A stretch of 64,000 nucleotides of DNA from an uncultured Candidatus Peribacteria bacterium (GTDB lineage Bacteria > Patescibacteriota > Gracilibacteria > Peribacterales > Peribacteraceae): positions 179 to 64,178 of the forward strand of contig CAZDKL010000004.1 in assembly GCA_964506185.1 (NCBI GenBank), written 5' to 3'. The notes under the pieces were generated by a model. That model searched no databases, was not told the DNA's origin, and saw only the letters and a list, made by a program, of their open reading frames with translations. The translations under genes were made by a program, and so were the position numbers. Numbering within the stretch: the first letter of the stretch is position 1; the number at the start of each line of letters is the position of its first letter. Of this stretch, positions 1-64,000 are shown piece after piece.

Positions 1-377
1 ACTCATTTATTGCAACCGTGCACACAAGGTACACGGCAGTCCTTATCCCGAAGTTACGGACGTTGTTTTGCCGAGTTCCTTGACACGATATTACCCGTTC
101 GCCTTGGTCTACTCGACCACCCCACCGGAGTTGGTTTGCGGTACGGACTCACGGATTTCTGTGAGCGATGTTTTTCTTGGAAGCAGAAACAGCCAGACTC
201 TCCCGCCTTGCGGCGGACATTTGGTATCCACACTCAGCTCATCCGGGGGATTTGCCTCCCGGAATCAACACTTCATGTGTTACACGTGCAGTCAATGCAC
301 ACGCTCTGGTACTCCCGCTCCGTTACAACGCTCCTAGGATGACAGCATCCTTTTTCATTGACATGTTCCTCACCACT

Positions 378-469
378 TTGGAATCTAATTTGAATCTGGA
401 ATATGGAAGCTAGAATATGGAATATTATTCCAAATTCTAGATTCTAGATTCTAGATTCTAAATTCCAAA
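378..469. repeat. Simple-repeat hairpin forming an expansion segment inside the 23S rRNA
   Basis: The arm ttggaatctaatttgaatctggaatatggaagctagaatatggaat faces attccaaattctagattctagattctagattctaaattccaa. It lies between conserved 23S blocks (ggatttgcctcccggaatc ... ggtacaggaatattgacctg) that are ~150 nt closer together in E. coli. Confidence 0.8.
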
Positions 470-852
470 ATGGTAAGGAACAGAGGCCGATAAAACTATC
501 AGCTAACACCCTCTGGTGATCTCCATGAGGTACAGGAATATTGACCTGTTGTCCATCGGTTACGCCTTTCGGCCTGGCCTTAGGACCGACTAACCCCACG
601 CCGATTTACGTTGCGTGGGAAACCTTGGGGATTCGGCGGGCAAGATTTTCACTTGCCTAGTAGTTACTCATGCCAACATTCTCACTTCCGTCCGCTCCAC
701 AATACTTCGCAGTACTGCTTCACTGCTGAACGGAACGCTCCTCTACTGCGACCTACTAATGTAGGCCACTCATTGCTTCGGTTTATCGTTTCGCCCCGAT
801 ACATTTTCGGCGCACGAATGCAATCGACCAGTGAGCTGTTACGCTTTCTTTA

Positions 853-883
<31 letters not shown>

Positions 884-1852
884 TTGTCGATGCATTCGTA
901 CTACCTTTTCCACTGAACGATAATTAGGGACCTTAGCAGATGATTAGGGTTCTTTCCCTTTCGTCAACGGCAGTTAGCTGTCGCTGACTCACTCCCGATG
1001 CTGAAGAGTTGGTATTCGGAGTTTGTCAGGATTTGGTAGGTCGGAAAGACCCCCGCATCCAAACAGTAGCTCTACCCCCAACTGTATACATCGAGGCTGC
1101 CCCTAAAGGCATTTCGAGGAGAACCAGCTATCTCCGGGTTCGATAGGCTTTTCACCCCTAACCACAGGTCATCCCCCAGTCTTGCGGCACTGGTGGGTGC
1201 GGGCCTCCAATCGTGTTCCCACGACCTTCACCCTGCCCATGGTTAGCTCACCCGGTTTCGGGTCTTGCGCATGCGACTCAAAAATCGCCCTATTCGGACT
1301 CGCTTTCGCTCCGGCTTCGGCTTTTAGGCCTTAACCTGCCACATACGACAAACTCGTTGGCTCATTATGCAAAAGGCACGCCGTCACCCAATAAATTGGG
1401 CTCCGACTCTTTGTATGCATCACATTTCAGAGACTATTTCATCCCCCTTCCGGGGTGCTTTTCACCTTTCCCTCACGGTACTATCCGCTATTGATCTCTG
1501 TACCTATTTAGCCTTAGGTGGTGGTCCACCTAGATTCAGGCCGGATTACACGTGTCCGACCCTACTCAGGAAATCCCTACTGTGTATTACTTTTTCGGCG
1601 ACGGGGCTCTCACCCTCTTTGGCCGTCCGTTCCAGGATCGTTTGCCTAAAGTAAAAACAATCAGATATTGGGCTCCTACAACCATCCAAATTAATAATAT
1701 GGAATTTGGGCTGTTCCCTTTTCGCTCGCCACTACTAAGGGAATCTCTATTGATTTCTTTTCCTCTGTTACATGAGATGTTTCAGTTCACAGAGTGACCG
1801 TCTGGTCCTGTTTATGATTTCATTGAAGATTGATGATACTACTGATTCTTTG

Positions 1853-1912
1853 TTAGTGAGTAGTGAGTAGTGTGTAGGTTTCTACTACTCACTACCCACT
1901 ACACACTCGTTT
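1853..1912. repeat. Simple-repeat hairpin forming a second expansion segment in 23S domain I
   Basis: ttagtgagtagtgagtagtgtgtagg / ctactactcactacccactacacact lies between the conserved atgtttcagttc and ggtttccccattcgg blocks (~120 nt longer than E. coli). The 19-mer ttagtgagtagtgagtagt is identical to 17752-17770. Confidence 0.8.
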
Positions 1913-2099
1913 TCAAGGAAATAATAAACAGAACCAGACATCCTCCCATTACGGAGGACAGGTTTCCCCATTCGGAAATCCCCGGTTATAACGCCTGCCT
2001 AGCGGCTTACCGAGGCTTATCGCAGCTGGCCACGTCCTTCGTCGGAGTACAGAGTCGAGGCATCCATGTGATGCAATGAGTAACGTTCTTATGATGACT

Positions 2100-2203
2100 A
2101 TCGACAATCAACAATCAACACGCGCACTTCGTGCGCTTTCAACTACTCATAGTTGAATGTTGATTGTTGACAGTCCGCCAAAGGCGGACGTGTCGATTGT
2201 CGT
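2100..2203. repeat. Inverted simple repeats in the 23S leader
   Basis: cgacaatcaacaatcaaca ... tgttgattgttgacag ... gtcgattgtcg, plus the internal hairpins gcgcacttcgtgcgc and gtccgccaaaggcggac, lie immediately upstream (minus-strand sense) of the 23S 5' end. Confidence 0.6.
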
Positions 2204-2773
2204 TTTTTATCTGTTCACGTGTCACCCTCAAGGCGAGCAGGACATGCTCACACAAGATGTGACACAAAAATTGCATTTTTTTTGATCATACAAAGCTGGT
2301 ATATAAATTGTATGATCTCGGCCGGTGATCTAAATGACCGCAGGGGCGATTGAACACCGTAAAACCCTTCGACAAGCTCAGGGTTGTTTCTGCTTCGCAG
2401 AAACAAAAACGGGTGTTACGCACACCCGCAGAACTCGAGGAAATCCTCCCTTTTTTCAGGGTTTCGATTCCGGCGGCTGGGCGCAAAAACGCATAAAGCT
2501 AAGAGATTTTAGAGGCTGATTGGTTTCAGTCAAGAAAAAAGTGGCTTCCGGAGGCAAAAAAGTGATGTTTTTTGAGCTAACATCCGTAACTCGAAATGCG
2601 CCCTCCCCCCAGGGGTGGGGTATGGGCTCAGGGTGGCGGGCCGTCAGTATTGTGTCAGCCCTAAACACTTCGTCAATATCATCTCAAAATTTTCCGGCAT
2701 ATACCCCGACTTTTTGGCTTGTATTAGGACTGTTTGGCGTTCCACCCTCAAGCGGAACAGACTGCTTTTGAGC

Positions 2774-3520
2774 TTAATTAAGCCTTTTTCTTCCAACAAT
2801 CCCTTCAACAAAGAAAGGGGCATAAAAAGTACCTAAAATGTCCAATCCACCTTGTTGTTGAGCGAATAGAGCATCGTCAGCACTGCAACCGTTAAAGTAT
2901 CCTCCTCTCCCTTCAAACTGACGATATATCGACATCCAAGACTTAGAAGCAAATTGAGTAATTGGATTCCCATCCCAGCAGAAGTTATCAGCAATTAAAT
3001 GAATACCACCTAGTTTTAGAACTGCATTAACCTGCTCGGAAACTTCAACAAGATTATTAATGTGATGATGTACTGCAATACCAGTTACAACATCAAAACT
3101 ATTCGGTCCAAACTCTTTTAATATTTGTTCTGCAGGTAAATTAACAAACTCGCCACTTACTCTATTGTCATTCGACAATAGAAAATATGGAGGCTCTACT
3201 AAATCACAACCGGTAATATGAATCTTCTTGACCGAATCGGTTACTACTGATCGTATTATCAGATCATTCTTGTATCCCATACCACAACCTAAATCTAAGA
3301 TGCGAACTTCCTCAGGCGACTCATAAGAATGTTTTGCCAAAATTTTCCTGACTCTTCTCGGCATTGAGGGTTTAAGAATCTCGGCCCTCATGCGCCAAAA
3401 TCCTGGATGACACAATTTATTCCTGACTTCGTATGATTTTACTATCTGTCGCTGAACATCTGTTAAACAATTCTCTTCCAAAGACATAGGAGGAAGATTG
3501 TACACGAGGAATGCTGTCAT
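2774..3520 (-). CDS. Class I SAM-dependent methyltransferase
   Basis: Rossmann motif I ILDLGCGMGY, followed by ITGCDL and FDVVTGIAVHHHI (motif IV-like). The ORF opens with TTG at 3532; the first ATG is at 3520. Confidence 0.75.
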   Translation of the reverse strand: MTAFLVYNLPPMSLEENCLTDVQRQIVKSYEVRNKLCHPGFWRMRAEILKPSMPRRVRKILAKHSYESPEEVRILDLGCGMGYKNDLIIRSVVTDSVKKIHITGCDLVEPPYFLLSNDNRVSGEFVNLPAEQILKEFGPNSFDVVTGIAVHHHINNLVEVSEQVNAVLKLGGIHLIADNFCWDGNPITQFASKSWMSIYRQFEGRGGYFNGCSADDALFAQQQGGLDILGTFYAPFFVEGIVGRKRLN

Positions 3521-3522
3521 AC

Positions 3523-3606
3523 AACCTCTCAACCTATCAGCCTATCAGCCTATCAGCCTATCAACCTCTAACCTATAAACCTATCAACCTCTAACCTATA
3601 AACCTA
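3523..3606. repeat. Tandem simple repeats (cctatcag x3; cctatcaacctctaacctataaa x2)
   Basis: Direct reading of the sequence. A C/A-rich array with no complementary arm nearby fills the ssb/methyltransferase spacer. Confidence 0.85.
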
Positions 3607-4002
3607 TTAAGCAATCACCTCCTCCGGTACAGCTATATCCTCCACTGACTCAACCGGAGCATGCATTTCCCCCTTCGGTCCGAGCAGAACAATATTTTCG
3701 ACTACAACTTCTGTTCTGAAGATCTTGGTTCCTTCGGGACTATCCCAACTGCGAGTTTTTAAATAGCCCTCAATGAACAGAGGCTTTCCCTTCTTAACAT
3801 TTTCGGCGCAGAATTCTGCTAGTCCTCCCCAAGCCACAAGATTGTGGTACTCGGGAAGACTTTGTTTGTCGCCGGTTGAATCTTTCCAAACACGGTTGGT
3901 AGCGAGACCGAATGTGCAGACGGCCTGACCGTTGGTAGTGCTCTTTAACTCGGGATCGCGGGTTACGTTGCCGAGCAGCATTACTTTATTCACGGACTTC
4001 AT
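3607..4002 (-). CDS. ssb: Single-stranded DNA-binding protein
   Basis: Typical OB-fold SSB N-terminus: VNKVMLLGNVTRDPELKSTTNGQAVCTFGLATNRVWKD...YHNLVAWGGLAE...KKGKPLFIEGYLKTRSWD. Acidic C-terminus. Confidence 0.9.
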   Translation of the reverse strand: MKSVNKVMLLGNVTRDPELKSTTNGQAVCTFGLATNRVWKDSTGDKQSLPEYHNLVAWGGLAEFCAENVKKGKPLFIEGYLKTRSWDSPEGTKIFRTEVVVENIVLLGPKGEMHAPVESVEDIAVPEEVIA

Positions 4003-4063
4003 GGGTGCTAGGGGTAGGGGTAGAACGACGTAATCATAATGTCATTGATAGATCTTGGGAAGG

Positions 4064-4138
4064 ATTAAGACGTAAAAAGTAAGACATAAGACGTAAGATT
4101 TTTCTTAACTTCTTACGTCCTAAGTCTTACGTCTTAAT
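4064..4138 (-). terminator. Simple-repeat hairpin directly after the rpoB stop codon
   Basis: attaagacgtaaaaagtaagacataagacgtaaga / tcttacgtcctaagtcttacgtcttaat, with a T-rich loop (tttttc). The right arm abuts the rpoB stop codon (4138-4140). Confidence 0.6.
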
Positions 4139-7100
4139 CATGCTGCTTCTCTTGATTCTTCACTCACAGACTCTGCCATCTCTTCTTTTGCAGTTACTCC
4201 GGAAGCTTCTACCTCTTTACCTTCTTCTATTCCTTCTTTAACTTCTGATGAAGATTCAGATCCAACCTGAGGAAGATCAGAAAGCTCGGTAATCTTATCT
4301 TCGGATGGAACAATTTCTTCTGCCTCTTTTTCTGCAGCAACACGAGATTCTAATTCAACTTCTTCTATCTCTCCTTCCTCAATCGTCACGCGCTCTTCGG
4401 GCTCTATTTCATCTTTGAATTTGAGTAGATCAACTTTAAGTCCGAGTGCCTGAAGTTCCTTAACAAGAACATTGAAAGATTCGGGGATAGAAGGTCGGCG
4501 AATCTGTTCTCTCTTAACAATAGCTTCGTAGGCTTTGCTTCGACCAATAACATCGTCTGATTTGATGGTGAGCATTTCTTGAAGCGTGTGAGCAGCACCG
4601 TAAGCTTCCAAAGCCCACACCTCCATTTCTCCAAACCTCTGACCACCGTGTTGTGCTTTTCCTCCAAGAGGCTGTTGCGTAACCAATGAGTACGGCCCAA
4701 CTGACCTGGCATGTATCTTGTCTTCAACAAGGTGAAGCAGCTTAAGCATGTAAACCATTCCGACAGTAGTTTCGTGAGCGAATGGCTCACCAGTAAATCC
4801 ATTGTAGAGCTGAACTTTTCCGGAACGCGGCAACCCCGCAACTTCCAAGAAGTCACCGATTTTTTTAGCCGAGATTCCATCCAGCGCAGGAGTCGCAATT
4901 TTAATTCCAAGCGCCTGGCATGCCCAACCCAAGTGTGTTTCCAGAACTTGTCCAATATTCATACGCGAAGTTACTCCGAGCGGATTTAAAATAATATCTA
5001 CCGGAGTTCCATCTTTAAGGAATGGCATATCTTCGACTGGAACAATTCTGGCAATGACTCCCTTGTTACCATGTCGCCCTGCCATCTTATCTCCCTCTCT
5101 TATCTTTCTTGTCTGTGCAACATACACTTTAATCTGTTTGATTACTCCGGTTGGAAGTTCGTCTCCTTCTGATCTGTCGAAAATCTGAACGTCCACAACT
5201 TTTCCACCCGCACCACCTGGAAGTCTGAGTGAGCTGTCTTTTACGTCTTTTGCCTTATCCCCGAAAATGGCTTGTAGAAGCCGTTCTTCGGGTGTTAACT
5301 CGGTCTCGCCCTTAGGAGTAATTTTTCCAACAAGAATATCTCCTTCATGTACTGTTGCTCCTATTCTAACGATTCCATCGGTATCCAAATCTTTAAGTTT
5401 TGCTTCACCAACATTTGGAATATCTCGAGTGATCATTTCGGATCCTAGTTTCGTATCTCGAACATCGGTTACGTATGATTCAATATGAATTGAATCGAAC
5501 ATTCCGTCTTTCACCATTCGATCCGAAAGTATTACGGCGTCCTCAAAGTTATATCCTTGCCATGACATGTATGCAACAAGCAAGTTTTGTCCAAGTGCGA
5601 GCTCGCCATTGTCAACTGATGCACCATCGGCAAGACTCTCACCCTTTCGGACTTTTTGTCCGCGAAGAACGCGCGGTCGCAAACTAAAACATGTACCTTG
5701 ATTTGATCTGACAAATGAGTGTAAAGAATATGTTTGCTTACGTCCTGACTTGTAAACAACAGAGATTTCTTGCGCATCACTGTACACAATTTCTCCATCT
5801 TCCTCGGCAAGCAATGCATGCCCAGCTGATCTAGCTGCCAATCCTTCCATTCCAGTTCCAACAAGAGGAGCAGAAGGTTTTACCAGAGGAACTGCCTGTC
5901 GTTGCATGTTTGTTCCCATTGATGCTCGGGTATTATCATCGTGCTCAAGGAACGGGATTAGTGCAGTCGATAGCGAGAGAATTTGTTTTGGCGAAACATC
6001 AACGTGAGTAATGTCGCGTACATGAGACAGAATAGGCTCTCCACCTTTTCTTGCAGATACACGTGATGTTACAAACTCGCCAAATTCAGAGAATTTCGTT
6101 TGAGCTTGTGCAATTGAAAGACGTCGCTCTTGTTCGGCATCAGCATAAATAACTTTGCCGGTAACATAAGCTCGAACAGGCACATCCTTGAAATCCTGTT
6201 TCTTAAGTAGTGAAATTATTTTTTTCGCCTTCTCCTTGGTATCAATCACCTCACCCGCCCGAACAATCAATTTTCTATTGTCTCGCAAATCGACATCAAA
6301 CATTCTCCCCAACATCTTGTCTGGATCTAAAGGCACGCTGTGGCCAACTTCTCTATAAGGAGTTTCCAAAAATCCGTATTCATTAACTCGGGAAAAAATA
6401 GACAAGTGTACAACTAGCCCAATATTCGGACCCTCGGGAGTTGCAATGGGACATATGCGTCCATAGTGGCTTTGGTGCACGTCACGCACATCAAAGCTCG
6501 CACGCTCTCGCGAAAGTCCTCCTGGTCCCATGGCAGATAATCTGCGTTTGTGGCTGAGTTCTGATATTGGATTTGTCTGATCCATGAACTGGCTAAGCTG
6601 GGAGCTCGCGAAGAATTCCCTCATAGCTGCCGTTATAGGCCTGCAGTTAATAAGTTGCATCGGAGTTACAGTTTCCAAGTCCATAACGGTCATTCGATCT
6701 TTTACAATGCGTTCTGTTCTGATCAAGCCAACTCGATATTTATTCTGAACTAGCTCTCCAACACTTCTGACTCTTCTATTACTAAGGTGGTCAATATCAT
6801 CAGGAACACCTTCGCCATTATTTAATTTGATAAGTTCTCTTAAAATTTCAACAAAGTCTTCTACCTGAAATACCCTATGCTCTTCGTCGCTTGAAGTTTT
6901 AAAGCCGAATCTTCTGTTCATCTTGTATCTGGCAATTGCTCCCATGTCATACTTTTTAAAATCGAAGAACATTGCATCAATCAATTGCTTGGCATTTTCA
7001 GGTGTGGCCAAATCTCCCGGACGAACTTTGCGGTAAACACTTTGGTAAGCATCTTCGACTGTTCTCGCAGGATCTTTATCCAGAGTCGTAAGAATATAGT

Positions 7101-8151
7101 CCTTTTCTTTAGTGACTTCCGAAAATACATTAATAATTTTTTCATCGGTGTCGAAACCGAATATTCTTAGGAGTTGAGTAATGGGTATCTTTCTTTTGCG
7201 GTCAATCTTACAAGAGATGATTCCCCTTCTGTCAGTTTCAATTTCTAACCAAACTCCGCGCTTTGGAATAATTTTTGCAGCATGTAGTTTTGGATTGTCC
7301 GGCATTTTAGAGAAGAACACTCCAGGAGATCTAACAAGTTGATGAACAACTACTCGCTCAATACCTCCTACGATGAACGTACCGATATCTGTCATCAAAG
7401 GAATAGATCCCAAGAAGACATCTTGCTCCTTGATTTCTCCTGTCTCCTTATTAATAAGCTGAACATGGCCCTTCATAACAGATTCGAAGCTCAAGTTTCT
7501 TCTTCTACAAGTATCAGGATCGTATTTCGGAGGATCAAAAGTGTGTCCAAGCATACGCAGTTCCATTTTCTTTCCGGAGAAGTCCGTGATCGGTGAAATC
7601 TCACCCATCAATTCCTTAAGCCCTTCGGTAAGGAACCACTCATAACTCTTCACCTGCATTTCAACCAAAGAGGGAATAACCAAATCAGGCGCCTCATCTC
7701 CTGTAAAGAAGAGACGATCATTTTGATTTCCAACTGGTTTTAAATCTTCAGGAAATTGTTTTGTTACTGCAGGCATTTTCCCAGATGAAGGAATCGCAAT
7801 TGCTTCACTTGATGGAAGTACGCCTTGAGGAATAGTCATTTGATATTCCTTCGCAGCAGCTCTCTTCTTGGCCCCAATAATTTTGCGTTGTTCTTCTTTC
7901 TTTTTAGCTGCAGTTTTTTTGGGGGCAACTTTCTTAGGTGCTACTTTCTTAGGCGCTACTTTCTTGGGAGGAGTCTTTTTCGAGACAACCTTCTTCTTTG
8001 GAGCAGGCTTTTTCGCAGCTTTTTTCGGAGCCTTCTTTGCAGGGGCTTTCTTGGCTACCTTCTTCGTCGCTTTCTTTACTGCTTTCTTCACCTTCTTTAG
8101 AAGTTTCTTTTTTGGAGCCTTTTTGGCAGGCTTCTTCTTTTTTGCGGGCAT
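4138..8151 (-). CDS. rpoB: DNA-directed RNA polymerase beta subunit with a Lys/Ala/Pro-rich N-terminal tail and a Glu-rich C-terminal tail
   Basis: Conserved RpoB blocks: GTFIVGGIERVVVHQLVRSPGV, SQLSQFMDQTNPISELSHKRRLSA, GPGGLSRERA.FDVRDVH.SHYGRICPI.TPEGPNIGL, MGTNMQRQAVPL, NFEDAV, GDK.AGRHGNKGV, GEMEVWALEAYGAAHTLQE. About the first 125 aa are KKxAxKK/APKKV repeats. About the last 110 aa are acidic. Confidence 0.97.
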   Translation of the reverse strand: MPAKKKKPAKKAPKKKLLKKVKKAVKKATKKVAKKAPAKKAPKKAAKKPAPKKKVVSKKTPPKKVAPKKVAPKKVAPKKTAAKKKEEQRKIIGAKKRAAAKEYQMTIPQGVLPSSEAIAIPSSGKMPAVTKQFPEDLKPVGNQNDRLFFTGDEAPDLVIPSLVEMQVKSYEWFLTEGLKELMGEISPITDFSGKKMELRMLGHTFDPPKYDPDTCRRRNLSFESVMKGHVQLINKETGEIKEQDVFLGSIPLMTDIGTFIVGGIERVVVHQLVRSPGVFFSKMPDNPKLHAAKIIPKRGVWLEIETDRRGIISCKIDRKRKIPITQLLRIFGFDTDEKIINVFSEVTKEKDYILTTLDKDPARTVEDAYQSVYRKVRPGDLATPENAKQLIDAMFFDFKKYDMGAIARYKMNRRFGFKTSSDEEHRVFQVEDFVEILRELIKLNNGEGVPDDIDHLSNRRVRSVGELVQNKYRVGLIRTERIVKDRMTVMDLETVTPMQLINCRPITAAMREFFASSQLSQFMDQTNPISELSHKRRLSAMGPGGLSRERASFDVRDVHQSHYGRICPIATPEGPNIGLVVHLSIFSRVNEYGFLETPYREVGHSVPLDPDKMLGRMFDVDLRDNRKLIVRAGEVIDTKEKAKKIISLLKKQDFKDVPVRAYVTGKVIYADAEQERRLSIAQAQTKFSEFGEFVTSRVSARKGGEPILSHVRDITHVDVSPKQILSLSTALIPFLEHDDNTRASMGTNMQRQAVPLVKPSAPLVGTGMEGLAARSAGHALLAEEDGEIVYSDAQEISVVYKSGRKQTYSLHSFVRSNQGTCFSLRPRVLRGQKVRKGESLADGASVDNGELALGQNLLVAYMSWQGYNFEDAVILSDRMVKDGMFDSIHIESYVTDVRDTKLGSEMITRDIPNVGEAKLKDLDTDGIVRIGATVHEGDILVGKITPKGETELTPEERLLQAIFGDKAKDVKDSSLRLPGGAGGKVVDVQIFDRSEGDELPTGVIKQIKVYVAQTRKIREGDKMAGRHGNKGVIARIVPVEDMPFLKDGTPVDIILNPLGVTSRMNIGQVLETHLGWACQALGIKIATPALDGISAKKIGDFLEVAGLPRSGKVQLYNGFTGEPFAHETTVGMVYMLKLLHLVEDKIHARSVGPYSLVTQQPLGGKAQHGGQRFGEMEVWALEAYGAAHTLQEMLTIKSDDVIGRSKAYEAIVKREQIRRPSIPESFNVLVKELQALGLKVDLLKFKDEIEPEERVTIEEGEIEEVELESRVAAEKEAEEIVPSEDKITELSDLPQVGSESSSEVKEGIEEGKEVEASGVTAKEEMAESVSEESREAA

Positions 8152-8329
8152 AGGGATTAGATGAAAATAAACAAATAGACCGTGCTTGCTCTGAGCGAGC
8201 CCGAAGGGCGAGTCGAAGAGTGCCCTTAGGGAGAGTCATTCAGATGCAACACACAGATCTAATTACACAATCAAGACTACTGTGATCGAAAGAATCCTAC
8301 TCTAAATAAGTCTGAGGTCAATAATTATC

Positions 8330-8944
8330 TTAATCAATTTCAAAACTAGTTAACTTTTTTCCCGCCTCTTCCCAATCAACCACATTCCAAAATGCTTCAA
8401 CGTACTCCGGACGCCTGTTCTGATATTTGAGGTAATAGGCATGCTCCCATACATCAATACATAGTATTGGTTTTAGCCCTTGTGTAAGAGGAGAATCTTG
8501 ATTTGGGGTTTGAGCAATCTGTAGCTGATCATCATTACTGACTAGCCAAGCCCAGCCTGATCCAAATTGAGTCAAAGCAGCTTCAGTGAACTTTTCCTTG
8601 AATGAATTGAAATCACCAAATACTTCATCAATTGTAGATTTTAAATCCCCTTCTGGCTCTCCGTAATTCTGAGGCCCCAAGCATGTCCAGAATATATTGT
8701 GATTAAGCACTCCTCCACCATTATTTCTAATCGCTGAGCGTTTATCCTCGGGAATCTGATCCAGATCAGCAATGATTTCTTCAATGGATTTATCTTCAAA
8801 CCCTGTACCCTCAAGTGCTGCATTTGTCTTATCAACATAAGCCTGATGATGCTTGGAATGATGGATTTCCATCGTTTTGGCATCAATATGAGGCTCGAGT
8901 GCCGAATAATCGTATTGGAGTTCGGGGAGAGTTAGCATGATCAT
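8330..8944 (-). CDS. Fe/Mn superoxide dismutase
   Basis: [32 protein letters not shown] ... FGSGWAWL ... [18 protein letters not shown] are canonical Fe/Mn-SOD motifs. Confidence 0.95.
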
Positions 8945-8987
8945 ATTCTAAGTGAAAAGTTAAAAGTTAAAAGTGATTTAGATTACA

Positions 8988-9881
8988 ATGCGATATATGA
9001 ATCTCTGGCAATCTCCTCAATGGCAAAAGTATCAGGAGTCTCTCGGGCGCGAAGTCCGTCAATACGACTCTTCACTTGTTGTTATCGATCGAACAACCGG
9101 AGGTTATTCGACGTGGGAAACGACTAGAGTTGAAAGTTGTAAGTTGAAAATGGATAGTGATTTAATAAAAACAATTGTTGAAGATGCAAAAAAGGATAAA
9201 TGCTTTGCCTTGTACTTTTCTTTGGAAAGAAATAAAACTTTCAACTTACCATTTACAACTTTCAACTCTTTTCGCCACATTGTTCCGGAAGCTACACGGA
9301 TAATTGATCTGACAAAATCTGAGGATGAAATATTGGCGCAGATGAAACAGAAGGGTCGCTACAACATTAAGGTTGCTATGAAACATGACGTTGTAGTTAA
9401 GAAGTCGACTGATGTTGATGATTTTTATGAACTTATAAAAAAGACTTCTGCTCGGGATCAGTTCAAGCCGTTATCTAAAGATAGATATGAAGCATTTTTA
9501 AATAATCTTGGAAGTTCATTCATGTTCATTGCTTACACACCAATTGAACATTGCCTATTGCCTATTGCTGGCCTAATCGGAGTGATTTATAAAGATCAGG
9601 GAATCTATTACTACGGTGCCTCTTCTTATGAACATAGGAACTTGATGGCTCCTTATCTACTCCAATGGGAAGCAATGAAATACTGCAAATCAAATGGATG
9701 TACTTCGTACGATCTATTTGGAATTGCTCCGCCTGAAAAACCTGACCATCCTTGGAAAGGCGTAAGTGAGTTTAAAGAGAAGTTTGGGGGAAGTATTGTG
9801 AGTTATCCAGAAGAAAAAATAATTGTTCTGAAACCATTGATATATAACTTAATACAAATAAAGAGGAAGTTATTTAAATAA
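8988..9881 (+). CDS. FemAB-family peptidyltransferase (lipid II amino-acid transferase-like)
   Basis: ATRIIDLTKSEDEILAQMKQKGRYNIKVAMKH, YYYGASSYEHRNLMAPYLLQWEAMKYCKSNGCTSYDLFGI and GVSEFKEKFGG follow the FemAB/FemX pattern (recognised from memory). Confidence 0.7.
   Translation: MRYMNLWQSPQWQKYQESLGREVRQYDSSLVVIDRTTGGYSTWETTRVESCKLKMDSDLIKTIVEDAKKDKCFALYFSLERNKTFNLPFTTFNSFRHIVPEATRIIDLTKSEDEILAQMKQKGRYNIKVAMKHDVVVKKSTDVDDFYELIKKTSARDQFKPLSKDRYEAFLNNLGSSFMFIAYTPIEHCLLPIAGLIGVIYKDQGIYYYGASSYEHRNLMAPYLLQWEAMKYCKSNGCTSYDLFGIAPPEKPDHPWKGVSEFKEKFGGSIVSYPEEKIIVLKPLIYNLIQIKRKLFK
9127..9268. repeat. Palindromic element embedded in frame in the femX-like CDS
   Basis: A perfect 16-bp inverted repeat, gagttgaaagttgtaa (9127-9142) / ttacaactttcaactc (9253-9268), has arms extended by gttgaaa-type simple repeats. 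It encodes the segment VESCKLKM...FNLPFTTFNS. Confidence 0.8.
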
Positions 9882-9890
9882 CTAATTAAA

Positions 9891-9952
9891 CCTCACCCCC
9901 GCCCTTAACAGGGCACCCCCTCTCCTTTTAGGAGAGGGGGAAGGGGGTGAGG
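9891..9952. terminator. Bidirectional nested hairpin between convergent femX-like and S-layer genes
   Basis: cctcaccccc (9891-9900) pairs with gggggtgagg (9943-9952). The inner ccccctctcc pairs with ggagaggggg around a tttta loop. Confidence 0.65.
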
Positions 9953-10024
9953 TAAAAATTAAGAATAAGAAAAAGACCTCCAGGATATGGAGGTCTTCTT
10001 CTATATAAACAACTAAGCGGGGTA

Positions 10025-13000
10025 TTAGCCTGCGTAGCTTGTTGATTTAACAACTGTTGTCGGGTACTCGATCCACGTGAAGTCTTGTGTGGAGCTTGAG
10101 TCCTTATCACGCCAGTCAATGTGAGAGAATGCTGCGTTGTTCAGAACACCAAACCAGTACCTTGTGTCTGAGTCGAAGTTCTGGATGGATACCTGCAAGG
10201 TGCTAGGTGCACCAACAGATGAGTTGTTCTGGTTAGTTACATTGGCTTGCAGTACGAGCGTTACGCTTGCGCCATCATCAATGTCCGTTATAGGAGTTGA
10301 TGCTGCAAGAAGTCCTCTACATTCAATGAGGAGCGAGCCTGATGCGGTGCCGGTTGTGGCAACGCGGGTCGTGTCATTGACATACGACTGACATGTGTGA
10401 GTCGTATTGGAATCGTTCTGGTTGTAGATCAAGAAGTCGCCAGCGGTTCCACTAAGGGATACATTTGTGGCGTTTACGTTGAAGACGACTCCAGACAGTG
10501 AAACTGTATTGAGACCGTTCTTCGAGTTTACATGATCTGCAGCCGTAAACTTGAACTTACCAATATCGGACTGGCCGATAGGAATGGCAGAGCCATTCGG
10601 ATCGTCAGAGTCGTTTGTAATGGAGACGAGCTTGGACATAACTACTACACCCTTCTTACCAGTAATGTAAGCATTGGTGGTAGCAGTGTTTGTTCCAATG
10701 AACACCTCTCCTTCTGCAGATGTGTCTTCGTCGTTTGCAGCAAGGTTGTTGCTGGATTCGTCACCACGGGCGCGAACAGCTCCTGATCCTGTTGCTTCAT
10801 CGGAAACGTTTTGGTTATCCACGAAGAACTGGACTGGTTCTGCTGATACTGCACCTTGAACATCTGTCTTTACGCGAGGTCGGACGAGAACGTCAATTTC
10901 TGCTCCTTCAGGAACAACAAGTTGTCGGCTCTCCATATTCGCACAGAAGGTCTTAACAACTCCTGCAGCATTACCTGGGTTGATGCCGAGAGTATCGTCA
11001 CCTCCGCATCCACCAATTGTGGCGAGTGCGAATGGCTCGGATTCGCCATCTTTGAACAGTTCCAGACGATCAACTTCTTTCGAAGTTGTTGTTCCGGATG
11101 CGGTGAGTTGAATGTCTGTGACATCAATATCCTCGTACTCAGCTCTAAACTGAAGTCGTAGGACAGTCTCACCTAGTTCACCACCAAGTAGCTGGTGCTT
11201 GCGAACACCCAAGGTGTTCGTTGACTCAATGATGTACAGGTTACCCTGTGTAACAAGGAGCCATGGCTGTGACTCTACAGTTGTAACTGTAATGTCAGCT
11301 GAAGTTACAGAGTTGTGGAATGATCCGTTGAGTTTGATTCCGGACAAGTTGCTTCCGTCATCAAGTTCTTCGGCTTCCAAGAATGTAACAGTTGAACCGG
11401 TTGCAAACTCTAGTTGCAAGTCGTTTCCTGTTAGAGATGATGCAATGTCAGCGTGGACCTCGAAGATCACTGTCTCCTCGGCCGGAATGACATACCCTCC
11501 GCCTGCCATGTCACCAAATGTGACTTCGCTGGACTGGTTGGCGACACCATCCTCAAGGATTGTGTCTACTGCACCATCACCATCTGTATCAACCCATAGT
11601 GCATAGTTTTGACCATTGTTAAGTGATCCTGAAGCAGATTCGAAGATTGCCTTGGTGAAGAGGATATCTTCCGCTTCGCCTGCACGAGCTTCATATCTGA
11701 GAAGGTTCACATTGTTTGCATTTTCAACAGCGTAGTCTGATGTACCAATTGGCTTAACAGCAATTGTTAGAGTTGCTGTAGCGATGCGCTGGTAGTTACC
11801 GGCGATGTTGCCTCGTGGGCGTACATCTCCGACTTTGTCTCCTGTTGAGAGACCTTCTACCTGCATCTGCCATGTGGTAGCTGCAGTTACCATACTATTG
11901 AATGCACATTCTGAGGTGTTCGTAACGTTAGCACCGCCTGAGCGGATCTGCGTTGGTTCACCACAAATGTGAATGCGGAACTGGTCGCCGCTTGTCGGGT
12001 GCTTGCCAGCGCCGTTGTCGATAAAGTCGACACGGAATTCCCAAATTTCTTCGCCTCGGATGATGAAGTCATCGAAACGATAGATCTGGAATGTTCCAGC
12101 AGCGGAAGTAGCATTTCCTGACTCGGTGGAACCCGTTAGACGGACACCATCGATTGTACGACCTGTTGTTGTGTTTCGGATTTCAACATCCTCAAGAATT
12201 TCTTGGATGGTGTCGTCCGTTCCTGTTGCACATGTGCCACCTGCGGCCTGTGCACCAGCGTTTCCACAAAGTGTTCCACCAGTGCTGGATACACCCTGAA
12301 TTGCGATGAACAAGTCCTTAACGTCGATGTCCTCTCCACCTGTTGTGAAGTGAACATTTGCAAGAACTGCATCGTTGTCATCTCGGGTGTAGTCCTGCGT
12401 TGCAGGACCGTCAATAGCAATGGTGAACTCACCAGCGTCAATGCTAACAGTGTCAGGCAAAATAGAAGTCTCCGATGGGAGGCTGATTTGCGAACCGTAT
12501 AGCTGGCCGTTTACACCGTAACCGTAGAGTGAACCTACAGCGAAGAGGTCAGATGACTCCTCGAAGTGCATGATGATTGAATCACCTGCTCCTCCGACAA
12601 CGTCGGAGATTACTTCAAGTGTCACTTTGTCTCCTTCTAGAACTGTAAACGGAGGATCAAAGACGAGGGTGACGAAGTCACCTACCGTCTGAGCGACTGT
12701 GTTGGTGAGAATTGTGCCATCCGTTCGGCGAACTGCAAGATTGGAGAAGTCACCATCGGATGCTGAACTGTTTTGTTCAATTGTCATTGAGTAGAAGGTT
12801 TGGTCCTCTGTGGAATCCACAGCTACCTCCCACTTACCAATAACGATGCCTTTGTCACCAACCTCAACTTCATCAGGTGAGACTGTTCGGTAGGTCAATG
12901 AGACCGTTCCGCTTGTGACAGCGGCTGTGCGGAATGTGTTTCCGCGGACTGGGAAGTTCCCGGTTACTTCTTTGGCGTTACCAAAGACGTCTGATGGGAG

Positions 13001-14329
13001 CTCCACAACCATGTTGTGCTCGCCAGATGCGCTTGCACTAGATGTCAAGTCGGCAACTATGTCGACAGTGACAGTCTCACAGGGATCCAAGACGAGAGGT
13101 GAGGCGAACCTCAAATCTGCTGTCTGATCTTCTGCGTCGATTGTGCGCTTGCGAGTCACACGTGCGCCATTGATGGCAGCGTAAACACCATTGATGTCTC
13201 CGCTAGCACCAAAACCTTCATGTAGGACGGTCATGCTCTCGACTGTGACAGAATCGTCACAAGAGGCGGTTACGTCTACGGAGAGCATTACAACTCCAAC
13301 TGCTCCTCGTGGAACAGTGTCTCCCACTGGGGAGGCGGCGGAGAGTGAAAGCTCCAAAACTCCATCACCCTGAACGAAGGATGTGTATCCAGCGAAAGTG
13401 ATGGCATCGTCGATAACAGTTCCATCTGCTGCAAGCAGGCCGCTTACAGAAAGTGTGTACTCGTGGCCTGCGGTGAGTGCTTCACCGAAAGTTAGCTCAA
13501 CCGTCTGTGGGTTAAGCAAAGATGCAGAACTGACTGGTACTTCTGGAGAACCGGTAACTGTGAAGTTTCCGACGTTCTCGGCAGATGCAGCGTCTAGAGT
13601 TACATTGAACTCGACTTCTACAGATGTGGCCGCTGTTGCGGTCGCATCAACGATCATTGCTTCTCCACCTTGTGTTACACCACAGTCAACACCATAGGTG
13701 AGACCTTGGTCAACACGGTAGAGCATAACGACCATTTCTGCGCGGTTCATGTTGTCACCTGGGCGAACACGACCTGTTGCGTCATCTCCTTGGAGAACGC
13801 AGTGATCGGCTGCCGTCTGGATGACATCTGTGTACCACTGTCCAGATGGGTTGTCGACGAACTGAGCAGCGTCACCCGTGGCCTCGAGGCCGAATGATCG
13901 GGTAATAAGTGCTGCGGCCTCAGCGCGATTAATGTTGGCACCAGGGCGGGCGTAGCAAGGATGGCTGCCGTAGCAGTCACCGTCGCCGCGGACCCATCCC
14001 TCTTTACCGGCTTCTTCAAGGTACCCGTAGTACCATGCACCGGTTGCAACATCATCAAAGCTGGGGACGGCAGGAGGTGTAGAAAGAATCCCACCGTTTA
14101 GCTCGACAACGAGCTTGACGAATTCCGCACGATTGGCGGATTCGCTTCCGCGGAAGCGGGATTGGCTGGCATCAAGGTAACCGGCGTCAACGAATGCGTT
14201 GACAGCGTCCTCGAACCAAACGCCACCCGGAACATCTGTGTAAGCAGCAAATACGCTCCCGGCCTGGGTAAGCGAAATTGCAGCAACAGATACTCCCGCG
14301 CAAATCTTTTTCAAGCGAGGAAAATCCAT
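10025..14329 (-). CDS. Giant SLH-anchored cell-surface (S-layer-like) protein
   Basis: Signal peptide MDFPRLKKICAGVSVAAISLTQAGSVFA, followed by three SLH-type modules (YTDVPGGVWFEDAVNAFVDAGY..NRAEFVKL; FDDVATGAWYYGY..INRAEAAALITRSF; FVDNPSGQWYTDVIQ..MNRAEMVVMLYRV). About 1150 aa of Thr/Ser/Val/Gly-rich beta-type sequence follow. The start is placed at ATG 14329; the ORF-track start at 14518 lies in a repeat hairpin. Confidence 0.85.
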   Translation of the reverse strand: MDFPRLKKICAGVSVAAISLTQAGSVFAAYTDVPGGVWFEDAVNAFVDAGYLDASQSRFRGSESANRAEFVKLVVELNGGILSTPPAVPSFDDVATGAWYYGYLEEAGKEGWVRGDGDCYGSHPCYARPGANINRAEAAALITRSFGLEATGDAAQFVDNPSGQWYTDVIQTAADHCVLQGDDATGRVRPGDNMNRAEMVVMLYRVDQGLTYGVDCGVTQGGEAMIVDATATAATSVEVEFNVTLDAASAENVGNFTVTGSPEVPVSSASLLNPQTVELTFGEALTAGHEYTLSVSGLLAADGTVIDDAITFAGYTSFVQGDGVLELSLSAASPVGDTVPRGAVGVVMLSVDVTASCDDSVTVESMTVLHEGFGASGDINGVYAAINGARVTRKRTIDAEDQTADLRFASPLVLDPCETVTVDIVADLTSSASASGEHNMVVELPSDVFGNAKEVTGNFPVRGNTFRTAAVTSGTVSLTYRTVSPDEVEVGDKGIVIGKWEVAVDSTEDQTFYSMTIEQNSSASDGDFSNLAVRRTDGTILTNTVAQTVGDFVTLVFDPPFTVLEGDKVTLEVISDVVGGAGDSIIMHFEESSDLFAVGSLYGYGVNGQLYGSQISLPSETSILPDTVSIDAGEFTIAIDGPATQDYTRDDNDAVLANVHFTTGGEDIDVKDLFIAIQGVSSTGGTLCGNAGAQAAGGTCATGTDDTIQEILEDVEIRNTTTGRTIDGVRLTGSTESGNATSAAGTFQIYRFDDFIIRGEEIWEFRVDFIDNGAGKHPTSGDQFRIHICGEPTQIRSGGANVTNTSECAFNSMVTAATTWQMQVEGLSTGDKVGDVRPRGNIAGNYQRIATATLTIAVKPIGTSDYAVENANNVNLLRYEARAGEAEDILFTKAIFESASGSLNNGQNYALWVDTDGDGAVDTILEDGVANQSSEVTFGDMAGGGYVIPAEETVIFEVHADIASSLTGNDLQLEFATGSTVTFLEAEELDDGSNLSGIKLNGSFHNSVTSADITVTTVESQPWLLVTQGNLYIIESTNTLGVRKHQLLGGELGETVLRLQFRAEYEDIDVTDIQLTASGTTTSKEVDRLELFKDGESEPFALATIGGCGGDDTLGINPGNAAGVVKTFCANMESRQLVVPEGAEIDVLVRPRVKTDVQGAVSAEPVQFFVDNQNVSDEATGSGAVRARGDESSNNLAANDEDTSAEGEVFIGTNTATTNAYITGKKGVVVMSKLVSITNDSDDPNGSAIPIGQSDIGKFKFTAADHVNSKNGLNTVSLSGVVFNVNATNVSLSGTAGDFLIYNQNDSNTTHTCQSYVNDTTRVATTGTASGSLLIECRGLLAASTPITDIDDGASVTLVLQANVTNQNNSSVGAPSTLQVSIQNFDSDTRYWFGVLNNAAFSHIDWRDKDSSSTQDFTWIEYPTTVVKSTSYAG

Positions 14330-14404
14330 ATATATAGGAGTAAAAAATAGATAAATAAAAATTACGGAACGAATAATAAGGGGTTGATTGTGTCTGTTTG
14401 TAAA

Positions 14405-14501
14405 GCAATTGGCTATTGGCTTGTGGCTATTGGCTTGTTCATTGATTATTAATTTATTAATAATCAATGTGGCCAATTGCCAACTGCTAATTGCTAATTG
14501 C
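14405..14501. repeat. Long simple-repeat hairpin in the S-layer gene 5' region
   Basis: gcaattggctattggcttgtggctattggcttgttcattgattattaa / ttaataatcaatgtggccaattgccaactgctaattgctaattgc. Confidence 0.8.
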
Positions 14502-15118
14502 CATTTTGCATTGCCCAAAAGACAAACCCAGGGCTCTTGGTGTCAAAGAGGGACGGCATATTGCCGACCGCCTCCTTATGCAATAAAGAGTGGACACGAG
14601 CAAAAGGTGAGGCCTTCTCTGGAGTAATGCCAACTATCGCAGCCCTCTCTCAAAGCGGCGATATGAAAATCCTGCCTTTGCACATAATGTGAGCAATAAG
14701 CGCACAGCACAAAAGTAGGCATAAGAAAATACGGCTCTATTCTGTCCATCATCGGACTTTAAGAGCGTTAAATTGTCTTGTCGCCCCAATCTCGAGGTTA
14801 GGGGAGGCAAGTTGCCGAATTGTGAAAGATCGATTGACACAGACACGCCCCCCTAGGCTCCGGAGTGCGAATCTTTACAGGAAATCCTAGGAGAATGGCG
14901 GCAGAGAATCAAGACTCCCATACCGTTCCGCGTCACAGCATTAAACGAGAAGTAATGTTCCGCGTTACAGGCTTATGTAAGCCAAAGTTGGCATATTTGG
15001 GAGCAGTACGGGAATACCCTAAAAATTTTGAGTCCTATATCACCTTTAAGACTCATATTTGATGAGAATGGGGTATTTGAAAAGAGGTTGTTTTAATCTA
15101 TATTTATTGTCTTATAAC

Positions 15119-16507
15119 CTATAATTTCTTCACATTTTGCCCGCCATTCTCATCTCTCACCTCCCATCCCAAGTCCCTAATTTTGTCTCTAAGCTGATCC
15201 GAAGCTTCGAAGTCCTTGCCATCGCGAGCTGCCTGACGTTGATCCAAAAGCTCCTGAACCTTTGCCGGAACCTCGGCTGACTCCTCCGGTTCGAAGCACC
15301 CGAAGGTGGACCTGACCTTGGAGGCGAACTTCTTGAGCGCTCCAGGTGATCCTTCCGATCTAGACCAAGTCATAGTATCAAAGACAACAGCTAATGCCTC
15401 CGGCGCATTCAAGTCTGAGTTCATCGCATTATCAAACTTGTCTGACCACTCCTCTGACTCTTCTGATTCCTCTGATTCTTCTACTTCTTTCATAAATTCA
15501 ACAATTTTCCGGCGCGCCTTGTGTGAATCACTCAATCCTTTTTCAGTAAACTTCAAATTGGTTCTGTAATGAACCGACAAAAAATAGTAACGAAGATCCA
15601 AAGCTGAGTATCCCATCTCCTCGATGTTGGTAAGTGTAAGAATATTTCCTAAGCTCTTCGACATTTTCTCTTTACCCATATCGATACGACGACGATGCAC
15701 CCACATTCGGACAAAAGGCTTTTTACCTGACGCGCATTCGGACTGAGCAATCTCGCACTCATGGTGCGGGAAAATATTATCTTGGCCTCCGGTGTGAATA
15801 TCTATTTGTTCACCAAGGAACTTTGTACTCATTGCTGAACATTCAATATGCCAACCCGGGAATCCCTCTCCCCAAGGGGAATCCCATCTGAGAATGTGAT
15901 CTGCGTTCTCTCCAACGCACTTTTTCCATAAAGCGAAGTCTGCAGGATGCTTTTTATCTTCGCTGACTTCGACTCTTTTTCCTGCATCTAAATTATCAAG
16001 TGTGTTGCCAGAAAGCGCTCCGTATGGGGCAAAAGTTTGAACACTAAAGTAGATCCCATCTTCAGTTTCATATGCATTCCCTTTATCAACCAAAACCTGA
16101 ACGATCTCAATCATTTCTTTTATTGTCTCAGTCGCTCGCGGCCTGTGCTCCGGCTCTCTCATGTTAAGAGATTTCTCATCCTCTAAGTATTCAGCCTCAT
16201 ATTTCCTGGCAACATCCAAAGGATTAATCTTCTCTTTCTTAGCTTGTTTCTCAATCTTATCTTCCCCCTCATCCTGATCTGCAACCAAGTGCCCCACGTC
16301 AGTAATGTTTTTTACATGTGTAACTTTGTTACCGTTAACCTCAAGCCATCTGGCCAAAATATCAGCCATCAGAAACGAAGAGTAATTCCCAATATGCGGA
16401 CGACCATAAACTGTTGGTCCACACGTATACATGCTTGCCTGACCTTCTTTGATCGGTTTAAATTCCTCCTCTTTCTTCGAGAGCGTGTTGTAAAGCTTAA
16501 GGGGCAT
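15119..16507 (-). CDS. cysS: Cysteine--tRNA ligase
   Basis: Class I motifs HIGN ([11 protein letters not shown]) and KMSKS ([10 protein letters not shown]), plus the cysS-typical [19 protein letters not shown]. Confidence 0.96.
15458..15480. repeat. 23-nt repeat-family segment inside the cysS CDS (encodes [10 protein letters not shown])
   Basis: ctcttctgattcctctgattctt is the exact reverse complement of the intergenic hairpin arm at 38681-38703 (aagaatcagaggaatcagaagag). Confidence 0.85.
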
Positions 16508-16555
16508 AATCGGAGTTTAGCAGAATTAATTATCTGCGTAATCTGTGATCTGAAA

Positions 16556-16579
16556 GCGGCGGCTGCATGAGCAGCCGCC
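16556..16579 (-). terminator. GC-rich stem-loop downstream of the minus-strand ORF at 16645-16992
   Basis: gcggcggctgc-atga-gcagccgcc. On the minus strand the stem-loop is followed by tttc. Confidence 0.5.
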
Positions 16580-16644
16580 TTGGATTTAGGTGATGAAGTT
16601 AACGAGCAATGCTCATCAACGACTATCGTGGTTTCGCCGAGAAT

Positions 16645-16992
16645 TCATTCGATTGGCGGAAATAGGACTTCGGGAACGCCCGGAAAATGAATCAATTCGC
16701 TCAAATCCGACCATTGTCTCCCCCTCTCCAGCAACTGAACAACCTCCTGGCACATTCCATGCACAAGAAAGTTGCTGCCATCGAAAACCACAGCAGAAAG
16801 CGCCTGGTGAATTTCATCAGGTGCAAGAATCCTTGCGCGATCTACAATGTGGCACAGCAACGGCTCATCAGGGCCAATGAAATCAATTCTAGACCCATCG
16901 CCATTGCAATCAACCAAACGAACAAACCCACGAAACGAAAGACCATTTCGACGCACAGAAATCTCCTTTATCAAACCTAGGTGCATCAGCAA
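16645..16992 (-). CDS. Hypothetical protein (GC-rich island A)
   Basis: This is the longest ORF in its segment, on the same strand as csrA and followed by a stem-loop. No family was recognised. Overlapping plus-strand ORFs make the frame uncertain. Confidence 0.35.
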   Translation of the reverse strand: MLMHLGLIKEISVRRNGLSFRGFVRLVDCNGDGSRIDFIGPDEPLLCHIVDRARILAPDEIHQALSAVVFDGSNFLVHGMCQEVVQLLERGRQWSDLSELIHFPGVPEVLFPPIE

Positions 16993-17221
16993 CTGCAGAA
17001 TCCCTCTCAGGGTTAATCCAATTCCCCAAGATCGTCAGAAGCCGGAGCAGTCTACTTATTTTTTGTTTTGTAGCAAGTAAAAAGTGACCTTGATTCAAAG
17101 GACTACAAAAAAGCATCTGCGATATCTGCGGTTCAGACAAAAGTGGCGCGAGTCTCCGTTAGGAGAACCCGCGCCAATCGCCATCGCATCCTTGCGATGA
17201 CTTGTGCTCCTTTTTGGGTCT

Positions 17222-17584
17222 TCAGACCGGGAAGCGCTTGCGCCTCCCAGATCTCTTCTGCGCCGGGGGACGGCGTCGACCACTCTCTTGGTGTTCCTCT
17301 TGCTGTAACAGATTGTCCAAGGCATCACCAGTGGATCCAGCGGGGGACGGTCCACCTTGGGCATCATCAGTCAGATCAACGACTTCGACTGTGACATCAG
17401 GATTGGCAGCTTGAGCCGACTCCTGAATGCGTCTTCGAAGCTCAGATCGATGAACCGGGATTTCTCTTGGCGCCTCTATCCCTAGACGCACCTTGTCTCC
17501 GCGGATATCCACAACACAAATCCTTATGCTGTCCCCAATGCAGATCCACTCGTTCACTTTGCGGCTTAGGACTAACATACGCAC
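17222..17584 (-). CDS. csrA: Carbon storage regulator CsrA homologue with a ~55-aa C-terminal extension
   Basis: [47 protein letters not shown] matches the CsrA fold signature (MLILTRR.GE...IGD.V.V.VL...G..VR.GI.AP....V.R.E.). A GGAGG box lies 8 nt upstream of the ATG. Confidence 0.85.
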
Positions 17585-17751
17585 TTACCTCCAATCAAAA
17601 AAGGAGCATTGATCTCGAAGACCTTTCCAGTGTCCAATATGCACTCCAGGGGGGGAATGCGCGGCACTTCCTAGCGCCTACAACCGGATGTCGAGACCGC
17701 CGAATAGTCTAACGTATTTTACATGCTACTCAAGAAACTAAGGCTTTTTTA

Positions 17752-17835
17752 TTAGTGAGTAGTGAGTAGTTGGTAGTTGGTAGAATATATATGAAAATGT
17801 TATATACTTTCTACACACTACCAACTACCAACTAA
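17752..17835. repeat. Simple-repeat hairpin upstream of the aldolase gene
   Basis: ttagtgagtagtgagtagttggtagttggtaga ... tctacacactaccaactaccaactaa. It shares a 19-mer with the 23S expansion segment. Confidence 0.8.
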
Positions 17836-17839
17836 TCAT

Positions 17840-18904
17840 ATGAACTATTCCGAAATCCAATCCACCCTCGGCTCGGATGCTGAGTCTTTACTCGCTCACG
17901 AATGCAAAACAATCGATAAATCCAGACTGCATGCTCCAAGTCCTACAAACGTAAAGGACATGTTTTCAATTTCCGACAGATCCCCCAAGGTTCTTAAAAG
18001 TCTTGATGCTCTTTATGGCAATGGACGGCTTGCAGGCACAGGCTTCGTAAGCATTCTTCCCGTTGATCAGGGTATCGAGCATTCTGCCGGCGCATCGTTT
18101 GCAAAGAATCCAGATTACTTTGATCCGGAGAAGATTGTGGAGCTTGCAATTGAAGGAGGTTGTAATGCTGTTGCTTCCACATTCGGAGTACTTGGAATGG
18201 TAAGCAAGAAATACGCAGGCAAGATCCCCTTCCTTGTAAAGATTAATCACAATGAGTTACTTAGTTATCCAAATACCTTTGATCAAATAATGTTCGGCTC
18301 AGTCGAACGCGCTTACAACATGGGAGCTAAAGGAGTGGGGGCAACCATTTACTATGGATCTGAAGAATCTAATAAGCAGATTGTTGAAGTTGCTCAGGCT
18401 TTCGAAAAAGCTCATGACCTTGGAATGTTTACAGTTCTTTGGTGTTACCTAAGGAACCCGGCATTCAAGAAAGATAAGAACTATCACTCATCAGCTGACC
18501 TTACAGGACAGGCGAATCACTTGGGTGTAACAATTCAGGCTGATTTGATTAAGCAGAAACTGCCAACCAACAACGGCGGATACAAAGCGTTGGGATTGGA
18601 AAGTAGTTATGGAAAAATTGATGAGAAGATGTATACGGAATTGAGTTCTGACCATCCAATTGATCTTGCAAGGTATCAGGTTGCCAACTGTTATATGGGA
18701 AGAGTGGGGCTGATAAATTCAGGCGGATCATCCGGAGACAACGACTTACAACAAGCTGTAAAGACCGCGGTCATAAATAAGCGCGCAGGAGGTTGCGGAC
18801 TGATCTCGGGACGCAAAGCATTCCAGAAGCCCAAGGAAGAAGGTGTGAAGCTCTTGAATGCGATACAGGATGTGTATCTGTGTAGTGAGGTTACCTTGGC
18901 CTAA
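17840..18904 (+). CDS. fbaB: Class I fructose-bisphosphate aldolase (DhnA/FbaB type)
   Basis: [60 protein letters not shown] and [13 protein letters not shown] follow the archaeal-type class I aldolase pattern. Confidence 0.85.
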
Positions 18905-18923
18905 ATTTTCCTCCATCCCCCAG

Positions 18924-19021
18924 CCCCTTCCTCCAAAGGAGGAAGGGGGGCATTTGAAGATTCCCCCTCTCCCCTGGAGAGGGGGCTAGGGGGAGAGGTG
19001 TGTATGTACAATGTACATACA
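18924..19021. terminator. Cluster of three hairpins after the aldolase gene
   Basis: ccccttcctcc-aaa-ggaggaagggg; ccccctctcccc...gggggagagg; palindrome gtatgtacaatgtacatac. Confidence 0.6.
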
Positions 19022-19216
19022 GCAATATAATTAACCCTGAGATCCTTAATCAAGTTAATCCTTAAATCCTTTTATCATGGTTCAGACAATAGAGGCGGGT
19101 GACTGATCAGCAAAGCATCACAGCCACCCTTCCCCGCGCCGGGCCTCGCCAGATCCATTCTCAATATCTAGCACGAGGACACGCTAAGCATAATCTGTGG
19201 AATGCTTATGTCAACA

Positions 19217-19260
19217 AAACTAGCAACTAGAAACTAGCAAACTAGCAAACTAGCCAACTA
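19217..19260. repeat. Tandem simple repeat (aactagca units)
   Basis: aactagcaactagaaactagcaaactagcaaactagccaacta lies downstream of the yidC stop codon. Confidence 0.8.
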
Positions 19261-19284
19261 ATCACCTACCACCCCAATAGAATT

Positions 19285-20484
19285 CTACTTACGCAAATCG
19301 CTCCTGTTAACGATGATCTGCTGCCCAATCGCAAACAAGGTCGACACTCCCCAATAAAGACTGACTGCTGCGGGGAATTGGAGTGCAAAGAATCCAATCA
19401 TAAATGGAAGTCCATACATCATTACTTTTTGCTGAGTCTCTTGCGCTGATGGCGGATCTTTCTTCCCTGACTTATCTTGCTTCTTCTTCGCTATAGCAAA
19501 ACTGAGTTTCATTTGCAGGAACTGTGCTACAACCAATAGTGGCGGCATAACAAGCTTGCTTGGTTCGACCAAATTTAGCCCAAGGAACTGCGTTCCAAAC
19601 GACCATGATAGATTTTGATGCAAGTCATAAAGAAGATGACTTGAAAGTTCCAGAACTGACCCGTCTCTGATGACAAAGAAGAGTCCAATCAAAACCGGGA
19701 ACTGAATTAAGATAGGCATGCATGACTGCATGGGGTTTACTTTGTTCTCTTTCCACAACCTCATTGTCTCCTGTTGCATTTTTTGCGGATCTCCTTTGTA
19801 TTTCCTCTTAATGGCATCAATCTGAGGCTGAACTGCCTGCAGTTTCTTTTGCCCCTCAAGACCGTGTTGAGTTGGTACAAACAAAATCAGTTTGACCAAG
19901 ATTGTTAGGATAATGATCGCAATTCCTAAGTTGTAACCCGGTGTCCAGGATGCAATAAGAACCAGAAGATTCAAAAGGGGTTTCGAAATGAATGCTCTGA
20001 AGGCTCGCGTCATAGGACCGGCTTCATGAATTTTAAAATCAACTGATAATGCTTCATCGTCCGCTGACTTAACATCTGCCAGCACAAGCTTGTATTCACC
20101 AAGCTCAGAGAATAACGAATACTTCCAGGAATCAAGTTCATAAATCTTCCTCTCTCCCGCCTTAATCTCTGTTAAAGCTTCACAAGGAAGTGCTATCTCT
20201 TCTGTAGTTTGAGCTTCATCACCTTTGAAGACATCAAATGGAGGCATCGGACATTTGTCCTCTAAGACTATAGTCTCCTCTGTTCCATTTTTGATAATTG
20301 CAATTGGATGATGCCCATTTTTAACTGTTGCATCCTGCATTGTAAGGACCACTCCAGTAGCTCCATTCTTTTCTCCTCCAAAATACTGTGGGAAAAAGAG
20401 TTTTAGGGAGAACTGGACCAGAAAATATAGGACCAGAAAGATAAGGAAAAACTCTATAAAATCACGCAGTTTGCTTTTAGCCAT
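19285..20484 (-). CDS. yidC: Membrane protein insertase YidC
   Basis: YidC/Oxa1 core: NLGIAIIILTILVKLILFVPT...KLQAVQPQIDAIKRKYKGDPQKMQQETMRLWKENKVNPMQSCMPILIQFPVLIGLF. It lies directly downstream of rnpA (shared base at 20484). Confidence 0.92.
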   Translation of the reverse strand: MAKSKLRDFIEFFLIFLVLYFLVQFSLKLFFPQYFGGEKNGATGVVLTMQDATVKNGHHPIAIIKNGTEETIVLEDKCPMPPFDVFKGDEAQTTEEIALPCEALTEIKAGERKIYELDSWKYSLFSELGEYKLVLADVKSADDEALSVDFKIHEAGPMTRAFRAFISKPLLNLLVLIASWTPGYNLGIAIIILTILVKLILFVPTQHGLEGQKKLQAVQPQIDAIKRKYKGDPQKMQQETMRLWKENKVNPMQSCMPILIQFPVLIGLFFVIRDGSVLELSSHLLYDLHQNLSWSFGTQFLGLNLVEPSKLVMPPLLVVAQFLQMKLSFAIAKKKQDKSGKKDPPSAQETQQKVMMYGLPFMIGFFALQFPAAVSLYWGVSTLFAIGQQIIVNRSDLRK

Positions 20485-20948
20485 TAGGAAACAGAGGAAA
20501 GAAATTCTTGGACATCAGAAACGATCTCCGCAAAGTCGCACGTTAGACTACTGCGTCTGGGCATAAGTAACAACTGCATTGTTGGCAGTGCTGACTTTTC
20601 TTTTGTTTCACGCCTGAGAGCCTCTCTGCATCTTCGCCTCATTCGATTTCTCTTAACTGCAGATTTCTCTGTCTTAGCTGACGTTAGAGTACCAACAAAC
20701 AATCCTGTCCCTCCTGAGCTTGTCGTACTTCGACTTTGCTCAGTACGACCCAATGATCCATTGTTGCGTGAATTGCTACGAGACCCTGAGTCTGTCGAAT
20801 GGGTCGAAGGATGTGCCATTGTATTAACACGCTGATTTCGGGGGGCTCCACCCTCATATCTGACTACCAAATGCTTCCCCTTCCACACCTTTCCCTCCCT
20901 AAGCAATCGCTCGGAAGTCTTTCTGCCTTTAAGACGAGATAGTTTCAT
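20484..20948 (-). CDS. rnpA: Ribonuclease P protein component, with a Ser/Thr/Asn-rich internal insertion
   Basis: MKLSRLKGRKTSERLLREGKVWKGKHLVV plus KSAVKRNRMRRRCREALRRE (the RnpA RNR motif), and conserved rnpA-yidC synteny. The start is trimmed to ATG 20948 to avoid overlapping gatC. Confidence 0.75.
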   Translation of the reverse strand: MKLSRLKGRKTSERLLREGKVWKGKHLVVRYEGGAPRNQRVNTMAHPSTHSTDSGSRSNSRNNGSLGRTEQSRSTTSSGGTGLFVGTLTSAKTEKSAVKRNRMRRRCREALRRETKEKSALPTMQLLLMPRRSSLTCDFAEIVSDVQEFLSSVS

Positions 20949-20985
20949 GCTTCTATTGTACCAGCTTACTTGGTATCCTTTATCC

Positions 20986-21279
20986 ATGGCTCTTACAAAA
21001 GATGAAGTTCGGCATATTGCGAAGCTCGCACGTCTAAATCTTTCCGACAAAGAGGTAGAGAAGTTCACGAAAGAGCTCTCTTCAATCTTAGAGTATGTAG
21101 ATCAGCTTAAAGAGGTTGATACAAAGGACGTTATTCCAACTGCACAAGTAACAGGTCTTCATAACTCATTCAGAGCTGACGAGGTAAAGCCATCACAAGC
21201 GAACGCCGATGCATTATTGGAGACTAGCCCTTTGCCTAAAGTAGAACATCAGATCGAAACACCTTCTGCACATGGATAA
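20986..21279 (+). CDS. gatC: Asp/Glu-tRNA amidotransferase subunit C
   Basis: MALTKDEVRHIAKLARLNLSDKEVEKFTKELSSILEYVDQLKEVDT..V.PTAQV is the classic GatC sequence. Confidence 0.92.
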   Translation: MALTKDEVRHIAKLARLNLSDKEVEKFTKELSSILEYVDQLKEVDTKDVIPTAQVTGLHNSFRADEVKPSQANADALLETSPLPKVEHQIETPSAHG

Positions 21280-21324
21280 TTTGATCTAATTTTTAATACT
21301 ACTTCTAGCCCTAACCCTAGCCCT

Positions 21325-22773
21325 ATCCCTCATAGTCTCACCATTGCACAGGCACACAAGAAACTTAAAAACAAAGAGCTTTCATCAGAGGAGCTAACGC
21401 GTGCGTGCATAGATCGAATTGAAAAGGTTGATGATAAGTTGAATGCAGTAATATATAAGAATTTCGACCGAGCCCTAGAAGATGCCAAAAAGATTGATAA
21501 GGAAGGAAAGTTTAATCATCCACTTACTGGAATTCCATATCTTGCCAAAGATCTTTATTGTGAAAACGGAGTTCCTACTACAGGAAGCAGTAATGTTTTG
21601 AGGGAAAAGAATTACATTCCTCCATTTGACTCAACTGTTATATCAAAATTGAAATCGGTTGGAGCTATAAGTATAGGCAAAGCTAACTGCGATCAGTTTG
21701 CACAAGGAAGTAGCAATGAAACCTCATGTTATGGACCCGCATTAAATCCATGGAATACCGATTACGTTCCCGGAGGAACATCAGGAGGTTCAGCAGCTGC
21801 AACTTCTGCCGATGAATGTATCTTTGCAATTGGGACAGACACAGGGGGTTCTATCAGACAGCCGGCGTCTTTCTGCGGATGCGCCGGTATTAAGCCCTCG
21901 TATGGAAGAGTAAGCCGTTATGGAGTAATGGCTATGACAAGCTCATTGGATACAATGGGGGTCTGCACGAAAACCGTTGAGGATGCAGCAATATACCTTG
22001 GAACCGTTGCAGGAAAAGATGCCTTTGATGCAACAACTTCAGATACAGAAGTGCCCGACTATACGAAAGCCCTGACCGGAGATGTAAAAGGCATGACATT
22101 TGGTCTTCCCAAAGAATATTTCATTGATGGAATGGATCCTGAGGTTGAGGCATCAATTCGCGAGGCAGCTGAGACAATGGAAAGTCTTGGAGCAAAGATC
22201 AAAGAGGTTTCGCTACCCTATACCAAATACGCGGTAGCCACTTATTACATAATCTGTCCGTCGGAAGTCAGTTCAAACATGGCACGATACGACGGGATTA
22301 GATATGGACACACGGAAGATGCCAAAGATCTTATTGAGTATTACTTCAATGTGAGATCGGAAGGCTTTGGTGATGAAGTTAAGAGGAGAATAATGATTGG
22401 AACCTATGCCCTCTCGGCAGGATATTATGATGCTTACTACAGGCAAGCTCAAAAAGTAAGAACTCTTATTAAAGATGACTTCGCTAAAGCATTTGAAGAA
22501 GTCGATGCCCTGCTTACTCCAACTTCCCCATTCCCTGCATTCAAAGTGAGAGAAAAAATGGATGATCCGGTGCAAATGTATCTGGCTGATGTCTTTACGG
22601 TCCCGGCATCAATGGCGGGAATCTGCGGCCTCAATGTTACATGCGGATTTACAAAATCTAAGTTGCCTATAGGTCTTCAAATACTCGGACCGCAATGGGG
22701 AGAGGAAGTTGTATTTAGAGCAGGTGATGCATTTGAAAAAGCAGTGAAGCTAAGCGAAAAACCAAGCTTGTAA
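21325..22773 (+). CDS. gatA: Asp/Glu-tRNA amidotransferase subunit A (start codon uncertain)
   Basis: Amidase signature GGTSGGSAAATSADECIFAIGTDTGGSIRQPASFCG. A conserved GatA N-terminus (LTIAQAHKKLKNKELSSEELTRACIDRIEKVDDKLNAVI) is encoded in frame from 21337, upstream of the first canonical start (TTG 21439). Only ATC 21325 and ATT 21343 are available after the in-frame TAG at 21307. Confidence 0.9.
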   Translation: MPHSLTIAQAHKKLKNKELSSEELTRACIDRIEKVDDKLNAVIYKNFDRALEDAKKIDKEGKFNHPLTGIPYLAKDLYCENGVPTTGSSNVLREKNYIPPFDSTVISKLKSVGAISIGKANCDQFAQGSSNETSCYGPALNPWNTDYVPGGTSGGSAAATSADECIFAIGTDTGGSIRQPASFCGCAGIKPSYGRVSRYGVMAMTSSLDTMGVCTKTVEDAAIYLGTVAGKDAFDATTSDTEVPDYTKALTGDVKGMTFGLPKEYFIDGMDPEVEASIREAAETMESLGAKIKEVSLPYTKYAVATYYIICPSEVSSNMARYDGIRYGHTEDAKDLIEYYFNVRSEGFGDEVKRRIMIGTYALSAGYYDAYYRQAQKVRTLIKDDFAKAFEEVDALLTPTSPFPAFKVREKMDDPVQMYLADVFTVPASMAGICGLNVTCGFTKSKLPIGLQILGPQWGEEVVFRAGDAFEKAVKLSEKPSL

Positions 22774-22774
22774 A

Positions 22775-23404
22775 CTATACAACAATCTCGGCAGATTCAA
22801 TTGCAGCAACGCGATTGGTTCTTATTACCCGAACATTAAACGCAGCATCCAAAACTTCATCAAGCTCTCCATTCAAGAATGTTCCGGTCAACATTTCTCT
22901 TGCTCTTTCCCTGAGAGCTTGAACTCCGAGCACATTTGGAAGTTCAACTGCTCTTCTTAGACAAGCAACAATTTCTGCTTTCATATTGTTTTGCAAACTA
23001 CTTACACTCGATCTGCTTAGAAGCATGTCCCTGCAAAATTCCCTGAACCATGCGTACCTCCTCATCATCAATGAATCTTTTATTTGATAACCACAAGAAG
23101 GAAGAAACCCATGCTTTGCATAAGGATTTCCATCTCCATAATCTGCCAGCAGTAATCGATAGTCATCCAAGCACTGCCTAACGTCCGCCAAAGGATCCGC
23201 CAAAGCATCGTGATCACCATCTTGTTCTGCTCCCACAAGCGGAGGCTCTGCATCTAATGATTCTCCCGGCTTTGGCGCCCTGATAATCATTTGAGTTAAT
23301 CCTATCCTCCGTATAATTAAGTGATACTTGGTAAGGAAGAGAAGCCATATCCAACCACTTTCTTGGCTTAAATTAGCTCTAAACAGGGTGTTGACGATAT
23401 CCAA
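22775..23404 (-). CDS. Hypothetical protein
   Basis: Long ORF convergent with gatA. No family was recognised. Confidence 0.5.
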   Translation of the reverse strand: MDIVNTLFRANLSQESGWIWLLFLTKYHLIIRRIGLTQMIIRAPKPGESLDAEPPLVGAEQDGDHDALADPLADVRQCLDDYRLLLADYGDGNPYAKHGFLPSCGYQIKDSLMMRRYAWFREFCRDMLLSRSSVSSLQNNMKAEIVACLRRAVELPNVLGVQALRERAREMLTGTFLNGELDEVLDAAFNVRVIRTNRVAAIESAEIVV

Positions 23405-23419
23405 TGTTTAATATTCCTT

Positions 23420-25165
23420 TCATGTTTTATGCCGCTTTTTCCTTACATTTAGACCCAAAATTGCCAAAGCACAAATCAAAGAAATCAGGCTGATCCAGTT
23501 ACCTGCCCTCTGCCACATTGGAATCTTCCACATCGTTTTTTGGCCGCCGAGGAATTGCCTGGCATTCTCACCATCTTCAGCAAGTATGCGATCCCCCGGC
23601 TGACAATTATTAGCCTGAGGATATTGAAGGCATGCAGGATTGTAGATGTTGAACTTACCATCAGCCTGAACTGCAGGTGCGCCTCCTGTTATCGGATTGT
23701 TTTTGAAAATATCCGTTTGCCAGAAAAGTGACTCGTAACAATGTATGTGATTGCTTCCGGAAAAGATCGGAATCAGTTCTTCCAGTCCGCCTTTAAGCAT
23801 AAGCATTTGCGCAACGTCTTTATCTTTAAAGTCTTGGTACTGAGCCGCAAGTTCGCGATGAGTTGCAACCGGCATCACGCGTGGAAGTTCATTTGTCTTC
23901 ATTAACGGATAGTAAGCGATCGCAAATGCAATAATTGTAATTACACCGGCGCTTATTGAAATTAATAGCTCATTTTTTCTGACACTCGCCCATTGCATTA
24001 ACGCATAAACTCCAACTGCAGTCAGCGCAAACGAAAATGGATAAAGGAATCTCGTATTTATGTGAAGCGACTCAAATATTGGCAAGTTTTCAAGCGGAGT
24101 TACCAGTATTCCATATCCGCGTGCAAGTTGCGCGAAGAATATAACGATTAACAATGTGATAACTGCAATCAGAACTGACTTTGCAACCCGAGATTTGAAC
24201 TTATTCTTATTTTTCCAAAGCAAACTGAGCCCAACTACAACTCCAACCAAGACAATTGGAGAAAGATAAAGGCTGTATTCATGCGTTGCCCTGCCCGGCA
24301 TTCCAATGAAGCTAAAGAGCTCAGGCACCTGAGGAATCGCCCAGAATGCCTTAGCCATATACTCGAAAGGACAGCCGTCTGCAAACCTCTCAAACGGCTT
24401 CGCGCGTGGTATAAACCTCATGAAGCTCCATACGGCTGTTAGTTTGCTTAAGTTGATGAGGAGCGCCCCCAGTCCGCATGTTGCTGACCTTGCAATGAGT
24501 ATCTTTAATCGACTCTTTGATGAATTAAGTGTCAATTCAAACGGCAAGAAGATTACAAATGCCGCAATCGCCATCAACGCGACTACGTACCCACCGCTGT
24601 ACATAATGAATGCGGAGACTAATGCGAAGATTGAAGCCTTGGTAACCAAAGACCTGACTGAGCATTTTCTGCGGTCAAACAAAAGCCAAAGCAGAAGCCC
24701 GATCAAAGGCATTCCAAAAAATACTAAGTGCCCCGCTACCATGTGCATCAAATAAAATCCTTGTGCGAGAATTATCAATGCAAAAACATGCGACCATTGC
24801 TTGTTTAGTCTAACGATATCGCGTCCAAACAAGTACCATCCGAAATATCCGACTGACATTGCGATAATCATGCTAAGTTGCGATGCTCTCCAAAGATCCA
24901 TGCCAGCAATCGTAAGGAACTGAGGTAATGAGTAGAACATGTCTTGTGGATTTCCAAACTGCGGAACTCCTCCGCAAAAGTGCGGAGTGAAGTAGAAGAT
25001 GCCAAGCCCCTGACGGGCAAAGTGCCACTGTCCGGCATGAAGACGTGCGAAGAAATACACAAGGTCATGGCCCAAAATTCCGTTGAAGTTGAGGAACCAG
25101 AAGAAAACGCCAAGAAATAGGGCGAATATTGCAAGAAAGCTTAAATGGAGCTTTCGGGTGGTCAT
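23420..25165 (-). CDS. Polytopic integral membrane protein (possible GT-C-like glycosyltransferase)
   Basis: More than 10 predicted hydrophobic helices and a soluble C-terminal part. The functional label is based only on architecture. Confidence 0.6.
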   Translation of the reverse strand: MTTRKLHLSFLAIFALFLGVFFWFLNFNGILGHDLVYFFARLHAGQWHFARQGLGIFYFTPHFCGGVPQFGNPQDMFYSLPQFLTIAGMDLWRASQLSMIIAMSVGYFGWYLFGRDIVRLNKQWSHVFALIILAQGFYLMHMVAGHLVFFGMPLIGLLLWLLFDRRKCSVRSLVTKASIFALVSAFIMYSGGYVVALMAIAAFVIFLPFELTLNSSKSRLKILIARSATCGLGALLINLSKLTAVWSFMRFIPRAKPFERFADGCPFEYMAKAFWAIPQVPELFSFIGMPGRATHEYSLYLSPIVLVGVVVGLSLLWKNKNKFKSRVAKSVLIAVITLLIVIFFAQLARGYGILVTPLENLPIFESLHINTRFLYPFSFALTAVGVYALMQWASVRKNELLISISAGVITIIAFAIAYYPLMKTNELPRVMPVATHRELAAQYQDFKDKDVAQMLMLKGGLEELIPIFSGSNHIHCYESLFWQTDIFKNNPITGGAPAVQADGKFNIYNPACLQYPQANNCQPGDRILAEDGENARQFLGGQKTMWKIPMWQRAGNWISLISLICALAILGLNVRKKRHKT

Positions 25166-25192
25166 TGAGGATAGGATAGCAGGTTTTAATAA

Positions 25193-26296
25193 TTGACACT
25201 CTTGGTTATTCCAGTAAAGATGGTTGCCATTTTTATGAATTGCCAGGAATCAGATTCGGCCAGCCCGATTCGTAACAGAGCATATTTGGAGTTCTCAGGA
25301 GAGGTTGAAATTCTTACAGATAATAAGATACTTTTTCAAACTCCAAATAGTGGAAATAATCTCCAGGAATTGACCTCATTTGGAAATAGTGAATTTGAAT
25401 TCTTGAAACCACACATTCGTAGGGAAGATAGCGAAAAAGCTTCGAGATTATTTCAAATAGCCCAAGAACAAAGAACGGAATTGAATGCCTTACTGACAGA
25501 AACAGATGAAATGTGGATATTTTTAAACTCAAATGGTGGCGAACTTCTTGCCGAATCAAACACTGCTCCGATTGCAGTAAAAATGCAGATGGAAGAAAAA
25601 CCTTTGCACATCTGCACAAATTTTGCAGGCAGCACAGCCGCAGAAGTTATTCTAAGAAACAGAAGAGCTTTGTTGCATTGTCTGCCAGAATCAATTCTGA
25701 TATGGCATTGCGGCTCTGTAATAACAGAGCGTTGTGATCCAGAAGAATTAGAGAAAGTTTTAAATATGCAAAGCCTTAATAATTTGATGAGCTTTCTTTT
25801 TGCTCGCTTAAAACGTAATGAGGATATTACCAGTTTAGCACAGGCAATCATCGATCTTGGGCTCCTAGTAGGAGTATCCACCATGGAAGATTTTAAAATG
25901 TTTTTAAAAGAATATGCATCTATTAACTTTGATGCAGTAGACTCAATACTGGCATGCAATATCGATTTAAATGTAGATGATGACTATAGAATTAGAGGAA
26001 GTACGTTGCATGAAATCCACAACCTAACTGAGATGTATGACTCTACAGAATCTATGGCGCAAATGTTTGAGGGATACACAGGCAATAAAGTTACCATCGG
26101 TGATATGAGTACTCCTTGGAGCAGATTTTTCTCATTTATGAGAGCAACTGAATTAGCCAGAGAAAGAGGAGTATCTGATGTTTTATTTGTTGAAGCAGAA
26201 GAGGGAGAGATTCGTTGTGGTACACAAGAAGGATTGAGTGATGATGAAGCTAAAATATGCAAAGCCATAAAACATGAAGTATTTTTAGTTTCATAA
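25193..26296 (+). CDS. Hypothetical protein
   Basis: 367-aa ORF. No motif was recognised. Confidence 0.55.
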   Translation: MTLLVIPVKMVAIFMNCQESDSASPIRNRAYLEFSGEVEILTDNKILFQTPNSGNNLQELTSFGNSEFEFLKPHIRREDSEKASRLFQIAQEQRTELNALLTETDEMWIFLNSNGGELLAESNTAPIAVKMQMEEKPLHICTNFAGSTAAEVILRNRRALLHCLPESILIWHCGSVITERCDPEELEKVLNMQSLNNLMSFLFARLKRNEDITSLAQAIIDLGLLVGVSTMEDFKMFLKEYASINFDAVDSILACNIDLNVDDDYRIRGSTLHEIHNLTEMYDSTESMAQMFEGYTGNKVTIGDMSTPWSRFFSFMRATELARERGVSDVLFVEAEEGEIRCGTQEGLSDDEAKICKAIKHEVFLVS

Positions 26297-26492
26297 CGAA
26301 TTAATCCCACGACTAACACGAATAAGACAATCCGCGAAGCGGAAACTTGTTTTCGCTGGAGCGGCTCTTTTGAGGGAGGGGGTACTGGGGGAACCGTAGG
26401 TTCCCTCAGAATTCTGGCGGTGTTGAGGAGACAATCTTAGAACTTTTAAATGTAAATGTATTATCTGGTAGCCTATTTACTATATGAGGTTA

Positions 26493-26516
26493 TTGATCAA
26501 TAAACTGATGTATAAT
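26493..26516 (+). promoter_or_regulatory. Candidate sigma70-type promoter for the GHKL/STAS operon
   Basis: A perfect TATAAT (26511-26516) lies ~17-23 nt upstream of the TTG/ATG starts. The -35 candidates (TTGATC 26493, TTATTG 26490) have non-optimal 12/15-nt spacers. Confidence 0.3.
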
Positions 26517-26532
26517 CATTACATTATTCCTG

Positions 26533-27420
26533 TTGCTCATGACAATTGCGACTCAGATTGTTGTTAAATCAAGTTATAGCACCCTATCCCGATTTAAAGA
26601 ATTAGTAAGAAACATTTCATTTTTAGAATCTCTTGAGGATGGGGCAGAATTTGGAGTTAATGTTGAATATGCGACTCCATTACCTTTGTTGCCACTAGTA
26701 CCAATAATTAATAGAAAAAAATTAAAATGCACTGATGGCTTAAGTTCATATCTTAAAACTATTAGTTTTCCCGAAGGGAAAGAAGGGATAGAAAATATAT
26801 GTAAGGGGACATATATACCTGTATACCATTTATCTCTGGAGAATCTGTGTACGCCCGATGAACAAAGCAAAAAATTAGATTTGCTACATGAAGGTTACTT
26901 AACACTACTTCGCAACAACATTATTGAAGATGATAAATTTGCAAAATTTGTGACCAAGAGTAGCTTTGGAGTGCTACTGGGAGAACTAATTGCAAACATC
27001 GATGAGCATTCTTTGTCTAACAATGTATATATCTATTCTCAATACTGGAAGCAGAATGATACTTGCGAGATATGTCTTATGGACGATGGTCAAGGATTGC
27101 TTGGTTCATTGCAAGCTGCAGGTAGAGATGTAGTTAACTCTGAAGATGCAATTCAAAAAATAATTGAACAAGGGTTATCTGCGAAAGACGAATTTGGGGA
27201 TTCAAAAAGAGGGACAGGACTGAGAATGACCAGAACTGCTATTACAAGCAAGGTAGTCAAGGGAGAGTTTTTAATAGCATCTGGCAATGCAGCCTATCTT
27301 GAAACTCAAACTAGCTCAGGAATACCAATAGATTTGTCAATGGCATCAATACATGGCACAGTAATTATGTTAAAGTTTCAGAGACCACGTGCTACAATTA
27401 ATATCTATGACTATGTATAG
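26533..27420 (+). CDS. GHKL-superfamily (histidine-kinase-like) ATPase, SpoIIAB-like
   Basis: N-box LLGELIANIDEHS, G1 box CLMDDGQGL and G2 box KRGTGLRMT. The N-terminal ~140 aa are unassigned. Confidence 0.7.
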   Translation: MLMTIATQIVVKSSYSTLSRFKELVRNISFLESLEDGAEFGVNVEYATPLPLLPLVPIINRKKLKCTDGLSSYLKTISFPEGKEGIENICKGTYIPVYHLSLENLCTPDEQSKKLDLLHEGYLTLLRNNIIEDDKFAKFVTKSSFGVLLGELIANIDEHSLSNNVYIYSQYWKQNDTCEICLMDDGQGLLGSLQAAGRDVVNSEDAIQKIIEQGLSAKDEFGDSKRGTGLRMTRTAITSKVVKGEFLIASGNAAYLETQTSSGIPIDLSMASIHGTVIMLKFQRPRATINIYDYV

Positions 27421-27730
27421 AATCACACTGCCACTATCGGATGTATTTGATTCTTCAAGTCTTGTTACTAGAAGTGCTGCGAGCATCTTGATCAAAAAAA
27501 TAGAAGAGTTAAATGTTAAAGAAGTAACTTTGGATTTTAGTGAAATTAATCATACATCTAGATCATTTTTTGATGAGCTTGTTAGTAAAACTAAATGTCT
27601 GAAGAATCAGAAAATATTGTTTAAGAATCTCAGTCGTGATTTAGAGAGCTTGTATCATTTTGTAGACAATTATCAGTGCAATTCATCTAGGTTTAAAAAG
27701 ATAGATAAATCAAAAAAAGTAGTTATTTAA
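27407..27730 (+). CDS. STAS-like small protein (resembles DUF4325)
   Basis: ITLPLSDVFDSSSLVTRSAASILIKKIEELNVKEVTLDFSEINHTSRSFFDELV follows the STAS-like DUF4325 pattern (recalled from memory). Its start overlaps the stop codon of the ATPase gene. Confidence 0.6.
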   Translation: MTMYRITLPLSDVFDSSSLVTRSAASILIKKIEELNVKEVTLDFSEINHTSRSFFDELVSKTKCLKNQKILFKNLSRDLESLYHFVDNYQCNSSRFKKIDKSKKVVI

Positions 27731-27740
27731 TTTCTTAATC

Positions 27741-27932
27741 ATGGGTTGGCTGTTTACAGTATTGGGATATATAGCTCTTGGAGCGTTTATTGATATGTTT
27801 ATAACCAGTGATACTTACACGAAAGGGACAGGTGAAGTTCATTTTTTGAAAAAAGATGAGAGAAAGAATGTACGAATGTGGTTTTGGATAATATGGATAG
27901 GTTTTCCTATTGGGTTTGCACTACTGGTGTGA
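27741..27932 (+). CDS. Small two-helix membrane protein
   Basis: Two hydrophobic helices (WLFTVLGYIALGAFIDMFI; MWFWIIWIGFPIGFALLV). Confidence 0.45.
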   Translation: MGWLFTVLGYIALGAFIDMFITSDTYTKGTGEVHFLKKDERKNVRMWFWIIWIGFPIGFALLV

Positions 27933-28109
27933 ATGTTCCTCAGCTTTTGATTTAGCCACAATGGCAAATAGTGTAAGCATGGTCTCCCCATACTCCCTGG
28001 CCATCTCTGGAGTTAATTCCTCGCCCATTTCCTGTTTCCACAGTCCTTGGAATGCCTTGATGTCATCGTCAGTTAAAGTCATAAATGCATTGAGAAGAAG
28101 ACTATACAT
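27921..28109 (-). CDS. Small hypothetical helical protein
   Basis: 62-aa ORF with protein-like composition (TDDDIKAFQGLWKQEMGEELTPEMAREYGE). Confidence 0.4.
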   Translation of the reverse strand: MYSLLLNAFMTLTDDDIKAFQGLWKQEMGEELTPEMAREYGETMLTLFAIVAKSKAEEHSHQ

Positions 28110-28126
28110 TAATACAATATCTCCCT

Positions 28127-29014
28127 ATGAAAAAAGCAATTACAGCCTTTTTATCTTTATTAGTACTTACTGCCTGTACAGCCACAGAAGCCGATCTACA
28201 GGGCTTAAAAGAGCGAATTGAGGCTCTTGAGAAGGAGAATACAGAGCTTAAGCAAACGGAAACTGGTTCTGTTGAGGAGGAAGATAAAGAGCCTGAGCCA
28301 AAGGCTGAAGACAAGAAAGTCGAGGTAAGACAACCTGAGCCAGAGCCTGCACCTGCGCCACAACCAAAACCTAAACCAGTTCCAAAGCCTGAACCCCAAC
28401 CAGCAGTTAAGAAGTGTGAGGAATCAGATTGGGATTGCACGATATGGACTCCGTGTACAAATGGAAAGGAAATTAGAGTATGCAAATTAATTGGTAGTTG
28501 CACTGAAGGATTTCAACCCGAAGTTATAGAAAAAACTTGTGAAGATGGAACAACTAAAAAAACAGGTGAATTAAAAGCGCCTCCATGCACAACAGAAGAT
28601 TGGAGGTGTACTGAATATTCATCTTGTTACAATGGGAAGCAAACTAGAACTTGTGATTTGATTTCTCAGTGTGTTGGTGGCGCAAATGTGAAGCCAAATA
28701 CTATTAGTCTATGTAAAGCACCACCATCTCCAAAGCCTGTTTATAGAAGTCCAAGACAACAAATGAGTGATAATATAGAAAAGTGGAAAACGTTCCGTGC
28801 AGATATGATGAAACAAGTAGAGTTTTACCTGAAGCAAGATGAGCCTGCGTATGGTTTGCGACAAATAGATAAGATCGACGTCGAGTTTGTTGCTTACTTC
28901 AATGAATACATAAAGATTTATAATGGAGATAAGGAAGGCGATCCAGAAAGGCTGGAAAAATCCATTAATAATCTAATTAAAGAGTTTAATGCTTTGCCAA
29001 AGTTTTATTATTAA
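28127..29014 (+). CDS. Lipoprotein with a coiled-coil leader, a Pro/Glu/Lys linker and two Cys-rich repeats
   Basis: Lipobox LLVLTAC, then LQGLKERIEALEKENTELK. Repeats DWDCTIWTPCTNGKEIRVCKLIGSC and DWRCTEYSSCYNGKQTRTCDLISQC. Confidence 0.8.
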   Translation: MKKAITAFLSLLVLTACTATEADLQGLKERIEALEKENTELKQTETGSVEEEDKEPEPKAEDKKVEVRQPEPEPAPAPQPKPKPVPKPEPQPAVKKCEESDWDCTIWTPCTNGKEIRVCKLIGSCTEGFQPEVIEKTCEDGTTKKTGELKAPPCTTEDWRCTEYSSCYNGKQTRTCDLISQCVGGANVKPNTISLCKAPPSPKPVYRSPRQQMSDNIEKWKTFRADMMKQVEFYLKQDEPAYGLRQIDKIDVEFVAYFNEYIKIYNGDKEGDPERLEKSINNLIKEFNALPKFYY

Positions 29015-29023
29015 GAAGGGTAC

Positions 29024-29191
29024 CTATTTTTTCCCCCAAATTGAAAATCCTAACATGCCAGTAGCTACAAAAAGAGGAATTATTATTATCGCATCTTCCA
29101 TCAATGCTTCAGATGGATGTGTTAGATTTAAATCATGAAGCAAGGCAAGTATTAATAATCCCAAAGACAGAAAGAAGAAAAATATCCGCAT
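29024..29191 (-). CDS. Possible 55-aa membrane peptide (below the ORF-track cutoff)
   Basis: My own translation: MRIFFFFLSLGLLILALLHDLNLTHPSEALMEDAIIIIPLFVATGMLGFSIWGKK. Confidence 0.3.
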   Translation of the reverse strand: MRIFFFFLSLGLLILALLHDLNLTHPSEALMEDAIIIIPLFVATGMLGFSIWGKK

Positions 29192-29237
29192 ACAAGATAA
29201 TGCTACATATGCTCTAAACCTTAATCAATCTGACTTA

Positions 29238-29570
29238 TTAAATCGTAGATCCAATTTTTAATATATCCCAGGTATTTCCTTTAGTATCTACCCCCTGACA
29301 GATTGGCTCATCAAAAATTGTATCTGTGCAATACATATCATCTAACCTGACTGGACTGCCATTTGTTAAAAATACTGTCATGCTCATCCCGTTATTGTTC
29401 CTAACATATAGACTTTGACAATCGCTACTTTCAGAATATGGCCTCTTGCATACCATAAGGTACTCTTTGCCTGTAAAAAATGGATCTTTTTGATAAGTAT
29501 TTCCTCCACAGCTGAATAATAGTAATAATGACAAACCCAATAATGATTTTTTATTACTCATAAACTCCAT
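29238..29570 (-). CDS. Small lipoprotein
   Basis: Signal peptide and lipobox: MSNKKSLLGLSLLLLFSCGG. Confidence 0.6.
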   Translation of the reverse strand: MEFMSNKKSLLGLSLLLLFSCGGNTYQKDPFFTGKEYLMVCKRPYSESSDCQSLYVRNNNGMSMTVFLTNGSPVRLDDMYCTDTIFDEPICQGVDTKGNTWDILKIGSTI

Positions 29571-29597
29571 TATAGGATAGTACGCTATACTTACTAT

Positions 29598-30002
29598 ATG
29601 CAAATAACCAAGAAGAAGTTTATAGCCATATTACCTATTGCACTGCTCGTAACAGCATGCATTCCAACTATTCAAGATACACAGGAAAAATCACAACTCG
29701 ATAACAAGATTAAATGTCATGAATTTGGAATGAAGAATTATTTCGAAGAAGAAAGCAAATACAAGTGGTATCCCGAGCAAGTATTTGCTTACAGTCCAGA
29801 TCTAGATTCATGTTTGTATTACTATCGATTTTTCACAGAAAATAATTCAGGCAGAGGGATAGTGGATATGTTTTCGGATAAATCACTATCTATTTATATG
29901 CCAATTTGTAACAAGAGAAATAAATGTTCTGATACTCTAAAAGCTGAAGATGCAAAGAGCTTTGATGATTTTATGGCTGTGTATAATAAGTATTTTGAAT
30001 AG
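29598..30002 (+). CDS. Small lipoprotein
   Basis: Signal peptide and lipobox: KKKFIAILPIALLVTAC. Confidence 0.6.
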   Translation: MQITKKKFIAILPIALLVTACIPTIQDTQEKSQLDNKIKCHEFGMKNYFEEESKYKWYPEQVFAYSPDLDSCLYYYRFFTENNSGRGIVDMFSDKSLSIYMPICNKRNKCSDTLKAEDAKSFDDFMAVYNKYFE

Positions 30003-30006
30003 GGCG

Positions 30007-30048
30007 CCCATCAAAAGCACCCCCTAGGGTTGTTTATTGGTACCATGA
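30007..30048 (+). repeat. 42-bp direct repeat, copy A
   Basis: cccatcaaaagcaccccctagggttgtttattggtaccatga matches 40 of 42 positions of 32230-32271. Confidence 0.9.
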
Positions 30049-30063
30049 TGGACACATTGGTTT

Positions 30064-31062
30064 TTAGTTGTTTTTAAACAATGACCACAGCCAGCGCCAA
30101 AATCCGCCCTTTGATGAATCAGTATCATTATTAATCTGCGGCTTATCTTCAATACTTTCTACAGGCACCGATTCAATTTTCTCTAGCTCTGCACTACTAC
30201 TTACAATTGGCTGTGCACCAACCATAGGTGCTTCTTCTTGTGGATTGCATACATCGCCCCATAAGCCAGTTCTTTTCTCACGAGCTTCTTTCTCATCACT
30301 ATTGTAATCATCTAGTCTGGGATGTGGATATTTTTTGTAACTGTGTGCATATCCTTCTTTTATCATCTGTTTTCCAATATCTCTACCTAAATAATGAACG
30401 TAACGCAATAGGCGACCATATACATCGCGATTCTCTGCTGGATTTTTCACCAGCGTTACATACTTATCACCAATAAGTTGTTTAAGCTTTGCGCCAGCTT
30501 CTTTACCAAAGCATTCAACTGGCTTGCTAGGATGCACGGTCTCAGGTGAATCGATACCTATGATTCTCACTTTCTCTCTTTTATTATCACAAAAAAATGC
30601 AAAAGTATCTCCATCAATCACCTCGGATACTTGGGTCATGAAGCTGTTCACTTCGCAATCCAAGAGGCAATTATTTCCAATTTCCTTGTAACCATCGTTG
30701 CATAGCCAAACGTCAGTACCGTTGTTAGCTTTATGAGAATTGTCTGGCACTTTTGCACAGGACTGGCCATTCAATGATGGCAAATATCCTACATTACATT
30801 CACACAAACTGGCTGATTTATTATATTTTGCATTTGCGGGGCATCTCGGAGTTGTAGGAACATACTTAGGAGTAGGTGCATACGTAGGCGTTGGGGAACG
30901 ATACCCTCCATGACAATGCCTAGCATTCCATGTCTCACCCCAATAATCACATCTTGTTCTACAGTAATGACATCCATCTGAAGCAGTTCTACCAGGGTGT
31001 GCTTCTACTACGATTGGTAGAATTAATATTGCCAATGCAAGAATTAGTCTATTTATTGTCAT
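30064..31062 (-). CDS. Secreted thermonuclease (SNase-like) with a His/Cys-rich leader and EGF-like Cys modules
   Basis: Signal peptide. SNase core: VIDGDTFAFFCDNKREKVRIIGIDSPET...ECFGKEAGAKLKQLIGDKYVTL...DVYGRLLRYVHYLGRDIGKQMIKEGYAHSY...EAREKRTGLWG. Confidence 0.88.
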   Translation of the reverse strand: MTINRLILALAILILPIVVEAHPGRTASDGCHYCRTRCDYWGETWNARHCHGGYRSPTPTYAPTPKYVPTTPRCPANAKYNKSASLCECNVGYLPSLNGQSCAKVPDNSHKANNGTDVWLCNDGYKEIGNNCLLDCEVNSFMTQVSEVIDGDTFAFFCDNKREKVRIIGIDSPETVHPSKPVECFGKEAGAKLKQLIGDKYVTLVKNPAENRDVYGRLLRYVHYLGRDIGKQMIKEGYAHSYKKYPHPRLDDYNSDEKEAREKRTGLWGDVCNPQEEAPMVGAQPIVSSSAELEKIESVPVESIEDKPQINNDTDSSKGGFWRWLWSLFKNN

Positions 31063-32174
31063 AATTTAGAATAATCTTCTGTGAACTTATCTACCTTTTC
31101 CTGTAATGCAGGATCTCTCTCAGCTTTTGATAAAGCATCCATCTTCCAGGATACTTTACCTTGCTTCCTCAGATCTTCCATCATTTTAGTGGCACTATTT
31201 TGTGCTTCGGCAATCTGTGATCTACTCATTTTGCTTCGAGCTTCATCCATTTTTTCCTTTGCATCAGGTACCCCTTGAGATCTAGCAATACTCAACCAAA
31301 CATATGCAAGCACTTGATTCTTTGGCACACCAATTCCAAGTGCATACATATCACCAAGATGATATTGAGCAAGAGGATCACCCTGTTGTGCTGATTTACT
31401 TAACCATTTCGCTGATTCATTCCAATCTTCTGTGACACCAATTCCATTAAAATAATCCATTCCTACAGAGAATTGCGCATCCGAATTTCCATTTTCAGCC
31501 GCTTCCAGATACATCTCAAAAGCCTTAACATGATCTTGGGGCACTCCATAACCAAGGCTGTGCATTACTGCTAACTGATACAAAGCCTCAACATAACCCA
31601 ACTCAGTTGCTCTTTCGTATAATTGATTTGCTTTCGTGTAATCTTTTTTGACCCCCAAGCCACTCGTATATAGCTTACCTAATAAATATTGAGCAGATGG
31701 AAAATCTTGATCTGCAGATTTTTTGTACCAATAAGCTGCCTTTTTGTAATTCTGCGTTACTCCATTCCCACCCTGATGCATATAACCAAGCAAATACTGC
31801 CCAAATGGGCATTTATCTTTAGCTGATTTACGAGCCAATTTGATCGCTTTTTTATAATCTACATCAACACTTTGGCCTAAATAGTACATTGACGAAAGCA
31901 TTGATGTTGCAGCAGGGTCACCCAAATCATGAGCTTTCTTAAACCACTCAAGTGACTTGTCGAAGTTTTGTTCAATTCCCTTTCCTTCATAATATCGTCT
32001 GCCAATTTCAGCTACCACAGTCAAATCGCCTTCTTTTTCCTTATTAAATAATTCCTCCATCGTAAATGCATGCATCTCTTGATAATTTATATTATCAAAC
32101 ACACTACTATCACTATTAATAGTACAACTTGCACATAAGATTGTTATCAAGGCAATGACGGCGAGTCTTTGCAT
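31059..32174 (-). CDS. Sel1-repeat (SLR/TPR-like) lipoprotein
   Basis: Lipobox ITILCASC, then seven or more Sel1 repeats (e.g. AQYLLGKLYTSGLGVKKDYTKANQLYERATELGYVEA). It overlaps the nuclease gene by 4 nt. Confidence 0.88.
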   Translation of the reverse strand: MQRLAVIALITILCASCTINSDSSVFDNINYQEMHAFTMEELFNKEKEGDLTVVAEIGRRYYEGKGIEQNFDKSLEWFKKAHDLGDPAATSMLSSMYYLGQSVDVDYKKAIKLARKSAKDKCPFGQYLLGYMHQGGNGVTQNYKKAAYWYKKSADQDFPSAQYLLGKLYTSGLGVKKDYTKANQLYERATELGYVEALYQLAVMHSLGYGVPQDHVKAFEMYLEAAENGNSDAQFSVGMDYFNGIGVTEDWNESAKWLSKSAQQGDPLAQYHLGDMYALGIGVPKNQVLAYVWLSIARSQGVPDAKEKMDEARSKMSRSQIAEAQNSATKMMEDLRKQGKVSWKMDALSKAERDPALQEKVDKFTEDYSKL

Positions 32175-32229
32175 GTGACAAAGGTAGTACTATTTGAACT
32201 AGGCCACAAGCTTATAGCTAATGGGGGTA

Positions 32230-32271
32230 CCCATCAAAAGCACCCCCTAGGGTTCTATATTGGTACCATGA
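32230..32271 (+). repeat. 42-bp direct repeat, copy B
   Basis: cccatcaaaagcaccccctagggttctatattggtaccatga. Confidence 0.9.
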
Positions 32272-32313
32272 CGAACAAATCCTAAATACCATTTTATGTT
32301 ATAATATGCATAT

Positions 32314-32667
32314 ATGAGTGATAAGAAGAAGATAGGTAGGCCAACCAAATACAACGATGAAATTCTGAATAAAGCAAAATCATATGTTTCACACTGCCAA
32401 GATAAAGAAAAAATTCCCTATATCGAAGAATTAGCCCTTATTTTAGACATAAACGACGATACAATCGTTGAATGGACAAAGAAGCACAAAGAGTTTTCCG
32501 CCACTATAGATCAACTCAAAACGCTTCAGAAGCTACGAATTAAGGATGGTGCTTTAACCAAGCAATTACATCCTTCTACTTCGATGTTTCTACTTAGAGC
32601 CAATCATGGAGTTAGTGATAGACGTTATGATAAGCCTGAGAATGTAGAGTTTGTAATTACACTGTAG
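32314..32667 (+). CDS. Terminase-small-subunit-like HTH protein
   Basis: GRPTKYNDEILNKAKSYV...IPYIEELALILDINDDTIVEWTKKHKEFSATI...STSMFLLRANHG follows the phage TerS / gp3-like pattern. Confidence 0.6.
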   Translation: MSDKKKIGRPTKYNDEILNKAKSYVSHCQDKEKIPYIEELALILDINDDTIVEWTKKHKEFSATIDQLKTLQKLRIKDGALTKQLHPSTSMFLLRANHGVSDRRYDKPENVEFVITL

Positions 32668-32673
32668 TAGCAT

Positions 32674-32970
32674 ATGTATGTGTTCAGGAACTGTGTTTTT
32701 ATTGGCTCTCTGTTGCTGATTGGATGTACTTCAACTTCTTACGATATTGATTTAAAATGCAAAAATGGTCGTACAGATGCTGGAAACCCATATTTCCGAG
32801 TTGATGCTTTTTCAAGAGATAGAAAAACTGAGACGTTGACTTGTTACTGGGGAGAATATTTCAAAGTAAAATGCGCAAGTAATACATCAAGAAGAATTGA
32901 CGATGAATACTTCTGCACAACACACGATGGCAAGAGCGTGCGGGTACAACTAGAGAAAGAAGACACCTGA
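32674..32970 (+). CDS. Small lipoprotein
   Basis: Lipobox: IGSLLLIGCTS. Confidence 0.5.
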   Translation: MYVFRNCVFIGSLLLIGCTSTSYDIDLKCKNGRTDAGNPYFRVDAFSRDRKTETLTCYWGEYFKVKCASNTSRRIDDEYFCTTHDGKSVRVQLEKEDT

Positions 32971-32984
32971 TAAAATAGGTAACT

Positions 32985-33773
32985 CTAAGTATTCTCTAAG
33001 TTTTTCGGTGCGTTATAGTTTTCCATCTGCTTCAGTTGCTCGCGTTTCTGAATCTCCTGAGCCTTCTTAAACCAATTGCCAAGCCCCTTGGTAGTTAGAG
33101 AATCGATTTTCCTCTCTAATAGCCACGATGCATGATGCTGAAGCTCGACCTTCATTTTTATTTTGCCTAGATATCGCTCAACAATGGGATCAAGGCTTTC
33201 AACTGTTACCACATTGGTAATTCCATGCCTATTACACATCTCTTCTATCGAATCAAATAATGCTTTTGTTTCAAATCGCACGTTCGTATTCTTGTAATTC
33301 TTTTCATTATTCTCATTATTTTCATTCTTGTTAATGGATGGACGTTGTTGGTTCTCTTTTAGTCTATCTTTGGAATCTTCATTGGTATGTTCCTTGGTTC
33401 GTTCGTAGTTAGTTAGATTCTGATATTTATCGTAGTTAATAACAGTAATTAATATTCCTCTTGGTTTTTTCGCAGTGGTTATTCGATTGGTATCTCGTAA
33501 GTATTTCAGTACACGTTTCGCTGTGCTGTCGCTCGCATTCTTTCTGCAACAGCCAATGTAGTAACGTAACTGATCAAGCAATTCTCCACTATGACAAAAA
33601 TATTGCCCACGTTCTACCGTGAAACCACGGTAACGTTTTCTTTCATGGTTAGCCTTGCCGATAATATATATAAAAATTTTTAAGTAAGTTGGAGGCATCT
33701 CCCATATATCGCTTGTAAATAAGCTACGTGAGAGTTGGAAAGCGCCTTGGCTGTGATTATCAGTCAGTGGCAT
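32985..33773 (-). CDS. Replication/DnaD-like winged-helix protein of a mobile element
   Basis: FQLSRSLFTSDIWEMPPTYLKIFIYIIGKANHERKRYRGFTVERGQYFCHSGELLDQL...RVLKYLRDTNRITTAKKPRGILITVINYDKYQ is a pattern common in phage/plasmid replication-organiser proteins (family not verified). Confidence 0.5.
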   Translation of the reverse strand: MPLTDNHSQGAFQLSRSLFTSDIWEMPPTYLKIFIYIIGKANHERKRYRGFTVERGQYFCHSGELLDQLRYYIGCCRKNASDSTAKRVLKYLRDTNRITTAKKPRGILITVINYDKYQNLTNYERTKEHTNEDSKDRLKENQQRPSINKNENNENNEKNYKNTNVRFETKALFDSIEEMCNRHGITNVVTVESLDPIVERYLGKIKMKVELQHHASWLLERKIDSLTTKGLGNWFKKAQEIQKREQLKQMENYNAPKNLENT

Positions 33774-33865
33774 CGCTTTGCGTGTTAATTGTCTCCTCTA
33801 TACCTTCAGTGCGATCTCTTATCCCTTTCAGGATCAGAAAGTATTCGGCGTAGACCATTGCTCGC

Positions 33866-34075
33866 TCATCTAGTGTTAACACTTTCATTATCGTATAGAT
33901 CGTCCATAGGGATATGTAAAAGATGCCCTGCGTGGAATAAAATTGATTTCGGTGGTTTTACTTCGCCATTCTCGTAGCGCCATAAAGTTGATCTACTAAT
34001 GCCCAATTCATTGGCAAGCCATGTAAGTGTTACACCATTCTTGCGTCGGTAATGTCGTATAGCTGTCATATGCAC
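33866..34075 (-). CDS. XRE-family HTH regulator
   Basis: RRKNGVTLTWLANELGISRSTLWRYENGEVKPP. Confidence 0.8.
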   Translation of the reverse strand: MHMTAIRHYRRKNGVTLTWLANELGISRSTLWRYENGEVKPPKSILFHAGHLLHIPMDDLYDNESVNTR

Positions 34076-34167
34076 TGTGGTAAATATCTGTTGCCAGAAT
34101 ATCCGAAATAGGTTGGGGGTGCCATGTAAACGTTGCGCACTGCCATATAGAGTGCTACAGTGCCGAT

Positions 34168-35022
34168 ATGCTCAGTAAAAGTGTGTTTCAGATCATTGCA
34201 GAGAAGCGTAAAGAACGGCATATTTCACTCAGCTTACTTGAAGAGAAAACAGGTAAAGATCGGGCTTCGATAATGAGATGGCAAAGGGGTGAATGCATGG
34301 TGCCAAAAAAAATGGATAGCATATTGGCAGAACTTTTTTATGATAATGTTCAGGATAGGAAAAAATTTATAGAGCATTGTAAATACTCTAGAGACAAAGG
34401 AAGAAAAGAAATGAACAGAAGGCGTAACAGACGCAAAAAGATGACAGAAGCAAGCAAATTATTTAAGGCTGATTTAAATTTGGGTTGGACATCATCAAGT
34501 GATGATAATGAATACAAATATTCTTATGCATCAGTAGTTGTTAGAAATAAAAAAACGGGGCAATTTATTTTGAATGTGTGTCACAGAACATTTCGCTTTT
34601 ACGAAGATGGATATTCAGAAGATGGAAAATTACCAAAACCTTTGTACCACAAGAGTGCCCTAGAACCATATATGAGATACTGTTCAAAAAATAAAATTGG
34701 TAAATTTGCTTTGTTTGATCTTGCAAAACGAGAGGTTGAAAAATCTGATATGTTTAAAGTTTCTAGTCCAGACTGGTTCCCTATTCCAGGAGGCAAGCCT
34801 ATCATTGTTGACTCATTAGAAATCGAGAAAATACAAAAGTTTTTGGAACGAGCGCATGATTATACTAGCGTTAAAAAGTTAAAATCGGATGCAAAAGACC
34901 TTAATACAAGATTAGATCACATAAGGTCTAGAGCGAGTGAGATGCCGAAGTGTAAAGATAAACTTTTAAAAAGTATTGATAATGCATGTATCTTAATTCA
35001 AGAAAAACTATCTGATGCCTAA
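34168..35022 (+). CDS. HTH-domain protein, divergent from the XRE gene (possible switch partner)
   Basis: N-terminus IIAEKRKERHISLSLLEEKTGKDRASIMRWQRGE. The C-terminal 200 aa are unassigned. Confidence 0.6.
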   Translation: MLSKSVFQIIAEKRKERHISLSLLEEKTGKDRASIMRWQRGECMVPKKMDSILAELFYDNVQDRKKFIEHCKYSRDKGRKEMNRRRNRRKKMTEASKLFKADLNLGWTSSSDDNEYKYSYASVVVRNKKTGQFILNVCHRTFRFYEDGYSEDGKLPKPLYHKSALEPYMRYCSKNKIGKFALFDLAKREVEKSDMFKVSSPDWFPIPGGKPIIVDSLEIEKIQKFLERAHDYTSVKKLKSDAKDLNTRLDHIRSRASEMPKCKDKLLKSIDNACILIQEKLSDA

Positions 35023-36511
35023 ATACGTTGCTTACCTCAGGCGTTCAACTAAAGATGAAAAGCATCAACAGTACTCCATAAGTGCTCAAGATAAGCTATG
35101 TAAAAAATATGCTAAGCAACACTCACTTACTATTGGGAAAATAGTTACAGAAGAACACAGTGCAAGAATGGCTGGTAAACGACCTAAATTTTTGGCAATG
35201 CTTGAGGATCTAGAACAAGGCAAATATGAAGGTGTTATTGTGCACAATGTTGATCGCTTACTTCGCTCCATTGGAGATTACGCTCTTATAGATACTCTAA
35301 GAACAAGTGGTACTGAGTTTCATTTTGTTGATGGTTCTTATCCTAATACTCCAGAAGGCAACATGATGCTTGGGATTAATGTTGTCTTTGCCAAATGGTA
35401 TGTAGAAAAGCTTGGCAAGGAAGTTAAGAAAGGATTCAAGGAATCGCTTGAGCAGGGTAGATACCCAGGTGAAGCACCAGTTGGTTATCTCGACAAAGGC
35501 AAGGGTATCAAAACTCCTGATCCTGTTTACGCACCTCTTGTACGCCAAGCATTTGAGCTATACGCCACAGGAGACTATTCATTGGATTCTCTTACAGCAG
35601 AAATGAGAAAGCGTGGATTGCGTACTAAGCGAGGTCAGAAGTATGGCAAACAACTTGTAAAGGGCTCATTGCACAGAATCCTCTCGAACCCTTTCTATTG
35701 CGGAAAAGTGTTAATGAAAGGGGAAGAATACGAAGGCGGACATGAACCAATCATTTCAAAAGACCTTTTTTATCGTGTAGAAAAACTCCTTCACTCAAAG
35801 AATACTTCATTCGTTTCGCGCAAACCATTTGCATACAGAGGCTTACTTCGGTGCTCATGTGGACAGATGCTTTCGCCTTATGAAAAGAAAGGACGTATTT
35901 ACTATGGATGCCATCAAAAGGGGTGTACCCAATCAACAACTAGGGAAGGGGTGATAGACGAAGCAATCAATAATATTTTGGATAAGTTGATGTTTACAGA
36001 TAAGGAACTTGAAGCAACTCGCAAGTCTATGAAGAAACTGGAGGCATTTGTAACCGAAGAGAGAGATACAAACTTGAAATCAATAATAGCCAGAAAAGAG
36101 AAGGTCAATGATCGCCTTGGTAAAGTAAGACAGCTTGTTATTGAAGGCACCTTTGGCAAAGATGAATATGAGGAAGAGAAAGACAAGATCGAAAAAGAGC
36201 TTTCAGATATTGCAGAGGAAGAGGAGCGTATTCAAAAAATTGAAGTAAAACGATTGGATGAAGTTTATGAGTTCTTAGAACTAACCAAAAAGGCATCTTC
36301 GTACTTCAAAAAGGGAAACCTTGAAGAGAAGAGACGTATCGCACAAATGGTATTCTTAGACGTGCAGATAACAGACAAGGAAGTGACTTCTTTTAGCCTG
36401 AATGAAGCTTTTGAGACTTTGAACAGGCGTCATGATCGATGTATCGGTGCGTATGGCGGGGCTGACGAGACTCGAACTCGCGACCTTCCGCGTGACAGGC
36501 GGACGTTCTAA
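35015..36511 (+). CDS. Large serine recombinase (integrase)
   Basis: Resolvase catalytic N-terminus (VAYLRRSTKDEKHQQYSISAQ...GVIVHNVDRLLRS), recombinase domain (GEAPVGY), Cys-rich zinc-ribbon region (LRCSCGQ...YYGCHQKGC) and a coiled-coil tail. The last 58 nt are antisense to tRNA-Asp. Confidence 0.9.
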   Translation: MPKYVAYLRRSTKDEKHQQYSISAQDKLCKKYAKQHSLTIGKIVTEEHSARMAGKRPKFLAMLEDLEQGKYEGVIVHNVDRLLRSIGDYALIDTLRTSGTEFHFVDGSYPNTPEGNMMLGINVVFAKWYVEKLGKEVKKGFKESLEQGRYPGEAPVGYLDKGKGIKTPDPVYAPLVRQAFELYATGDYSLDSLTAEMRKRGLRTKRGQKYGKQLVKGSLHRILSNPFYCGKVLMKGEEYEGGHEPIISKDLFYRVEKLLHSKNTSFVSRKPFAYRGLLRCSCGQMLSPYEKKGRIYYGCHQKGCTQSTTREGVIDEAINNILDKLMFTDKELEATRKSMKKLEAFVTEERDTNLKSIIARKEKVNDRLGKVRQLVIEGTFGKDEYEEEKDKIEKELSDIAEEEERIQKIEVKRLDEVYEFLELTKKASSYFKKGNLEEKRRIAQMVFLDVQITDKEVTSFSLNEAFETLNRRHDRCIGAYGGADETRTRDLPRDRRTF

Positions 36512-36530
36512 CCAACTGAACTACAGCCCC
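36454..36530 (-). tRNA. tRNA-Asp (GTC), CCA encoded
   Basis: The minus strand reads GGGGCTGTAGTTCAGTTGGTTAGAACGTCCGCCTGTCACGCGGAAGGTCGCGAGTTCGAGTCTCGTCAGCCCCGCCA. It folds as a cloverleaf with anticodon loop CTGTCAC. Confidence 0.93.
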
Positions 36531-36580
36531 ATTAGAACAGGAGAAATTTACTTAAAAATTGGCTTATTGGCAACAAATTG

Positions 36581-37660
36581 TTACTGAATATATAGAAGCG
36601 GATTTTTCTTGATACCCCGTAATCTGACCTCAAAGTGAAGGTGAATCCCCGTTGCGCCATAAACGAGTCCTGTGCGCCCCATCCATGCAATCATTTGTCC
36701 ACGCTTAACAATGTCCCCTTTCTTTACATAAAGCTCCTTGTTGTGCGCATAGAGAGTGATCAGATCATTACCATGATCGACCTCAATCACATTTCCAAAT
36801 CCTCCATTCCATCCATAGCCGGCTCTGATTACCGTACCTGCTTCAGCCGCATAGATGGGGCCTGCTCCTTTCTCCTGCATATCAAGAGCATAGTGTCCTG
36901 CACGATAGTATTGAGTAATGAAACATACATCTGAACACGGTTTTTGCAAAACTCCTGACGTTGGAGTTGGAGTATATTTTTTTGGAGCCTCGTCACGCGT
37001 TGGTTTTGAAGGTTTGATTGGAAGTTTTTCCGGAGGCTGATCTGAAGGTGTGGGTGCAGGAGTGGGCACGGGTGCGGGCTCATCCGGAACAGGCGGTGGA
37101 TCTGCTGTGGCAACTAGCACAGGCTTGCCAACAATTGGAGTTGCACCGGGAATTATCAGTTCCTGACCCGCAAGAATAAATCCTCCTTTGATTTTATTTT
37201 GTGCAACGATCTCTGCTTGCTCAATCCCATAAAGCTCAGAAATTCCTATAAGAGTTTGTCCTCTGCTGACTGTGTGAAGCACGCCATCAACCGGAAGTAT
37301 GAGAAGTTCATCTCCGGGTTGCATCACGCCCGAACCCTCCAAATCATTTGCCCAACGAACTGTGTTGGCCGCTATTCCATAACGATCTGCTAATTTCTCT
37401 ACGCTATCTCCTTCTTTAACCGTATGAAAGATTCCCTCTGCGTATGCGCGTCTGGAACCTTGCTGAGAAATCGATCCTGACTTCATTAGAAATCCTTCTT
37501 CAACCAAAAGAAATTGCGACGTTGCAATCGAAACCTCCTGTGGAGCAAGGGCGGCCTTTGGTACGTATGGAGGAAGAAGTGAACCCAACGCAAAAACAAG
37601 AACGCAAATCAATCGTACACGAACAGAAAGCCAGCGGGCAGTAGGTGAGTAAGAAATCAT
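36581..37660 (-). CDS. LysM-domain M23 family metallopeptidase
   Basis: Two LysM modules (HTVKEGDSVEKLADRYGIAANTVRWAN; HTVSRGQTLIGISELYGIEQAEIVAQN), a Pro-rich linker and the M23 motifs HYALDM...HGNDLITLYAHN...TGIHLHFEV. Confidence 0.9.
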   Translation of the reverse strand: MISYSPTARWLSVRVRLICVLVFALGSLLPPYVPKAALAPQEVSIATSQFLLVEEGFLMKSGSISQQGSRRAYAEGIFHTVKEGDSVEKLADRYGIAANTVRWANDLEGSGVMQPGDELLILPVDGVLHTVSRGQTLIGISELYGIEQAEIVAQNKIKGGFILAGQELIIPGATPIVGKPVLVATADPPPVPDEPAPVPTPAPTPSDQPPEKLPIKPSKPTRDEAPKKYTPTPTSGVLQKPCSDVCFITQYYRAGHYALDMQEKGAGPIYAAEAGTVIRAGYGWNGGFGNVIEVDHGNDLITLYAHNKELYVKKGDIVKRGQMIAWMGRTGLVYGATGIHLHFEVRLRGIKKNPLLYIQ

Positions 37661-37662
37661 AT

Positions 37663-38607
37663 TTATGATACATCAGATTCAAAGTTTGAATCCTTTGTTT
37701 TGTACTTTAATTCAATAATATCCATTATCTTTCGCATATCTATATATCTCTGCGAAGAATACATAAGAACCACAAGAAATGATCTGTCGTTATGTTCAAC
37801 CAAAGACATAAGACACTCTTTCGCAGCATCCGTGGTTCCGGTTTTGCCCGCCGCTATCCTAGCATCATCTTTGGAGAGATCCCCATTTGAAGAACTCGCA
37901 TGCATGAGTGCATGTGTGTGGACAAGATCAATGTAAGTGCCTTGGACGCTTTTTATCCGCGTACCCCGCTTGGACAACCTCGAAATCAATTCCTCATAAC
38001 TCATTGCAAAGGCAGAAAGCCAAGCCATGTCTTGAGGAGTTGTCCATTGCTCGAAACTATCCAGTCCGATTGAGTTTTTGAATCTCGTGTCTTTTAGTCC
38101 CAAAGCCTGCGCACGCGCATTCATTTCCTGAGCGAATTCCTCCACGGTTCCGCTATGAAAAACCGCCAACGTATATGCTGCATCATTTGCAGAATGAATT
38201 AACACTGCAGACAACATATCCTTCACCGTAAAATCTTCTCCGACTGGAAGATACGCGCTGTTACCTTCTATTCGAGCAGCTTTGTAAGGAATGGTTACAA
38301 GTTCATCCAGTTCGTGATTTTCCAAAATTATAATTGCTGTCATTAGTTTTGTTAGACTTGCCATGGGTCGACGCACATCAATTTGTTTTCCATATAACTT
38401 CTGCCCGCTCTTTGCATCCAATATCAAAACGCCTGAAGCAGAAAGTTTGCTATCAATTTCCAAAGGACTAGACGGAGGCGAGATAGCTAAGCTATCTATC
38501 GCAGGAGTCACCTCATCCATAGGCGGCAAAGAAACCGGAACAAGCCCAAACAAAAGCGCTGCGATAATTGAGCGATACATCCGCCATAGGATAGGAGGTG
38601 TGGGCAA
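37663..38607 (-). CDS. D-alanyl-D-alanine carboxypeptidase (PBP5-type serine peptidase S11)
   Basis: SxxK motif MASLTKLMTA, SxN motif HSAND and KTG motif GKTGTT. Confidence 0.88.
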   Translation of the reverse strand: MPTPPILWRMYRSIIAALLFGLVPVSLPPMDEVTPAIDSLAISPPSSPLEIDSKLSASGVLILDAKSGQKLYGKQIDVRRPMASLTKLMTAIIILENHELDELVTIPYKAARIEGNSAYLPVGEDFTVKDMLSAVLIHSANDAAYTLAVFHSGTVEEFAQEMNARAQALGLKDTRFKNSIGLDSFEQWTTPQDMAWLSAFAMSYEELISRLSKRGTRIKSVQGTYIDLVHTHALMHASSSNGDLSKDDARIAAGKTGTTDAAKECLMSLVEHNDRSFLVVLMYSSQRYIDMRKIMDIIELKYKTKDSNFESDVS

Positions 38608-38680
38608 GTTGTTGAAGTGATTATTATGAGTTTTAGTGCAACTAATAACACACTAGTCAAGAATTTAATTTACAAAGGTA

Positions 38681-38749
38681 AAGAATCAGAGGAATCAGAA
38701 GAGTGTAAACAGGTGGCATCCTCTGATTCTTCTGCTTCTTCTGATTCTT
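38681..38749. repeat. Simple-repeat hairpin between the carboxypeptidase and ftsQ-like genes
   Basis: aagaatcagaggaatcagaagag ... cctctgattcttctgcttcttctgattctt. Confidence 0.8.
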
Positions 38750-38758
38750 CTGCCTCCT

Positions 38759-39673
38759 TTATTTATAAACCACCCTATCAGACACCCTCAGATCTATATA
38801 TTCCTTAACTTCTTCTACATTGACACCTTTCAAGAATGTTCGATAGCGTAGCAATTGCTCGTCCAAAGGCGACACCATGTCGAACCAAATGTCGATCCCC
38901 TTATCTAGATGCAAATGATATTCCTGTCCACGTATATAGACTGTCCTGCCCAAAATCGAATGACCGAATTGTTCCGACAATGCCTTTTCGGTTTCCGACA
39001 TTCTTTCAAGTAATTTTGGTCTAACAAGCACATCTCCTTCGATGGGACGAACTCCCCAATCCACAATACCAATAGCAGGCAATGATTTTGAATCTTCAGG
39101 CAACGGAACAATTACATACACTCCTTCGTCGGTTAAGTAATCAACCGTCGCTCCTGTTGAAGTTAAATCAAATTCTTGATCAGGATCTATAATTCTTAAG
39201 CGAGCTATTAGAGGATCTAATTTTATATATACACTTAATTCAGATGGATAACGTTTTGCAATCTTTATTTCTTTCAAATCTTTAATGGCATCATTTAGAG
39301 TGTTTTCAACTTCATGAGTAGGCAAAAAGAAAAGATGTTTCCCAAAATAAGGTGCCAAAATTTTCTGGACTTCTTCAATATCCAATCTCGAATCGAAGCG
39401 CACAACTTTCACTTCTCTTACTTGAATCAATGGTGAAAATACTAATAATCCAAATCCAAGAAGCAGAAGACCGAACAAGGCGATCAATATCCACCACATG
39501 CAAGATCGCCACCAGGACTTAATGGCCCTTTGGCCTCTGCGCTCAAATTTGTGCATGAAATCTTTCCATCTGTTCTTTTTATGCCTCTTTTTATGCTTCT
39601 TCACCAAACGCTTTGTCATTGGAGTAACGGGCCGGTTGTAGCGCTTTGGCAATCTTCGAGGAGGCTTGAGCAT
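38759..39673 (-). CDS. ftsQ: FtsQ/DivIB-like cell-division protein
   Basis: Basic N-terminus, a single TM helix (MWWILIALFGLLLLGFGLLVF), then a POTRA-like IQVREVKVVRFDSRLDIEEVQKILAPYFGKHLFF. ATG 39673 is preferred over GTG 39706, which lies in a hairpin arm. Confidence 0.7.
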   Translation of the reverse strand: MLKPPRRLPKRYNRPVTPMTKRLVKKHKKRHKKNRWKDFMHKFERRGQRAIKSWWRSCMWWILIALFGLLLLGFGLLVFSPLIQVREVKVVRFDSRLDIEEVQKILAPYFGKHLFFLPTHEVENTLNDAIKDLKEIKIAKRYPSELSVYIKLDPLIARLRIIDPDQEFDLTSTGATVDYLTDEGVYVIVPLPEDSKSLPAIGIVDWGVRPIEGDVLVRPKLLERMSETEKALSEQFGHSILGRTVYIRGQEYHLHLDKGIDIWFDMVSPLDEQLLRYRTFLKGVNVEEVKEYIDLRVSDRVVYK

Positions 39674-39698
39674 GCAGCTATCATAGCCAATCTGCCTG

Positions 39699-39763
39699 CT
39701 ACCCACTACTCACTACACACTATTTCAAGATCTTGAGTAAGTGAGTAGTGGGTAGTGAGTAGT
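39699..39763. repeat. Simple-repeat hairpin between divergent ftsQ-like and GT4 genes
   Basis: ctacccactactcactacacactatttcaaga / tcttgagtaagtgagtagtgggtag. It belongs to the same agtgagtag word family as 1853-1912 and 17752-17835. Confidence 0.8.
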
Positions 39764-39781
39764 AATAGTACACTCTAACTA

Positions 39782-40930
39782 ATGAAACTAGCCATTGTTG
39801 CAGATTGGTTACCGCTATACGCAGGCGCTGAGCATGTAATTGCTGAGTTTCACAAGCTTTGGCCTGATGCCCCAATATTCACCACAGTTGCAAATCATGG
39901 AAACTTAGGTCCATTGAATGGAGCTGACATAAGAACCGGTCGTTTGCAGAAATGGTACAAGCTCCTCGGCAAACATCACAGATGCCTCCTTCCTCTTATG
40001 CCGCGCGAGATGGAGAGGATTGATCTTGATGAGTATGACGTGATCCTCAGTTCTTCACACGCAATCGGAAAGGGGATTATTCCTCCAAGCAATGCAAAAC
40101 ACATTTGTTACTGCCACACTCCAATGAGGTATGCATGGGAAATGGAAAAAAAGTATTTGGAAGATTCGAATATTCCAAAGTTCTTTTGGAAAAGAATCGG
40201 AAGAAAATTAAATGAAATTAGAAGGTGGGATATGACAACTGCAAAGAGAGTCGATTTATTTATTGCTAACTCATCTACAGTTGCTAACCGTATCAAGAAA
40301 ATTTACAACCGCGATGCAACTGTCATCTTGCCTCCGGTGTCAGATAGGTTTTTTGATAATTCCAACTTAAGGGAACCGGGAACCGGGAACCGGGAACCGG
40401 GATACAGTAATACTAAAATCCCCGATCCCCGATCCCCGATCCCCGATCCCCCATATCTTGCCCTCGGCCGCCTCGTCCCCTACAAACGTTTTGACTTGCT
40501 AATTGAATGTGCAAACAAATATCAACTCCCAATTAAGATAGCAGGCAAAGGTCCGGACGAATCCAGACTGAAGAACTTGGCAGGGCCAACTGTTGAATTC
40601 CTGGGTTACGTTCCTGATGAAAAGTTGCCCGAAATTTTCGCGAATTCAAAAGCGCTTCTTTATCCACAGGAAGAAGATGCGGGCATTGCACCACTTGAAG
40701 CGCAGTCGCAGGGAACTCCCGTAATTGCATTTAAGAAAGGTGGGGCCTTGGATACTGTTGAGGAAAATGTTTCGGGAATATTCTTTAATGAACAATCAGT
40801 TGAATCTTTGAAGGAGGCTATTGATCGATTTGAAGGAATGAATTTTGATTCTGAAGTAATCGGAAAAAGAGCCGAGAATTACAGAGCGGAGAGGTTTAGA
40901 GACAAGATTGAGGAAGTTGTAAGTTTATGA
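39782..40930 (+). CDS. GT4-family (GT-B) glycosyltransferase carrying an in-frame repeat insertion
   Basis: N-terminus MKLAIVADWLPLYAGAEHV. C-terminal EX7E-type region (LLYPQEEDAGIAPLEAQSQGTPVIAFKKGGALDTVEE). Confidence 0.85.
   Translation: MKLAIVADWLPLYAGAEHVIAEFHKLWPDAPIFTTVANHGNLGPLNGADIRTGRLQKWYKLLGKHHRCLLPLMPREMERIDLDEYDVILSSSHAIGKGIIPPSNAKHICYCHTPMRYAWEMEKKYLEDSNIPKFFWKRIGRKLNEIRRWDMTTAKRVDLFIANSSTVANRIKKIYNRDATVILPPVSDRFFDNSNLREPGTGNREPGYSNTKIPDPRSPIPDPPYLALGRLVPYKRFDLLIECANKYQLPIKIAGKGPDESRLKNLAGPTVEFLGYVPDEKLPEIFANSKALLYPQEEDAGIAPLEAQSQGTPVIAFKKGGALDTVEENVSGIFFNEQSVESLKEAIDRFEGMNFDSEVIGKRAENYRAERFRDKIEEVVSL
40371..40451. repeat. Paired 7-nt tandem arrays (GGGAACC)x4 and (CCCCGAT)x4 inside the GT4 CDS
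   Basis: gggaaccgggaaccgggaaccgggaaccggga, a 16-nt spacer, then tccccgatccccgatccccgatccccgatccccc. The arms are partially complementary. The segment is translated as REPGTGNREPGYSNTKIPDPRSPIPDPP. Confidence 0.85.
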
Positions 40931-40988
40931 TTGGACAATTACTAATTCTTCATTATTAATTATTTATTTTGCCCTATCATTTCCTCCT

Positions 40989-41771
40989 ATGAAACGCTCA
41001 CCTGACTCCCATAAAGGCGAAAACGGTAAAGTTGCCATAATCGGCGGATCCCGCCACATGCATGGTGCTCCATTGCTATGCGCTCTTGCAGCTGAACGAA
41101 GTGGAGCTGACTTGGTTTATCTGTCTCTCCCCGACTGGCATGAGAATGTTGCAAAAGATACATCTCTGAATTTTCAGGTTTATCCATTCCAAATGGATGA
41201 CCTTCAACCGCATGACGTTGAGATTGTTTTGGCATTACTCGCAACAATGGACTCTGCCGCCCTTGGGCCCGGTATTGATCGCGGTAATGAAGACAGTAAA
41301 AAAGCTTTGATTGAAATTATCGAAGGTGCAAGTTGCACACTTGTGCTGGATGCTGCTGCATTGCAACCAGAAACTCTTAAGGCTGTAAAAGGTAAAACTG
41401 CAGTCCTCACTCCTCATTTGGGCGAACTGGAGAGAATGGAAGTTAAAGAAAAAGAATTGGAGAAAGCCGCAAAAGATTCAGGCGCTGTGATTGTTCTTAA
41501 GGGACCGGAGGATCGAGTTGTCGGACCTGACGGCAAGTCAGAAGTTATTAAGGGAGGAAACGCGGGGCTGACAGTTGGAGGAACAGGGGACATACTTGCA
41601 GGACTTATCGCAGGACTGATCGCACAAAAGATGGAGCCATTTGATGCAAGCGTACTTGCAACTAAAATTATTAAGAAGGCCGGTGAAGAGCTTGAGGAGG
41701 ATGATGGATATGCGTATAGAGCTAAGGACGTAGTTAAAGAAATTCCCGAATTAATTAAAGAGATGTCATGA
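40989..41771 (+). CDS. nnrD: ADP-dependent NAD(P)H-hydrate dehydratase (YjeF C-terminal type)
   Basis: HKGENGKVAIIGGS..M.GAPLL.ALAA.RSGADLVY, LTPH.GE and GGNAGLTVGGTGDILAGLIAG. Confidence 0.85.
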   Translation: MKRSPDSHKGENGKVAIIGGSRHMHGAPLLCALAAERSGADLVYLSLPDWHENVAKDTSLNFQVYPFQMDDLQPHDVEIVLALLATMDSAALGPGIDRGNEDSKKALIEIIEGASCTLVLDAAALQPETLKAVKGKTAVLTPHLGELERMEVKEKELEKAAKDSGAVIVLKGPEDRVVGPDGKSEVIKGGNAGLTVGGTGDILAGLIAGLIAQKMEPFDASVLATKIIKKAGEELEEDDGYAYRAKDVVKEIPELIKEMS

Positions 41772-42412
41772 TCGAAGATCCATTTTCAATTCTGATTCCA
41801 TTTAAGGACAAGTTATCGGTTACTCTTTTTACCAAGGAAGACAACATTACAAGCGATGACCAGATTGGAGATAATGTCGCAAGTTTGTGGCAAGTTCATG
41901 GCAACAAAACAATTAAAGTTAATTCCCCTACCTCGCGAACTGAGCAAGCTGATGGTCTTGTAACTGATAAGAAGAATCTGACCCTGAGCATACGCATGGC
42001 CGATTGTCAGCCGTTAATTGCTTACGATCCTGAATCGAACATAGTTGGATTAGTTCACGTAGGCTGGCGTGGCCTTGTTGCTGGTGCAATACCTGAGTTT
42101 TTCAAGATAATGAATCCCGCAAGTTCTTACGTGTGCATCGGACCTTCCCTGTGTCAGAAGTGTGCAATCTTTTCTGATCCTAAGAATGAATTGCCTAATG
42201 TAGACTCTAAGTTTGTTGACGAGGCAAACTCAGTTGATTTGATGGGGGCAGCTGATGAGCAGTTATCTGAACTTGGAGTATCCGAGGATCGTATTGAAAG
42301 AATAACTGCATGCACCAGTTGCAATCCGGATAAGTACTGGGCGTATCGCGGAGGAGATAAGGAGGCTGTTAAAAACGGACACACTAATGTGCTCAGTTGT
42401 TATTTGAAATAG
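41768..42412 (+). CDS. YfiH/PgeF-family (DUF152, laccase-domain) protein
   Basis: QVHGNK, ADGLVTD, MADCQPL, VHVGWRG and a C-terminal CT.C......YRG form the typical YfiH pattern. Confidence 0.8.
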   Translation: MIEDPFSILIPFKDKLSVTLFTKEDNITSDDQIGDNVASLWQVHGNKTIKVNSPTSRTEQADGLVTDKKNLTLSIRMADCQPLIAYDPESNIVGLVHVGWRGLVAGAIPEFFKIMNPASSYVCIGPSLCQKCAIFSDPKNELPNVDSKFVDEANSVDLMGAADEQLSELGVSEDRIERITACTSCNPDKYWAYRGGDKEAVKNGHTNVLSCYLK

Positions 42413-42610
42413 TCCAAACGACCGTTGAGCAGGGACGCTTTACTCCTGGTTGTTTCCAGGTGGGTGGCCGCATCCTCGGACCACGGTCCTCGGAGAGTTA
42501 GCCTCCCGTAATGCGCGTTGAGGATAAACGTATACTGCCCTGACGAGTCGCTGAGACGAGATGATGATAGCACAGATTATTAAATATCTGATTTTTGAAA
42601 CTTGGATATA

Positions 42611-42703
42611 GTTAAAAGTGAATAGTTAAAAGTGAAAAGTGCTATTGTAAAAATCTCAAAAAGACTAGAATTAACTTTTCACTTTTCACTCTTAACTTTT
42701 AAC
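42611..42703. repeat. Simple-repeat hairpin immediately upstream of the dGTPase-like gene
   Basis: gttaaaagtgaatagttaaaagtgaaaagtg ... aacttttcacttttcactcttaacttttaac. It shares the word agttaaaagtga with 8951-8976. Confidence 0.8.
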
Positions 42704-42704
42704 T

Positions 42705-43793
42705 TTGTTAGACCTTCAAAAACGTCTCCAGGCAGCAAATTCTCTCCTGACCTCATATGCCATTCCGCATCAAGGACTACTTGGTAGAACTGCGGATGAG
42801 CCCGACGATGAAACTCGCTTTCCTTTTCAGCGCGATCGCGATCGACTGATTCATACCAGAGCTTTTCGTAGGCTGAAGGGGAAAACTCAGGTTTTCGTTG
42901 CAGGGCATGGAGATCATGTAAGGACGAGGCTGACACATACAATGGAAGTTGTTCAGATAAGCCGTGACATAGCACGGACTCTGAGTCTCAATGAAGATCT
43001 TACTGAATGCATAGCAATCGCTCATGATCTTGGTCACCCACCATTTGGCCACGCTGGCGAAGATGCTTTGGATGATTGGATGAAAAGTTTCGGAGGAAGA
43101 TTTGAGCATAATGAGCAATCGCATAGAATTGTTACGTTACTTGAGTCGCATTCTTCGCTTGCCCAAGGGCTAAACCTTAATCAGGAAATATTGGAAGGCC
43201 TACTTAAGCATACAACTCCGCATGACCTTCCTCGGGCAATTGTGTCTAAGTCGCCCACACTGGAAGCACAAGTTGTGAACCTGGCTGACGAAATTGCATA
43301 CACTGGACACGACTGTGAGGACGGGATGCGAGCCGGACTCTTTACTCTTGAAGAGATACTTGCAGTGCCATTAGCTAAGAATGCTCATGACCTTACTGTC
43401 GAGCGTGGCACCTCATTGCGCGGATCTATTATTAACATTTGTGTAATGGACCTGTATAAAGCAACTTCTGAGGAACTTGCGTCACAGCGTATTAACACAG
43501 TTGAAGATGTAGACAAAGCTGTTACCCCTCTAGTACATTTGACTGTATCGATACGTGAAGACTTAGATGAGCTTAGGAGGTTCTTATCTGAACGTATGTA
43601 CTTCTGCCCACAGGTAAGAACCAAGAGCGAAGAGGGCAAGAAGCTAATTACTTCGCTTTGTAATGGGCTAAAGTCGAAGCCTTCTAACAAGGTTCTGGCT
43701 ATTCAAAAGAAAACTGACTCCAGTTTAGAAGAAGCAGTAAAAGACTTCGTCGCAGGAATGACTGATAGATTCGCTATGGAACAATTAAAATAA
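42705..43793 (+). CDS. dgt: dGTP triphosphohydrolase-like HD-domain protein
   Basis: FQRDRDRLIHTRAFRRLKGKTQVF...HVRTRLTHTMEV.QI.R, HDLGHPPFGH and ADEIAYTGHD.EDG. Confidence 0.88.
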   Translation: MLDLQKRLQAANSLLTSYAIPHQGLLGRTADEPDDETRFPFQRDRDRLIHTRAFRRLKGKTQVFVAGHGDHVRTRLTHTMEVVQISRDIARTLSLNEDLTECIAIAHDLGHPPFGHAGEDALDDWMKSFGGRFEHNEQSHRIVTLLESHSSLAQGLNLNQEILEGLLKHTTPHDLPRAIVSKSPTLEAQVVNLADEIAYTGHDCEDGMRAGLFTLEEILAVPLAKNAHDLTVERGTSLRGSIINICVMDLYKATSEELASQRINTVEDVDKAVTPLVHLTVSIREDLDELRRFLSERMYFCPQVRTKSEEGKKLITSLCNGLKSKPSNKVLAIQKKTDSSLEEAVKDFVAGMTDRFAMEQLK

Positions 43794-43821
43794 AGCTAGT
43801 CTTTATTAGCTAGCAAATTCC

Positions 43822-43909
43822 AAATACGAAATCCGAAACAAGCACGAAATTCGAACTAACAAACAGTTTCGGATTTTAGAATTTCTTATTTCGGATTTGT
43901 TTCGTATTT
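43822..43909. terminator. Bidirectional simple-repeat hairpin between convergent dgt and M23 peptidase genes
   Basis: aaatacgaaatccgaaacaagcacgaaattcgaa ... tttcggattttagaatttcttatttcggatttgtttcgtattt. Confidence 0.65.
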
Positions 43910-43921
43910 CGAGCTTCGCAT

Positions 43922-44761
43922 TTAATATTCCGGAAGAAACTTCAATGGATCAACATGCACCCCTCCTCTTATAACTTCTAAATGCAGATGCGGACCGGTT
44001 GAAAGCGGGCCTGCACCTCTTGAGCCCGGACGTCCTCCACTGAGCGCAATGGTGTCACCACGATGTACAACTTGACCTTGTTGTACCAAGAACTCACTCA
44101 CGTGACCATAAAGAGTTGCTCCACCGGGATGTGAGATGATGATGTACTGGTAACCGCTATCTCCCTCATATAAAACTTCAACTATTCCTTCGGCCGCTGA
44201 TCGCACCTCTGAATTTTGGAGAACAGGAATATCAACTGCTTCATGTACCAATCCAAATCTCTTCTTATACTCTTCGTCATGGAAGAGGGCTGAGATTCCT
44301 TCCGAAGGCTCCAAAGGCCAACTGAGTCTGAGCGGAACACTTGGATCTCCACTTGCAGCAAGAGCTCGGATCTCAGCTGCCTTAATTTCAAATAATGCAG
44401 TTCTTATATACTCTTCGGAAACTCTTCGATCCTCTAATAGATTTAGAAGCTTGGTCCTAGCATCTTGCCATTCTCTTTGCTGTGCTTCTGACCAGTCTTG
44501 ACCGTATGTTGCTTTTTCATTTTCAAGAACATCTAACTGATATCTAAGAATCTCTTCCCTTCTTTCCAAAACTGCAATTTCTTGACGCTCGCGTTGTATA
44601 GTTGATTCAGCATGCTGAACTGATGCATTGAATGGGCCTCCCACAGATAATTTACCTGAGTTGACCATTACTTGAAGTCCAACGAATAAGCCAACTGTTC
44701 CGCCAATTATTGCAAGTACTCTAAGGGGCTTATGAATATGGATGTTTATCTCAAGCATCAA
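43922..44761 (-). CDS. M23 family peptidase with an N-terminal TM helix and coiled coil (EnvC-like)
   Basis: HEAVDI...HPGGATLYGHV...GPHLHLEV, preceded by a coiled coil. Confidence 0.85.
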   Translation of the reverse strand: MMLEINIHIHKPLRVLAIIGGTVGLFVGLQVMVNSGKLSVGGPFNASVQHAESTIQRERQEIAVLERREEILRYQLDVLENEKATYGQDWSEAQQREWQDARTKLLNLLEDRRVSEEYIRTALFEIKAAEIRALAASGDPSVPLRLSWPLEPSEGISALFHDEEYKKRFGLVHEAVDIPVLQNSEVRSAAEGIVEVLYEGDSGYQYIIISHPGGATLYGHVSEFLVQQGQVVHRGDTIALSGGRPGSRGAGPLSTGPHLHLEVIRGGVHVDPLKFLPEY

Positions 44762-44813
44762 GAAATTATAGCAGATTATCAGGATTATTGCTATTGGCGC
44801 AGACTGAGGTTTT

Positions 44814-44885
44814 AGGTCAAGTAAGTAAGGTATGTCATGTACGTTGCCTACCTAACTTACAATACGTACATGACCTACCTGACCT
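44814..44885. repeat. Simple-repeat hairpin between two minus-strand genes
   Basis: aggtcaagtaagtaaggtatgtcatgtacgt ... acgtacatgacctacctgacct. Confidence 0.8.
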
Positions 44886-44890
44886 AATAA

Positions 44891-45664
44891 TTAGTTTGGA
44901 CAAAACTTAGCCACAAACTCGTCAACTAGCTTTTCAAATATCTCATGAAATTCATCAACCCTTTCAGGAATCGGGTCGAATGAGTTGTTTTTGATATAAA
45001 GCCCTTGGTTTATTTCGATCTGGATGCCCGGGACAAGGAATGGAGGAATCCTGCGCCTATGGCAGTGGTGTCCCAGAATATATTTGCCTGAGTAGGGGAA
45101 GTTGACTTCGACTGAGTATCCGCGGTTTTTGAAGAAGTCGCGGAAGAATACTGTTCTATCGCGTGAGCATGACGTGTAGTTCCCGTTTCCGATATTGATA
45201 TCCGGACGGTCTTTTCCACTGTCTTTTTTTAAGCTTGGACCAACTGACAGGAATGAATGTCCGTCTATCAAAAACTTTGCATGAGGAATTACTTCATCAA
45301 TCTTTTCATGATACGGATCGTGATACTTTTTGATTAATGCATCGACAACTTCCTGCGAAGGCTCTTCCTTATAAACATTTTTTTCATCCCAAGTCGTATG
45401 AACCGTTACTCCTTCCGCCGCTTGCTTGTACTCGGTTGAAATATCATCCGGCGCGCGATTTACATCGACAATCACGCGGGAAGTATCGCACTTAACCGTA
45501 TAAACATTTCCAATGGAAAATATCTGATCTGTATATAGATCCGTGTAACCCAGAAGATCTTCTTCACTCAGCTGAATATAATCCTTTACCTCCTCCGGAA
45601 TTTTATTCGAGGCGTGCGGTATCGAGACCAGAATTGGCCGGATTTCAGAACCTGAATCAACCAT
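44891..45664 (-). CDS. N-formylglutamate amidohydrolase-family (FGase) protein
   Basis: LVSIPHASNKIPEE, VIVDVNR and IDGHSF form the FGase family pattern (from memory). Confidence 0.65.
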   Translation of the reverse strand: MVDSGSEIRPILVSIPHASNKIPEEVKDYIQLSEEDLLGYTDLYTDQIFSIGNVYTVKCDTSRVIVDVNRAPDDISTEYKQAAEGVTVHTTWDEKNVYKEEPSQEVVDALIKKYHDPYHEKIDEVIPHAKFLIDGHSFLSVGPSLKKDSGKDRPDINIGNGNYTSCSRDRTVFFRDFFKNRGYSVEVNFPYSGKYILGHHCHRRRIPPFLVPGIQIEINQGLYIKNNSFDPIPERVDEFHEIFEKLVDEFVAKFCPN

Positions 45665-46551
45665 TAATCTGTAATTGTGTAAGTTTGTGTAAAGAATAGC
45701 GATGCCGGGACGACCGTTTCGCCATCAGAAGTTTCTATAACCACGCCGGCAAGCGTGAATGTTTTGACCTTTCCTTTTACATCGCCAACGGAGACTTTGC
45801 TTCCGACTTCAATATTCCTTTTAAGATGCTGGCAAAGCAAAGCATTCTCCAAAACTGTCCTTGCGCTTAAAACAATTGCAAGACCGCAAATCAATAAGAC
45901 AGCTGCGAAGAAAATAAGCACGTTGGTTGTTATAAAAGACAGATTCATTCCAAGCTGCTCAACTGCGGCAAGGAACACAAAGACCAGCACAATCATCTGA
46001 ACCGCTCGCCCCACTGATCTCTCGTATCCAAGATCTGTTTTGGAAATGGACTGAACCACCAAAGTTTGCAGGAATTTCGCAAGAAGCATTCCAAATACAA
46101 TAATTAGAAAAGCTGCGATGACCTGAGGTATATATCGCGTTACAACTTCAAGTGCATTCGAAACTTTTTCAAGATTCAAAATTTCCGACGCAAAGATTAA
46201 CGTGACCAAGATAGTCAGCCAAAAAACCAGAAGACCGAGTATTCCGGATGCGCTTTTGTGGATTCCAATGCTCTTTAACATCTTATCGAGCGGAGTCTTT
46301 GCAACCAGCTTATCGACTGCAAAGAAAGCGAGAATTCGAACGCATAGGCGATAGAAAATTGAAGCGATTATCCAACCGGCCAGCACTATCAAAATTGCGA
46401 GCAATGCCTCGGGTAGAATATCCATCAGCTTCTCGTATGCCTGAAGGGCGGCTTCTCTGACTAAGGTATTTGTGCGGGTAATTATTGTTTCCATAACAGA
46501 AATTATAGCAGAAAAGGGGTAATTTGTGTAGCTTAAGCCATAAGCTATCAT
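45664..46551 (-). CDS. Mechanosensitive-channel-like membrane protein
   Basis: Several TM helices, then an MscS beta-domain-like IEVGSKVSVGDVKGKVKTFTLAGVVIETSDGETVVPASLF. Confidence 0.6.
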   Translation of the reverse strand: MIAYGLSYTNYPFSAIISVMETIITRTNTLVREAALQAYEKLMDILPEALLAILIVLAGWIIASIFYRLCVRILAFFAVDKLVAKTPLDKMLKSIGIHKSASGILGLLVFWLTILVTLIFASEILNLEKVSNALEVVTRYIPQVIAAFLIIVFGMLLAKFLQTLVVQSISKTDLGYERSVGRAVQMIVLVFVFLAAVEQLGMNLSFITTNVLIFFAAVLLICGLAIVLSARTVLENALLCQHLKRNIEVGSKVSVGDVKGKVKTFTLAGVVIETSDGETVVPASLFFTQTYTITD

Positions 46552-46557
46552 ATCCTT

Positions 46558-48162
46558 ATGAACAAACTGGAGATTCCCCTCTTCATCGTCCTTACCTTCC
46601 TAGCATTCGGAGCTTCCCTATTCCACGGCTTTGCGCCTGTTGATGATTCTTTTCTGATTGTGGAAAACCTCGCGATCAGGGCAATTAATTGGGAGAACAT
46701 ATATCACTTCTTTAGCACTTACGATCCGGAACTTTATATCCCGCTAGTATTCTTAAGCTTCCAATTCAATTATCTGATAGGCGAGTTGGCTCCATTTAAT
46801 TATCACCTGACTAATATTCTAATCCACATCATCAACGCACTTCTCGTTACTCGAATCCTGACTCAGCTAACTGACAAAAAGAAACTATCAATCTTCGCAG
46901 GACTGATATTTGCAGTTCATCCATTGAACGCTGAGGCTGTTGTCTGGCTCGCGGGCAGAAAGGATCTTCTCGCAGGACTCTTCTTCTTCGCATCGCTGAC
47001 TTTTTATTTGGACTTTATAAAAGGCAATCGAAAAGCTTACGCTCTGAGCATTTCAATGTTTCTTCTTGCATTACTTTCTAAAGTAATAGCAGTAACTCTT
47101 CTAGGAATTATTATTCTTCACTGGATTCTATTCCAAGCCCGTACCCGAAAACCGAACCCGATTGCACTCACTCCTTATCTAATCCTAACTCTAATCTTCA
47201 TAGTCGTCGCTCTCGGCGGTAAAGCCCGCGTCATCGCATCTGTAACTTTCGCTGACAAGATTCTAGTCGCATGCAAAAGCACGATCTTTTATATATACAA
47301 ATTCCTAATCCCGACTGATCTGACGATTATCTATCCGCTTCAGGGAGATATAAGCCTGACTGACATGCGAATTCTCCCAAGCGTTATATTCGCTATATTA
47401 CTGATCGCTGTCGCGGTTAAAGTTATAAAAAGGCATCCATGGATTACATTTGGAATCGGATGGTACTTAATATGCTTAGCTCCAACATTCCTGAACATTG
47501 GAAAAGCCGGCCTCGTCTTCTTTGCCGTTGACCGTTATGCGTATTTGCCAATGGTCGGACTTCTGATTGTTCTTGTTTATATTTACAAAAGCATTCGACC
47601 AATCGCAGTATCAATAATAATTATTGTTCTAATAGCCCTTTCAATAAATCAAACCAGTACTTGGAAAACACCTGACGGAGTCTTCAGGCGAACTCTTGAT
47701 ATTTATCCCGAGTCGGTTGGTGCTCGCGTTGGTCTTGCAACAATCCTAAGGCATCAGAACAAGTTGGAAGAAGCCTTTGAAGTTATAACTGAAGGCGTGA
47801 AACATATGGACCACTCGCTTCTGCATATGAACGCGGGATTCGTTTATGCGGCAACGGGACAAGTAGCTGACGCGGAGGAAAGATTCCGTTCTGCAATCAA
47901 TATGGATCCAAATAATCCTGAACCTTACTTCTCACTCGGCTCACTGTTTGAACAGACAAATAGAACTGACGAAGCTATTTCATTTTACGAAAAAGCGATC
48001 GAACTTGATGACTCTTATGTAATTGCAAGAGCAAAGCTCGGAAACCTTTATCTAAACAAAGGACAAACTGATAAAGCTCGTGAGCAGTTTAAAAAAGCTC
48101 TTGAGTGGAATAAGTTTTCAGTTGAAGCTAACGAGGGAATTAAGAAAATCAATTCTCAGTAA
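46558..48162 (+). CDS. Polytopic membrane protein (PMT/GT-C-like) with a C-terminal TPR domain
   Basis: About 11 TM helices, followed by TPR repeats (AEERFRSAINMDPNNPEPYFSLGSLFEQTNRTDEAISFYEKAIELDDSYV...). Confidence 0.75.
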   Translation: MNKLEIPLFIVLTFLAFGASLFHGFAPVDDSFLIVENLAIRAINWENIYHFFSTYDPELYIPLVFLSFQFNYLIGELAPFNYHLTNILIHIINALLVTRILTQLTDKKKLSIFAGLIFAVHPLNAEAVVWLAGRKDLLAGLFFFASLTFYLDFIKGNRKAYALSISMFLLALLSKVIAVTLLGIIILHWILFQARTRKPNPIALTPYLILTLIFIVVALGGKARVIASVTFADKILVACKSTIFYIYKFLIPTDLTIIYPLQGDISLTDMRILPSVIFAILLIAVAVKVIKRHPWITFGIGWYLICLAPTFLNIGKAGLVFFAVDRYAYLPMVGLLIVLVYIYKSIRPIAVSIIIIVLIALSINQTSTWKTPDGVFRRTLDIYPESVGARVGLATILRHQNKLEEAFEVITEGVKHMDHSLLHMNAGFVYAATGQVADAEERFRSAINMDPNNPEPYFSLGSLFEQTNRTDEAISFYEKAIELDDSYVIARAKLGNLYLNKGQTDKAREQFKKALEWNKFSVEANEGIKKINSQ

Positions 48163-48255
48163 TCAAGCTAATCCTGAAATCAAGCAAATCAAGGTTCAGA
48201 CAGACGTGGCGAAGAGCCCGGTTCCACCGGACTCTTCTGTTGACAACGATAGGCT

Positions 48256-48732
48256 TCAGATCTTCTCCGCCGCCTTGCGAACGGCAATCGGCAAAACCAT
48301 CTGTTCGCCGTTCAGCCACACCTGCTGCTGATCGGCATTGTCGGAATAGAGGCCAACGACATCCAGCACCGTGCGCACGAAGTACATGTTCGTCGCTTCA
48401 ATCTGGACCATGCAGTTCGGCGCAACCCAACCGATGGTAACCGTAATCGGGTTGAAGCTGTCTGCATTGGTCACGATCTGCACGGATTCACCATGGGTGA
48501 CTTTCGGAATAGGACTTCCTTCACTGGCCAAAGCGACCATCTCTTTGGCATGGTGTGCTGCCTTCTCGACGTCTCCAACCTCGAGCTGAGCAAGCATTCG
48601 CCGAAACGAAGAATCTGATTCCAATCCCGAATCTTGTTCGTTGTCGCCACGCGTCGCACGGTGCAAGTTGAGCACCATGAGGATCTGCAGGTGCAACTTC
48701 GAACTAAACGCCACTGAGTAGTTGGTTGACAC
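48256..48732 (-). CDS. Hypothetical protein, paralogue 1 (GC-rich island B)
   Basis: Shares colinear motifs with the neighbouring ORF: VLNLHRATRGDN vs MLNVCEATRVDN; FRRMLAQLEVGDVEKAAHHAKEMV vs FLKMLGLLKEGNLEGAGRQACEFL; VQIVTNADSFNPITVTIGW vs VVIKTGTGYPQPMSFAIAY. Confidence 0.6.
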   Translation of the reverse strand: MSTNYSVAFSSKLHLQILMVLNLHRATRGDNEQDSGLESDSSFRRMLAQLEVGDVEKAAHHAKEMVALASEGSPIPKVTHGESVQIVTNADSFNPITVTIGWVAPNCMVQIEATNMYFVRTVLDVVGLYSDNADQQQVWLNGEQMVLPIAVRKAAEKI

Positions 48733-48776
48733 GACTTCGTCCTCCCCGTTTGAAAAGTGGTTGTTGTAACTGATTT

Positions 48777-49355
48777 CTACTCCATGAGTTGCTCGCGAAC
48801 CCGTCCGATGGCGTCGATGATTTTCATCCTTTCCTCATCGAGCCTGACCATCTTCACCGGATTGCCCGATGACAATTGCAGAGCCGACAGGACCGTAAGC
48901 ATCAGCATGCCATTTGCGCGCACTTCGACAGCCCATTGATCGTGATATGCAATGGCGAAAGACATTGGCTGCGGATACCCCGTGCCGGTTTTGATCACGA
49001 CACTCGGACTCTTCACCGACACGTCGGCAGCAGAGCCACTGGCCTCCTGAGCCCCTTTCAGGAACTCGCACGCTTGCCTGCCAGCTCCTTCCAAATTTCC
49101 TTCTTTCAGCAAGCCAAGCATCTTCAAGAAATGTCCTTCACGGTCCCGAGATGAGCAACGAACATTGTCGACGCGAGTTGCCTCGCACACATTCAACATG
49201 TCTGCAACATCGAACTCGGCACAATTCTCTGCGACCAGTGTGTGCTTCAAGTCACTACTCACGATTCTATCTCCCCAAAAAGACGTCCAAAAAACAAAGG
49301 TTATATTCATAGACCCGGCGCGCCAAGCACCGGATCCGCCTATCTGTGCTGTCAA
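48777..49355 (-). CDS. Hypothetical protein, paralogue 2 (GC-rich island B)
   Basis: See 48256-48732. The conservation between the tandem paralogues supports coding. Confidence 0.6.
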   Translation of the reverse strand: MTAQIGGSGAWRAGSMNITFVFWTSFWGDRIVSSDLKHTLVAENCAEFDVADMLNVCEATRVDNVRCSSRDREGHFLKMLGLLKEGNLEGAGRQACEFLKGAQEASGSAADVSVKSPSVVIKTGTGYPQPMSFAIAYHDQWAVEVRANGMLMLTVLSALQLSSGNPVKMVRLDEERMKIIDAIGRVREQLME

Positions 49356-49501
49356 TGACCGCAGAAATCTAGAGAAAGACCTCTGGGACGCGAAATATTA
49401 CGTCTTTTGGCCTATTTAAGCAATCATTTGCACATTTAAATGAGGACGACGACCGCGGTAGCAGTCCTCGTCCAATGTTGATCGATCGGCCAATCCTTGG
49501 C

Positions 49502-49816
49502 CTATTCGAGGTAAATCGCCGCCGATGCCAGGTTGAGCGCAACGATGATCGTCGCAACAAACATGCAAAGGCTTACGAACATGAATGTGTAGGCAGCGAA
49601 CAGCATCGGACCTGTCTTCCTGCTCCGAGCCCATCGTTGCAATCCGTCAATGCACTTGGCGACAGAAAACGGTGCTTGCGTGGCAGGCTGTTGTGGCGGC
49701 TCTTCGTTTTCCTCGCCGCAAGCCTTCCAGCAAAAGAATCCGATTCCCGCCAGTAGAAAATCACCACCGATGCCCAGCAACAGAATAAAAAATGTCACGG
49801 TCCCGTACCTCCGCAA
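49502..49816 (-). CDS. Small membrane protein (GC-rich island B)
   Basis: Hydrophobic helices at the N-terminus (VTFFILLLGIGGDFLLAGIGFFCW) and C-terminus (MLFAAYTFMFVSLCMFVATIIVALNLA). Other ORFs overlap it, so the frame is uncertain. Confidence 0.4.
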   Translation of the reverse strand: MRRYGTVTFFILLLGIGGDFLLAGIGFFCWKACGEENEEPPQQPATQAPFSVAKCIDGLQRWARSRKTGPMLFAAYTFMFVSLCMFVATIIVALNLASAAIYLE

Positions 49817-49878
49817 AAAAGTAGTGAAAGGTCAATCGATTCAGACCTAAAGTATCATAATATCCAGTATTGTCAATA

Positions 49879-51483
49879 CTACCCCTTACTATTTCTCTTT
49901 ATAAGTCTCTTCCTCTGCATCGCAGTAAATAACTTCTTCCCCTGAGCAATGGAAATTTTTGCATTTAGCTTAACCTCACCTCCGTTTGCAGATGCATCTG
50001 GCATACCGGAGGTTTCATTAATACACTGAACTACTTCATCAACAGTTAATTCGCCTTGTGGCTTTAGAACCATATCAAGTTTTTTGGCTCCGTCTGCCTC
50101 CAGCATCGAATCAACATCGGTTATATCCTTTCCTCCTTCGCCTTTAAACTCAACATTCAACTTGTCTCGAGTGGTCCCCTTGCTATCGGTCGCATACCTT
50201 AGCAAGTTCACAGCCTTACCACGGTTTATCCAATCGCTTAAATCAACGCCCTGTTCATTTAATTGCTTTTGAAGCTGGAACATTTCCTCTTCATCTGCCG
50301 AAGCATCAAGGCGCATAAAACGAAAAGATGCACCGTCATATCTAATCTCCAATCCCTTATCTTCCCAATCCGAATTCATTTCCAACACGCGTTTAATAAC
50401 ACTTTGCTTCTGGTCTTCCGGACAATGATCAAACAGTGTATTTAGTTCGTACATAATACCTCTTCCTGTTTCGGTTCCCTGCGATTCAGTTTTGATATCT
50501 TTCAATAGTTGCTGTAACTCCTGCTCAAAAACTTTCGGATCTTCAACGCCCTTTGCTACCCAATCTATAGCCTCAGATGCTTCTGGTTGCCCCGTGGCAT
50601 CCACAGTGCGCATCGTTCTTCCATTCTCGGCTTCTGCCTGATACTTGTCATACATCAAATCAAACCATTTGTCTTCAGCTGCTGTAGTTTCTTGCGACAT
50701 GCTCTGATCGAATTGAGACTGTGCATTTTCTCTATTTTCTTCCCATAGCTCTCCAACTTGAGACATATGCACCGGTGTAGCATTCAACTTGCGCATGAAA
50801 CTGGTAACAGAGTTCGCCATAGAACCTGCAGCTCCACGCTCGATTTTTGCAACTCTTTGTTGCGCTGCTTCTCTGGATTCATCTTGGGCCTGCTCCACAG
50901 ACGCGCCGGAATTTAGCCTGCCTCTGATGTCGTTAACGAACTGCTTCTTTATTGGAGTTAAATGTTTTATCCATTCGTAAAAATTCTTTCCAACTAATTC
51001 TCTTTCTCCACCGGCCAACTGATCTGTTGCATGCTCGCAAAGCTCTTTTGCATCTCCACCTAATCTGGATTCCGCACTTTCAATAATATTTTCTCCTTTA
51101 ACCATTTTTTCGAATTCTTCCTCCCAATTCTTAACACTCTCCTGCGACTCTTCCTGTCCTTCTTGTTCTTTCTCCGGTCCCATTTCTTTCTCATCTCTTT
51201 TTTCTTCCACTTCTTCCATTGCCTCATTATCACTCGCTCCCATTTCTTCAACTGATTCATCCTCTCCCAATTCAGCCTTTGCTTTTTCTACCTTCGCTAA
51301 TTTATTGCCATTGCCTCCCGCATCCTTTTCAGCTTCATCTGCCTTCAGTCCGGTAAACTCCTGCAATTCCGCCAAAGTTGTTCCTTTAAACTCCACTGTA
51401 CCGCTTTCAAAACCTTCGTCGACTCCTTCGTCGACGCTATCGTTATTTTCGTTTTGCCCAAGCTGATCCGGTTTTCCACCCAT
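49879..51483 (-). CDS. Acidic hypothetical protein (534 aa)
   Basis: Long ORF with a Glu/Asp-rich N-terminal third. No family was recognised. Confidence 0.6.
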   Translation of the reverse strand: MGGKPDQLGQNENNDSVDEGVDEGFESGTVEFKGTTLAELQEFTGLKADEAEKDAGGNGNKLAKVEKAKAELGEDESVEEMGASDNEAMEEVEEKRDEKEMGPEKEQEGQEESQESVKNWEEEFEKMVKGENIIESAESRLGGDAKELCEHATDQLAGGERELVGKNFYEWIKHLTPIKKQFVNDIRGRLNSGASVEQAQDESREAAQQRVAKIERGAAGSMANSVTSFMRKLNATPVHMSQVGELWEENRENAQSQFDQSMSQETTAAEDKWFDLMYDKYQAEAENGRTMRTVDATGQPEASEAIDWVAKGVEDPKVFEQELQQLLKDIKTESQGTETGRGIMYELNTLFDHCPEDQKQSVIKRVLEMNSDWEDKGLEIRYDGASFRFMRLDASADEEEMFQLQKQLNEQGVDLSDWINRGKAVNLLRYATDSKGTTRDKLNVEFKGEGGKDITDVDSMLEADGAKKLDMVLKPQGELTVDEVVQCINETSGMPDASANGGEVKLNAKISIAQGKKLFTAMQRKRLIKRNSKG

Positions 51484-51593
51484 ATTTATTTTTGTTTATT
51501 TCTAGCCATTTTACCTTATTTTTGGGTTTTTATCAATCAGCATAAGAATATCATTTCCCTTTCGAGATTTGATAAGTAATATTAGTACACCTA

Positions 51594-51670
51594 AGGCGCG
51601 TAGCTCAGTTGGCTAGAGCACTGGTCTCCAAAACCAGGGGTCGAAGGTTCAAATCCTTCCGCGCCTGCCA
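51594..51670 (+). tRNA. tRNA-Trp (CCA), CCA end encoded
   Basis: AGGCGCGTAGCTCAGTTGGCTAGAGCACTGGTCTCCAAAACCAGGGGTCGAAGGTTCAAATCCTTCCGCGCCTGCCA folds as a cloverleaf with anticodon loop CTCCAAA. Confidence 0.93.
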
Positions 51671-53311
51671 CTCAATACAGAGATTTGGGTCTAATGGCCG
51701 CTTCTCTAATGTTTTAGAAACCGTATCATTACAATCAGATGATTCTAACCTTGCCTTTTGATTTGCTCCCGCAAGCGGGAACTTTGCGATAGTTGCGAAA
51801 GGTTCTTGATACTCAGCGGTCACTTTGCAGTCTTTTAGCACTAGGTTCGAACAAACAAGTAAAATAACCCCTCTCTTCTCCTCACATGAAGCCATAGCAA
51901 GATTATCCGGTAGGTTAATTAATGCTTCCACAAACGACTGGCAGTCATCAATCCATTGGGTGCCATCTCCATGAATAGCGCCGAGCTTGCTCTGAATTGA
52001 TTCTAAATCCTCGTTCAGCGCACGCTTTTGTGCAAGGTATTCTTCATCTGATAAGAGTTCTCCACTGACATTATTGGGTGATATTTTAAGCTGTAGTAGG
52101 CCATCTAGCTTCTGTTTGCAGGCATTGTACTGAGACTGCAGTTTCCTTCTTACTGACTCAGAAGATTTAGCTTCCGACTTATGGAGCTCACGGACTTTAT
52201 CACAGGCTGGCTTAATAAATGCTTCTGGAATGGACAAGTCTGTAAGTATACAAAGCAGTTGCTCCTGTAATTGTTCCTCGCGTATCCACTTGCGCTGATC
52301 ACATGAACCTTTTTTGTAAGTGCAGTGGTAGTACACGTGCCCTTTCTGCCACTCTGCAGTAATTGCACAACCACATTCACCGCATCGCATAAGACCACTG
52401 TAAGAAAACTGATGTCTGCGATGTCTTCCCTTAGATTTCCTTGCAAGTGCATGCTGTACCCGGTCAAACAGCTCTCTGGAAATTAAAGGGTCATGTTGAA
52501 TGTTTTCATTGTATATTTTTCCCTGGTAACGTATAGCTCCATAAAAGTAGGGGTTGGAGAGCAAATTTGTAAGAACACACTTGCTTAATTTCTTTTTACC
52601 ATTGCGAGTTTCTAGGCCGATCCCCTGAGCATAATTTTGGAGCCCGGCTAACGTATACACCCCCTTAGATGCCTCTTCGAATAACATTCTCAACAACTTC
52701 CCATCTATTGGGTCAATCTCCTCCCGTTTCAATGGCCTTTCCAGCTGTTCCAGTATTTGCTGCTTTTGTGGTGAGTATTGGGCTGGAGTAATGCGACCTG
52801 CCCTATCAATATTTAGAAAGCCCAATGGGACAGTCCCTGGAAGCTCGCCTTTAAGCAATTTGGATTTAATATCTCGCTTTACGAATTGGCTGTTGTCATC
52901 ACTACTTTTCTTTGCCATAGCGAAGTGTATCTGCATCATGAACTTATCGTCAGAGTGGCCTGTAAATTCACTCTCAGGTGTAATGATTTTCTTTATGACA
53001 TCATCATCCATCATGTAAATGATGCGCCCACCATCAAAGCTGTTCCTTGCCAAGCGGGTAAGGTGGTAGGTAAGTATGCAATCGACCTCGCCGGCTTCTA
53101 TCCTATTTAGCATCTTGTTAAATAATGGACGTCCTTTCTTGTACGCGCTTTGGCTCTCAACGTAGATGTCGACTATTTCGATATTATGATTCTCGGCATA
53201 TTCCAATAAGGTGCGCTTTTGGGCGTCATTACTTAGCACCTGTCGATCCTCACGTTCTTGGCTACGTCTGCAGTATGCAATTAGGCGGGTTGGGGATTCT
53301 TGATAGGACAT
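51605..53311 (-). CDS. Large serine recombinase (integrase)
   Basis: LIAYCRRSQEREDRQVLSNDAQ...CILTYHLTRLARN (resolvase domain), recombinase domain (GTVPLGF) and a Cys cluster (MRCGECGC...YYHCTYKKGSC). The last 66 nt are antisense to tRNA-Trp. Confidence 0.9.
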   Translation of the reverse strand: MSYQESPTRLIAYCRRSQEREDRQVLSNDAQKRTLLEYAENHNIEIVDIYVESQSAYKKGRPLFNKMLNRIEAGEVDCILTYHLTRLARNSFDGGRIIYMMDDDVIKKIITPESEFTGHSDDKFMMQIHFAMAKKSSDDNSQFVKRDIKSKLLKGELPGTVPLGFLNIDRAGRITPAQYSPQKQQILEQLERPLKREEIDPIDGKLLRMLFEEASKGVYTLAGLQNYAQGIGLETRNGKKKLSKCVLTNLLSNPYFYGAIRYQGKIYNENIQHDPLISRELFDRVQHALARKSKGRHRRHQFSYSGLMRCGECGCAITAEWQKGHVYYHCTYKKGSCDQRKWIREEQLQEQLLCILTDLSIPEAFIKPACDKVRELHKSEAKSSESVRRKLQSQYNACKQKLDGLLQLKISPNNVSGELLSDEEYLAQKRALNEDLESIQSKLGAIHGDGTQWIDDCQSFVEALINLPDNLAMASCEEKRGVILLVCSNLVLKDCKVTAEYQEPFATIAKFPLAGANQKARLESSDCNDTVSKTLEKRPLDPNLCIEWQARKDLNLRPLVLETSALAN

Positions 53312-53336
53312 AATTGGAGTTGGAAAGAAACAAAAA

Positions 53337-53435
53337 CCCAGAGGGCGGCCCTGGCTATCACATCAGCTATTCGCTGTGTGCAGGGCCGCCCTCTGGGCGG
53401 TATACAAAACCAAACGAATAGCAATGATGTGATAG
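53337..53435. repeat. Two interleaved inverted repeats between the primase-helicase and integrase genes
   Basis: IR1 (17 bp, perfect): cccagagggcggccctg (53337-53353) / cagggccgccctctggg (53381-53397). IR2: gctatcacatcagctattcg (53354-53373) / cgaatagcaatgatgtgatagc (53414-53435). Confidence 0.85.
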
Positions 53436-53443
53436 CAGGCTCA

Positions 53444-55342
53444 TTATAGCAGATCATCTTCGTTGTCTCTAATAATCGTTTTAAACTGCTCCTTGGTCGA
53501 ATATACCCACGGAGAATTCTCAATATCTTGGTCTTCCTTCTCGCGGTTAAGAATCCCAAGGTGGTAAAGCTCTTCCAAGTATCTTTTAATTGTCTTAGTA
53601 CTCATGGTCGTGATTCCTTCAGCTACATCTCTTCCTGTCAATTGGTCGGCAAAATTAAACTGGCGCAATACCTCAGCACGCTGAACAGGCATAGACGATA
53701 GTGCCACTTTTCGTATAGTGTCCACTTCAACTTGTGTTATACCTGTTTTAGCCCGTACAGTTGCAAGCGATCGGCAAAGAGTTCTTATCTGATGCAAAGC
53801 CCGAAAGGGTTCTTCTATCTGAACTCCAATAACATCCCTATAAACCACCTCCTTCCCCTCGTCGTCGACAAACTTGTTAGTAGTGGAGTCTACAATCCCA
53901 CGAGTACGAGCGATGAATTGGGCTATGTTGTTTAGCTGTTTTTTAATCTCCGGTTCTTCTGGTTCAAGCTGTAGGCCATGCTTTTTGATATGCTCGCAAA
54001 TCGAAATAACAAGGCTTATTGATGCCTTTGCAGCCTCAATACTTATTTGTTTGAAGTTGTCGTTCCAAGCATTGCTTAAGCATTCTTCCCGCTCCTCACT
54101 TGTAAGCTCAGGTATTCGTAGAGTAAGAAACCTTGGACCAACCATATTCATGTAGTTTTGGCGCATCTTAAGGCCTTGAGGCGTCACGCAGCCCACATGG
54201 GCAAATGTAGCCTTGTAACGGATTGTGCCCCGCGATCCACTGTGCTTGGAAAACTCTCCGTCATAAATCGACACCAGATCTGACAGCAGTTTCTTTACAG
54301 TTTCTTCGCTTCTGCCAAAGAAAGAGGTGTAATCCTTAACAATAAAACAACAACCATCCAGTTGCGGTAATAGATCTTGAGGATTCTCACTTTCCTTCAT
54401 TCCGGATATAAACGGAGCGCTGGTCATCACATCTATTGCAATAGTATCCGGTGCATAACGAAGCAAGGATACAAGCTCAGTCTTGTTGGAGCTCGGTGGT
54501 CCGACTAAAAGCAGCCAGAGCGGGTTCTTTTTCACAAGTTGCTTGCTTATATATGTTGCCAATGTAATCTCAACAACGTAATCATGAACGAACCCAAGTT
54601 GTCGGGTAAGTTCAAGCACATCTGCAAGTGAAGCGGGAGGCAAATTAGAAAGGTCCCTGAATTCCATAGGAGTTTGTGTCCCGCTTGCTTTATTAAGTAG
54701 GTCCTCTGGTATGTTGCCCACCAACTTTAATAGTCGGTCGGGCAATTCATCCTGCTCTTGCCTACATTGACACGCAAAATCAGCCATATCTCCGCCCTTT
54801 TTAAATTCTATTGGCCAATGAATCATCCGTAGTTTAATGTCAGGTCTTTTATCCAAAACTAGTTTTACTGCCGCCTCCATTGCTTTCCATCCCGCTTGGT
54901 CATTGTCGAATGACAACACAAGCTCGGCATTATTCGGGACATGCTCAAGGCATGGTTCAATGGATGTGGATGCACCAGTAGTTACTGTTTGAGCAGACAT
55001 TCCGTTCTGGATAAGAATTAAACAATCAAGCTCGCCTTCGGTTTGCCACACTCGATCAGGATTCTCTTCTTTCCAATAACTTGGTCCAAAAACACCGTTC
55101 CGTTTTCCGGGATTAAAAAGCCATTTCTTCTTTGGATCGCCAATTTTCTCTGATAAAGCAACTCGCAGTTTCCAAGCCGTAGTTTTGCCGTTAGCCTTCG
55201 CATTGGGGATGCAGATGTGCCCCTTGCTATCCAAAATAGTATAGGCAATTCCTATAAGGTCTATTACCTCGTCAGTAAGGCACTTTTTGGTTTTAAGTAA
55301 TTCTCGTTCTTTATCGGGCAATGATTCTATTTTTAGGTTCAT
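53444..55342 (-). CDS. Toprim-domain primase fused to a P-loop NTPase (primase-helicase) with a C-terminal wHTH-like region
   Basis: Toprim: VWQTEGELDCLIL...LVLSFDNDQAGWKAMEAA. Walker A-like LLLVGPPSSNKTE and Walker B-like CCFIVKDYT. Confidence 0.75.
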   Translation of the reverse strand: MNLKIESLPDKERELLKTKKCLTDEVIDLIGIAYTILDSKGHICIPNAKANGKTTAWKLRVALSEKIGDPKKKWLFNPGKRNGVFGPSYWKEENPDRVWQTEGELDCLILIQNGMSAQTVTTGASTSIEPCLEHVPNNAELVLSFDNDQAGWKAMEAAVKLVLDKRPDIKLRMIHWPIEFKKGGDMADFACQCRQEQDELPDRLLKLVGNIPEDLLNKASGTQTPMEFRDLSNLPPASLADVLELTRQLGFVHDYVVEITLATYISKQLVKKNPLWLLLVGPPSSNKTELVSLLRYAPDTIAIDVMTSAPFISGMKESENPQDLLPQLDGCCFIVKDYTSFFGRSEETVKKLLSDLVSIYDGEFSKHSGSRGTIRYKATFAHVGCVTPQGLKMRQNYMNMVGPRFLTLRIPELTSEEREECLSNAWNDNFKQISIEAAKASISLVISICEHIKKHGLQLEPEEPEIKKQLNNIAQFIARTRGIVDSTTNKFVDDEGKEVVYRDVIGVQIEEPFRALHQIRTLCRSLATVRAKTGITQVEVDTIRKVALSSMPVQRAEVLRQFNFADQLTGRDVAEGITTMSTKTIKRYLEELYHLGILNREKEDQDIENSPWVYSTKEQFKTIIRDNEDDLL

Positions 55343-55343
55343 T

Positions 55344-55643
55344 TTATTGAGGGAAATAAGATAAAAGAAAATCTACCGCTTCCATGAGGTTGCAATCGCG
55401 TACATGCATAACAAGATCAATTGGAGATCCGCCTGTGACGCCTCCAAAATCTTTTCCGGAGAAGCGGTAGAAAGAATTTGTCTTCTCGAATACTGTTAGT
55501 GATGAAGGTTCTTTGGGGTTGTTTGGATCTTTCATTTGCCAAGTATTGAAACCAACTCGGATCAGATCCAAGTTAAGAATGTCCGCAACATACATGATGG
55601 GAATCTGTCGCAGCCTCTGGAAATCAATCTCTTTCTTTGCCAT
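55344..55643 (-). CDS. Primase zinc-finger-like (CHC2-like, cysteine-less) small protein
   Basis: IPIMYVADILNLDL......PSSLTVFEKTNSFYRFSGKDFGGVTGGSPIDLVMHVRDCNLMEAVDFL mirrors the DnaG/CHC2 N-terminal layout, but the Zn ligands are replaced. Confidence 0.5.
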   Translation of the reverse strand: MAKKEIDFQRLRQIPIMYVADILNLDLIRVGFNTWQMKDPNNPKEPSSLTVFEKTNSFYRFSGKDFGGVTGGSPIDLVMHVRDCNLMEAVDFLLSYFPQ

Positions 55644-55827
55644 GACACTTACAAGATGGAAACTCAGAGTCGACGTGTAGGTGCGCCCCCCACTTATCAG
55701 CTAATTGCATGATTGCATCATAGAAATCCTGATAGCTTTGATCTGATTGTTTTGAGCCGTTGTTTGTAATAGAATTTGACATGTTAAAATGATTAGAAAA
55801 TAAGCTCCTCCGCTTGACCCATTGCAT
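55624..55827 (-). CDS. Small hypothetical protein
   Basis: ORF in the same minus-strand operon. No family was recognised. Confidence 0.4.
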   Translation of the reverse strand: MQWVKRRSLFSNHFNMSNSITNNGSKQSDQSYQDFYDAIMQLADKWGAHLHVDSEFPSCKCHGKERD

Positions 55828-55829
55828 AC

Positions 55830-55988
55830 TTAGGGGGGAGCTCTTTTCTTATGCCCAAGGTCAATCACAAACTTGATTAGTTGAGCTAGCCGTTCCTCAT
55901 ATTCTTTGGCTTGCTCTGGGGTAAGCTGGCAGCCATATAACTGATTCCAGCATTGTCTAAAGTTGCCGCTTTTGTCTTGTGCATTCAT
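55830..55988 (-). CDS. Possible 52-aa protein (below the ORF-track cutoff)
   Basis: My own translation: MNAQDKSGNFRQCWNQLYGCQLTPEQAKEYEERLAQLIKFVIDLGHKKRAPP. It shares an ATGA start/stop overlap with the upstream gene. Confidence 0.35.
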   Translation of the reverse strand: MNAQDKSGNFRQCWNQLYGCQLTPEQAKEYEERLAQLIKFVIDLGHKKRAPP

Positions 55989-56221
55989 TGATGGCAATCG
56001 AAAACAAGCCCCTTAGCCTCTTTGTAAGACATAAGAAGCGATCGTGCCGGGCATACCAGATCCCCGCTCCAAAAACCTTGTACGGCCTCTTGAAGCCCTT
56101 CAGAATCTTCAAAAACGAACGTTACACGTCCTGAGTCGGCCGATCTCTCGATTCCTGTAACTCTAAAGCCCTCATGAATGCATGTGGCGGCCAGTGGAGT
56201 TGAATAGGTCTTAAATGGCAT
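55985..56221 (-). CDS. DUF5659-like small protein
   Basis: FKTYSTPLAATCIHEGFRVTGIERSADSGRVTFVFEDSEGLQEAVQGFWSGDL follows a pattern I recall for DUF5659 (unverified). Confidence 0.5.
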   Translation of the reverse strand: MPFKTYSTPLAATCIHEGFRVTGIERSADSGRVTFVFEDSEGLQEAVQGFWSGDLVCPARSLLMSYKEAKGLVFDCHQ

Positions 56222-56413
56222 ATTCGCGGCAAATTCAAATAAAAAAGAGCCCCAAGTAGGGGCTCTGTACTTACATTACTTATGTGCTAAATAATGAAAA
56301 AGGAAACGTAGTACATGATTTTTTCAGATTCAAAATTGAAGCCCTAAGAAGCATTTTGCTTGATTACCATGTCATGGGTGTATAATCCAGCACTGATCTT
56401 CCCCCTTCTTTTT

Positions 56414-57763
56414 ATGAAAAAGAGTGTAACTCAAGTGATGTTTACTTGGCTTTTTGTCTCTCTGATATTGGCTCCATCAATTGTAAATGCCGACGCTGGT
56501 AGCTGCGCGCGTGATTGTCTCGATGATGCGATCAGGAGGGGTATGGGAATTGGTAGTGGCTTACATATGAGATGTGTAGAAGATTGTGCACTTGAGGAAG
56601 AGAGACAGAAAGAATACAACGATAAAATGCTTGAATTTGAACTCGAAAGAATACAAAGAGAGGAGCAACAGGCACAGGAGCAAAGAGAGATGGAAGAAAG
56701 AATGCGCGAGCTTGAGGCAGAGAAACATCGCATAAAAATGGAGAGCCTACAAAGAGAACTCGATTCGCAACAGAGACAGCAATCTCAACAGCCTTCATCG
56801 CCCTCAATGAGCAATGATGATTATATGAGACAGTACTATGACAACAAGACCCCAGCAGTTAAATGCCCCAAGAATTCAAGAGGTGCTACTGCAACCGAGA
56901 AGACGGAGAAGCCAGGGGTGATGTGCATATGCCTTGTAGGGTTTGGACTCGATGAATCTGGTACCCGTTGTGTCGAAAAGAAATATGCTCAACCGGCCAA
57001 GAAAGCACAAACTGAAACTAAGGAAGCTGATGACAATTGCATGCCTCATGCAAAGCTGTCAGCAGATGGCATGTATTGCGATTGTGACGAAGGTTACGAA
57101 GCAGATGCAACAGGTGCATATTGTTTCCCAATAAGAGAGGATGCGCAGTCTACATACAATGGTAATCAAAAGAGTAATTGGAGTGGGGAGCTGCCAACTG
57201 ACACTGAGGAAAATGCATGGTATAGCAACAACCTGAAGCATTTTCTTGGACAGGGTGTAATCAAAGAAGATAAGCCATTCAGGCCATCTGAATCTGCAAC
57301 TCGGGGAGAACTCATCGAGTTGATTGTTAAATCTTTGGGAATTGCCTTAAACGAAATAACACACATAACAGAACCTAGCTTTGATGATGTGCCAGGATAT
57401 CAACAGGACGCATTTGAAAAAGCAGCAGTCAGGGGTATCACAAAGGGTGATGGCGATTGTTTGGGAACACATCCTTGTTATGCGTATCCGGACAGAAAGA
57501 TTAACCGCGCAGAGGCTGCAACTTTGATATTTAGAGCATTTAACCTTGGTGGCGCTGGTGTAACTGGAAAGGGGCCTACTTTTTCGGACGTTGAGCCGGG
57601 TTCTTGGTTTGCAGAAACGATACGAACAGCTGGTTATTATTGCATTCTAAGGGGTGACTCTGGATCAAGTAATGTAAGACCCGGTGGCAATCTAAATAGA
57701 GCCGAGATGATTACGATGGTAAGGCGTGCAGAAGGGCAGGAGAGGTATCCGAACTGCCAATAA
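56414..57763 (+). CDS. Secreted coiled-coil / Cys-rich protein with three C-terminal SLH modules
   Basis: Signal peptide MKKSVTQVMFTWLFVSLILAPSIVNA, a Glu/Gln/Arg coiled coil and EGF-like CxCxxG[FY] modules. The SLH modules are colinear with the host S-layer anchor (PSFDDVPGYQQDAFEKAAVRGITKGDGDCLGTHPCYAYPDRKINRAEAATLIFRAF; FSDVEPGSWFAETIRTAGYYCILRGD..VRPGGNLNRAEMITMV). Confidence 0.85.
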   Translation: MKKSVTQVMFTWLFVSLILAPSIVNADAGSCARDCLDDAIRRGMGIGSGLHMRCVEDCALEEERQKEYNDKMLEFELERIQREEQQAQEQREMEERMRELEAEKHRIKMESLQRELDSQQRQQSQQPSSPSMSNDDYMRQYYDNKTPAVKCPKNSRGATATEKTEKPGVMCICLVGFGLDESGTRCVEKKYAQPAKKAQTETKEADDNCMPHAKLSADGMYCDCDEGYEADATGAYCFPIREDAQSTYNGNQKSNWSGELPTDTEENAWYSNNLKHFLGQGVIKEDKPFRPSESATRGELIELIVKSLGIALNEITHITEPSFDDVPGYQQDAFEKAAVRGITKGDGDCLGTHPCYAYPDRKINRAEAATLIFRAFNLGGAGVTGKGPTFSDVEPGSWFAETIRTAGYYCILRGDSGSSNVRPGGNLNRAEMITMVRRAEGQERYPNCQ

Positions 57764-57797
57764 TTATCTGTGTCTAAGGCGAGGTGGCTAAGGTATA

Positions 57798-58250
57798 TCA
57801 TTCGTCATCCCAATTTTGGGTTGCCTCCTGAGTATTATTCTTCACCTTTTCATTAAGACCAGCATCATCCCAATCAGCGATTACTCGGTTTTTTGAGCAT
57901 TCCATAATCATCTGGGTAATTGTAAGATCTCCGTCCACAGAATGCACAAATCTGGGCGAATATTGCTTCTTACATCTTCTTTCAAGTACTTTTAGAGCCA
58001 AGTTACTGTCTTCTTTAATCCCTTTTGTAATCGACTTCTTGGCTTCGATTTCCAGATTCATTTGTGCAATGCGCATTTCGTCAGAAAAGTCCTTATCCTT
58101 CAGGTGTCGGTAATATGTGTCTTTGCTTATACCGGCATAATCGCAGGCTTTTTCTACGGTTAAATCCAGTTTCAGAGCCTCAGTGAGTTTTGCGATAGTA
58201 GCGGGTGTTATAACTGATGGACGACCTGTTTTTGCTTTAGAAGTTGTCAT
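57798..58250 (-). CDS. Terminase-small-subunit-like HTH protein
   Basis: KTGRPSVITPATIAKLTEALKLDLTVEKACDYAGISKDTYYRHLKDKDFSDEM...ALKVLERR. ATG 58250 is preferred over TTG 58286. Confidence 0.6.
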   Translation of the reverse strand: MTTSKAKTGRPSVITPATIAKLTEALKLDLTVEKACDYAGISKDTYYRHLKDKDFSDEMRIAQMNLEIEAKKSITKGIKEDSNLALKVLERRCKKQYSPRFVHSVDGDLTITQMIMECSKNRVIADWDDAGLNEKVKNNTQEATQNWDDE

Positions 58251-58301
58251 GAGTAAATGATATTTATCTTTACTCGGGTAAGGCAAGGAAGTGTAGTGTG
58301 G

Positions 58302-61300
58302 TTATTTAAGGCGGTGTTTTGTAAAAAGCTTATTTAACGACGATCCTCCATTAAATCCTCTGGATCCTCTATATAGTGCTTTATTTATGGTACGCCAGGT
58401 CTCACCACCACTATTTGGTATCTCACCGCTTTTTTCATTTGGCCATTTTCCATTTGTTTTATTAAAATCTTTAGCCCATTTAATGATTTTAGATTCAGAT
58501 AAACTTGGTAGATTTCTGCTATTTCTCAATCCTCTTTCCTTGCTCAATAACTTTGCAAGTGAACTGCCACTTGGTAAACCCCTAACGCCATTCTGAAGAT
58601 ATGTATCAATACTAAGCCAAGTATACTGGGGCATTTCTTTTATTTTTCCACTTTTTGTATTTGGCCACTTCCCATACTTTTTCTTGTAAGCATCGGCCCA
58701 TCCTAAAACTTGATTTACAGTTAGTGGTTTTTGCTGATGCTTGTGTTCTTTTAACCCCTTGCTTGCTAGCAAGTTAGCTAACGTTGTCTTTTGTAAACCC
58801 CTATTTCCTCGGAATAAAGCACCATCGACATCACTCCATTTCTCGTTAGGGCAATCAATTATCTTGCCTGACTTAGCAGTAGGCCATTTCCCTGTCTTTT
58901 TATGATGATTTTTAGCCCACTCAATTATTTGATCATACGTCAGTATTGGCAAAGCCCTTTTAACTCTTAGCCCCCTGTTTTTAGCAAAGACTTTTGCCAA
59001 AGACATATCTTTTGGAAGTTGTCTTGTACCTCTTATTAGAGCTGTGTTAATACCTGTCCAAGTTTCTTCTGTTCCTTCAATTTTTCCAGATCTTGTATTG
59101 GGGTACTCTGCATTTTTTTTCTTATAATCATCTGCCCATTTTAATATTTGCTCAACAGATAAATCAGGTAATTCTTTAATATGTCTTACTCCTCTATGTT
59201 CTTTTAATAACTTTGCCAACGAAGAATTCTTTGGTAATCCTCTAGAACCTAAATTCAATGCGCCATCAACAATGGGCCAAGTATCTTCTGGAGACTCATC
59301 TATACTTTCAAACAGTTTTGCATGTGGCCAGTCTCCATGTTTCTTTTTATACGAATCCATCCATTCTAGGATTAAATCTATTTTTAGATCAGCCTTTTTA
59401 GCCCCAACTTTAATAATCTTAACAAGAAGATTCTGTTCAAACTCTCTTGGTAAAACTGTGTGAATGTCGACTTTTACTTGCGACGGCATTCTCACCTTTC
59501 CGCTTGCCCTACGTTTACCAACTTCCATTCTATATCCCTCCAGCTCTTCTTTAAGCGACTCGTCGTGCTGCTGAAGAGCTTTCAAAACATATCCCACAAT
59601 CTTAAATGCAGAACTATCCAATGCCTCCTCCTCATCATCAGGATTTATAAAAACAGGTACTAGAATGGTTCCAGCCTTGTTGTCGGGGGTTTTCCTAATA
59701 GCCCGCCCCACAGCCTGCACAATGTCTATTATTGAGCTCTTGGGATCAACAAAAGCAATTCCATCCAAGGCAGGTATATCCACTCCTTCCTTAAGGCAAG
59801 CACAGTTTGTAAGAAGCGCACGTGTTGTTTTTGGTAGCGCTTTGAAATCCTCTAATAAGGTCTTCCTCTGCGATGCGGGAGTTTTTCCGGAAATATGATT
59901 GAACCAAAGGTCCTTTGCCGGTTTTCTCTTCATTAGCTTAATAGTACTAGGCAGAGAGTCTTCCTTATTCTCATCAATGAAGTCCTTTGCCTTCTTAACA
60001 GACGAATGGAAGGTTATCATCTTCGTTATGTCATATTTCTTCATCGCCTTTGCTATAGCCATCTGTGTTGCCATAGTGCGCGCATCAGAAAGGATTCCGC
60101 TTCTAGTCTTAATTAGTTTGCCTTTTTCAACCATCTCCTTGGCTTCCTCTTCAGACACAACAACAATGGCCACCTGATAGTTGTTAAGTAAATTCTGCTT
60201 AATGGCCTGCCCAAAAGAAAGCTCACTAAAAACAGGTCCGTAAAGCCCCTCGTCATCCATTGATGCTATTTCAAAGTCCACTTCGCCCGCTTTGTCCTTA
60301 ATAACCTGCTTAATGTACCTCTCGGTTGCCGTCATGAAGAGCCGCTTCTTGCCACGAATATTTTTGTCATCCAGTGCAAAAGTGAATTGCCTGCCCATAT
60401 ATCCTGTACACCTATGCGCTTCGTCAAAAATAATTAAATCAAAGTCGGGACAACCCTCCTGAGCTTCTTTTAGTAGCTTGGAGCTCTGGTATGTACAAAA
60501 CACGATAGTTGGCTTGCTTGTCTTTCTTTTGAGGAATCCATGAATCTCCTGAGCATCCGTAGTTACATCGATGCCATATGAAGAGGCCGATTCAGATTCG
60601 CCGCTATCTGTTGTTTCATCCGAGCAGATGATCAGATATTCATAATCATCTCTTCGCTCTTTGTTCCAGGACTCGACCGTTTGTGCAACAAGCGAGATTG
60701 AAGGAAATAGAACAAGTGTCCTTTTTGGTTTCATCTTTTCCTTGACCCAAAGAGATATAAGCGTCTTACCGGTACCACATGCACGAATGAGTCTGCCCCT
60801 GTTATGCTTTTTAAAACCCTTCAGCACTGCGTCAATAGCCTTCTTCTGATCGGGTCGGGGATTTTTTTTAGGTTCCCTTTTCGTTTTTTCTTTTAACTTA
60901 GTTGGCCACGGAGTCTTCTGTGCCTTTAGATCGCCACGCATTACAAGAACGCACTTCTTTGATAGCGATGAAAATAACTCCTTCGCGTTTGGACCGATTT
61001 TGTCGGTAGTGGCTATGAGCATCCTCTTGTCGATCACCTTTCGTTCGGATTCAGAAATAAAAGAATCTATTCCGCTTTTTGGGATCACATAATCCGGGCT
61101 GTAATTCTTAACCTGAATTGCCCAGATCTTTCCCTGTTTGTCCTCAGCTATCAGGTCAATTCCTTTATCAATTCCCCAGTTCTTCGGCCACTCTTCCCAC
61201 AACCAAACGTTTTGGAATTGTGGCTTAAACTCAGTTCTAGCTTCAATTAGACGCTTCTTTATAACCTTTTCAAAGGCTTTGCCGTAGGCTGTTCCCTTAG

Positions 61301-61367
61301 CTTCCTTTCTTAGTTTTGTTTCCAAATACTCAAAGCTGCCCTCTTTGAATTTTATTGCCTTAGTCAC
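58302..61367 (-). CDS. Mrr-like PD-(D/E)xK nuclease fused to an SF2 (ResIII/DEAH) helicase and five C-terminal ~73-aa repeats
   Basis: N-terminus GIDLIAEDKQGKIWAIQVKNY (Mrr_cat-like). Walker A ACGTGKTL and DEAH box IIFDEAHRC. Helicase C motifs TNCACLKEGVDIPALDG...VQAVGRAIR. The five repeats follow W.....KK.G.WP..KSGKI.....W..I..AL..G.RGLP..SSLAKLL...RG. Confidence 0.85.
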   Translation of the reverse strand: MTKAIKFKEGSFEYLETKLRKEAKGTAYGKAFEKVIKKRLIEARTEFKPQFQNVWLWEEWPKNWGIDKGIDLIAEDKQGKIWAIQVKNYSPDYVIPKSGIDSFISESERKVIDKRMLIATTDKIGPNAKELFSSLSKKCVLVMRGDLKAQKTPWPTKLKEKTKREPKKNPRPDQKKAIDAVLKGFKKHNRGRLIRACGTGKTLISLWVKEKMKPKRTLVLFPSISLVAQTVESWNKERRDDYEYLIICSDETTDSGESESASSYGIDVTTDAQEIHGFLKRKTSKPTIVFCTYQSSKLLKEAQEGCPDFDLIIFDEAHRCTGYMGRQFTFALDDKNIRGKKRLFMTATERYIKQVIKDKAGEVDFEIASMDDEGLYGPVFSELSFGQAIKQNLLNNYQVAIVVVSEEEAKEMVEKGKLIKTRSGILSDARTMATQMAIAKAMKKYDITKMITFHSSVKKAKDFIDENKEDSLPSTIKLMKRKPAKDLWFNHISGKTPASQRKTLLEDFKALPKTTRALLTNCACLKEGVDIPALDGIAFVDPKSSIIDIVQAVGRAIRKTPDNKAGTILVPVFINPDDEEEALDSSAFKIVGYVLKALQQHDESLKEELEGYRMEVGKRRASGKVRMPSQVKVDIHTVLPREFEQNLLVKIIKVGAKKADLKIDLILEWMDSYKKKHGDWPHAKLFESIDESPEDTWPIVDGALNLGSRGLPKNSSLAKLLKEHRGVRHIKELPDLSVEQILKWADDYKKKNAEYPNTRSGKIEGTEETWTGINTALIRGTRQLPKDMSLAKVFAKNRGLRVKRALPILTYDQIIEWAKNHHKKTGKWPTAKSGKIIDCPNEKWSDVDGALFRGNRGLQKTTLANLLASKGLKEHKHQQKPLTVNQVLGWADAYKKKYGKWPNTKSGKIKEMPQYTWLSIDTYLQNGVRGLPSGSSLAKLLSKERGLRNSRNLPSLSESKIIKWAKDFNKTNGKWPNEKSGEIPNSGGETWRTINKALYRGSRGFNGGSSLNKLFTKHRLK

Positions 61368-61446
61368 GGGCTTATTCTACCTCTTTGTTGGGTTTATTTT
61401 CCAAAAAATAATAGCCTTTCATAGTATCAGGGTGTATAAGTATCGT

Positions 61447-62079
61447 ATGAAAGCTGGGAAGATTTCTGCATTTATGTTGTTTACGCTGATTTTTCTAACA
61501 GCTTGCTCGCTACAAGGCAATGTGTCTTTGGACGAACTCAACGAGCTAAAAAACCGAATTGAAGTTCTCGAGGATGAAAATCAGGAGCTCAAGGAGGTAA
61601 TTGAGGATGAACAAAAAGCAGAACTGGCACCCAAGCCAACGACCCAGCCCGCACCAAAAGCAGTTGTTCCCGTAAAAGTGGATAATTCAGCAGAGCTCAA
61701 AGAGCAACGCGAGGCCTTATTAGCAATTTATTTAGATTTTAAGGATCTGGAGACGTTACTAAATGCTGAAATAAATAGAATAAGTTTGCAGCATCAGGCG
61801 ATTGCAGTGGATAACACTCGGATTGCAAAGATAATGTACGATCCATCGACACCGGATAGCGAGTTTTATGAGGCCAAAAGACAAGCGGCTGAATATGTAG
61901 AGATCATGAAGGAAACGATGCCAGAAAGTGAAAGACTGTATAAACAATTGAAGGAAGTAATAATTATGAAAACAGCCGTAGAAATAATGCGGCATAACAA
62001 TGCTGAGGGGAAGCTGCTTACTGATTCTGATTACGACAAGCTTGCAGAAATGGAGAGATGGAACAATCAATATCGATAA
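61447..62079 (+). CDS. Lipoprotein with a coiled-coil leader (paralogue family)
   Basis: MKAGKISAFMLFTLIFLTAC, then LNELKNRIEVLEDENQELKEVIED and a Pro-rich linker. Confidence 0.75.
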   Translation: MKAGKISAFMLFTLIFLTACSLQGNVSLDELNELKNRIEVLEDENQELKEVIEDEQKAELAPKPTTQPAPKAVVPVKVDNSAELKEQREALLAIYLDFKDLETLLNAEINRISLQHQAIAVDNTRIAKIMYDPSTPDSEFYEAKRQAAEYVEIMKETMPESERLYKQLKEVIIMKTAVEIMRHNNAEGKLLTDSDYDKLAEMERWNNQYR

Positions 62080-62084
62080 TTAGT

Positions 62085-62492
62085 ATGGCGAGGCTACTTT
62101 TTCTAGCACTGGCATTGATTACACTGACAGCATGTGATGCTTCAGAGCAAAGCAAGTTGCATGATGATCTTCCAGCAACAGATTCTCAGGAAGCTCGCGA
62201 AAAAATTGCCAATAGGCAATTGGTTAATATTAAATACCGAGAGGATCCTGTCGATGTTGCAGGCTTCGATTACCTAAATACTCCCCGGAGCTCTTTTGTT
62301 AGAGGTGCATGGTATGACTCCGACAACCAATACATGATTATTAACCTCAATGGCACCAATTATCATTATTGCGGACTTCCAAAGAGCACCTGGCGAAAGT
62401 TCTCTCGCTCTGATTCGTTTGGTAGATCTTATAATCAGACCATAAAGAATAGGTATGATTGTAGAATCAATCCCGTACCCAATTATGATTAA
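62085..62492 (+). CDS. Lipoprotein with a KTSC-like domain
   Basis: Lipobox LALITLTAC. FVRGAWYDSDNQYMIINLNGTNYHYCGLPKSTWRKFSRSDSFGRSYNQTIKNRYDC follows the KTSC pattern. Confidence 0.65.
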   Translation: MARLLFLALALITLTACDASEQSKLHDDLPATDSQEAREKIANRQLVNIKYREDPVDVAGFDYLNTPRSSFVRGAWYDSDNQYMIINLNGTNYHYCGLPKSTWRKFSRSDSFGRSYNQTIKNRYDCRINPVPNYD

Positions 62493-62521
62493 ATGGCTTT
62501 GGTATTACTCTCGCTCCTCAT

Positions 62522-63130
62522 ATGAAATTACTACTAACAATTCTGCCAGCTCTATTTGTGTTTACAGCCTGTAGTACTAAGACAGATCCTGCAGTAGATG
62601 ATCTCAAAGAGCGAGTAGAAAAACTTGAGGAAGAAAACCGACAATTAAAACAGAAGAAAGAACCGGCTGTTGCACCAAAGCCTGATAAAGCTGCAGTACA
62701 AAAAAAAGTACCGATAACCACAGCACCAAAGAACGAGCCAAGCGATGCACTAAAATTAAAAACCCCATGGTATATGCAACCAACTGAGTCTATACCAGAA
62801 AAACCTGTATTCTACAATTCTTCAAGCAATTTGGTGAAAGATAAATGCACAGAAATACGTAATCAAGAGGAGGCTGCAAAAAATGAAACAATGCAAAATT
62901 ATTTGGAAGCACAGACTGATCTTCGTGAGCAAAACCTTGCGTCTAGGGCAGACCTAGTATCCAAGCTCTCTCACCTAAGTCCAGCTGCAAGACAAAGGAT
63001 TCTTGCCGAACAAGATTCACTATCAAAAGAATCACTAGCCGCTATGGAAAATTTGAAAAATATTAGAATGGATGCAATTGAGTCGGCTTACGATAAAGAG
63101 TATGCCAAAAATGGGTGCAGTTTTTATTAA
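62522..63130 (+). CDS. Lipoprotein with a coiled-coil leader (paralogue family)
   Basis: MKLLLTILPALFVFTAC, then VDDLKERVEKLEEENRQLKQKKEP and a Pro/Lys linker. Confidence 0.75.
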   Translation: MKLLLTILPALFVFTACSTKTDPAVDDLKERVEKLEEENRQLKQKKEPAVAPKPDKAAVQKKVPITTAPKNEPSDALKLKTPWYMQPTESIPEKPVFYNSSSNLVKDKCTEIRNQEEAAKNETMQNYLEAQTDLREQNLASRADLVSKLSHLSPAARQRILAEQDSLSKESLAAMENLKNIRMDAIESAYDKEYAKNGCSFY

Positions 63131-63215
63131 GATGTTGCATGTTAAAAGAAAAAATAATATTAACAATTCCGTTTTATAAACAATCCTCAATTGTGCTGAT
63201 ACAATTCCCAGTCCA

Positions 63216-63449
63216 ATGCCAACTGCAAAAACAACTTTGCGGCTTACTCTCTTTAAAGTTGAGAAAACCAAGTGGAAAGCGGCAGCGAAGCGTCACCGCC
63301 TCAGGCTTTCTGAATTTGTCAGATGGACTGTAAATACCAAGGTCAGGATTCCGACGATAGATCTGGCGGAGAAGCTCGAGAAAAAGAGACCGGAGCAGAT
63401 GTCGATCATTGATGTTACGAAATATGATGCTCAAACTTCAATGTTTTAA
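63216..63449 (+). CDS. Ribbon-helix-helix (CopG/MobC-like) protein
   Basis: TLRLTLFKVEKTKWKAAAKRHRLRLSEFVRWTV has an RHH-type beta-strand plus helix signature. Confidence 0.5.
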   Translation: MPTAKTTLRLTLFKVEKTKWKAAAKRHRLRLSEFVRWTVNTKVRIPTIDLAEKLEKKRPEQMSIIDVTKYDAQTSMF

Positions 63450-63583
63450 CACTGCCGATACATTAAATGGTACCTAAGGGGGTATGGGACCCTGCGGGGG
63501 AATGGGGGTGGGTGCGACGTATGCGGACCAGAAAAAAGGATTGTTAATGTTTTCCATTTACACTTTTTGTTATCATATCTGGT

Positions 63584-63976
63584 ATGGACCTCACAGTGCT
63601 CAACATAAGCAAAGTTAAATCGACCGAAGAAGCTAGCAAGCTCATGAAGGAATCAGCTGTCCTTTTATATATTTTCTTCGGTATTCAATTGTTTATGGGT
63701 GTCTTTGCTTATCCTGTATTACAAGATGTACAAGTGTTCTTAGTGCCTATAGCGCTGTTACTAATGATAGTGGTTGTCCATAGGTTTAAAAACAGAGCAA
63801 TTTCGATCGTGATGCTATGCTATTTGCTATTGGAGCTAGCAAACAGGCTATACAACAAGTTCACAGATCAACAGCCTGCGGCCTTTATTTTAGTTGCAAT
63901 TGTTTGCTATCTTTCGGCGCAAGCAACATATGCTGCAATAAGTATTAAGAGATTCTCAAAAACAAAACAAAGATAG
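63584..63976 (+). CDS. Small membrane protein (3-4 TM helices)
   Basis: Hydrophobic helices: VLLYIFFGIQLFMGVFAYPVL, VFLVPIALLLMIVVV, AISIVMLCYLLLELA and AAFILVAIVCYLSAQA. Confidence 0.55.
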   Translation: MDLTVLNISKVKSTEEASKLMKESAVLLYIFFGIQLFMGVFAYPVLQDVQVFLVPIALLLMIVVVHRFKNRAISIVMLCYLLLELANRLYNKFTDQQPAAFILVAIVCYLSAQATYAAISIKRFSKTKQR

Positions 63977-64000
63977 GACACAAACTCCTATGACTATATC

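Follow-up and report, generated by a model that had tools for sequence, protein, structure and literature searches.

The right-hand part of the window (by which we mean the whole stretch of DNA analysed, 64,000 nucleotides from an uncultured Candidatus Peribacteria bacterium; GCA_964506185.1, CAZDKL010000004.1:179-64178) holds an integrative element, here called Element 2, that adjoins the end of a tRNA-Trp gene and runs to just past the last letter of the window (Table 1). A further element of the same genome, Element 1, serves as a comparison. All of the genes and features that an initial annotation had placed in Element 2 are present where it put them.

Table 1. Genes and other features of Element 2 and the adjoining tRNA-Trp gene; positions are those of the window.
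Feature	Position	Strand	Basis or remark
tRNA-Trp(CCA)	51594..51670	+	ARAGORN and Rfam, 72 bits; supplies attB left arm
Large serine recombinase (integrase, int), integrated form, 568 aa	51605..53311	-	Resolvase, Recombinase, Zn_ribbon_recom
Hairpin, perfect 17-bp stem then U-run	53337..53397 (arms 53337-53353 / 53381-53397)	-	Inverted repeat I2
Replication protein (primase-helicase)	53444..55342	-	Toprim_2
99-aa ORF, DnaG CHC2 zinc-ribbon homologue, cysteines lost	55344..55643	-	Position and relatives
67-aa ORF, doubtful	55624-55827	-	Adjoins small 52/55-aa ORF
Small 52/55-aa ORF	55830..55997	-	ATGA overlap with DUF5659 stop codon
DUF5659 protein, first gene of conserved core	55985..56221	-	PF18903, 2e-6
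Secreted Cys-rich protein, C-terminal triple SLH anchor	56360..57763	+	SLH profile match
terS-like / excisionase-like HTH protein	57798..58286	-	phrog_4102, 1.6e-16
Mrr_cat_2 + ResIII + Helicase_C protein, 1021 aa, cargo	58302..61367	-	Pfam
Three lipoproteins, cargo	61345..63130	+	Lipoboxes LTAC, LTAC, FTAC
Lipoprotein 1, 210 aa as called	61447-62079	+	Gene calls on identical contigs
Lipoprotein 2, KTSC domain	62058-62492	+	KTSC, 6e-12
Lipoprotein 3	62522-63130	+	Lipobox; gene calls on identical contigs
RHH-like protein, 77 aa, near far end	63216..63449	+	Conserved in three relatives; strand-helix-helix pattern
Membrane protein, 130 aa, last Element 2 gene	63584..63976	+	ORF and hydrophobic segments
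Detached int 3' end / attP P arm	63994..64000 in window; full segment window-equivalent 63994-64053	-	Rebuilt junction

The integrase, replication module and cargo

The tRNA is the only tRNA-Trp gene among the 47 tRNAs of the genome, and the integrase gene runs into it from the opposite strand, residues 548–568 of its product (WQARKDLNLRPLVLETSALAN) being encoded by the tRNA antisense strand. The order of an N-terminal resolvase domain, a Recombinase domain and a zinc ribbon (PF00239, 3.6e-18; PF07508, 1.6e-7; PF13408, 2.5e-10) identifies the protein as a large serine recombinase, predicted to catalyse attP x attB recombination; it matches phrog_95 (integrase, 2.8e-62), aligns over its full length with the integrase of Element 1, including an RRS motif with the candidate catalytic serine, and has the architecture of the integrases of Listeria A118/LI, Bxb1, phiC31, TP901-1 and SPbeta (SprA).

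Placed 12–25 nt upstream of the int ATG is a hairpin with a folding energy of -61.5 kcal/mol (z = -6.06; none of 200 shuffles folds as well), which looks like an intrinsic terminator or attenuator; int is therefore probably not simply co-transcribed with the genes upstream of it. The ‘structured spacer’ of the initial annotation is thus real, as are the genes of its proposed operon from 56221 to 51605, but the inclusion of int in that operon is doubtful. A pattern scan also finds a promoter-like TAGAGA-17-TATAAT with an upstream TG at 53471–53443.

The replication protein appears to be built from a DnaG/T7-type Toprim domain (approximately aa 1–210), a P-loop helicase-like domain with a Walker A-like GPPSSNKT and a winged-helix-like C-terminal end, in keeping with its earlier description as a Toprim/P-loop primase-helicase; the best Foldseek matches of its AlphaFold model (pLDDT 88) are T7 gp4, Twinkle and MCM. 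Its C-terminal 400 aa match only proteins that their sources name as CPR or leave unnamed; the helicase-like domain matches none of 50,697 phage records, where matches are confined to the Toprim domain, and the protein has no match in plasmid records and no relative in viral contigs. The adjoining 99-aa ORF had been described as a cysteine-less, primase Zn-finger-like protein: the homology stands, since longer or similar relatives match PF01807 (DnaG CHC2 zinc ribbon, 8.6e-21), but one cysteine is present. Seven relatives have an ORF in the corresponding place with 47–53% identity to it; it also matches phrog_5629 (primase, 7e-4) and is predicted to be a split primase partner.

Two tiny ORFs had also been proposed. 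The 52/55-aa one is well founded: it is called as 52 aa on identical metagenome contigs, has a 53-aa counterpart at the same position in contigs L088 and L089, and is 45% identical to an ORF of genome G365. The 67-aa one is neither conserved nor called by gene callers on identical metagenome contigs. The DUF5659 assignment holds; 5 relatives have a homologue in the corresponding place, at 35–44% identity. No iterons or origin were found in Element 2.

Beyond the replication module lies the predicted cargo, for which Pfam matches, lipoboxes and hydrophobic segments confirm the SLH protein, Mrr-helicase, three lipoproteins and membrane protein named previously. The SLH protein is 42–44% identical to chromosomal SLH proteins and has 44% identical homologues in contigs L070 and L089; it is a semi-core gene of the closest sub-family. 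The Mrr-helicase is, judged from its domains, an Mrr-type nuclease fused to an SF2 helicase (PADLOC PDLC03597, 1.2e-120 over aa 12–625), with tandem repeats of ~73 aa at its C-terminal end (repeat period 219–222 nt); it shares the nuclease-motor half of type ISP/IIG restriction enzymes, whereas the methyltransferase is absent. The small protein previously named ‘RHH’ exists as a conserved ORF with 43–54% identical homologues in L070, L088 and L089, and is likewise a semi-core gene; the RHH identity is less secure, as the protein has a strand-helix-helix pattern but no match in the databases, Pfam included. A 20-nt inverted repeat (I4; 63156–63175 / 63532–63551) flanks its gene.

Amongst the ORFs scanned against Pfam, PHROGs and NCBIfam (NCBIfam on 9 of 14 ORFs; PHROGs on those other than the five distal ones) there is no match to a virion, relaxase, coupling protein or T4SS family. 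The capsid, portal, large terminase and tail genes that a prophage would have within its att boundaries are thus missing from these ORFs, and so are the relaxase, coupling protein and T4SS of an integrative conjugative or mobilisable element. The earlier statement that virion genes are lacking holds, and no phage structural genes appear downstream.

Boundaries and attachment sites

Element 2 is a complete, virus-less integrative element of 12,389 bp in an ultra-small CPR (Peribacteria) bacterium, located at the end of the only tRNA-Trp gene. It spans window position 51671 to 59 nt beyond the window end; the attL core CCTGCCA constitutes the last 7 nt of the tRNA (51664–51670), and its distal copy lies at window-equivalent 64053–64059 (contig C4:64231–64237), which places the right end 53–59 nt outside the window on the same contig. 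As this 7-nt direct repeat bounds the element, the tRNA is left intact. The initial annotation had given a size of at least 12.4 kb with the right end out of view: the first holds as a lower bound, whilst the end is, in essence, in view.

Within the 14.8 kb examined there are only two copies of CCTGCCA, one closing the tRNA and the other in the 178-nt spacer that follows the last Element 2 gene; a 7-nt core alone is expected about 0.7–1.8 times by chance in this length, and the boundary rests on several lines combined. Relative to sister genomes G005 and G006, both of which lack the element, Element 2 is an insertion, as had been proposed: in these genomes the left flank is followed by a 100% identical tRNA-Trp, directly after it a glycosyltransferase gene (GT2, 234/247 aa) and then a 548-aa gene, which matches contig C14:4-1596 of G000. 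Extension of the contig, suggested earlier, proved possible through metagenome contig L031, which is 100% identical to C4:63586-64285 and then continues as C14:1-8976, bridging the gap (the contig end itself overlaps no other contig of the assembly). On L031 the GT2 gene starts 178 nt beyond the last Element 2 gene, core chromosomal genes following; the chromosomal GT2 comes after the 130-aa membrane protein gene on all longer contigs.

Several other candidate att features were rejected. The genome contains no long direct repeat of the 3' portion of the tRNA that could serve as attR; a local alignment to the right spacer falls short of significance (p about 0.065), and so does the homology between the right end and the 70–76-nt spacers behind tRNA-Trp in G006 and G003. 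What look like partial tRNA-Trp copies in G003 and G020 belong to a second tRNA-Trp-like gene in tandem, which has a D-loop insert and whose 3' part they form. [quoted passage not shown]

The int reading frame crosses the tRNA-side junction. In the rebuilt circular form int ends in another 19-residue tail (GMLNVIRT...), whose codons lie at the far end: there the segment 63994–64053 (minus strand) encodes GMLNVIRTLGHPYYTALGI and a stop. The closest integrase relative, in G365 (62–63% identity), is also at tRNA-Trp, with the same core at +24.3 kb and GTTCTGATAACGTTCAG just before it; this P arm is conserved between the two elements, and the G365 tail begins GVLNVIRT. The conserved ‘IRT’ is partly a by-product of the DNA motif; the P arm of Element 1 has the same GTTC, read in another frame. 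In Element 2 the far-end arm carries a T-loop-like GGTTCTGAT whose distance from the core exceeds that of the true tRNA T-loop by exactly 5 bp, GTTC lying at -28 in the P arm and at -23 in the tRNA. This offset matches the 5-bp displacement reported for serine integrases (PMC3783163), whose zinc-ribbon-domain motif, as modelled for LI integrase, stands closer to the centre in attB and further out in attP, as here; the 7-nt core is likewise typical, falling within the short 5–8-bp range of known serine integrases (PMC8092301). No symmetric or mirrored motif or dyad symmetry was found in the P' and B' arms.

Our preferred reading, to which we assign a probability of roughly 0.7, is that Element 2 is a complete capsid-less integrative element which the large serine recombinase that it encodes has inserted at the very 3' terminus of the single tRNA-Trp gene, and which excises to a replicating circle. 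In this scheme attB would combine two parts of the tRNA, its T-arm and acceptor 3' strand, with about 15–20 nt of trailer, and attP would sit within the last codons of int; the integrase zinc ribbon would read GTTC in each arm, with the 5-bp offset that is usual for serine integrases, and strand exchange would take place within CCTGCCA. Integration would detach the last 19 int codons, 21 tRNA-antisense codons taking their place, and excision would restore full-length int on the circle. Replication of the circle may then proceed via a split DnaG-like primase (the Cys-less zinc-finger protein plus Toprim) fused to the CPR-specific helicase-like domain, the DUF5659 protein and small ORFs acting as putative conserved replication partners, whilst int, behind its strong terminator hairpin, is probably kept low by attenuation. 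The SLH protein, lipoproteins, Mrr-helicase, terS-like HTH, RHH and membrane proteins would be cargo, probably for surface remodelling and defence; between cells the element could travel by uptake of the free circle or in a helper phage, both being possible.

All 10 contigs shown with the last Element 2 gene, from 10 samples, have the integrated form, and Element 2 may therefore be fixed: an island that arrived by serine-integrase integration and is now immobilised in the chromosome, its genes kept for their cargo value. A search for circular versions, as proposed earlier, gave no match to the attP junction in viral contigs or JGI metagenome contigs, and no strain-matched empty site in the latter; the GC content resembles that of the host, and detachment of the tail alters the chromosomal integrase. 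The missing circular form carries little weight, however, because assembled contigs rarely show minority circular forms; moreover, the core genes are all intact and free of frameshifts, the reading frame of the detached 19-codon tail remains open, and the P arm of this tail is conserved with G365. The absence of the element from the sister species, together with the patchy distribution of the family (primase-helicase in 34 of 401 genomes), indicates recent mobility, and we consider an immobilised island quite improbable.

Related elements within the class and the genome

An integrase running into a tRNA 3' end, with the tRNA-end core repeated at the far end, is found in 9 elements, Element 1 included, at five tRNA types (Trp, Asp, Phe, Glu and Gly). 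The far-end repeat measures 6–10 nt, and the rebuilt junctions leave the int frame open for ~17–27 codons, as counted from the tails. On the tRNA side GTTC is at -23 in all eight tabulated tRNAs; in seven of the eight tabulated P arms [GA]TT[CG] lies at -28 (exact GTTC in six, GTTG in G115), G163 with CTTC being the one outside this pattern, and the ninth (G365), read from sequence, has GTTC at -28. Across the class at least 25 of the best 30 integrase loci converge on a tRNA gene, the tRNAs targeted are of at least 13 types, and 10 or more loci have the core module of DUF5659, zinc-finger protein, primase-helicase, int and tRNA. We define the family by a convergent tRNA overlapped by the int 3' end, distal repetition of the tRNA-end core, an int tail open across the rebuilt attP and the gene order DUF5659, zinc-finger protein, primase-helicase, int; on sequence criteria Element 2 belongs to it, as a CPR tRNA-end serine-integrase element with a DUF5659/primase-helicase core. 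In the relatives, the cargo is metal resistance in the few proteins scanned. A wrap-around tRNA on L089, which hinted at a circle, was dismissed as an artefact of the ARAGORN circular mode, its 5' part being unpaired. The design recurs across the class and was not found described in the literature searched, in which we found no paper on Peribacteria integrases or Patescibacteria serine recombinase elements.

Within the genome, the initial annotation had placed Elements 1 and 2 in one family, citing four parallels. This stands for the integrases, both full-length large serine recombinases (26% identity), and for the att design: in both, int runs on the opposite strand into a tRNA gene from its 3' side, a 6–7-nt tRNA-end core is repeated at the far end, and GTTC lies at -28 in both far-end arms. 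It does not extend to the replication genes (a DnaD-like loader in Element 1 versus the Toprim primase-helicase). Aligned at the protein level, as had been suggested, the lone terS-like protein of Element 1 (GP3_package, 1.5e-15) and that of Element 2 are unrelated by BLASTP, removing that parallel; lipoprotein similarity is limited to the first 50–87 N-terminal residues, and the CxCxxG[YF] motif is genuine but very small, being carried genome-wide by three stop-to-stop frames with a length of 100 aa or more. The two elements share the integration module only.

The terS-like gene of Element 2, which has a PHROG terS match, bears on whether the element might be a phage satellite (PICI/PLE/P4-like), excised, replicated and packaged in helper-phage capsids of Peribacteria with the terS-like protein redirecting packaging. 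PICIs/SaPIs, P4 and the Vibrio PLEs are, like Element 2, 10–15-kb islands with an integrase, their own primase-helicase, a small-terminase-like gene and, among the ORFs scanned here, no virion structural genes; PLE satellites use a large serine recombinase, and Element 1 also has a lone terS-like gene. Unlike in these satellites, no helper phage, packaging (cos/pac) site or capsid-redirecting or -remodelling gene has been identified, replication involves a CPR-only helicase-like domain, and the terS-like gene lies outside the conserved core, occurring in none of 15 related loci by tblastn (two Prim-Pol contigs excepted). Its homologues adjoin Prim-Pol/PriCT replication genes in two of the three contig families examined, with no terminase-annotated neighbour in any of the three; it has no relatives in viral contigs, is unrelated to its counterpart in Element 1, and also gives weak HTH_17 and ‘excise’ matches, leaving it a candidate regulator, directionality factor or packaging protein. 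The earlier label ‘satellite-like’ is therefore unproven, and to our minds such an origin is rather unlikely.

A decayed prophage, that is, the remnant of an ordinary temperate phage whose structural genes were lost, is highly improbable: the phage-type integrase and primase matches in PHROGs and the one terS-like gene would fit, but the ends are clean at both att sites with no structural-gene fragments among the ORFs scanned, relatives of 6.6–29.5 kb keep the same compact architecture, with metal-resistance cargo in the few proteins scanned, and the phage records hold nothing like the helicase-like domain.

Comparison with known systems and significance

In the preferred reading, that of a capsid-less element excising to a replicating circle, Element 2 resembles the pSAM2-type actinomycete elements and integrative plasmids, which are small (about 11 kb), lie in a tRNA gene and replicate after excision, as Element 2 would; these differ in having tyrosine integrases and an FtsK-like transfer protein, whereas no transfer gene is seen here. 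The location of attP within int has its own precedents. In SSV-type archaeal integrases attP is within int, and integration at a tRNA gene splits or changes the integrase C-terminus. Myxophage Mx8 IntP/IntX is described likewise, attP lying within int and integration at a tRNA gene changing or splitting the integrase C-terminus (as cited in PMC4383910). Both are tyrosine recombinases with long tRNA-derived cores, in contrast to the serine recombinase and 7-nt core of Element 2. Known serine integrases insert into protein-coding genes, disrupting them (PMC8092301). Element 2 differs from them in its target, a tRNA gene 3' end that is left intact, and in an attP inside the integrase's own coding sequence.

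More tentatively, as a possibility that we rate below even, Elements 1 and 2 may be co-resident members of a large CPR family of capsid-less, self-replicating integrative episomes, in which serine integrases took over a tRNA-gene niche ascribed to tyrosine integrases, the zinc ribbon reads the universal T-loop, which is copied in attP at +5 bp, and two int forms, arising because attP sits inside int, sense the state of the element. Were this so, full-length int, with its conserved tail, would be made from the free circle only and the tail-swapped form from the chromosome, and the two would constitute a built-in sensor biasing integration against excision.

As a rule tyrosine integrases use tRNA genes and serine integrases insert into protein-coding genes; in 2014 the Islander authors reportedly stated that no serine integrase was known to have a tRNA gene as its target. 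Element 2 and its relatives break this textbook rule, forming a serine-integrase clade in one CPR class that targets the final bases of tRNA genes of at least 13 types and whose attP mimics the T-loop, with the 5-bp offset predicted from structure. Concrete, testable rules of att-site recognition follow, together with a set of integrases that are probably orthogonal, act at short sites and have universal, conserved targets. To our knowledge there are almost no genetic tools for CPR bacteria, and the obvious place to begin with CPR vectors is a compact element that has defined att sites and carries a replication module of its own; the split integrase gene is a possible state-dependent regulatory device.

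Extent and gene content of Element 2

Element 2, the serine-integrase element found at the tRNA-Trp gene, is a real and complete 12.4-kb integrative element at a tRNA end, and belongs to a CPR family whose members insert at such ends by a serine integrase. On its tRNA side, the frame of the large serine recombinase gene (int) extends 66 nt into the opposite strand of tRNA-Trp, the last 21 residues of the integrated-form integrase (WQARKDLNLRPLVLETSALAN) being tRNA antisense; the tRNA gene itself is single-copy, with no second one in the genome. The window spans contig C4:179-64178 of the source assembly (1.36 Mb, 51 contigs), in which C4 breaks off 107 nt past the window end. Two congeneric sister species (G005 and G006) share the left flank and an identical tRNA-Trp, followed directly by a GT2 glycosyltransferase (234/247 aa) and then a 548-aa gene that corresponds to the start of source contig C14. 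An exact-protein look-up found the last element gene on 24 public-assembly contigs, and in every sufficiently long contig of the 10 listed, 178 nt separate this 130-aa membrane gene from the GT2 gene behind it. One of these contigs (L031) matches C4:63586-64285 at 100% identity, continues at 100% identity into C14:1-8976, and closes the 893-nt assembly gap between the two. Taken together, this layout and the bridging contig place the end of the element within the 178-nt spacer. Upstream of the GT2 gene, a short tandem repeat (CAGTATTC CAATATTC CAATATTC CAGTATTC; L031 701-760) marks where the gap starts.

The last 7 nt of tRNA-Trp, CCTGCCA (the ‘core’), recur only once in the 14.8 kb examined, in that same spacer (window-equivalent 64053-64059). 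[quoted passage not shown] The second core and the post-tRNA-like sequence behind it thus give a length of 12,389 bp; the element, initially annotated as at least 12.4 kb with its right end out of view, stops just past the window.

ORF calls and domain searches recovered every gene previously listed for the element (see table). Positional counterparts of the 99-aa ORF in relatives, longer or of similar length, match PF01807. The AlphaFold model of the 632-aa protein (pLDDT 88) finds its best structural matches in T7 gp4, Twinkle and MCM. Its C-terminal 400 residues match no Pfam model, nor any of 50,697 phage or 72,556 plasmid records; their relatives are proteins named CPR or left nameless by their sources, in which the domain occurs on its own or joined to Toprim or Prim-Pol. 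The absence of virion genes up to the window end was borne out and extends to the right end of the element, with none among the ORFs scanned (Pfam; PHROGs on all but the five distal ORFs; NCBIfam on 9 of the 14). A 20-nt inverted repeat (AATATTAACAAT...; 63156-63175 and 63532-63551) flanks the RHH-like gene and may represent operator sites, and a GC-rich hairpin with a T-run (56246-56266, minus strand) lies in the divergent DUF5659/SLH intergenic region. The 77-aa RHH-like protein and the 162-aa HTH protein are both candidate directionality factors.

Features of Element 2 and its left flank (window coordinates)
Feature	Position	Strand	Remarks
Left flank	46558-51483		TPR protein; GC-richer small ORFs (48.2-49.8 kb); 534-aa protein without Pfam match
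tRNA-Trp(CCA)	51594-51670	+	ARAGORN and Rfam; start coincides with the left edge (51594) of the initial annotation
Large serine recombinase (int)	51605-53311	-	Resolvase, Recombinase, Zn_ribbon_recom
632-aa Toprim protein (primase-helicase)	53444-55342	-	Toprim domain
99-aa ORF	between Toprim protein and DUF5659 gene	-	cysteine-less DnaG CHC2 zinc-ribbon relative
Two tiny ORFs	between 99-aa ORF and DUF5659 gene	-	
DUF5659 protein	55985-56221	-	
SLH protein	beyond DUF5659 gene		SLH domain
terS-like HTH protein (162 aa)	beyond SLH gene		phrog_4102, 1.6e-16
Mrr-nuclease/SF2-helicase (1021 aa)			first 625 residues resemble nuclease-motor half of Type IIG/ISP restriction enzymes, 1.2e-120
Distal genes			three lipobox proteins, small RHH-like protein (77 aa), membrane protein (130 aa)

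The minus-strand operon proposed for this region stands as to its genes and their order, though probably not with int as its simple last member. The ‘structured spacer’ upstream of int forms a hairpin with a perfect 17-bp stem (folding energy -61.5 kcal/mol, z = -6.06) and a U-run behind it; it ends 12-25 nt before the int start codon, and a pattern scan places a promoter-like site upstream of it. Given these features, int is unlikely to be just another co-transcribed gene at the end of the operon. Its expression may involve read-through past the hairpin.

Proposed attachment sites and the integrase tail

Joining the two ends of the element gives a rebuilt attP of ...AACGTTCAGCATGC-CCTGCCA-CTCAATACAGAG..., the corresponding empty site (attB) being ...CCTTCCGCG-CCTGCCA-TAAACCACTCGCC...; neither attP nor strain-matched attB junctions were found in viral or JGI metagenome contig collections. 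Across the joined ends the int frame remains open for 19 further codons (...IEWQ-GMLNVIRTLGHPYYTALGI); the integrase would end in ...IEWQGMLNVIRTLGHPYYTALGI in the circle form, against ...IEWQARKDLNLRPLVLETSALAN in the chromosomal form. The closest relative of the integrase (G365; 62-63% identity) is also located at tRNA-Trp, and 24.3 kb downstream the identical 7-nt core recurs; here the sequence before the distal core is CCCATAGTTCTGATAACGTTCAGTACGC, as compared to CCAAGGGTTCTGATAACGTTCAGCATGC in Element 2, and the joined ends read ...IELWQ-GVLNVIRTMGDP... Seven further elements, including Element 1 (the other serine-integrase element of this genome), are built alike: a 6-10-nt repeat of the tRNA end marks their far end, and the tail stays open.

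Elements sharing the construction of Element 2, with the tail read over the joined ends
Element	tRNA	Length (bp)	Tail
G163	tRNA-Trp	10,971	DLVNFIRSYF
G357	tRNA-Phe	11,994	PTVEAIRTFF
G287	tRNA-Phe	29,211	PVVEAIRTFW
G204	tRNA-Glu	29,476	PLVETIRTFW
G349	tRNA-Glu	28,939	PLGEMIRTFW
G115	tRNA-Gly	6,653	GLLESITTVM
Element 1	tRNA-Asp	10,039	GVEETILELLNV

The ‘IRT’ that recurs among these tails corresponds, on the opposite DNA strand, to a T-loop-like GGTTCNNAT. Counting from the tRNA-type end, [GA]TT[CG] begins at -28 in 7/8 tabulated far-end arms (GTTC itself in six arms, GTTG in that of G115; the eighth arm, G163, has CTTC), and a ninth arm, that of G365, also reads GTTC at -28; the true T-loop GTTC of the tRNA lies at -23 in all eight tabulated elements. 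In Element 1 the motif falls in a different reading frame from that of the IRT elements, which argues that the constraint on the DNA is primary. All three variable motif sites are synonymous across the five IRT elements, and three relatives have tails that resemble one another along 25 residues, so that, judging from these sequences, the tail peptide is probably constrained as well.

The most economical reading of the attachment sites has four parts: the integrase's B arm (the tRNA side of attB) would consist of the tRNA's T-arm and acceptor end; a T-loop mimic would be carried in the P arm (the far-end side of attP); strand exchange would occur within CCTGCCA; and the tRNA would stay intact on integration. 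As attP lies inside int, integration would replace the last 19 int codons with tRNA-antisense codons. The 5-bp outward shift of the motif from attB to attP agrees with the structure of LI integrase, for which the zinc-ribbon-domain motif is predicted to lie 5 bp further out in attP than in attB (PMC3783163), and the 7-nt core is inside the 5-8 bp typical of serine integrases (PMC8092301).

Those defining features of large serine recombinases that were tested are all present in the enzyme. A tRNA-gene target is unusual for serine integrases; those of mycobacterial prophages disrupt protein-coding genes (PMC8092301). Our literature search turned up neither a paper on elements of this kind from Peribacteria or Patescibacteria nor a description of a CPR family of serine-integrase elements at tRNA ends. 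SSV-type archaeal integrases likewise have attP inside int, altering the C-terminus. The same arrangement, with an altered C-terminus, is cited in PMC4383910 for the Mx8 integrase, a tyrosine enzyme, whereas that of Element 2 is a serine enzyme.

The tRNA-Trp locus and other tRNA targets

In two relatives a second, tandem tRNA-Trp(CCA)-like gene stands directly behind tRNA-Trp (L023, G003:C39, ~2100-2460; L027, G020:C18, ~23977-24189), with a 45-50-nt GC-rich hairpin insert in its D-loop; kept in two genera, it may be a D-loop-intron tRNA or a pseudo-tRNA. Element-free loci of G006 (L021, C44) and G003 (L023) repeat 12 nt of the tRNA 3' end (CCGCGCCTGCCA) in direct orientation 70-76 nt downstream of tRNA-Trp, which may be the scar of an earlier integration; homology between the post-tRNA sequence of these genomes and the end of Element 2 was not significant. 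Set against window 46558-51670, two congeneric species (L024, G001:C6; L025, G002:C75) carry the stretch between the TPR gene and tRNA-Trp in the opposite orientation with respect to its flanks, marking the locus as a rearrangement hot spot, and the left flank is also variable among sister genomes. In G163, an exact 36-nt copy of the tRNA-Trp 5' half (L072, C1, 14048-14083 / 14370-14405) lies 286 nt upstream of the element-bearing tRNA. The integrase second-closest to that of Element 2 (51% identity; L079, G183:C9, ~12640-12900) runs into a tRNA 3' half, next to which is a structured insert in place of the normal 5' half; this may be an intron-containing tRNA missed by ARAGORN.

Family membership and the nature of the element

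The primase-helicase is found in 34/401 genomes of the class (30/229 genera), a patchy distribution as expected for a mobile element. Fetched loci conserve the order DUF5659, zinc-finger protein, primase-helicase (or helicase-like protein alone), serine integrase and convergent tRNA. Cargo differs by element: the closest sub-family carries SLH and RHH proteins, and the 29-kb relatives (G204, G349 and G287; L076-L078 with L101-L103) carry heavy-metal genes for a P-type ATPase and an HMA-domain cation-efflux protein. Integrases of the Element 2 type are more widespread (153/401 genomes), and at least 25 of the best 30 integrase loci converge on a tRNA gene, with at least 13 tRNA types represented. 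The source genome holds a third large serine recombinase (C18:11780-13428) ending ~50 nt from tRNA-Arg(CCT), and two inverted tRNA-Ser(CGA) copies, 16 kb apart, that bracket serine-recombinase fragments (C20:10532-26808).

Between the ‘satellite-like or plasmid-like’ characters originally proposed, we favour the latter: a plasmid-like integrative episome is likelier than a phage satellite. That Element 2 is a satellite seems to us unlikely, in spite of its terS-like gene; the protein has few relatives, those with context adjoin Prim-Pol/PriCT replication genes (2/3 contig families), and no neighbour of its homologues bears a terminase annotation. Furthermore, it is missing from other family members (15 related loci by tblastn), two Prim-Pol contigs aside, and gives weak excisionase-type HTH matches, whilst no helper phage is known for the element.

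The initial annotation also assigned Elements 1 and 2 to one family, which holds for the integration module alone. Their integrases are of one type (26% identity over the full length, the same distance as among integrases within the primase-helicase family), and both elements have a tRNA-end core and the -28 GTTC motif. Their replication genes are not shared, however, BLASTP detects no relationship between their terS-like proteins, and their lipoproteins are alike only over the first 50-87 residues from the N-terminus. With the integration module in common and the replication genes not, Elements 1 and 2 are two different elements built around the same module.

Follow-up and report, generated by a model that had tools for sequence, protein, structure and literature searches.

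A predicted SLH-anchored surface protein encoded on a small integrative element of Peribacteria

The integrated element and its SLH protein

The window, i.e., the whole 64,000-nt stretch of Peribacteria DNA analyzed here, carried the gene of an SLH-anchored secreted protein at 56414..57763 on the forward strand. The left end of the surrounding element was a tRNA-Trp gene (51594..51670, forward strand; ARAGORN, Rfam), the integration site, overlapped by the 3' end of a reverse-strand gene for a large serine recombinase (51605..53311; Pfam Resolvase, Recombinase and Zn_ribbon_recom; PHROG integrase, E 3e-62), an arrangement also seen in 8 related elements. This gene was followed on the same strand by that of a Toprim primase/replication protein (53444..55342; Pfam Toprim_2, PHROG primase/helicase), which was conserved in related elements, and by small leftward genes (55344..56221) for a 99-aa protein conserved beside the primase, a 67-aa protein and a DUF5659 protein (55985-56221). 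The SLH gene formed the lone rightward unit between this leftward replication/integration operon and a convergent gene for a TerS-like HTH protein (57798..58286, reverse strand; PHROG 4102, terminase small subunit, E 1.6e-16). Beyond it, also on the reverse strand, was a restriction-like gene combining an Mrr nuclease and an SF2 helicase (58302..61367; Pfam Mrr_cat_2, ResIII and Helicase_C) without a methyltransferase part; it matched the PADLOC model REase_MTase_IIG at E 1e-120, a match confined to the N-terminal 660 positions of the profile, and probably represents defense cargo. Three predicted lipoproteins on the forward strand (61345-62079, 62058-62492 (KTSC), and 62522-63130) had lipobox-like L/F-T-A-C motifs after hydrophobic N-termini, with weak lipoprotein-signal matches, and appear to be additional surface cargo of the element. 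With tRNA-Trp, serine recombinase, primase, TerS-like and restriction-like helicase genes as neighbors, the placement of the SLH gene within an integrated mobile element, as proposed in an initial sequence-only reading, was borne out.

No TerL, portal or capsid match was obtained among the element ORFs (Pfam, PHROG). On a phage contig (L100), a TerS homolog was followed by TerL and portal genes, whereas neither TerL nor capsid followed in the window. At the right end, no direct repeat of the 3' part of tRNA-Trp was present in the window or in L004, and a search rightward for tRNA fragments of at least 18 nt with up to 3 mismatches was likewise negative in both. Housekeeping genes (topA, HU) started about 3-5 kb past 63.6 kb, a position that suggests an element size of about 12 kb, and a search with the 130-aa protein on the right-hand side showed only an assembly break at 63408 followed by housekeeping genes. 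Based on exact matches of the left-flank protein (49879..51483), no empty site was found; element genes adjoined it at 8 of the 8 listed places, which represented 19 of the 23 contigs read.

The ATG at 56414 (MKKSVTQ...) was the start in one public gene call (L122), and the 449-aa product (plus stop) was defined from this call, the ORF list and the homolog family. This is probably the true start and the longer ORF from a TTG at 56360 is probably unused; a perfect TATAAT at 56381-56386 would fall within the longer ORF. A predicted Sec-type signal peptide (aa 1-26, 56414..56491), read from the sequence as MKKS, a hydrophobic core and IVNA|DA(GSC), contained a helix over aa 5-18 in the AlphaFold2 model, and hydrophobic N-terminal segments were found in most members of the aligned SLH family. 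The mature N-terminus was a helix-loop-helix (modelled helices 29-41 and from 50 on) with a twin CX3C (C31, C35, C54, and C58; 56504..56587) that was kept in the homologs P0002, P0013, and P0041 and whose cysteines may pair as disulfides within the hairpin. A long Glu/Gln/Arg-rich helix (aa 50-125, 56561..56788; AlphaFold2 pLDDT up to 96) followed as a putative stalk or coiled coil, and then two small, beta-rich Cys modules modelled at aa 151-186 and 209-237. Module 1 (C151, C171, C173, and C186; 56864..56971) had the pattern CP.NSRG...C.C..G[FY]..D....C and short beta strands in the model; module 2 (C209, C222, C224, and C237; 57038..57124) was delimited from the alignment, the AlphaFold2 model and the Cys positions. 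The C-terminal part comprised the triple SLH (57191..57736), with SLH1 at 57191-57349, SLH2 at 57374-57547 and SLH3 at 57575-57736, and a conserved tail, YPNCQ (57746..57760), in which C448 was invariant in the family alignment, its likely disulfide partner being C410 of SLH3. All of these features were on the forward strand.

The 16 Cys of the protein fell into four groups of four, and this grouping, together with the signal-peptide-like segment, points to an extracytoplasmic location. The sequence-only description of the part preceding the anchor was correct as to a signal peptide-like segment and a long Glu/Gln/Arg helix, while the "EGF-like" nature that it gave to the Cys modules proved to be a resemblance only. 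The modules had four Cys each instead of six, Pfam scores were below threshold (EGF 15.8 bits for a cut-off of 21.5; FXa_inhibition 15.6 for a cut-off of 33.4), and Foldseek matches of EGF type were all at E > 1; an EGF-like domain was accordingly rejected.

The SLH anchor and the host S-layer protein

Profile and model comparisons identified the C-terminus as a genuine SLH trimer of the PF00395/PS51272 type. Pfam SLH (PF00395) scored 38.1 bits for a cut-off of 20.8 and detected the third repeat alone, while the family profile matched the Sap SLH structures (6BT4, 3PYW) at E 1e-11 (1.4e-11) with all three repeats covered. The AlphaFold2 model of the SLH region (aa 260-441) had a pLDDT of about 90 (mostly 88-97) and superimposed on 3PYW with a TM score of 0.84 and an rmsd of 2.6 Å over 189 columns (Foldseek); fifteen Sap/SpaA entries were matched at E < 1e-3, including SpaA-SLH complexes with pyruvylated ManNAc. 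Each of the three repeats kept its TRAE-type Arg (R297, R365, and R429) in 22/22 family members, and W269, W398, G345, and G414 were likewise invariant, Trp and Gly each being retained in two of the three repeats. These residues are the counterparts of the ligand-binding Arg43 of the TRAE motif, Trp13, and Gly29 of GIIxG (PMC6081394). A CsaB-type gene was not seen among the scanned ORFs of the 64-kb window.

The same pseudo-threefold module of three SLH repeats is found in Sap of Bacillus anthracis (3PYW/6BT4) and SpaA of Paenibacillus alvei (6CWC etc.), with TM scores of 0.74-0.84, and the element protein resembles both in the TRAE-type Arg of every repeat, with equivalents of Trp13 and Gly29 in two only. 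It differs from them in that its motifs are TRGE/NRAE/NRAE, its SLH region is C-terminal (N-terminal in Sap and SpaA) and its gene is on a mobile element. Moreover, after its GIIxG-like motif SLH2 contained an insert, GDGDCLGTHPCYA (57446..57484), which adds 7 residues relative to Sap and has two Cys (C349 and C355) conserved without exception in 22/22 family members; another invariant pair of Cys, absent from Sap and SpaA, presumably links SLH3 to the YPNC tail. Using a strict regular expression, the Cys-insert motif was found in 55/61 homologs and 74/80 genome loci and is a lineage-wide feature. The insert had been called unusual, and this is true when compared to Sap of Bacillus, yet it is not special to the element protein and its host counterpart. 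The SLH domain of Peribacteria may be seen as a lineage-specific, disulfide-stapled variant, provided that the Cys pair as supposed.

The chromosomal S-layer-like protein of the host was encoded at 10025..14329 on the reverse strand (likely start M64 of its ORF, at 14329), with its SLH region at 13682-14242, and a tblastn search found only this and the element SLH region within the window. BLASTP of the 467-aa ORF (56360..57763) against the 1497-aa ORF (10025..14518, minus) yielded a single colinear alignment of 182 aa, spanning residues 280-458 of the former and 94-270 of the latter, with 76 identities (42%), 143 bits and E 3e-40. The colinear match noticed earlier between the C-terminal ~185 aa of the element protein and the N-terminal triple SLH of the S-layer-like protein is thereby confirmed; both peptide pairs quoted for it were found in the two proteins, the G-D-G-D-C-x-G-x-H-P-C-Y-A stretch was carried by both, and the module was indeed C-terminal in one and N-terminal in the other.

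From this match it had been inferred that the S-layer anchor of the host was captured by the element or had co-evolved with it, in which case the protein would insert into, or compete with, the S-layer. Colinearity, 42% identity and a Cys insert in both modules agree with a recent event of this kind, and both modules presumably bind the same wall polymer. However, the element module was 41.8% identical to the S-layer module of its own host and 41.0 ± 1.2% (range 38.9-43.4) identical to the S-layer orthologs of 62 other species, 18 of which gave equal or higher values, in a comparison that covers the lineage and, for this genome, the SLH regions of the 64-kb window. The S-layer-like ortholog (~1400 aa) occurred once per genome in 62 Peribacteria loci, and the host S-layer SLH had a mean identity of 82% to the same 62 orthologs. 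By identity to the element module, the host S-layer ranked about 45th of 60 homologous SLH modules, the best matches (50-54%) being other proteins with C-terminal SLH and a trypsin-like peptidase. In the phylogeny, which had been suggested as a check for recent domain transfer, the S-layer clade included the host module and excluded the element protein in 198/200 bootstrap replicates (99%). At the DNA level there was no similarity between the two SLH regions beyond a 17-nt match (blastn), GC3 differed between the two (0.37 against 0.55), and the Cys insert was lineage-wide. A second element/host pair (L020 and L038, the S-layer protein of its own genome) had 60.1% identity against 58.3 ± 1.5% for other orthologs, with 3/61 higher, and gave no clear host-specific signal.

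Because the element module was equally far from the S-layer modules of other species, no signal of capture was present; similarity was the same across the lineage and the specific relationship to the host S-layer gene did not hold, the very outcome by which the initial reading was to be refuted. Capture or co-evolution is thus very improbable, and the anchor is of the generic Peribacteria SLH type, old and vertically inherited in this family rather than a copy of the S-layer module. This SLH type occurred in at least 130 Peribacteria proteins of several architectures, and in the host it anchors peptidases and NHL-repeat proteins as well as the S-layer protein. An SLH module common to two wall proteins of one lineage is expected and ordinary, and SLH can be viewed as a general means of display across Peribacteria, serving host and element proteins alike from either end of the chain.

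The protein family in related elements

Nine independent members of the family were compared (the window, which corresponds to L004, and L001, L002, L005, L006, L009, L010, L012, and L040), and all nine adjoined an integrase, a replication gene or both. Serine recombinases were present in seven, six of them with a tRNA gene at the recombinase 3' end, the seventh being L005, in which the recombinase ran to the contig end; L012 had a tyrosine integrase instead, and in L001, a 5.9-kb contig, an integrase was not seen. A TerS-like gene was close to the SLH gene in 8/9 members; in the window, L001, L005, L006, and L040 it was the next gene downstream, in convergent orientation. The nine members differed in integrase, tRNA target and replication module. 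Around 62 S-layer loci, element hallmark genes, from a set drawn from the elements themselves, were found within ±10 kb in 0/62 cases. SLH proteins of reverse topology (N-terminal SLH) also occurred in two elements, L017 and L018, and in L017 the gene was in the equivalent slot.

These results suggest a family that is conserved as an accessory gene in integrative elements of Peribacteria, most of them small (~10-12 kb) and integrated at tRNA genes. An ordinary chromosomal SLH gene located beside the element, or trapped in it by chance, might be expected in a lineage where SLH proteins are so abundant (262 relatives in genome contigs), the more so as the right boundary of the element was not fixed by repeats. 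Yet the gene was flanked on one side by the replication operon of the element and on the other by its TerS-like and helicase genes, the homologs shared this context in 9/9 cases despite different integrases, tRNA targets and replication modules, and among the best 80 of the 262 genome relatives there were 4 loci of this type (L014, L015, L016, and L040) against 62 S-layer orthologs. Chance neighborhood is accordingly hardly credible.

Within the family, pairwise identity averaged 50% over the SLH part and 20% over the region N-terminal to it, so that the anchor appears conserved and the ectodomain variable across the aligned members. The N-terminal part alone (233 aa) matched no protein at E ≤ 1e-3, and a search of IMG/VR viral contigs with the family alignment and the primase returned no relatives, so that the connection of the family to phages is an indirect one.

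Besides an integrase, the related elements had a replication module of primase or RepO/DnaB type and, in most cases, a small-terminase homolog standing alone. Capsid and large-terminase genes were not seen in them, and therefore their layout resembles that of a phage satellite (PICI-like), a likeness that derives from the TerS homolog and the missing structural genes, with approximate element limits. The window element itself had the gene content of a satellite, i.e., an integrase, a replication module and TerS without TerL, portal or capsid. It has in common with PICIs and other phage satellites site-specific integration, a primase module, TerS without TerL or capsid, a probable size of about 10-12 kb and cargo of defense type, and differs from PICIs in that it integrates by a large serine recombinase, encoded by a gene overlapping the tRNA, and in that no helper phage is known for it. 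The literature searched contained no report of such satellite elements in CPR bacteria, and nothing relevant on prophages or satellites of Peregrinibacteria or CPR bacteria, or on SLH proteins carried by satellites.

Candidate roles of the element protein

Taken as a whole, the explanation that we consider moderately probable is an element-borne, wall-anchored surface protein that has a generic SLH anchor and alters the cell surface. The product of 56414-57763 is predicted to be exported to the cell surface by Sec, where the C-terminal SLH trimer would hold it non-covalently to a peptidoglycan-linked wall polymer, with the twin-CX3C hairpin, the ~75-residue helical stalk and the two 4-Cys modules projecting outward from the anchor. 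Expressed from the integrated element, the protein would take up binding sites on the wall polymer beneath or inside the S-layer and so alter the exposed surface of the cell. The natural reading is that the element displays its own protein on the wall in this way, and the product is most likely a wall-anchored surface-conversion factor with exclusion and adhesion as candidate roles.

The foremost candidate, which we propose tentatively, is that the protein makes it harder for competing phages or elements to adsorb or enter, either by superinfection exclusion or by receptor masking. The SLH protein matched neither the defense models of PADLOC-DB v2 nor NCBIfam. A functional analogy to exclusion is offered by CwpV of Clostridioides difficile, which is reported to protect against phage infection and combines a triple module for binding the wall with an exposed part that varies; it differs by its CWB2 anchor, its chromosomal and phase-variable gene, and the lack of coiled-coil or Cys modules, and has no sequence relationship to the element protein. 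Element-encoded, surface-tethered proteins that block the entry of related elements are known in the lipoprotein Ltp of Streptococcus phage TP-J34 and in PrgA of pCF10, the latter with a helical stalk and a C-terminal wall anchor. Like the window protein, both are encoded by mobile elements, secreted and tethered at the cell surface, but their anchors are lipid or LPXTG and not SLH, their hosts are Bacillota and not CPR bacteria, and there is no sequence similarity.

Somewhat less probable than exclusion, and on balance unlikely, is that the protein is fitness cargo, i.e., an adhesin that attaches the cell to a partner cell or surface, the element spreading via better attachment. A wall anchor, a helical stalk and a disulfide-rich head are typical of adhesins, Cys-rich extracellular proteins with a proposed function in attachment have been described as notable in Peribacteria genomes (PMC4736985), the ectodomain of the SLH family is variable, and one element (L009) has a DGR that diversifies another of its proteins. 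On the other hand, no adhesin domain was detected (Pfam, NCBIfam), and the gene kept its fixed slot by the replication and TerS modules while other cargo differed, which suggests that it serves the life cycle of the element itself and is not dispensable cargo.

A function in transfer or release, for instance as the wall-binding part of a lysis or particle-release system, is suggested by the adjoining TerS-like gene and by LysBT1, a prophage endolysin with an amidase catalytic domain and a C-terminal SLH domain (PMC12285257), which resembles the window protein as a mobile-element protein reaching the wall by a C-terminal SLH module. However, no catalytic domain was found in the window protein (Pfam, NCBIfam, PHROGs), which instead of an amidase domain has Cys modules and, unlike lysins, a stalk and a predicted signal peptide of its own, and TerS-bearing phage contigs were without an SLH homolog, all of which makes such a function most improbable. 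The sole PHROG match of the SLH protein was to a family of unknown function and covered the SLH part.

A broader and rather doubtful extension of the surface-conversion proposal is that the elements are phage satellites of CPR bacteria whose SLH stalk protein binds the wall polymer also used by the S-layer and remodels the envelope, thereby excluding helper or competing phages or altering how these possibly episymbiotic cells attach to partners; if so, the Cys-stapled insert next to the ligand groove of SLH2 would adapt the anchor to the particular wall polymer of this lineage. The mobile elements of CPR bacteria and their interactions with phages are almost unexplored because the organisms are uncultivated, and element-encoded surface proteins are seldom traceable from sequence alone. 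The conserved wall-anchored protein provides a sequence marker for finding these mostly tRNA-integrating, satellite-like elements, and also for asking whether their effect on the envelope is phage exclusion or attachment. Other cargo of the related elements included AIPR, SocA_Panacea and PemK genes and a DGR. Diversification of the SLH protein by the DGR of L009 was ruled out, the variable repeat being in a separate 257-aa gene.

Architecture of the element SLH protein

The gene at 56414-57763 (+) encodes a 449-aa protein with a C-terminal trimer of SLH repeats, hereafter the element SLH protein. A longer ORF of 467 aa (56360..57763, +) is also present, but the ATG at 56414, chosen in the sequence-only reading, was preferred because it yields MKKS followed by a hydrophobic core and IVNA/DA, because a perfect TATAAT (56381-56386) falls within the longer ORF, and because one public gene call is also 449 aa.

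The layout was derived from a family alignment of 22 sequences and an AlphaFold2 model (mean pLDDT 77.9). A putative signal peptide (aa 1-26) is followed by a twin CX3C motif (C31, C35, C54, C58) in a helix-loop-helix at aa 31-58, a single long helix (aa 50-125), a Gln/Ser-rich linker of low model confidence (aa ~126-150), two four-Cys modules with short strands (aa 151-186 and 209-237), three SLH repeats (aa 260-441) and the tail YPNCQ (aa 445-449). The 16 Cys fall into four groups of four, as would be expected of a disulfide-bonded extracytoplasmic protein. The four-Cys modules had been described as EGF-like, a membership supported neither by Pfam nor by Foldseek.

All sequence and structure criteria tested place the anchor in the SLH family. 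It scored 38.1 bits against Pfam SLH (cut-off 20.8), matched the Sap SLH by profile (E 1e-11) and, in the AlphaFold2 model, superposed on 3PYW with a TM of 0.84 and an rmsd of 2.6 Å; SpaA-SLH complexes with pyruvylated ManNAc also matched. The residues that contact the pyruvylated ligand in SpaA and Sap (Arg43, Trp13 and Gly29; PMC6081394) were kept, with R297, R365, R429, W269, W398, G345 and G414 invariant in the family alignment. Compared with the SLH family at large, the anchor represents a variant specific to the lineage, distinguished by two Cys pairs and by an insert. This seven-residue Cys insert, both Cys of which are invariant across the family alignment, follows the Gly29-equivalent of SLH2 and therefore adjoins a putative ligand groove, where it might influence ligand specificity. 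Mean identity within the family was 50% for the anchor vs 20% for the ectodomain, for which no relatives were detectable beyond the family. Searches of Pfam, NCBIfam and PHROGs assigned the whole protein to no named family, the sole PHROG match being a family of unknown function over the SLH part.

Relationship to the host S-layer protein

The host S-layer protein (10025-14329, −; 1497-aa ORF 10025..14518) carries an N-terminal triple SLH (33.2 bits in Pfam) and Big_5. Its orthologs, ~1400 aa long and likewise with the SLH module at the N-terminus, make up 62 of the best 80 genome loci, and its SLH region had a mean identity of 82% (range 70-98%) with theirs. By their source names the homologs belong to Candidatus Peribacteraceae or Peribacteria, CPR bacteria of the Peregrinibacteria. 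The first Peribacteria genomes were noted to contain S-layer genes (PMC4736985). "S-layer-like" is a reasonable label for this large protein.

The colinear match between the two proteins was reproduced, with both quoted peptide pairs: BLASTP of the 467-aa against the 1497-aa ORF gave a single alignment of 182 aa (42% identity, 143 bits, E 3e-40), pairing the C-terminal 185 aa of the element protein with host residues 94-270. These were the only two SLH regions found in the window by tblastn, and both contain the GDGDC-x-G-x-HPCYA stretch. The match had been read as a wall anchor that the element captured from, or co-evolved with, the S-layer gene of its host. When 60 homologous modules were ranked against the element module by BLASTP, however, the host protein came about 45th at 41.8%, within the 41.0 ± 1.2% (38.9-43.4) obtained for S-layer orthologs of 62 other species, 18 of which were equal or higher. 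The closest modules were those of C-terminal-SLH proteins (P0003, 54%; P0002 and P0004, 50-51%) and of a trypsin-like peptidase (P0009, 54%). Neighbour-joining placed the host module among the S-layer orthologs, a clade with bootstrap support of 198/200, and the element module outside it among C-terminal-SLH proteins. At the DNA level the two modules shared a blastn match of 17 nt only, and GC3 was 0.37 in the element module vs 0.55 in the host module. A second element/host pair from one MAG (L020 and L038) gave 60.1% vs 58.3 ± 1.5% for other species. The insert, regarded as unusual, is present in both proteins and yet not specific to them, since a strict pattern for it occurred lineage-wide in 55 of 61 and 74 of 80 proteins. 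At least five architectures include the same module, at the N-terminus, in the interior or at the C-terminus: S-layer-like proteins with Big_5, trypsin-like peptidases, NHL-repeat proteins, N-terminal-SLH proteins with a coiled coil, and the element protein's own family. Across the lineage, the scope of these comparisons, no specific relationship to the S-layer gene was found, the outcome that the sequence-only reading had itself named as counting against capture. Judged from these sequence comparisons, the host-element similarity is ordinary, and a captured S-layer anchor is not supported.

An element-borne family and its possible role

The assignment to a mobile element was correct and extends to a family: the SLH-anchored surface proteins to which the gene product belongs form an undescribed family that was element-borne in all nine independent contexts obtained. 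A serine recombinase lay at tRNA-Trp in the window and L004, which count as one context (with primase and TerS-like genes), at tRNA-Phe in L002 (RepO and DnaB, HTH, Terminase_2), at tRNA-Gln in L006 (primase, HTH, TerS-like), at tRNA-Thr in L009 (primase, DUF5659, GP3_package, DGR), at tRNA-His in L010 (AIPR, HTH, TerS-like), at tRNA-Asn in L040 (DUF5659, TerS-like) and at the contig end in L005 (RepO and primase/DnaB, TerS-like, second SLH protein). L012 carried a tyrosine integrase, Replic_Relax and PemK; L001, a 5.9-kb contig, had a primase remnant, a 99-aa protein, an Xre-type HTH and a TerS-like gene, with no integrase seen on it. The C-terminal-SLH type occurred at only four of the best 80 genome loci (L014, L015, L016, L040), and no tblastn match (E < 1e-5) to 30 element proteins, queries drawn from the elements themselves, was found within 10 kb on either side of 62 S-layer loci. 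N-terminal-SLH proteins were found in two elements, L017, with a recombinase 51% identical to the window's and the SLH gene in the equivalent slot, and L018, with a primase 54% identical.

Further SLH proteins near the family gene, at L005 8148-9467 and L002 18513-19883, were of the canonical rather than the Cys-insert type; the former has a Cys-containing C-terminal region common to the N-terminal-SLH proteins P0010 and P0019, and the latter combines the same CP.NS...C.C..GY four-Cys modules with a canonical C-terminal SLH. L009 also carries a complete diversity-generating retroelement (10844-13527; reverse transcriptase, bAvd, template repeat ~12270-12386, variable repeat ~12768-12883) with mismatches at coding-strand adenines. 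Its target is not the SLH protein, the variable repeat being located at the 3' end of a separate gene of 257 aa.

In the window, tRNA-Trp (51594-51670, +), a large serine recombinase (51605..53311, −) whose 3' end overlaps it, a Toprim primase (53444..55342, −) and small ORFs including a DUF5659 protein lie left of the SLH gene. A GC-rich hairpin (56246-56266; AGAGCCCC-TACTT-GGGGCTCT), with a T-run after it on the minus strand, separates the promoter region of the SLH gene from the beginning of the leftward DUF5659 operon and could insulate the two divergent units. To the right are a convergent TerS-like gene (57798..58286; PHROG terminase small subunit, E 1.6e-16), a 1021-aa Mrr_cat_2 nuclease with SF2 helicase (58302-61367, −) and three consecutive predicted lipoprotein genes (61345-63130, +; lipobox-like LTAC, LTAC and FTAC), so that with the SLH protein the element encodes four envelope proteins. 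Two of the predicted lipoproteins have coiled-coil-like segments and one a KTSC domain. Of a type IIG restriction-methyltransferase model, the nuclease/helicase matches only the N-terminal ~660 positions (E 1e-120). It has no methyltransferase part; at the C-terminus there are instead about five ~70-aa repeats in tandem (W..K.G.I....E.W..I..AL..G.RGLP..SSLAKLL).

Since the housekeeping genes topA, HU and KhpB lie 3-5 kb past 63.6 kb, the element probably spans ~12 kb; no repeat or tRNA remnant was found to mark its right end, which may fall at 63216-63530. This interval contains a 77-aa ORF (63216..63449) with a ribbon-helix-helix look, judged by eye, and then an unusual G-rich intergenic stretch (~63470-63530); the public assembly L130 breaks at 63408. 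By gene content the element resembles phage satellites, and no capsid, portal or large-terminase gene was found in it. TerS-like homologs occurred on IMG/VR contigs, on one of which (L100) large terminase and then portal follow directly. The IMG/VR contig L094 (7500-14500), with the closest TerS homolog (44%), has almost no ORFs >100 aa under code 11, which hints at an alternative genetic code.

The SLH trimer with intact ligand-binding motifs, the signal-peptide-like N-terminus and the even Cys groups suggest that the protein would be exported, that its trimer would bind a peptidoglycan-linked polymer, and that the stalk and Cys modules would point outward from the wall, altering the surface of element-carrying cells. 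The position of the gene is fixed in elements that mostly integrate at tRNA genes and have satellite-like gene content, amid defence and surface cargo. Exclusion of phages or competing elements is a tentative reading, adhesion a somewhat less probable one, and other roles make up the remainder; PADLOC gave no match for the protein. A literature search found no report of such elements, or of element-borne SLH proteins, in CPR bacteria. Among known proteins, an SLH domain occurs in a prophage endolysin (PMC12285257).

Recombinase-tRNA overlap and other window features

The 3' end of the serine recombinase ORF overlaps an opposite-strand tRNA gene in both window elements (Asp, 35015-36530; Trp, 51594-53311) and in six related ones (L002 Phe, L006/L007 Gln, L009 Thr, L010/L016 His, L017 Gln, L040 Asn), which suggests an attachment site within the 3' end of the recombinase gene; in L018, tRNA-Leu lies ~70 nt from the recombinase. 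The second integrated element of the window (~25000-36530) is a low-GC stretch (0.36-0.38) that ends at its recombinase (35015..36511) and tRNA-Asp. It encodes an SNase protein resembling secreted nucleases (30064..31062) and a Sel1-repeat protein (31059..32174), contains a TerS-like stretch (~32335-32649) as well as many ORFs that matched no family, and lacks an SLH protein. The window opens with a partial 23S rRNA gene (1-2090, −; Rfam LSU_rRNA_bacteria, model positions 1-1791).

Follow-up and report, generated by a model that had tools for sequence, protein, structure and literature searches.

A candidate methylase-independent nuclease–helicase ending in a tandem 74-residue repeat array, carried by an integrative element of a Peribacteria genome

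No single-chain translocating restriction enzymes are better understood than those of Type ISP, in which target choice and self-protection both sit in the methylase–TRD half. The C-terminal half of Type ISP enzymes is their DNA-recognition part (PMC4666363), and two members of the group, LlaGI and LlaBIII, are >95% identical outside the TRD (PMC3553950). A second set of proteins, with the architecture Mrr_cat_2–ResIII–Helicase_C–HA(n), occurs in Actinomycetota, Pseudomonadota, Chloroflexota, Chlamydiota and other hosts under the name ‘DEAD/DEAH box helicase’, and here the C-terminal part is an array of 4–15 HA repeats. In the literature that we searched, no functional test was found of these Mrr–helicase–HA proteins or of the 74-aa-repeat family described below.

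The DNA analysed here (the window) is a stretch of 64,000 nt from a Peribacteria (CPR) genome. It contains a gene for a protein built of an Mrr nuclease, an SF2 motor and five repeats, at 58302–61367 on the minus strand, the strand to which all positions within the gene refer. The ORF has a GTG start, a stop codon at 58302–58304 and an uninterrupted frame of 3066 nt encoding 1021 aa. These are exactly the limits given in a preliminary description of the locus, made from the sequence letters, and an identical 1021-aa gene model was called on an independent ENA contig (L086).

The nuclease and motor domains and their Type ISP counterparts

The N-terminal Mrr-family PD-(D/E)xK nuclease domain occupies residues 29–157 (60897–61283). 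Pfam Mrr_cat_2 matches residues 46–157 (E 1.5e-28), and the string GIDLIAEDKQGKIWAIQVKNY, quoted in the preliminary description for a PD-(D/E)xK-like module, is present. Motif I is F32-E33, motif II D67-x-G69-x-D71 and motif III Q85-x-K87. The SF2 helicase-like ATPase motor follows at residues 168–590 (59598–60866), with matches to ResIII (residues 168–348 in Pfam), DEAD and Helicase_C (residues 443–559 in Pfam). Its motifs comprise Walker A (G198-T-G200-K201), DEAH (315–318) and motif VI (Q551..G554-R555..R558), and the strings ACGTGKTL, FDEAHRC and QAVGRAIR, from which a helicase core had been recognized, were all recovered. A short helical linker (residues 591–658; 59394–59597) leads from the motor to the array.

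Over some 600 colinear residues this half of the protein has the same plan as the Type ISP enzymes: an N-terminal Mrr nuclease (E/DxGxD/QxK) followed by an SF2 dsDNA translocase on a single polypeptide, with 31–35% identity to plasmid-borne Type ISP enzymes. Residues 29–631 align with residues 34–675 of the 1578 in LlaBIII (4XQK; E 1.2e-74), so that the alignment starts at the nuclease domain and ends within the linker, and residues 164–632 align with LlaGI (5FFJ; E 2e-56). The best PADLOC model, a fused Type IIG REase-MTase (E 1e-120), is aligned at model positions ≤661 of 1646. Residues E33, D67, D71, Q85 and K87 correspond to LlaGI E38, D74, D78, Q92 and K94, which are needed for DNA cleavage (PMC2790908); G69 likewise aligns with LlaBIII and LlaGI. 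Across an alignment of 31 homologues, conservation is complete or at least 90% for the nuclease residues, Walker A, DEAH and motif VI, which upholds the nuclease assignment of the preliminary description. The closest nuclease–motor relatives outside the repeat clade are the Mrr–helicase–HA proteins, with 40–45% identity over residues 29 to approximately 653. Among plasmids, we found no full-length relatives, the only matches being to HA-type proteins and to the N-terminal part of Type ISP enzymes.

The likeness to Type ISP enzymes ends beyond the linker. In place of their coupler, gamma-class adenine methyltransferase and TRD, the Peribacteria protein has a repeat array: residues 659–1021 are made up wholly of five 74-aa repeats, leaving no coupler, methyltransferase or TRD after the linker, and no methyltransferase family in Pfam, NCBIfam or PADLOC matches anywhere in the protein. 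As had been reported earlier, a methyltransferase is also lacking nearby, with no such domain in 10 neighbouring proteins of the window. Because there is no methylase nearby, the protein does not strictly qualify as a restriction-modification enzyme, and the replacement of the methylase–TRD half by an array implies some other principle for target choice and for the sparing of self DNA. We predict that the protein translocates along DNA and cuts it as a restriction-type nuclease independent of a methylase, with target selection by the repeat array, a reading to which we assign a probability of roughly one in two. Most likely, the gene is a candidate for a stand-alone nuclease directed against foreign DNA.

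The 74-residue repeat array

The five tandem repeats lie at 58305–59393 with a period of 72–75 aa, in good agreement with the five copies of approximately 73 aa first described. They occupy residues 659–733 (59169–59393), 734–806 (58950–59168), 807–881 (58725–58949), 882–955 (58503–58724) and 956–1021 (58305–58502), and their identity to repeat 1 is 38–48%. Repeat 1 is atypical, being acidic and without the KSGKI motif; repeat 4 is the copy nearest to the family consensus and repeat 5 is the C-terminal one. Against a repeat profile that had been built from these same five copies, the score of each repeat was 106–121 bits (domain E 3e-31 to 8e-36). The repeats are nevertheless far beyond chance, since the region has 418 protein matches in the database at E ≤ 0.001, and those listed (120) carry 5–16 copies per protein with a 74-aa period. 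Approximately 3,000 protein clusters belong to the family, the majority from Planctomycetota and Verrucomicrobiota, and repeat-only proteins also occur. The 74-aa repeat is an uncatalogued family, absent from Pfam and the PDB, and no description of it was found in the literature searched. A search of 50,697 phage records detected no phage-encoded copies. Matches in BFVD were to one uncharacterised siphovirus protein (E 3e-6) and, only weakly, to giant-virus helicases.

The repeat is a basic, strongly conserved and well-folded domain. Modelled alone, repeat 4 folds as helix, β-hairpin, helix, helix (pLDDT 94.6); the inter-repeat geometry is uncertain (pTM 0.57). Foldseek found no known fold in the PDB at E < 0.1 for the array or for a single repeat: the best PDB match of the single-repeat model, among 35 at E ≤ 10, had an E-value of 2.0, and the top array-level match was PPR10 at a non-significant E 0.13. 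Along the repeat, scaffold positions that hardly vary are interspersed with hypervariable columns, the latter located in the hairpin loop and in helix 2. TALE, PPR and Pumilio arrays are likewise built of small helical modules in tandem, in which a scaffold that barely varies carries a few hypervariable positions, although these arrays have no sequence or significant structural similarity to the 74-aa repeat. A small code of the TALE kind was rejected for this array because the variable columns have an entropy of approximately 3.6 bits, with no restricted alphabet. With a net charge of +30 and a pI of 10 the array resembles a binder of nucleic acids, and we infer only from its charge and its position that the ligand is probably DNA.

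The preliminary description also noted a resemblance to HA-type helical repeats. This holds for the architecture, which is identical to that of the Mrr–helicase–HA proteins: the array starts at residue 659, and HA arrays start at approximately 644–650 in more than 50 relatives. Membership of the HA family, on the other hand, failed every test that was run. The Pfam model PF03457 gave no match at E ≤ 10 to the whole protein or to the isolated array; the same model detects sister proteins at E 1e-53 to 1e-261. The HA period is 67–70 aa as against 74 aa here. An hhalign comparison of 776 of the repeats with 327 HA repeats gave E 0.16, and one with the divergent HA repeats of the protein L021 gave E 0.063, compared with 3e-18 for HA against L021. 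A jackhmmer search retrieved no HA repeat below E 0.4, cross-hmmsearch was likewise negative or marginal, and the HA structure 2KTA is not among the 35 Foldseek matches in the PDB at E ≤ 10, a search whose sensitivity is limited for 70-residue domains. With all five approaches negative or marginal, we reject HA-family membership. Since both marginal alignments share one register, the two families may yet be remotely homologous.

The array could instead bind protein or RNA, with the nuclease–motor part serving as its delivery vehicle, for instance as a sensor of a phage protein that would trigger indiscriminate DNA degradation in the manner of an abortive-infection-type effector. A conserved scaffold whose surface positions are hypervariable, together with the fast array turnover described below, fits protein-recognition repeats, as do the repeat-only proteins, and one AbiE pair was found among the neighbours of homologues. 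The strong positive charge of the array points the other way, as does the matching C-terminal half of the Type ISP enzymes, which recognises DNA (PMC4666363), and the HA counterpart is itself reported to bind DNA (Mills 2013, as cited in PMC12191111). We consider a protein- or RNA-binding array unlikely.

Array turnover, distribution and predicted mode of action

The two array types, HA and 74-aa, are interleaved on the motor tree, with the HA-type protein L021 as sister to a 74-aa-repeat protein, and the array type switches at least three to four times. Even between motors that are 81–96% identical, the arrays differ in repeat number and have no orthologous repeats, the best repeat-to-repeat identity being 77%. 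The array would by analogy behave like a specificity module, in parallel to the TRD divergence of LlaGI and LlaBIII; both groups combine a variable C-terminal part with near-identical N-terminal parts (PMC3553950).

If the array is a specificity module, it would bind DNA and pick the substrate, and arrays would differ in specificity through their variable positions in the loop and helix 2. As in LlaGI and LlaBIII, the motor would then track along dsDNA and cleavage by the Mrr domain would follow. As no cognate methylase exists, self DNA would be spared through the absence of the target from the host and not through methylation. The target might be a base modification (in the manner of Type IV enzymes), a sequence, or a DNA form of phages or rival elements, and the gene would protect both host and element against foreign DNA. 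Type IV enzymes (E. coli Mrr, SauUSI, McrBC) also have no cognate methylase and combine a nuclease and an NTP-driven motor with a DNA reader on a separate domain, using an Mrr-type catalytic motif. Unlike them, the Peribacteria protein has no SRA, EVE/PUA, winged-helix Mrr-N or DUF3427 reader, and the PADLOC mREase_IV models match weakly (E 2.6e-4) in the motif VI region only. Modification-dependent cleavage is hypothetical here.

If the array does read DNA, it would represent a new way to build restriction specificity, and possibly a designable DNA-binding scaffold. A more speculative extension, which we would hold with little confidence, is that the 74-aa unit is a new modular DNA-reading repeat and that reshuffled arrays retarget the motor nuclease, amounting to an ‘array-guided’ restriction of a new type. 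Each module would then contact a short stretch of DNA through the face formed by its hypervariable hairpin loop and helix 2. The idea spans the 74-aa-repeat family and the HA-type arrays alike and, if true, would make the scaffold potentially programmable.

The distribution of the gene is patchy. The repeat was found in none of 40 related CPR genomes and in three of 201 genomes in a Planctomycetota sample (seed genome counted), and the motor in one of 300 other genomes of the host phylum. The Peribacteria protein has the longest terminal branch of its clade, at 1.21 changes per site. The GC content of its gene is 40.6%, like that of the host or the element, as against 52–59% in PVC relatives. 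A recent transfer from Planctomycetota is rejected on two grounds, the long branch and the agreement of GC and GC3 with the host; the agreement in GC content suggests a long residence under selection.

The long branch would also fit a horizontally acquired gene in decay, reduced to a non-functional remnant, as would the atypical repeat 1 and the low repeat number (five, compared with 6–14 in the full-length database matches listed and 4–12 over genome-contig loci), and in MAGs several of the homologues are broken up into two ORFs. Such decay is hard to reconcile with a frame that is uninterrupted, nuclease and motor motifs that are all intact, repeats that still score above 100 bits each and a GC content that matches the host or element; we regard a non-functional remnant as very improbable. 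An altered or reduced function is possible, given that there are only five repeats and a very long branch.

The carrier element and the homologous loci

The nuclease–helicase gene is accessory cargo of an integrative serine-recombinase/primase/terS element. The core of this element (51605–55342, minus strand; Pfam, PHROGs) consists of a large serine recombinase at 51605–53311 and a Toprim primase at 53444–55342, the only genes common to the related elements in sister genomes. These related elements are without the nuclease–helicase gene, which rules it out as a core gene. As stated in the preliminary description, the gene lies between a terS-like gene and a divergent lipoprotein gene. The former encodes a small-terminase-like HTH protein (57798–58286, minus strand; phrog_4102, E 1.6e-16) and lies on the same strand, 15–48 bp downstream. 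A terminator scan found no terminator-like site between the two genes, and they may for this reason be co-transcribed.

This arrangement raises the question of whether the protein is the element's own tool, either a replication or processing helicase, an alternative that the preliminary description had offered, or a partner of the terS-like protein in cutting and packaging element DNA. In formal terms, a large terminase is a combination of nuclease and ATP-driven dsDNA translocase, and the close spacing and missing terminator would suit such a partnership. However, the protein has no similarity to TerL, the element has its own primase, the related elements keep recombinase and primase while doing without this gene, and no terminase, replication or integrase genes adjoin the homologues in 24 PVC loci. 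The replication-helicase alternative is thus not supported, and a role in the element's own propagation of either kind is very unlikely.

No neighbour gene is conserved across the 24 homologous loci, and none of their 127 neighbouring proteins is a DNA methylase. The homologues are not part of restriction-modification operons or replication modules, and the reading as a stand-alone nuclease–helicase stands. A minority of the loci adjoin known defence genes (Mokosh, AbiE, PD-T4-6 or PDC-M05), whereas most sit amid ordinary metabolic or housekeeping-type genes, so the association with defence islands is weak and a strong one can be rejected. Additional matches to mad3, mad8 and AriA most likely stem from five generic ABC ATPases among the neighbouring proteins. 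The earlier proposal of a candidate single-gene anti-phage or anti-plasmid effector is supported in part, by the intact nuclease and motor motifs, the lack of a linked methylase or conserved partner, the sporadic distribution and the carriage on a mobile element.

The housekeeping-type surroundings of most homologues would be expected of a cellular nuclease–helicase for DNA repair, recombination or fork processing, comparable to RadD, Hef or XPB, with the array keeping the enzyme on damaged or branched DNA and not on foreign DNA. Such a role needs no methylase, and the motor does resemble RadD, XPB and Hef weakly, although all of these NCBIfam similarities fall below the family cut-offs and the match to RadD (E 4e-10) is far weaker than that to Type ISP enzymes (E 1e-74). 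The sporadic distribution set out above is not that of a maintenance function, the gene here is cargo of a mobile element, and arrays that diversify between near-identical motors are unexpected for a structure-specific repair factor. A repair function accordingly appears improbable. For the preferred reading as a nuclease against foreign DNA, the setting has a wider bearing: the gene is carried by a satellite-like element, in a Peribacteria genome of 1.36 Mb, in a CPR lineage from which such enzymes are almost absent, and so touches on the defence of ultra-small bacteria and their mobile elements.

On its other side, the gene is separated from the divergent upstream gene, which has a lipoprotein-like signal, by an intergenic region at 61368–61446. 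This region holds one weak sigma-70-like match (61403–61374, minus strand), a consensus match that does not by itself indicate function. An overlap of 23 bp with the lipoprotein gene is only apparent: on the ENA contig that gene was called with a 210-aa start, which leaves no overlap.

Nuclease and motor of the Type ISP kind

The nuclease-helicase ORF (58302–61367, reverse strand) starts with GTG and encodes 1021 residues. It is a genuine ORF, and gene calling on a separate ENA metagenome contig with the same neighbourhood gave an identical model. All the sequence strings quoted in the preliminary description are present in the protein, and the Mrr-like nuclease module and helicase core proposed there were recovered by Pfam as Mrr_cat_2 (residues 46–157, E 1.5e-28), ResIII/DEAD (168–348) and Helicase_C (443–559). 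The C-terminal 363 residues (window 58305–59393, reverse strand) consist, as described, of five head-to-tail repeats of 72–75 aa each.

In a PDB sequence search two Type ISP restriction-modification enzymes were matched: residues 29–631 aligned with residues 34–675 of LlaBIII (4XQK; E 1.2e-74) and residues 164–632 with LlaGI (5FFJ; E 2e-56). The best PADLOC model, a fused Type IIG REase-MTase (E 1.2e-120), was matched only over positions 5–661 of 1646. The Mrr-type nuclease and motor are common to the window protein and the Type ISP enzymes, whereas the whole modification part (coupler, methyltransferase and target-recognition domain, TRD) is absent.

Mutagenesis of LlaGI showed D74, D78 and K94 to be essential for cleavage and E38 and Q92 to be important (PMC2790908); the residues aligned to E38, D74, D78, Q92 and K94 are E33, D67, D71, Q85 and K87, respectively. 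Across 31 full-length homologues there is no variation at F32, G69, D71 or Q85, and conservation at E33, D67 and K87 is at least 90%; the lack of nuclease-residue conservation that would have refuted the preliminary reading is not observed. The motor motifs are likewise invariant (Walker A G198/G200/K201, DEAH 315–318 and motif VI Q551/G554/R555/R558). Purifying selection therefore acts on both catalytic engines.

An uncatalogued 74-residue repeat in the place of HA arrays

The repeats of the window protein are 38–48% identical to the first copy, with ten invariant columns, and each scores 106–121 bits against a profile built from the same five copies. No model in Pfam, NCBIfam or PADLOC covers them, even at E ≤ 10, and the Pfam labels precomputed for relatives (3HBD, Phage_TAC_18, Pyrophosphatase, HetR_C and others) stem from short pieces that score below threshold. 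The five-repeat profile, run against 1.84 billion cluster representatives, had 3,082 matches at E ≤ 0.001, of which 1,048 reached E ≤ 1e-30. Residues 650–1021 as query retrieved 418 proteins and, among the matches listed, the 74-aa period recurs in three settings: Mrr plus helicase with 6–14 repeats, helicase in which no Mrr domain was detected, with approximately eight, and repeat-only proteins with 7–16 copies. The repeat-only proteins (P0028, P0114, P0115 and many more, including those on contigs C107 and C31 of genome G041 and C143 and C122 of genome G042) lack an enzyme domain, lie on long contigs and co-occur with helicase fusions in the same genomes; they are candidates for decoys, regulators or spare arrays for recombination.

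AlphaFold2 confidently modelled the five repeats with a pLDDT of 91.2 and a single repeat with 94.6, predicting a 15-residue helix, a short β-hairpin and helices of 10 and 9 residues. In Foldseek searches of the PDB neither model had a significant match, the lowest E being 0.13 (PPR10) for the array and 2.0 for the single repeat. We conclude that the repeat is uncatalogued and without a solved structural relative. Structurally, the five-repeat model matched just one entry significantly, A0A8S5S295 in BFVD, a 466-aa protein of Siphoviridae sp. ctCIv11 (E 3.3e-6, prob 1.00), with giant-virus SF2 helicases as weaker matches behind it; no 74-aa repeat was found at sequence level in phage records. 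The array is basic (net charge +30, pI approx. 10; four of five repeats +6 to +9). Near-invariant columns include W11, P23, W38, R50 and R66, while the hypervariable ones fall in the hairpin loop (25, 26, 29, 31), helix 2 (39, 43, 46, 47, 49) and the linker (71–72).

A scan of GTDB genomes identified 24 loci that match over the full length, mostly from Pirellulaceae, Gemmataceae, Planctomycetaceae, Thermoguttaceae, Kuenenia and Verrucomicrobiota, and 56 that match residues approximately 29–653 only, at 40–45% identity. Of the latter, at least 51 carry an array of the helicase-associated (HA) domain (PF03457) in the position of the 74-aa repeats; in the remainder the gene is cut at a contig end or was not called. 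The HA arrays start at residue approximately 644–650, with a period of 67–70 aa and up to 15 copies (4–15 where the gene is intact). The earlier impression of ‘HA-type’ repeats is therefore right as architecture, but family membership failed in each test: hhalign of 776 74-aa repeats against 327 HA repeats gave E 0.16, cross hmmsearch and jackhmmer gave nothing below E 0.1, and the HA NMR structure 2KTA was not among the Foldseek matches of the single-repeat model. The marginal hhalign alignments to the HA set and to the divergent HA repeats of the Pirellulales locus L021 (E 0.063) share a register (helix 1, G-x-(W/V)-P and the Trp of helix 2), so that remote homology between the two repeats is possible. 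Its component parts are not new, and databases already contain the Mrr-helicase-HA architecture; we found no paper testing it experimentally in the literature searched. Among plasmid-borne proteins, one of HA type comes closest (41% identity), followed by annotated Type ISP enzymes (31–35%).

Array turnover on a conserved enzyme

In the motor-nuclease tree, the window protein sits on a long branch and is the first to diverge within a clade (support 100%) whose other members are Planctomycetota, and a second clade with 74-aa repeats (Verrucomicrobiota) lies elsewhere, beside HA-type proteins. On this tree, which is midpoint-rooted with weakly supported deep nodes, at least three to four switches of array type are required. 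L021 (MAG JBIJCJ010000098.1, 470–3748) bears six HA repeats of divergent sequence (E 1.9e-40 with the HA profile; 3e-18 by hhalign to HA) on a motor that falls inside the 74-aa-repeat clade, sister to the 74-aa-repeat protein L009, apparently a natural exchange of one array type for the other.

Pairs of homologues whose motor-nuclease parts are 81–96% identical differ in repeat number, without one-to-one correspondence and with a maximum identity of 77% between any two repeats; in L012/L013, L004/L008 and L010/L006, with motor-nucleases 87–96% identical, the counts are 8 versus 12, 6 versus 8 and 7 versus 10. Turnover is much faster in the arrays than in the enzymes that carry them. LlaGI and LlaBIII, which are >95% identical except in the TRD (PMC3553950), show the same pattern, with the repeat array here in place of the TRD.

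Five homologues from MAGs (L011, L018, L019, L022 and L023) are split into two adjacent ORFs, with the break within the motor or array, reflecting either pseudogenization or assembly/frameshift error. Another Patescibacteria genome encodes a 915-aa protein with an Mrr motif and SF2 helicase (L099, G477:C10; 40% identity over 169–628), whose C-terminal region of approximately 300 aa is neither HA nor 74-aa repeat and therefore represents a third kind of C-terminal module.

Carrier element, neighbourhoods and proposed function

The host genome measures 1.36 Mb at 98% completeness, and the closest named relatives of the cysteinyl-tRNA synthetase in the window are from Candidatus Peribacteria, Peribacteraceae and Peregrinibacteria. 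The nuclease-helicase lies in an integrative element that encodes a large serine recombinase (51605–53311), a Toprim primase (53444–55342), an SLH surface protein, and lipoprotein and KTSC genes. Both neighbours named in the preliminary description were borne out: a small-terminase-like HTH gene (150–162 aa; 57798–58286, reverse strand; phrog_4102, E 1.6e-16) lies directly downstream of the nuclease-helicase, and lipoprotein-like genes diverge from it. The latter are three consecutive small secreted/lipoprotein-like genes with coiled-coil segments (61345–63130, forward strand), one with a KTSC domain (62058–62492, E 6e-12), which add to the element cargo. With recombinase, primase and terS, and no virion genes in the window, the element is built like a phage satellite, here in a CPR genome. 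The terS neighbour suggests a rival role for the enzyme, in packaging or processing element DNA. Two congeneric genomes hold related elements that have only the recombinase (28% identity) and primase (55%) in common with this one, so the nuclease-helicase is cargo. Its GC (40.6%; GC3 38%) agrees with element and host (42–43%), while PVC homologues have GC of 52–59% and GC3 of 53–66%; this match and the long branch argue against recent transfer from Planctomycetota.

No conserved neighbour family was found across the 24 full-length loci (the largest cluster spans four), and the 127 proteins encoded around them are chiefly ABC transporters, sulfatases, peptidases and sensor kinases, with no DNA methyltransferase among them; placement in R-M operons or replication modules, raised in the preliminary description, is not what these loci show. 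Among these 127 proteins PADLOC identified two Mokosh MkoA, one AbiEi/AbiEii pair, one PD-T4-6 and one PDC-M05 pair; its other matches are most likely generic ATPases. The defence-island association anticipated earlier is therefore present in a minority of loci and not strong.

We give roughly even odds that the protein is a restriction-type enzyme whose array selects the substrate, probably by binding DNA; the HA domain, which occupies that place in relatives, is reported to bind DNA (Mills 2013, as cited in PMC12191111). Once the array is bound, the motor would translocate on dsDNA and the Mrr domain would then cut. None of the ten proteins adjoining the gene has a methyltransferase domain, in line with the preliminary description; with no methylase protecting the host, the target would have to be something the host lacks, most simply modified bases, by analogy with Type IV systems. 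The remaining odds are shared among a sensor or abortive-infection version of the enzyme, a role in repair, the packaging or processing role suggested above and decay of the gene.

The distribution of the Mrr-helicase-repeat family is very patchy. The 74-aa repeat occurs in three of 201 sampled genomes from the phylum of the homologous locus L001, seed included, and in none of 40 from the genus, family and class of the window organism; of 300 genomes in the host phylum, just one other, that of L099, has the motor-nuclease module, with a different, non-repeat C-terminus. The window instance is notable for its CPR host, satellite-like carrier and minimal five-repeat array.
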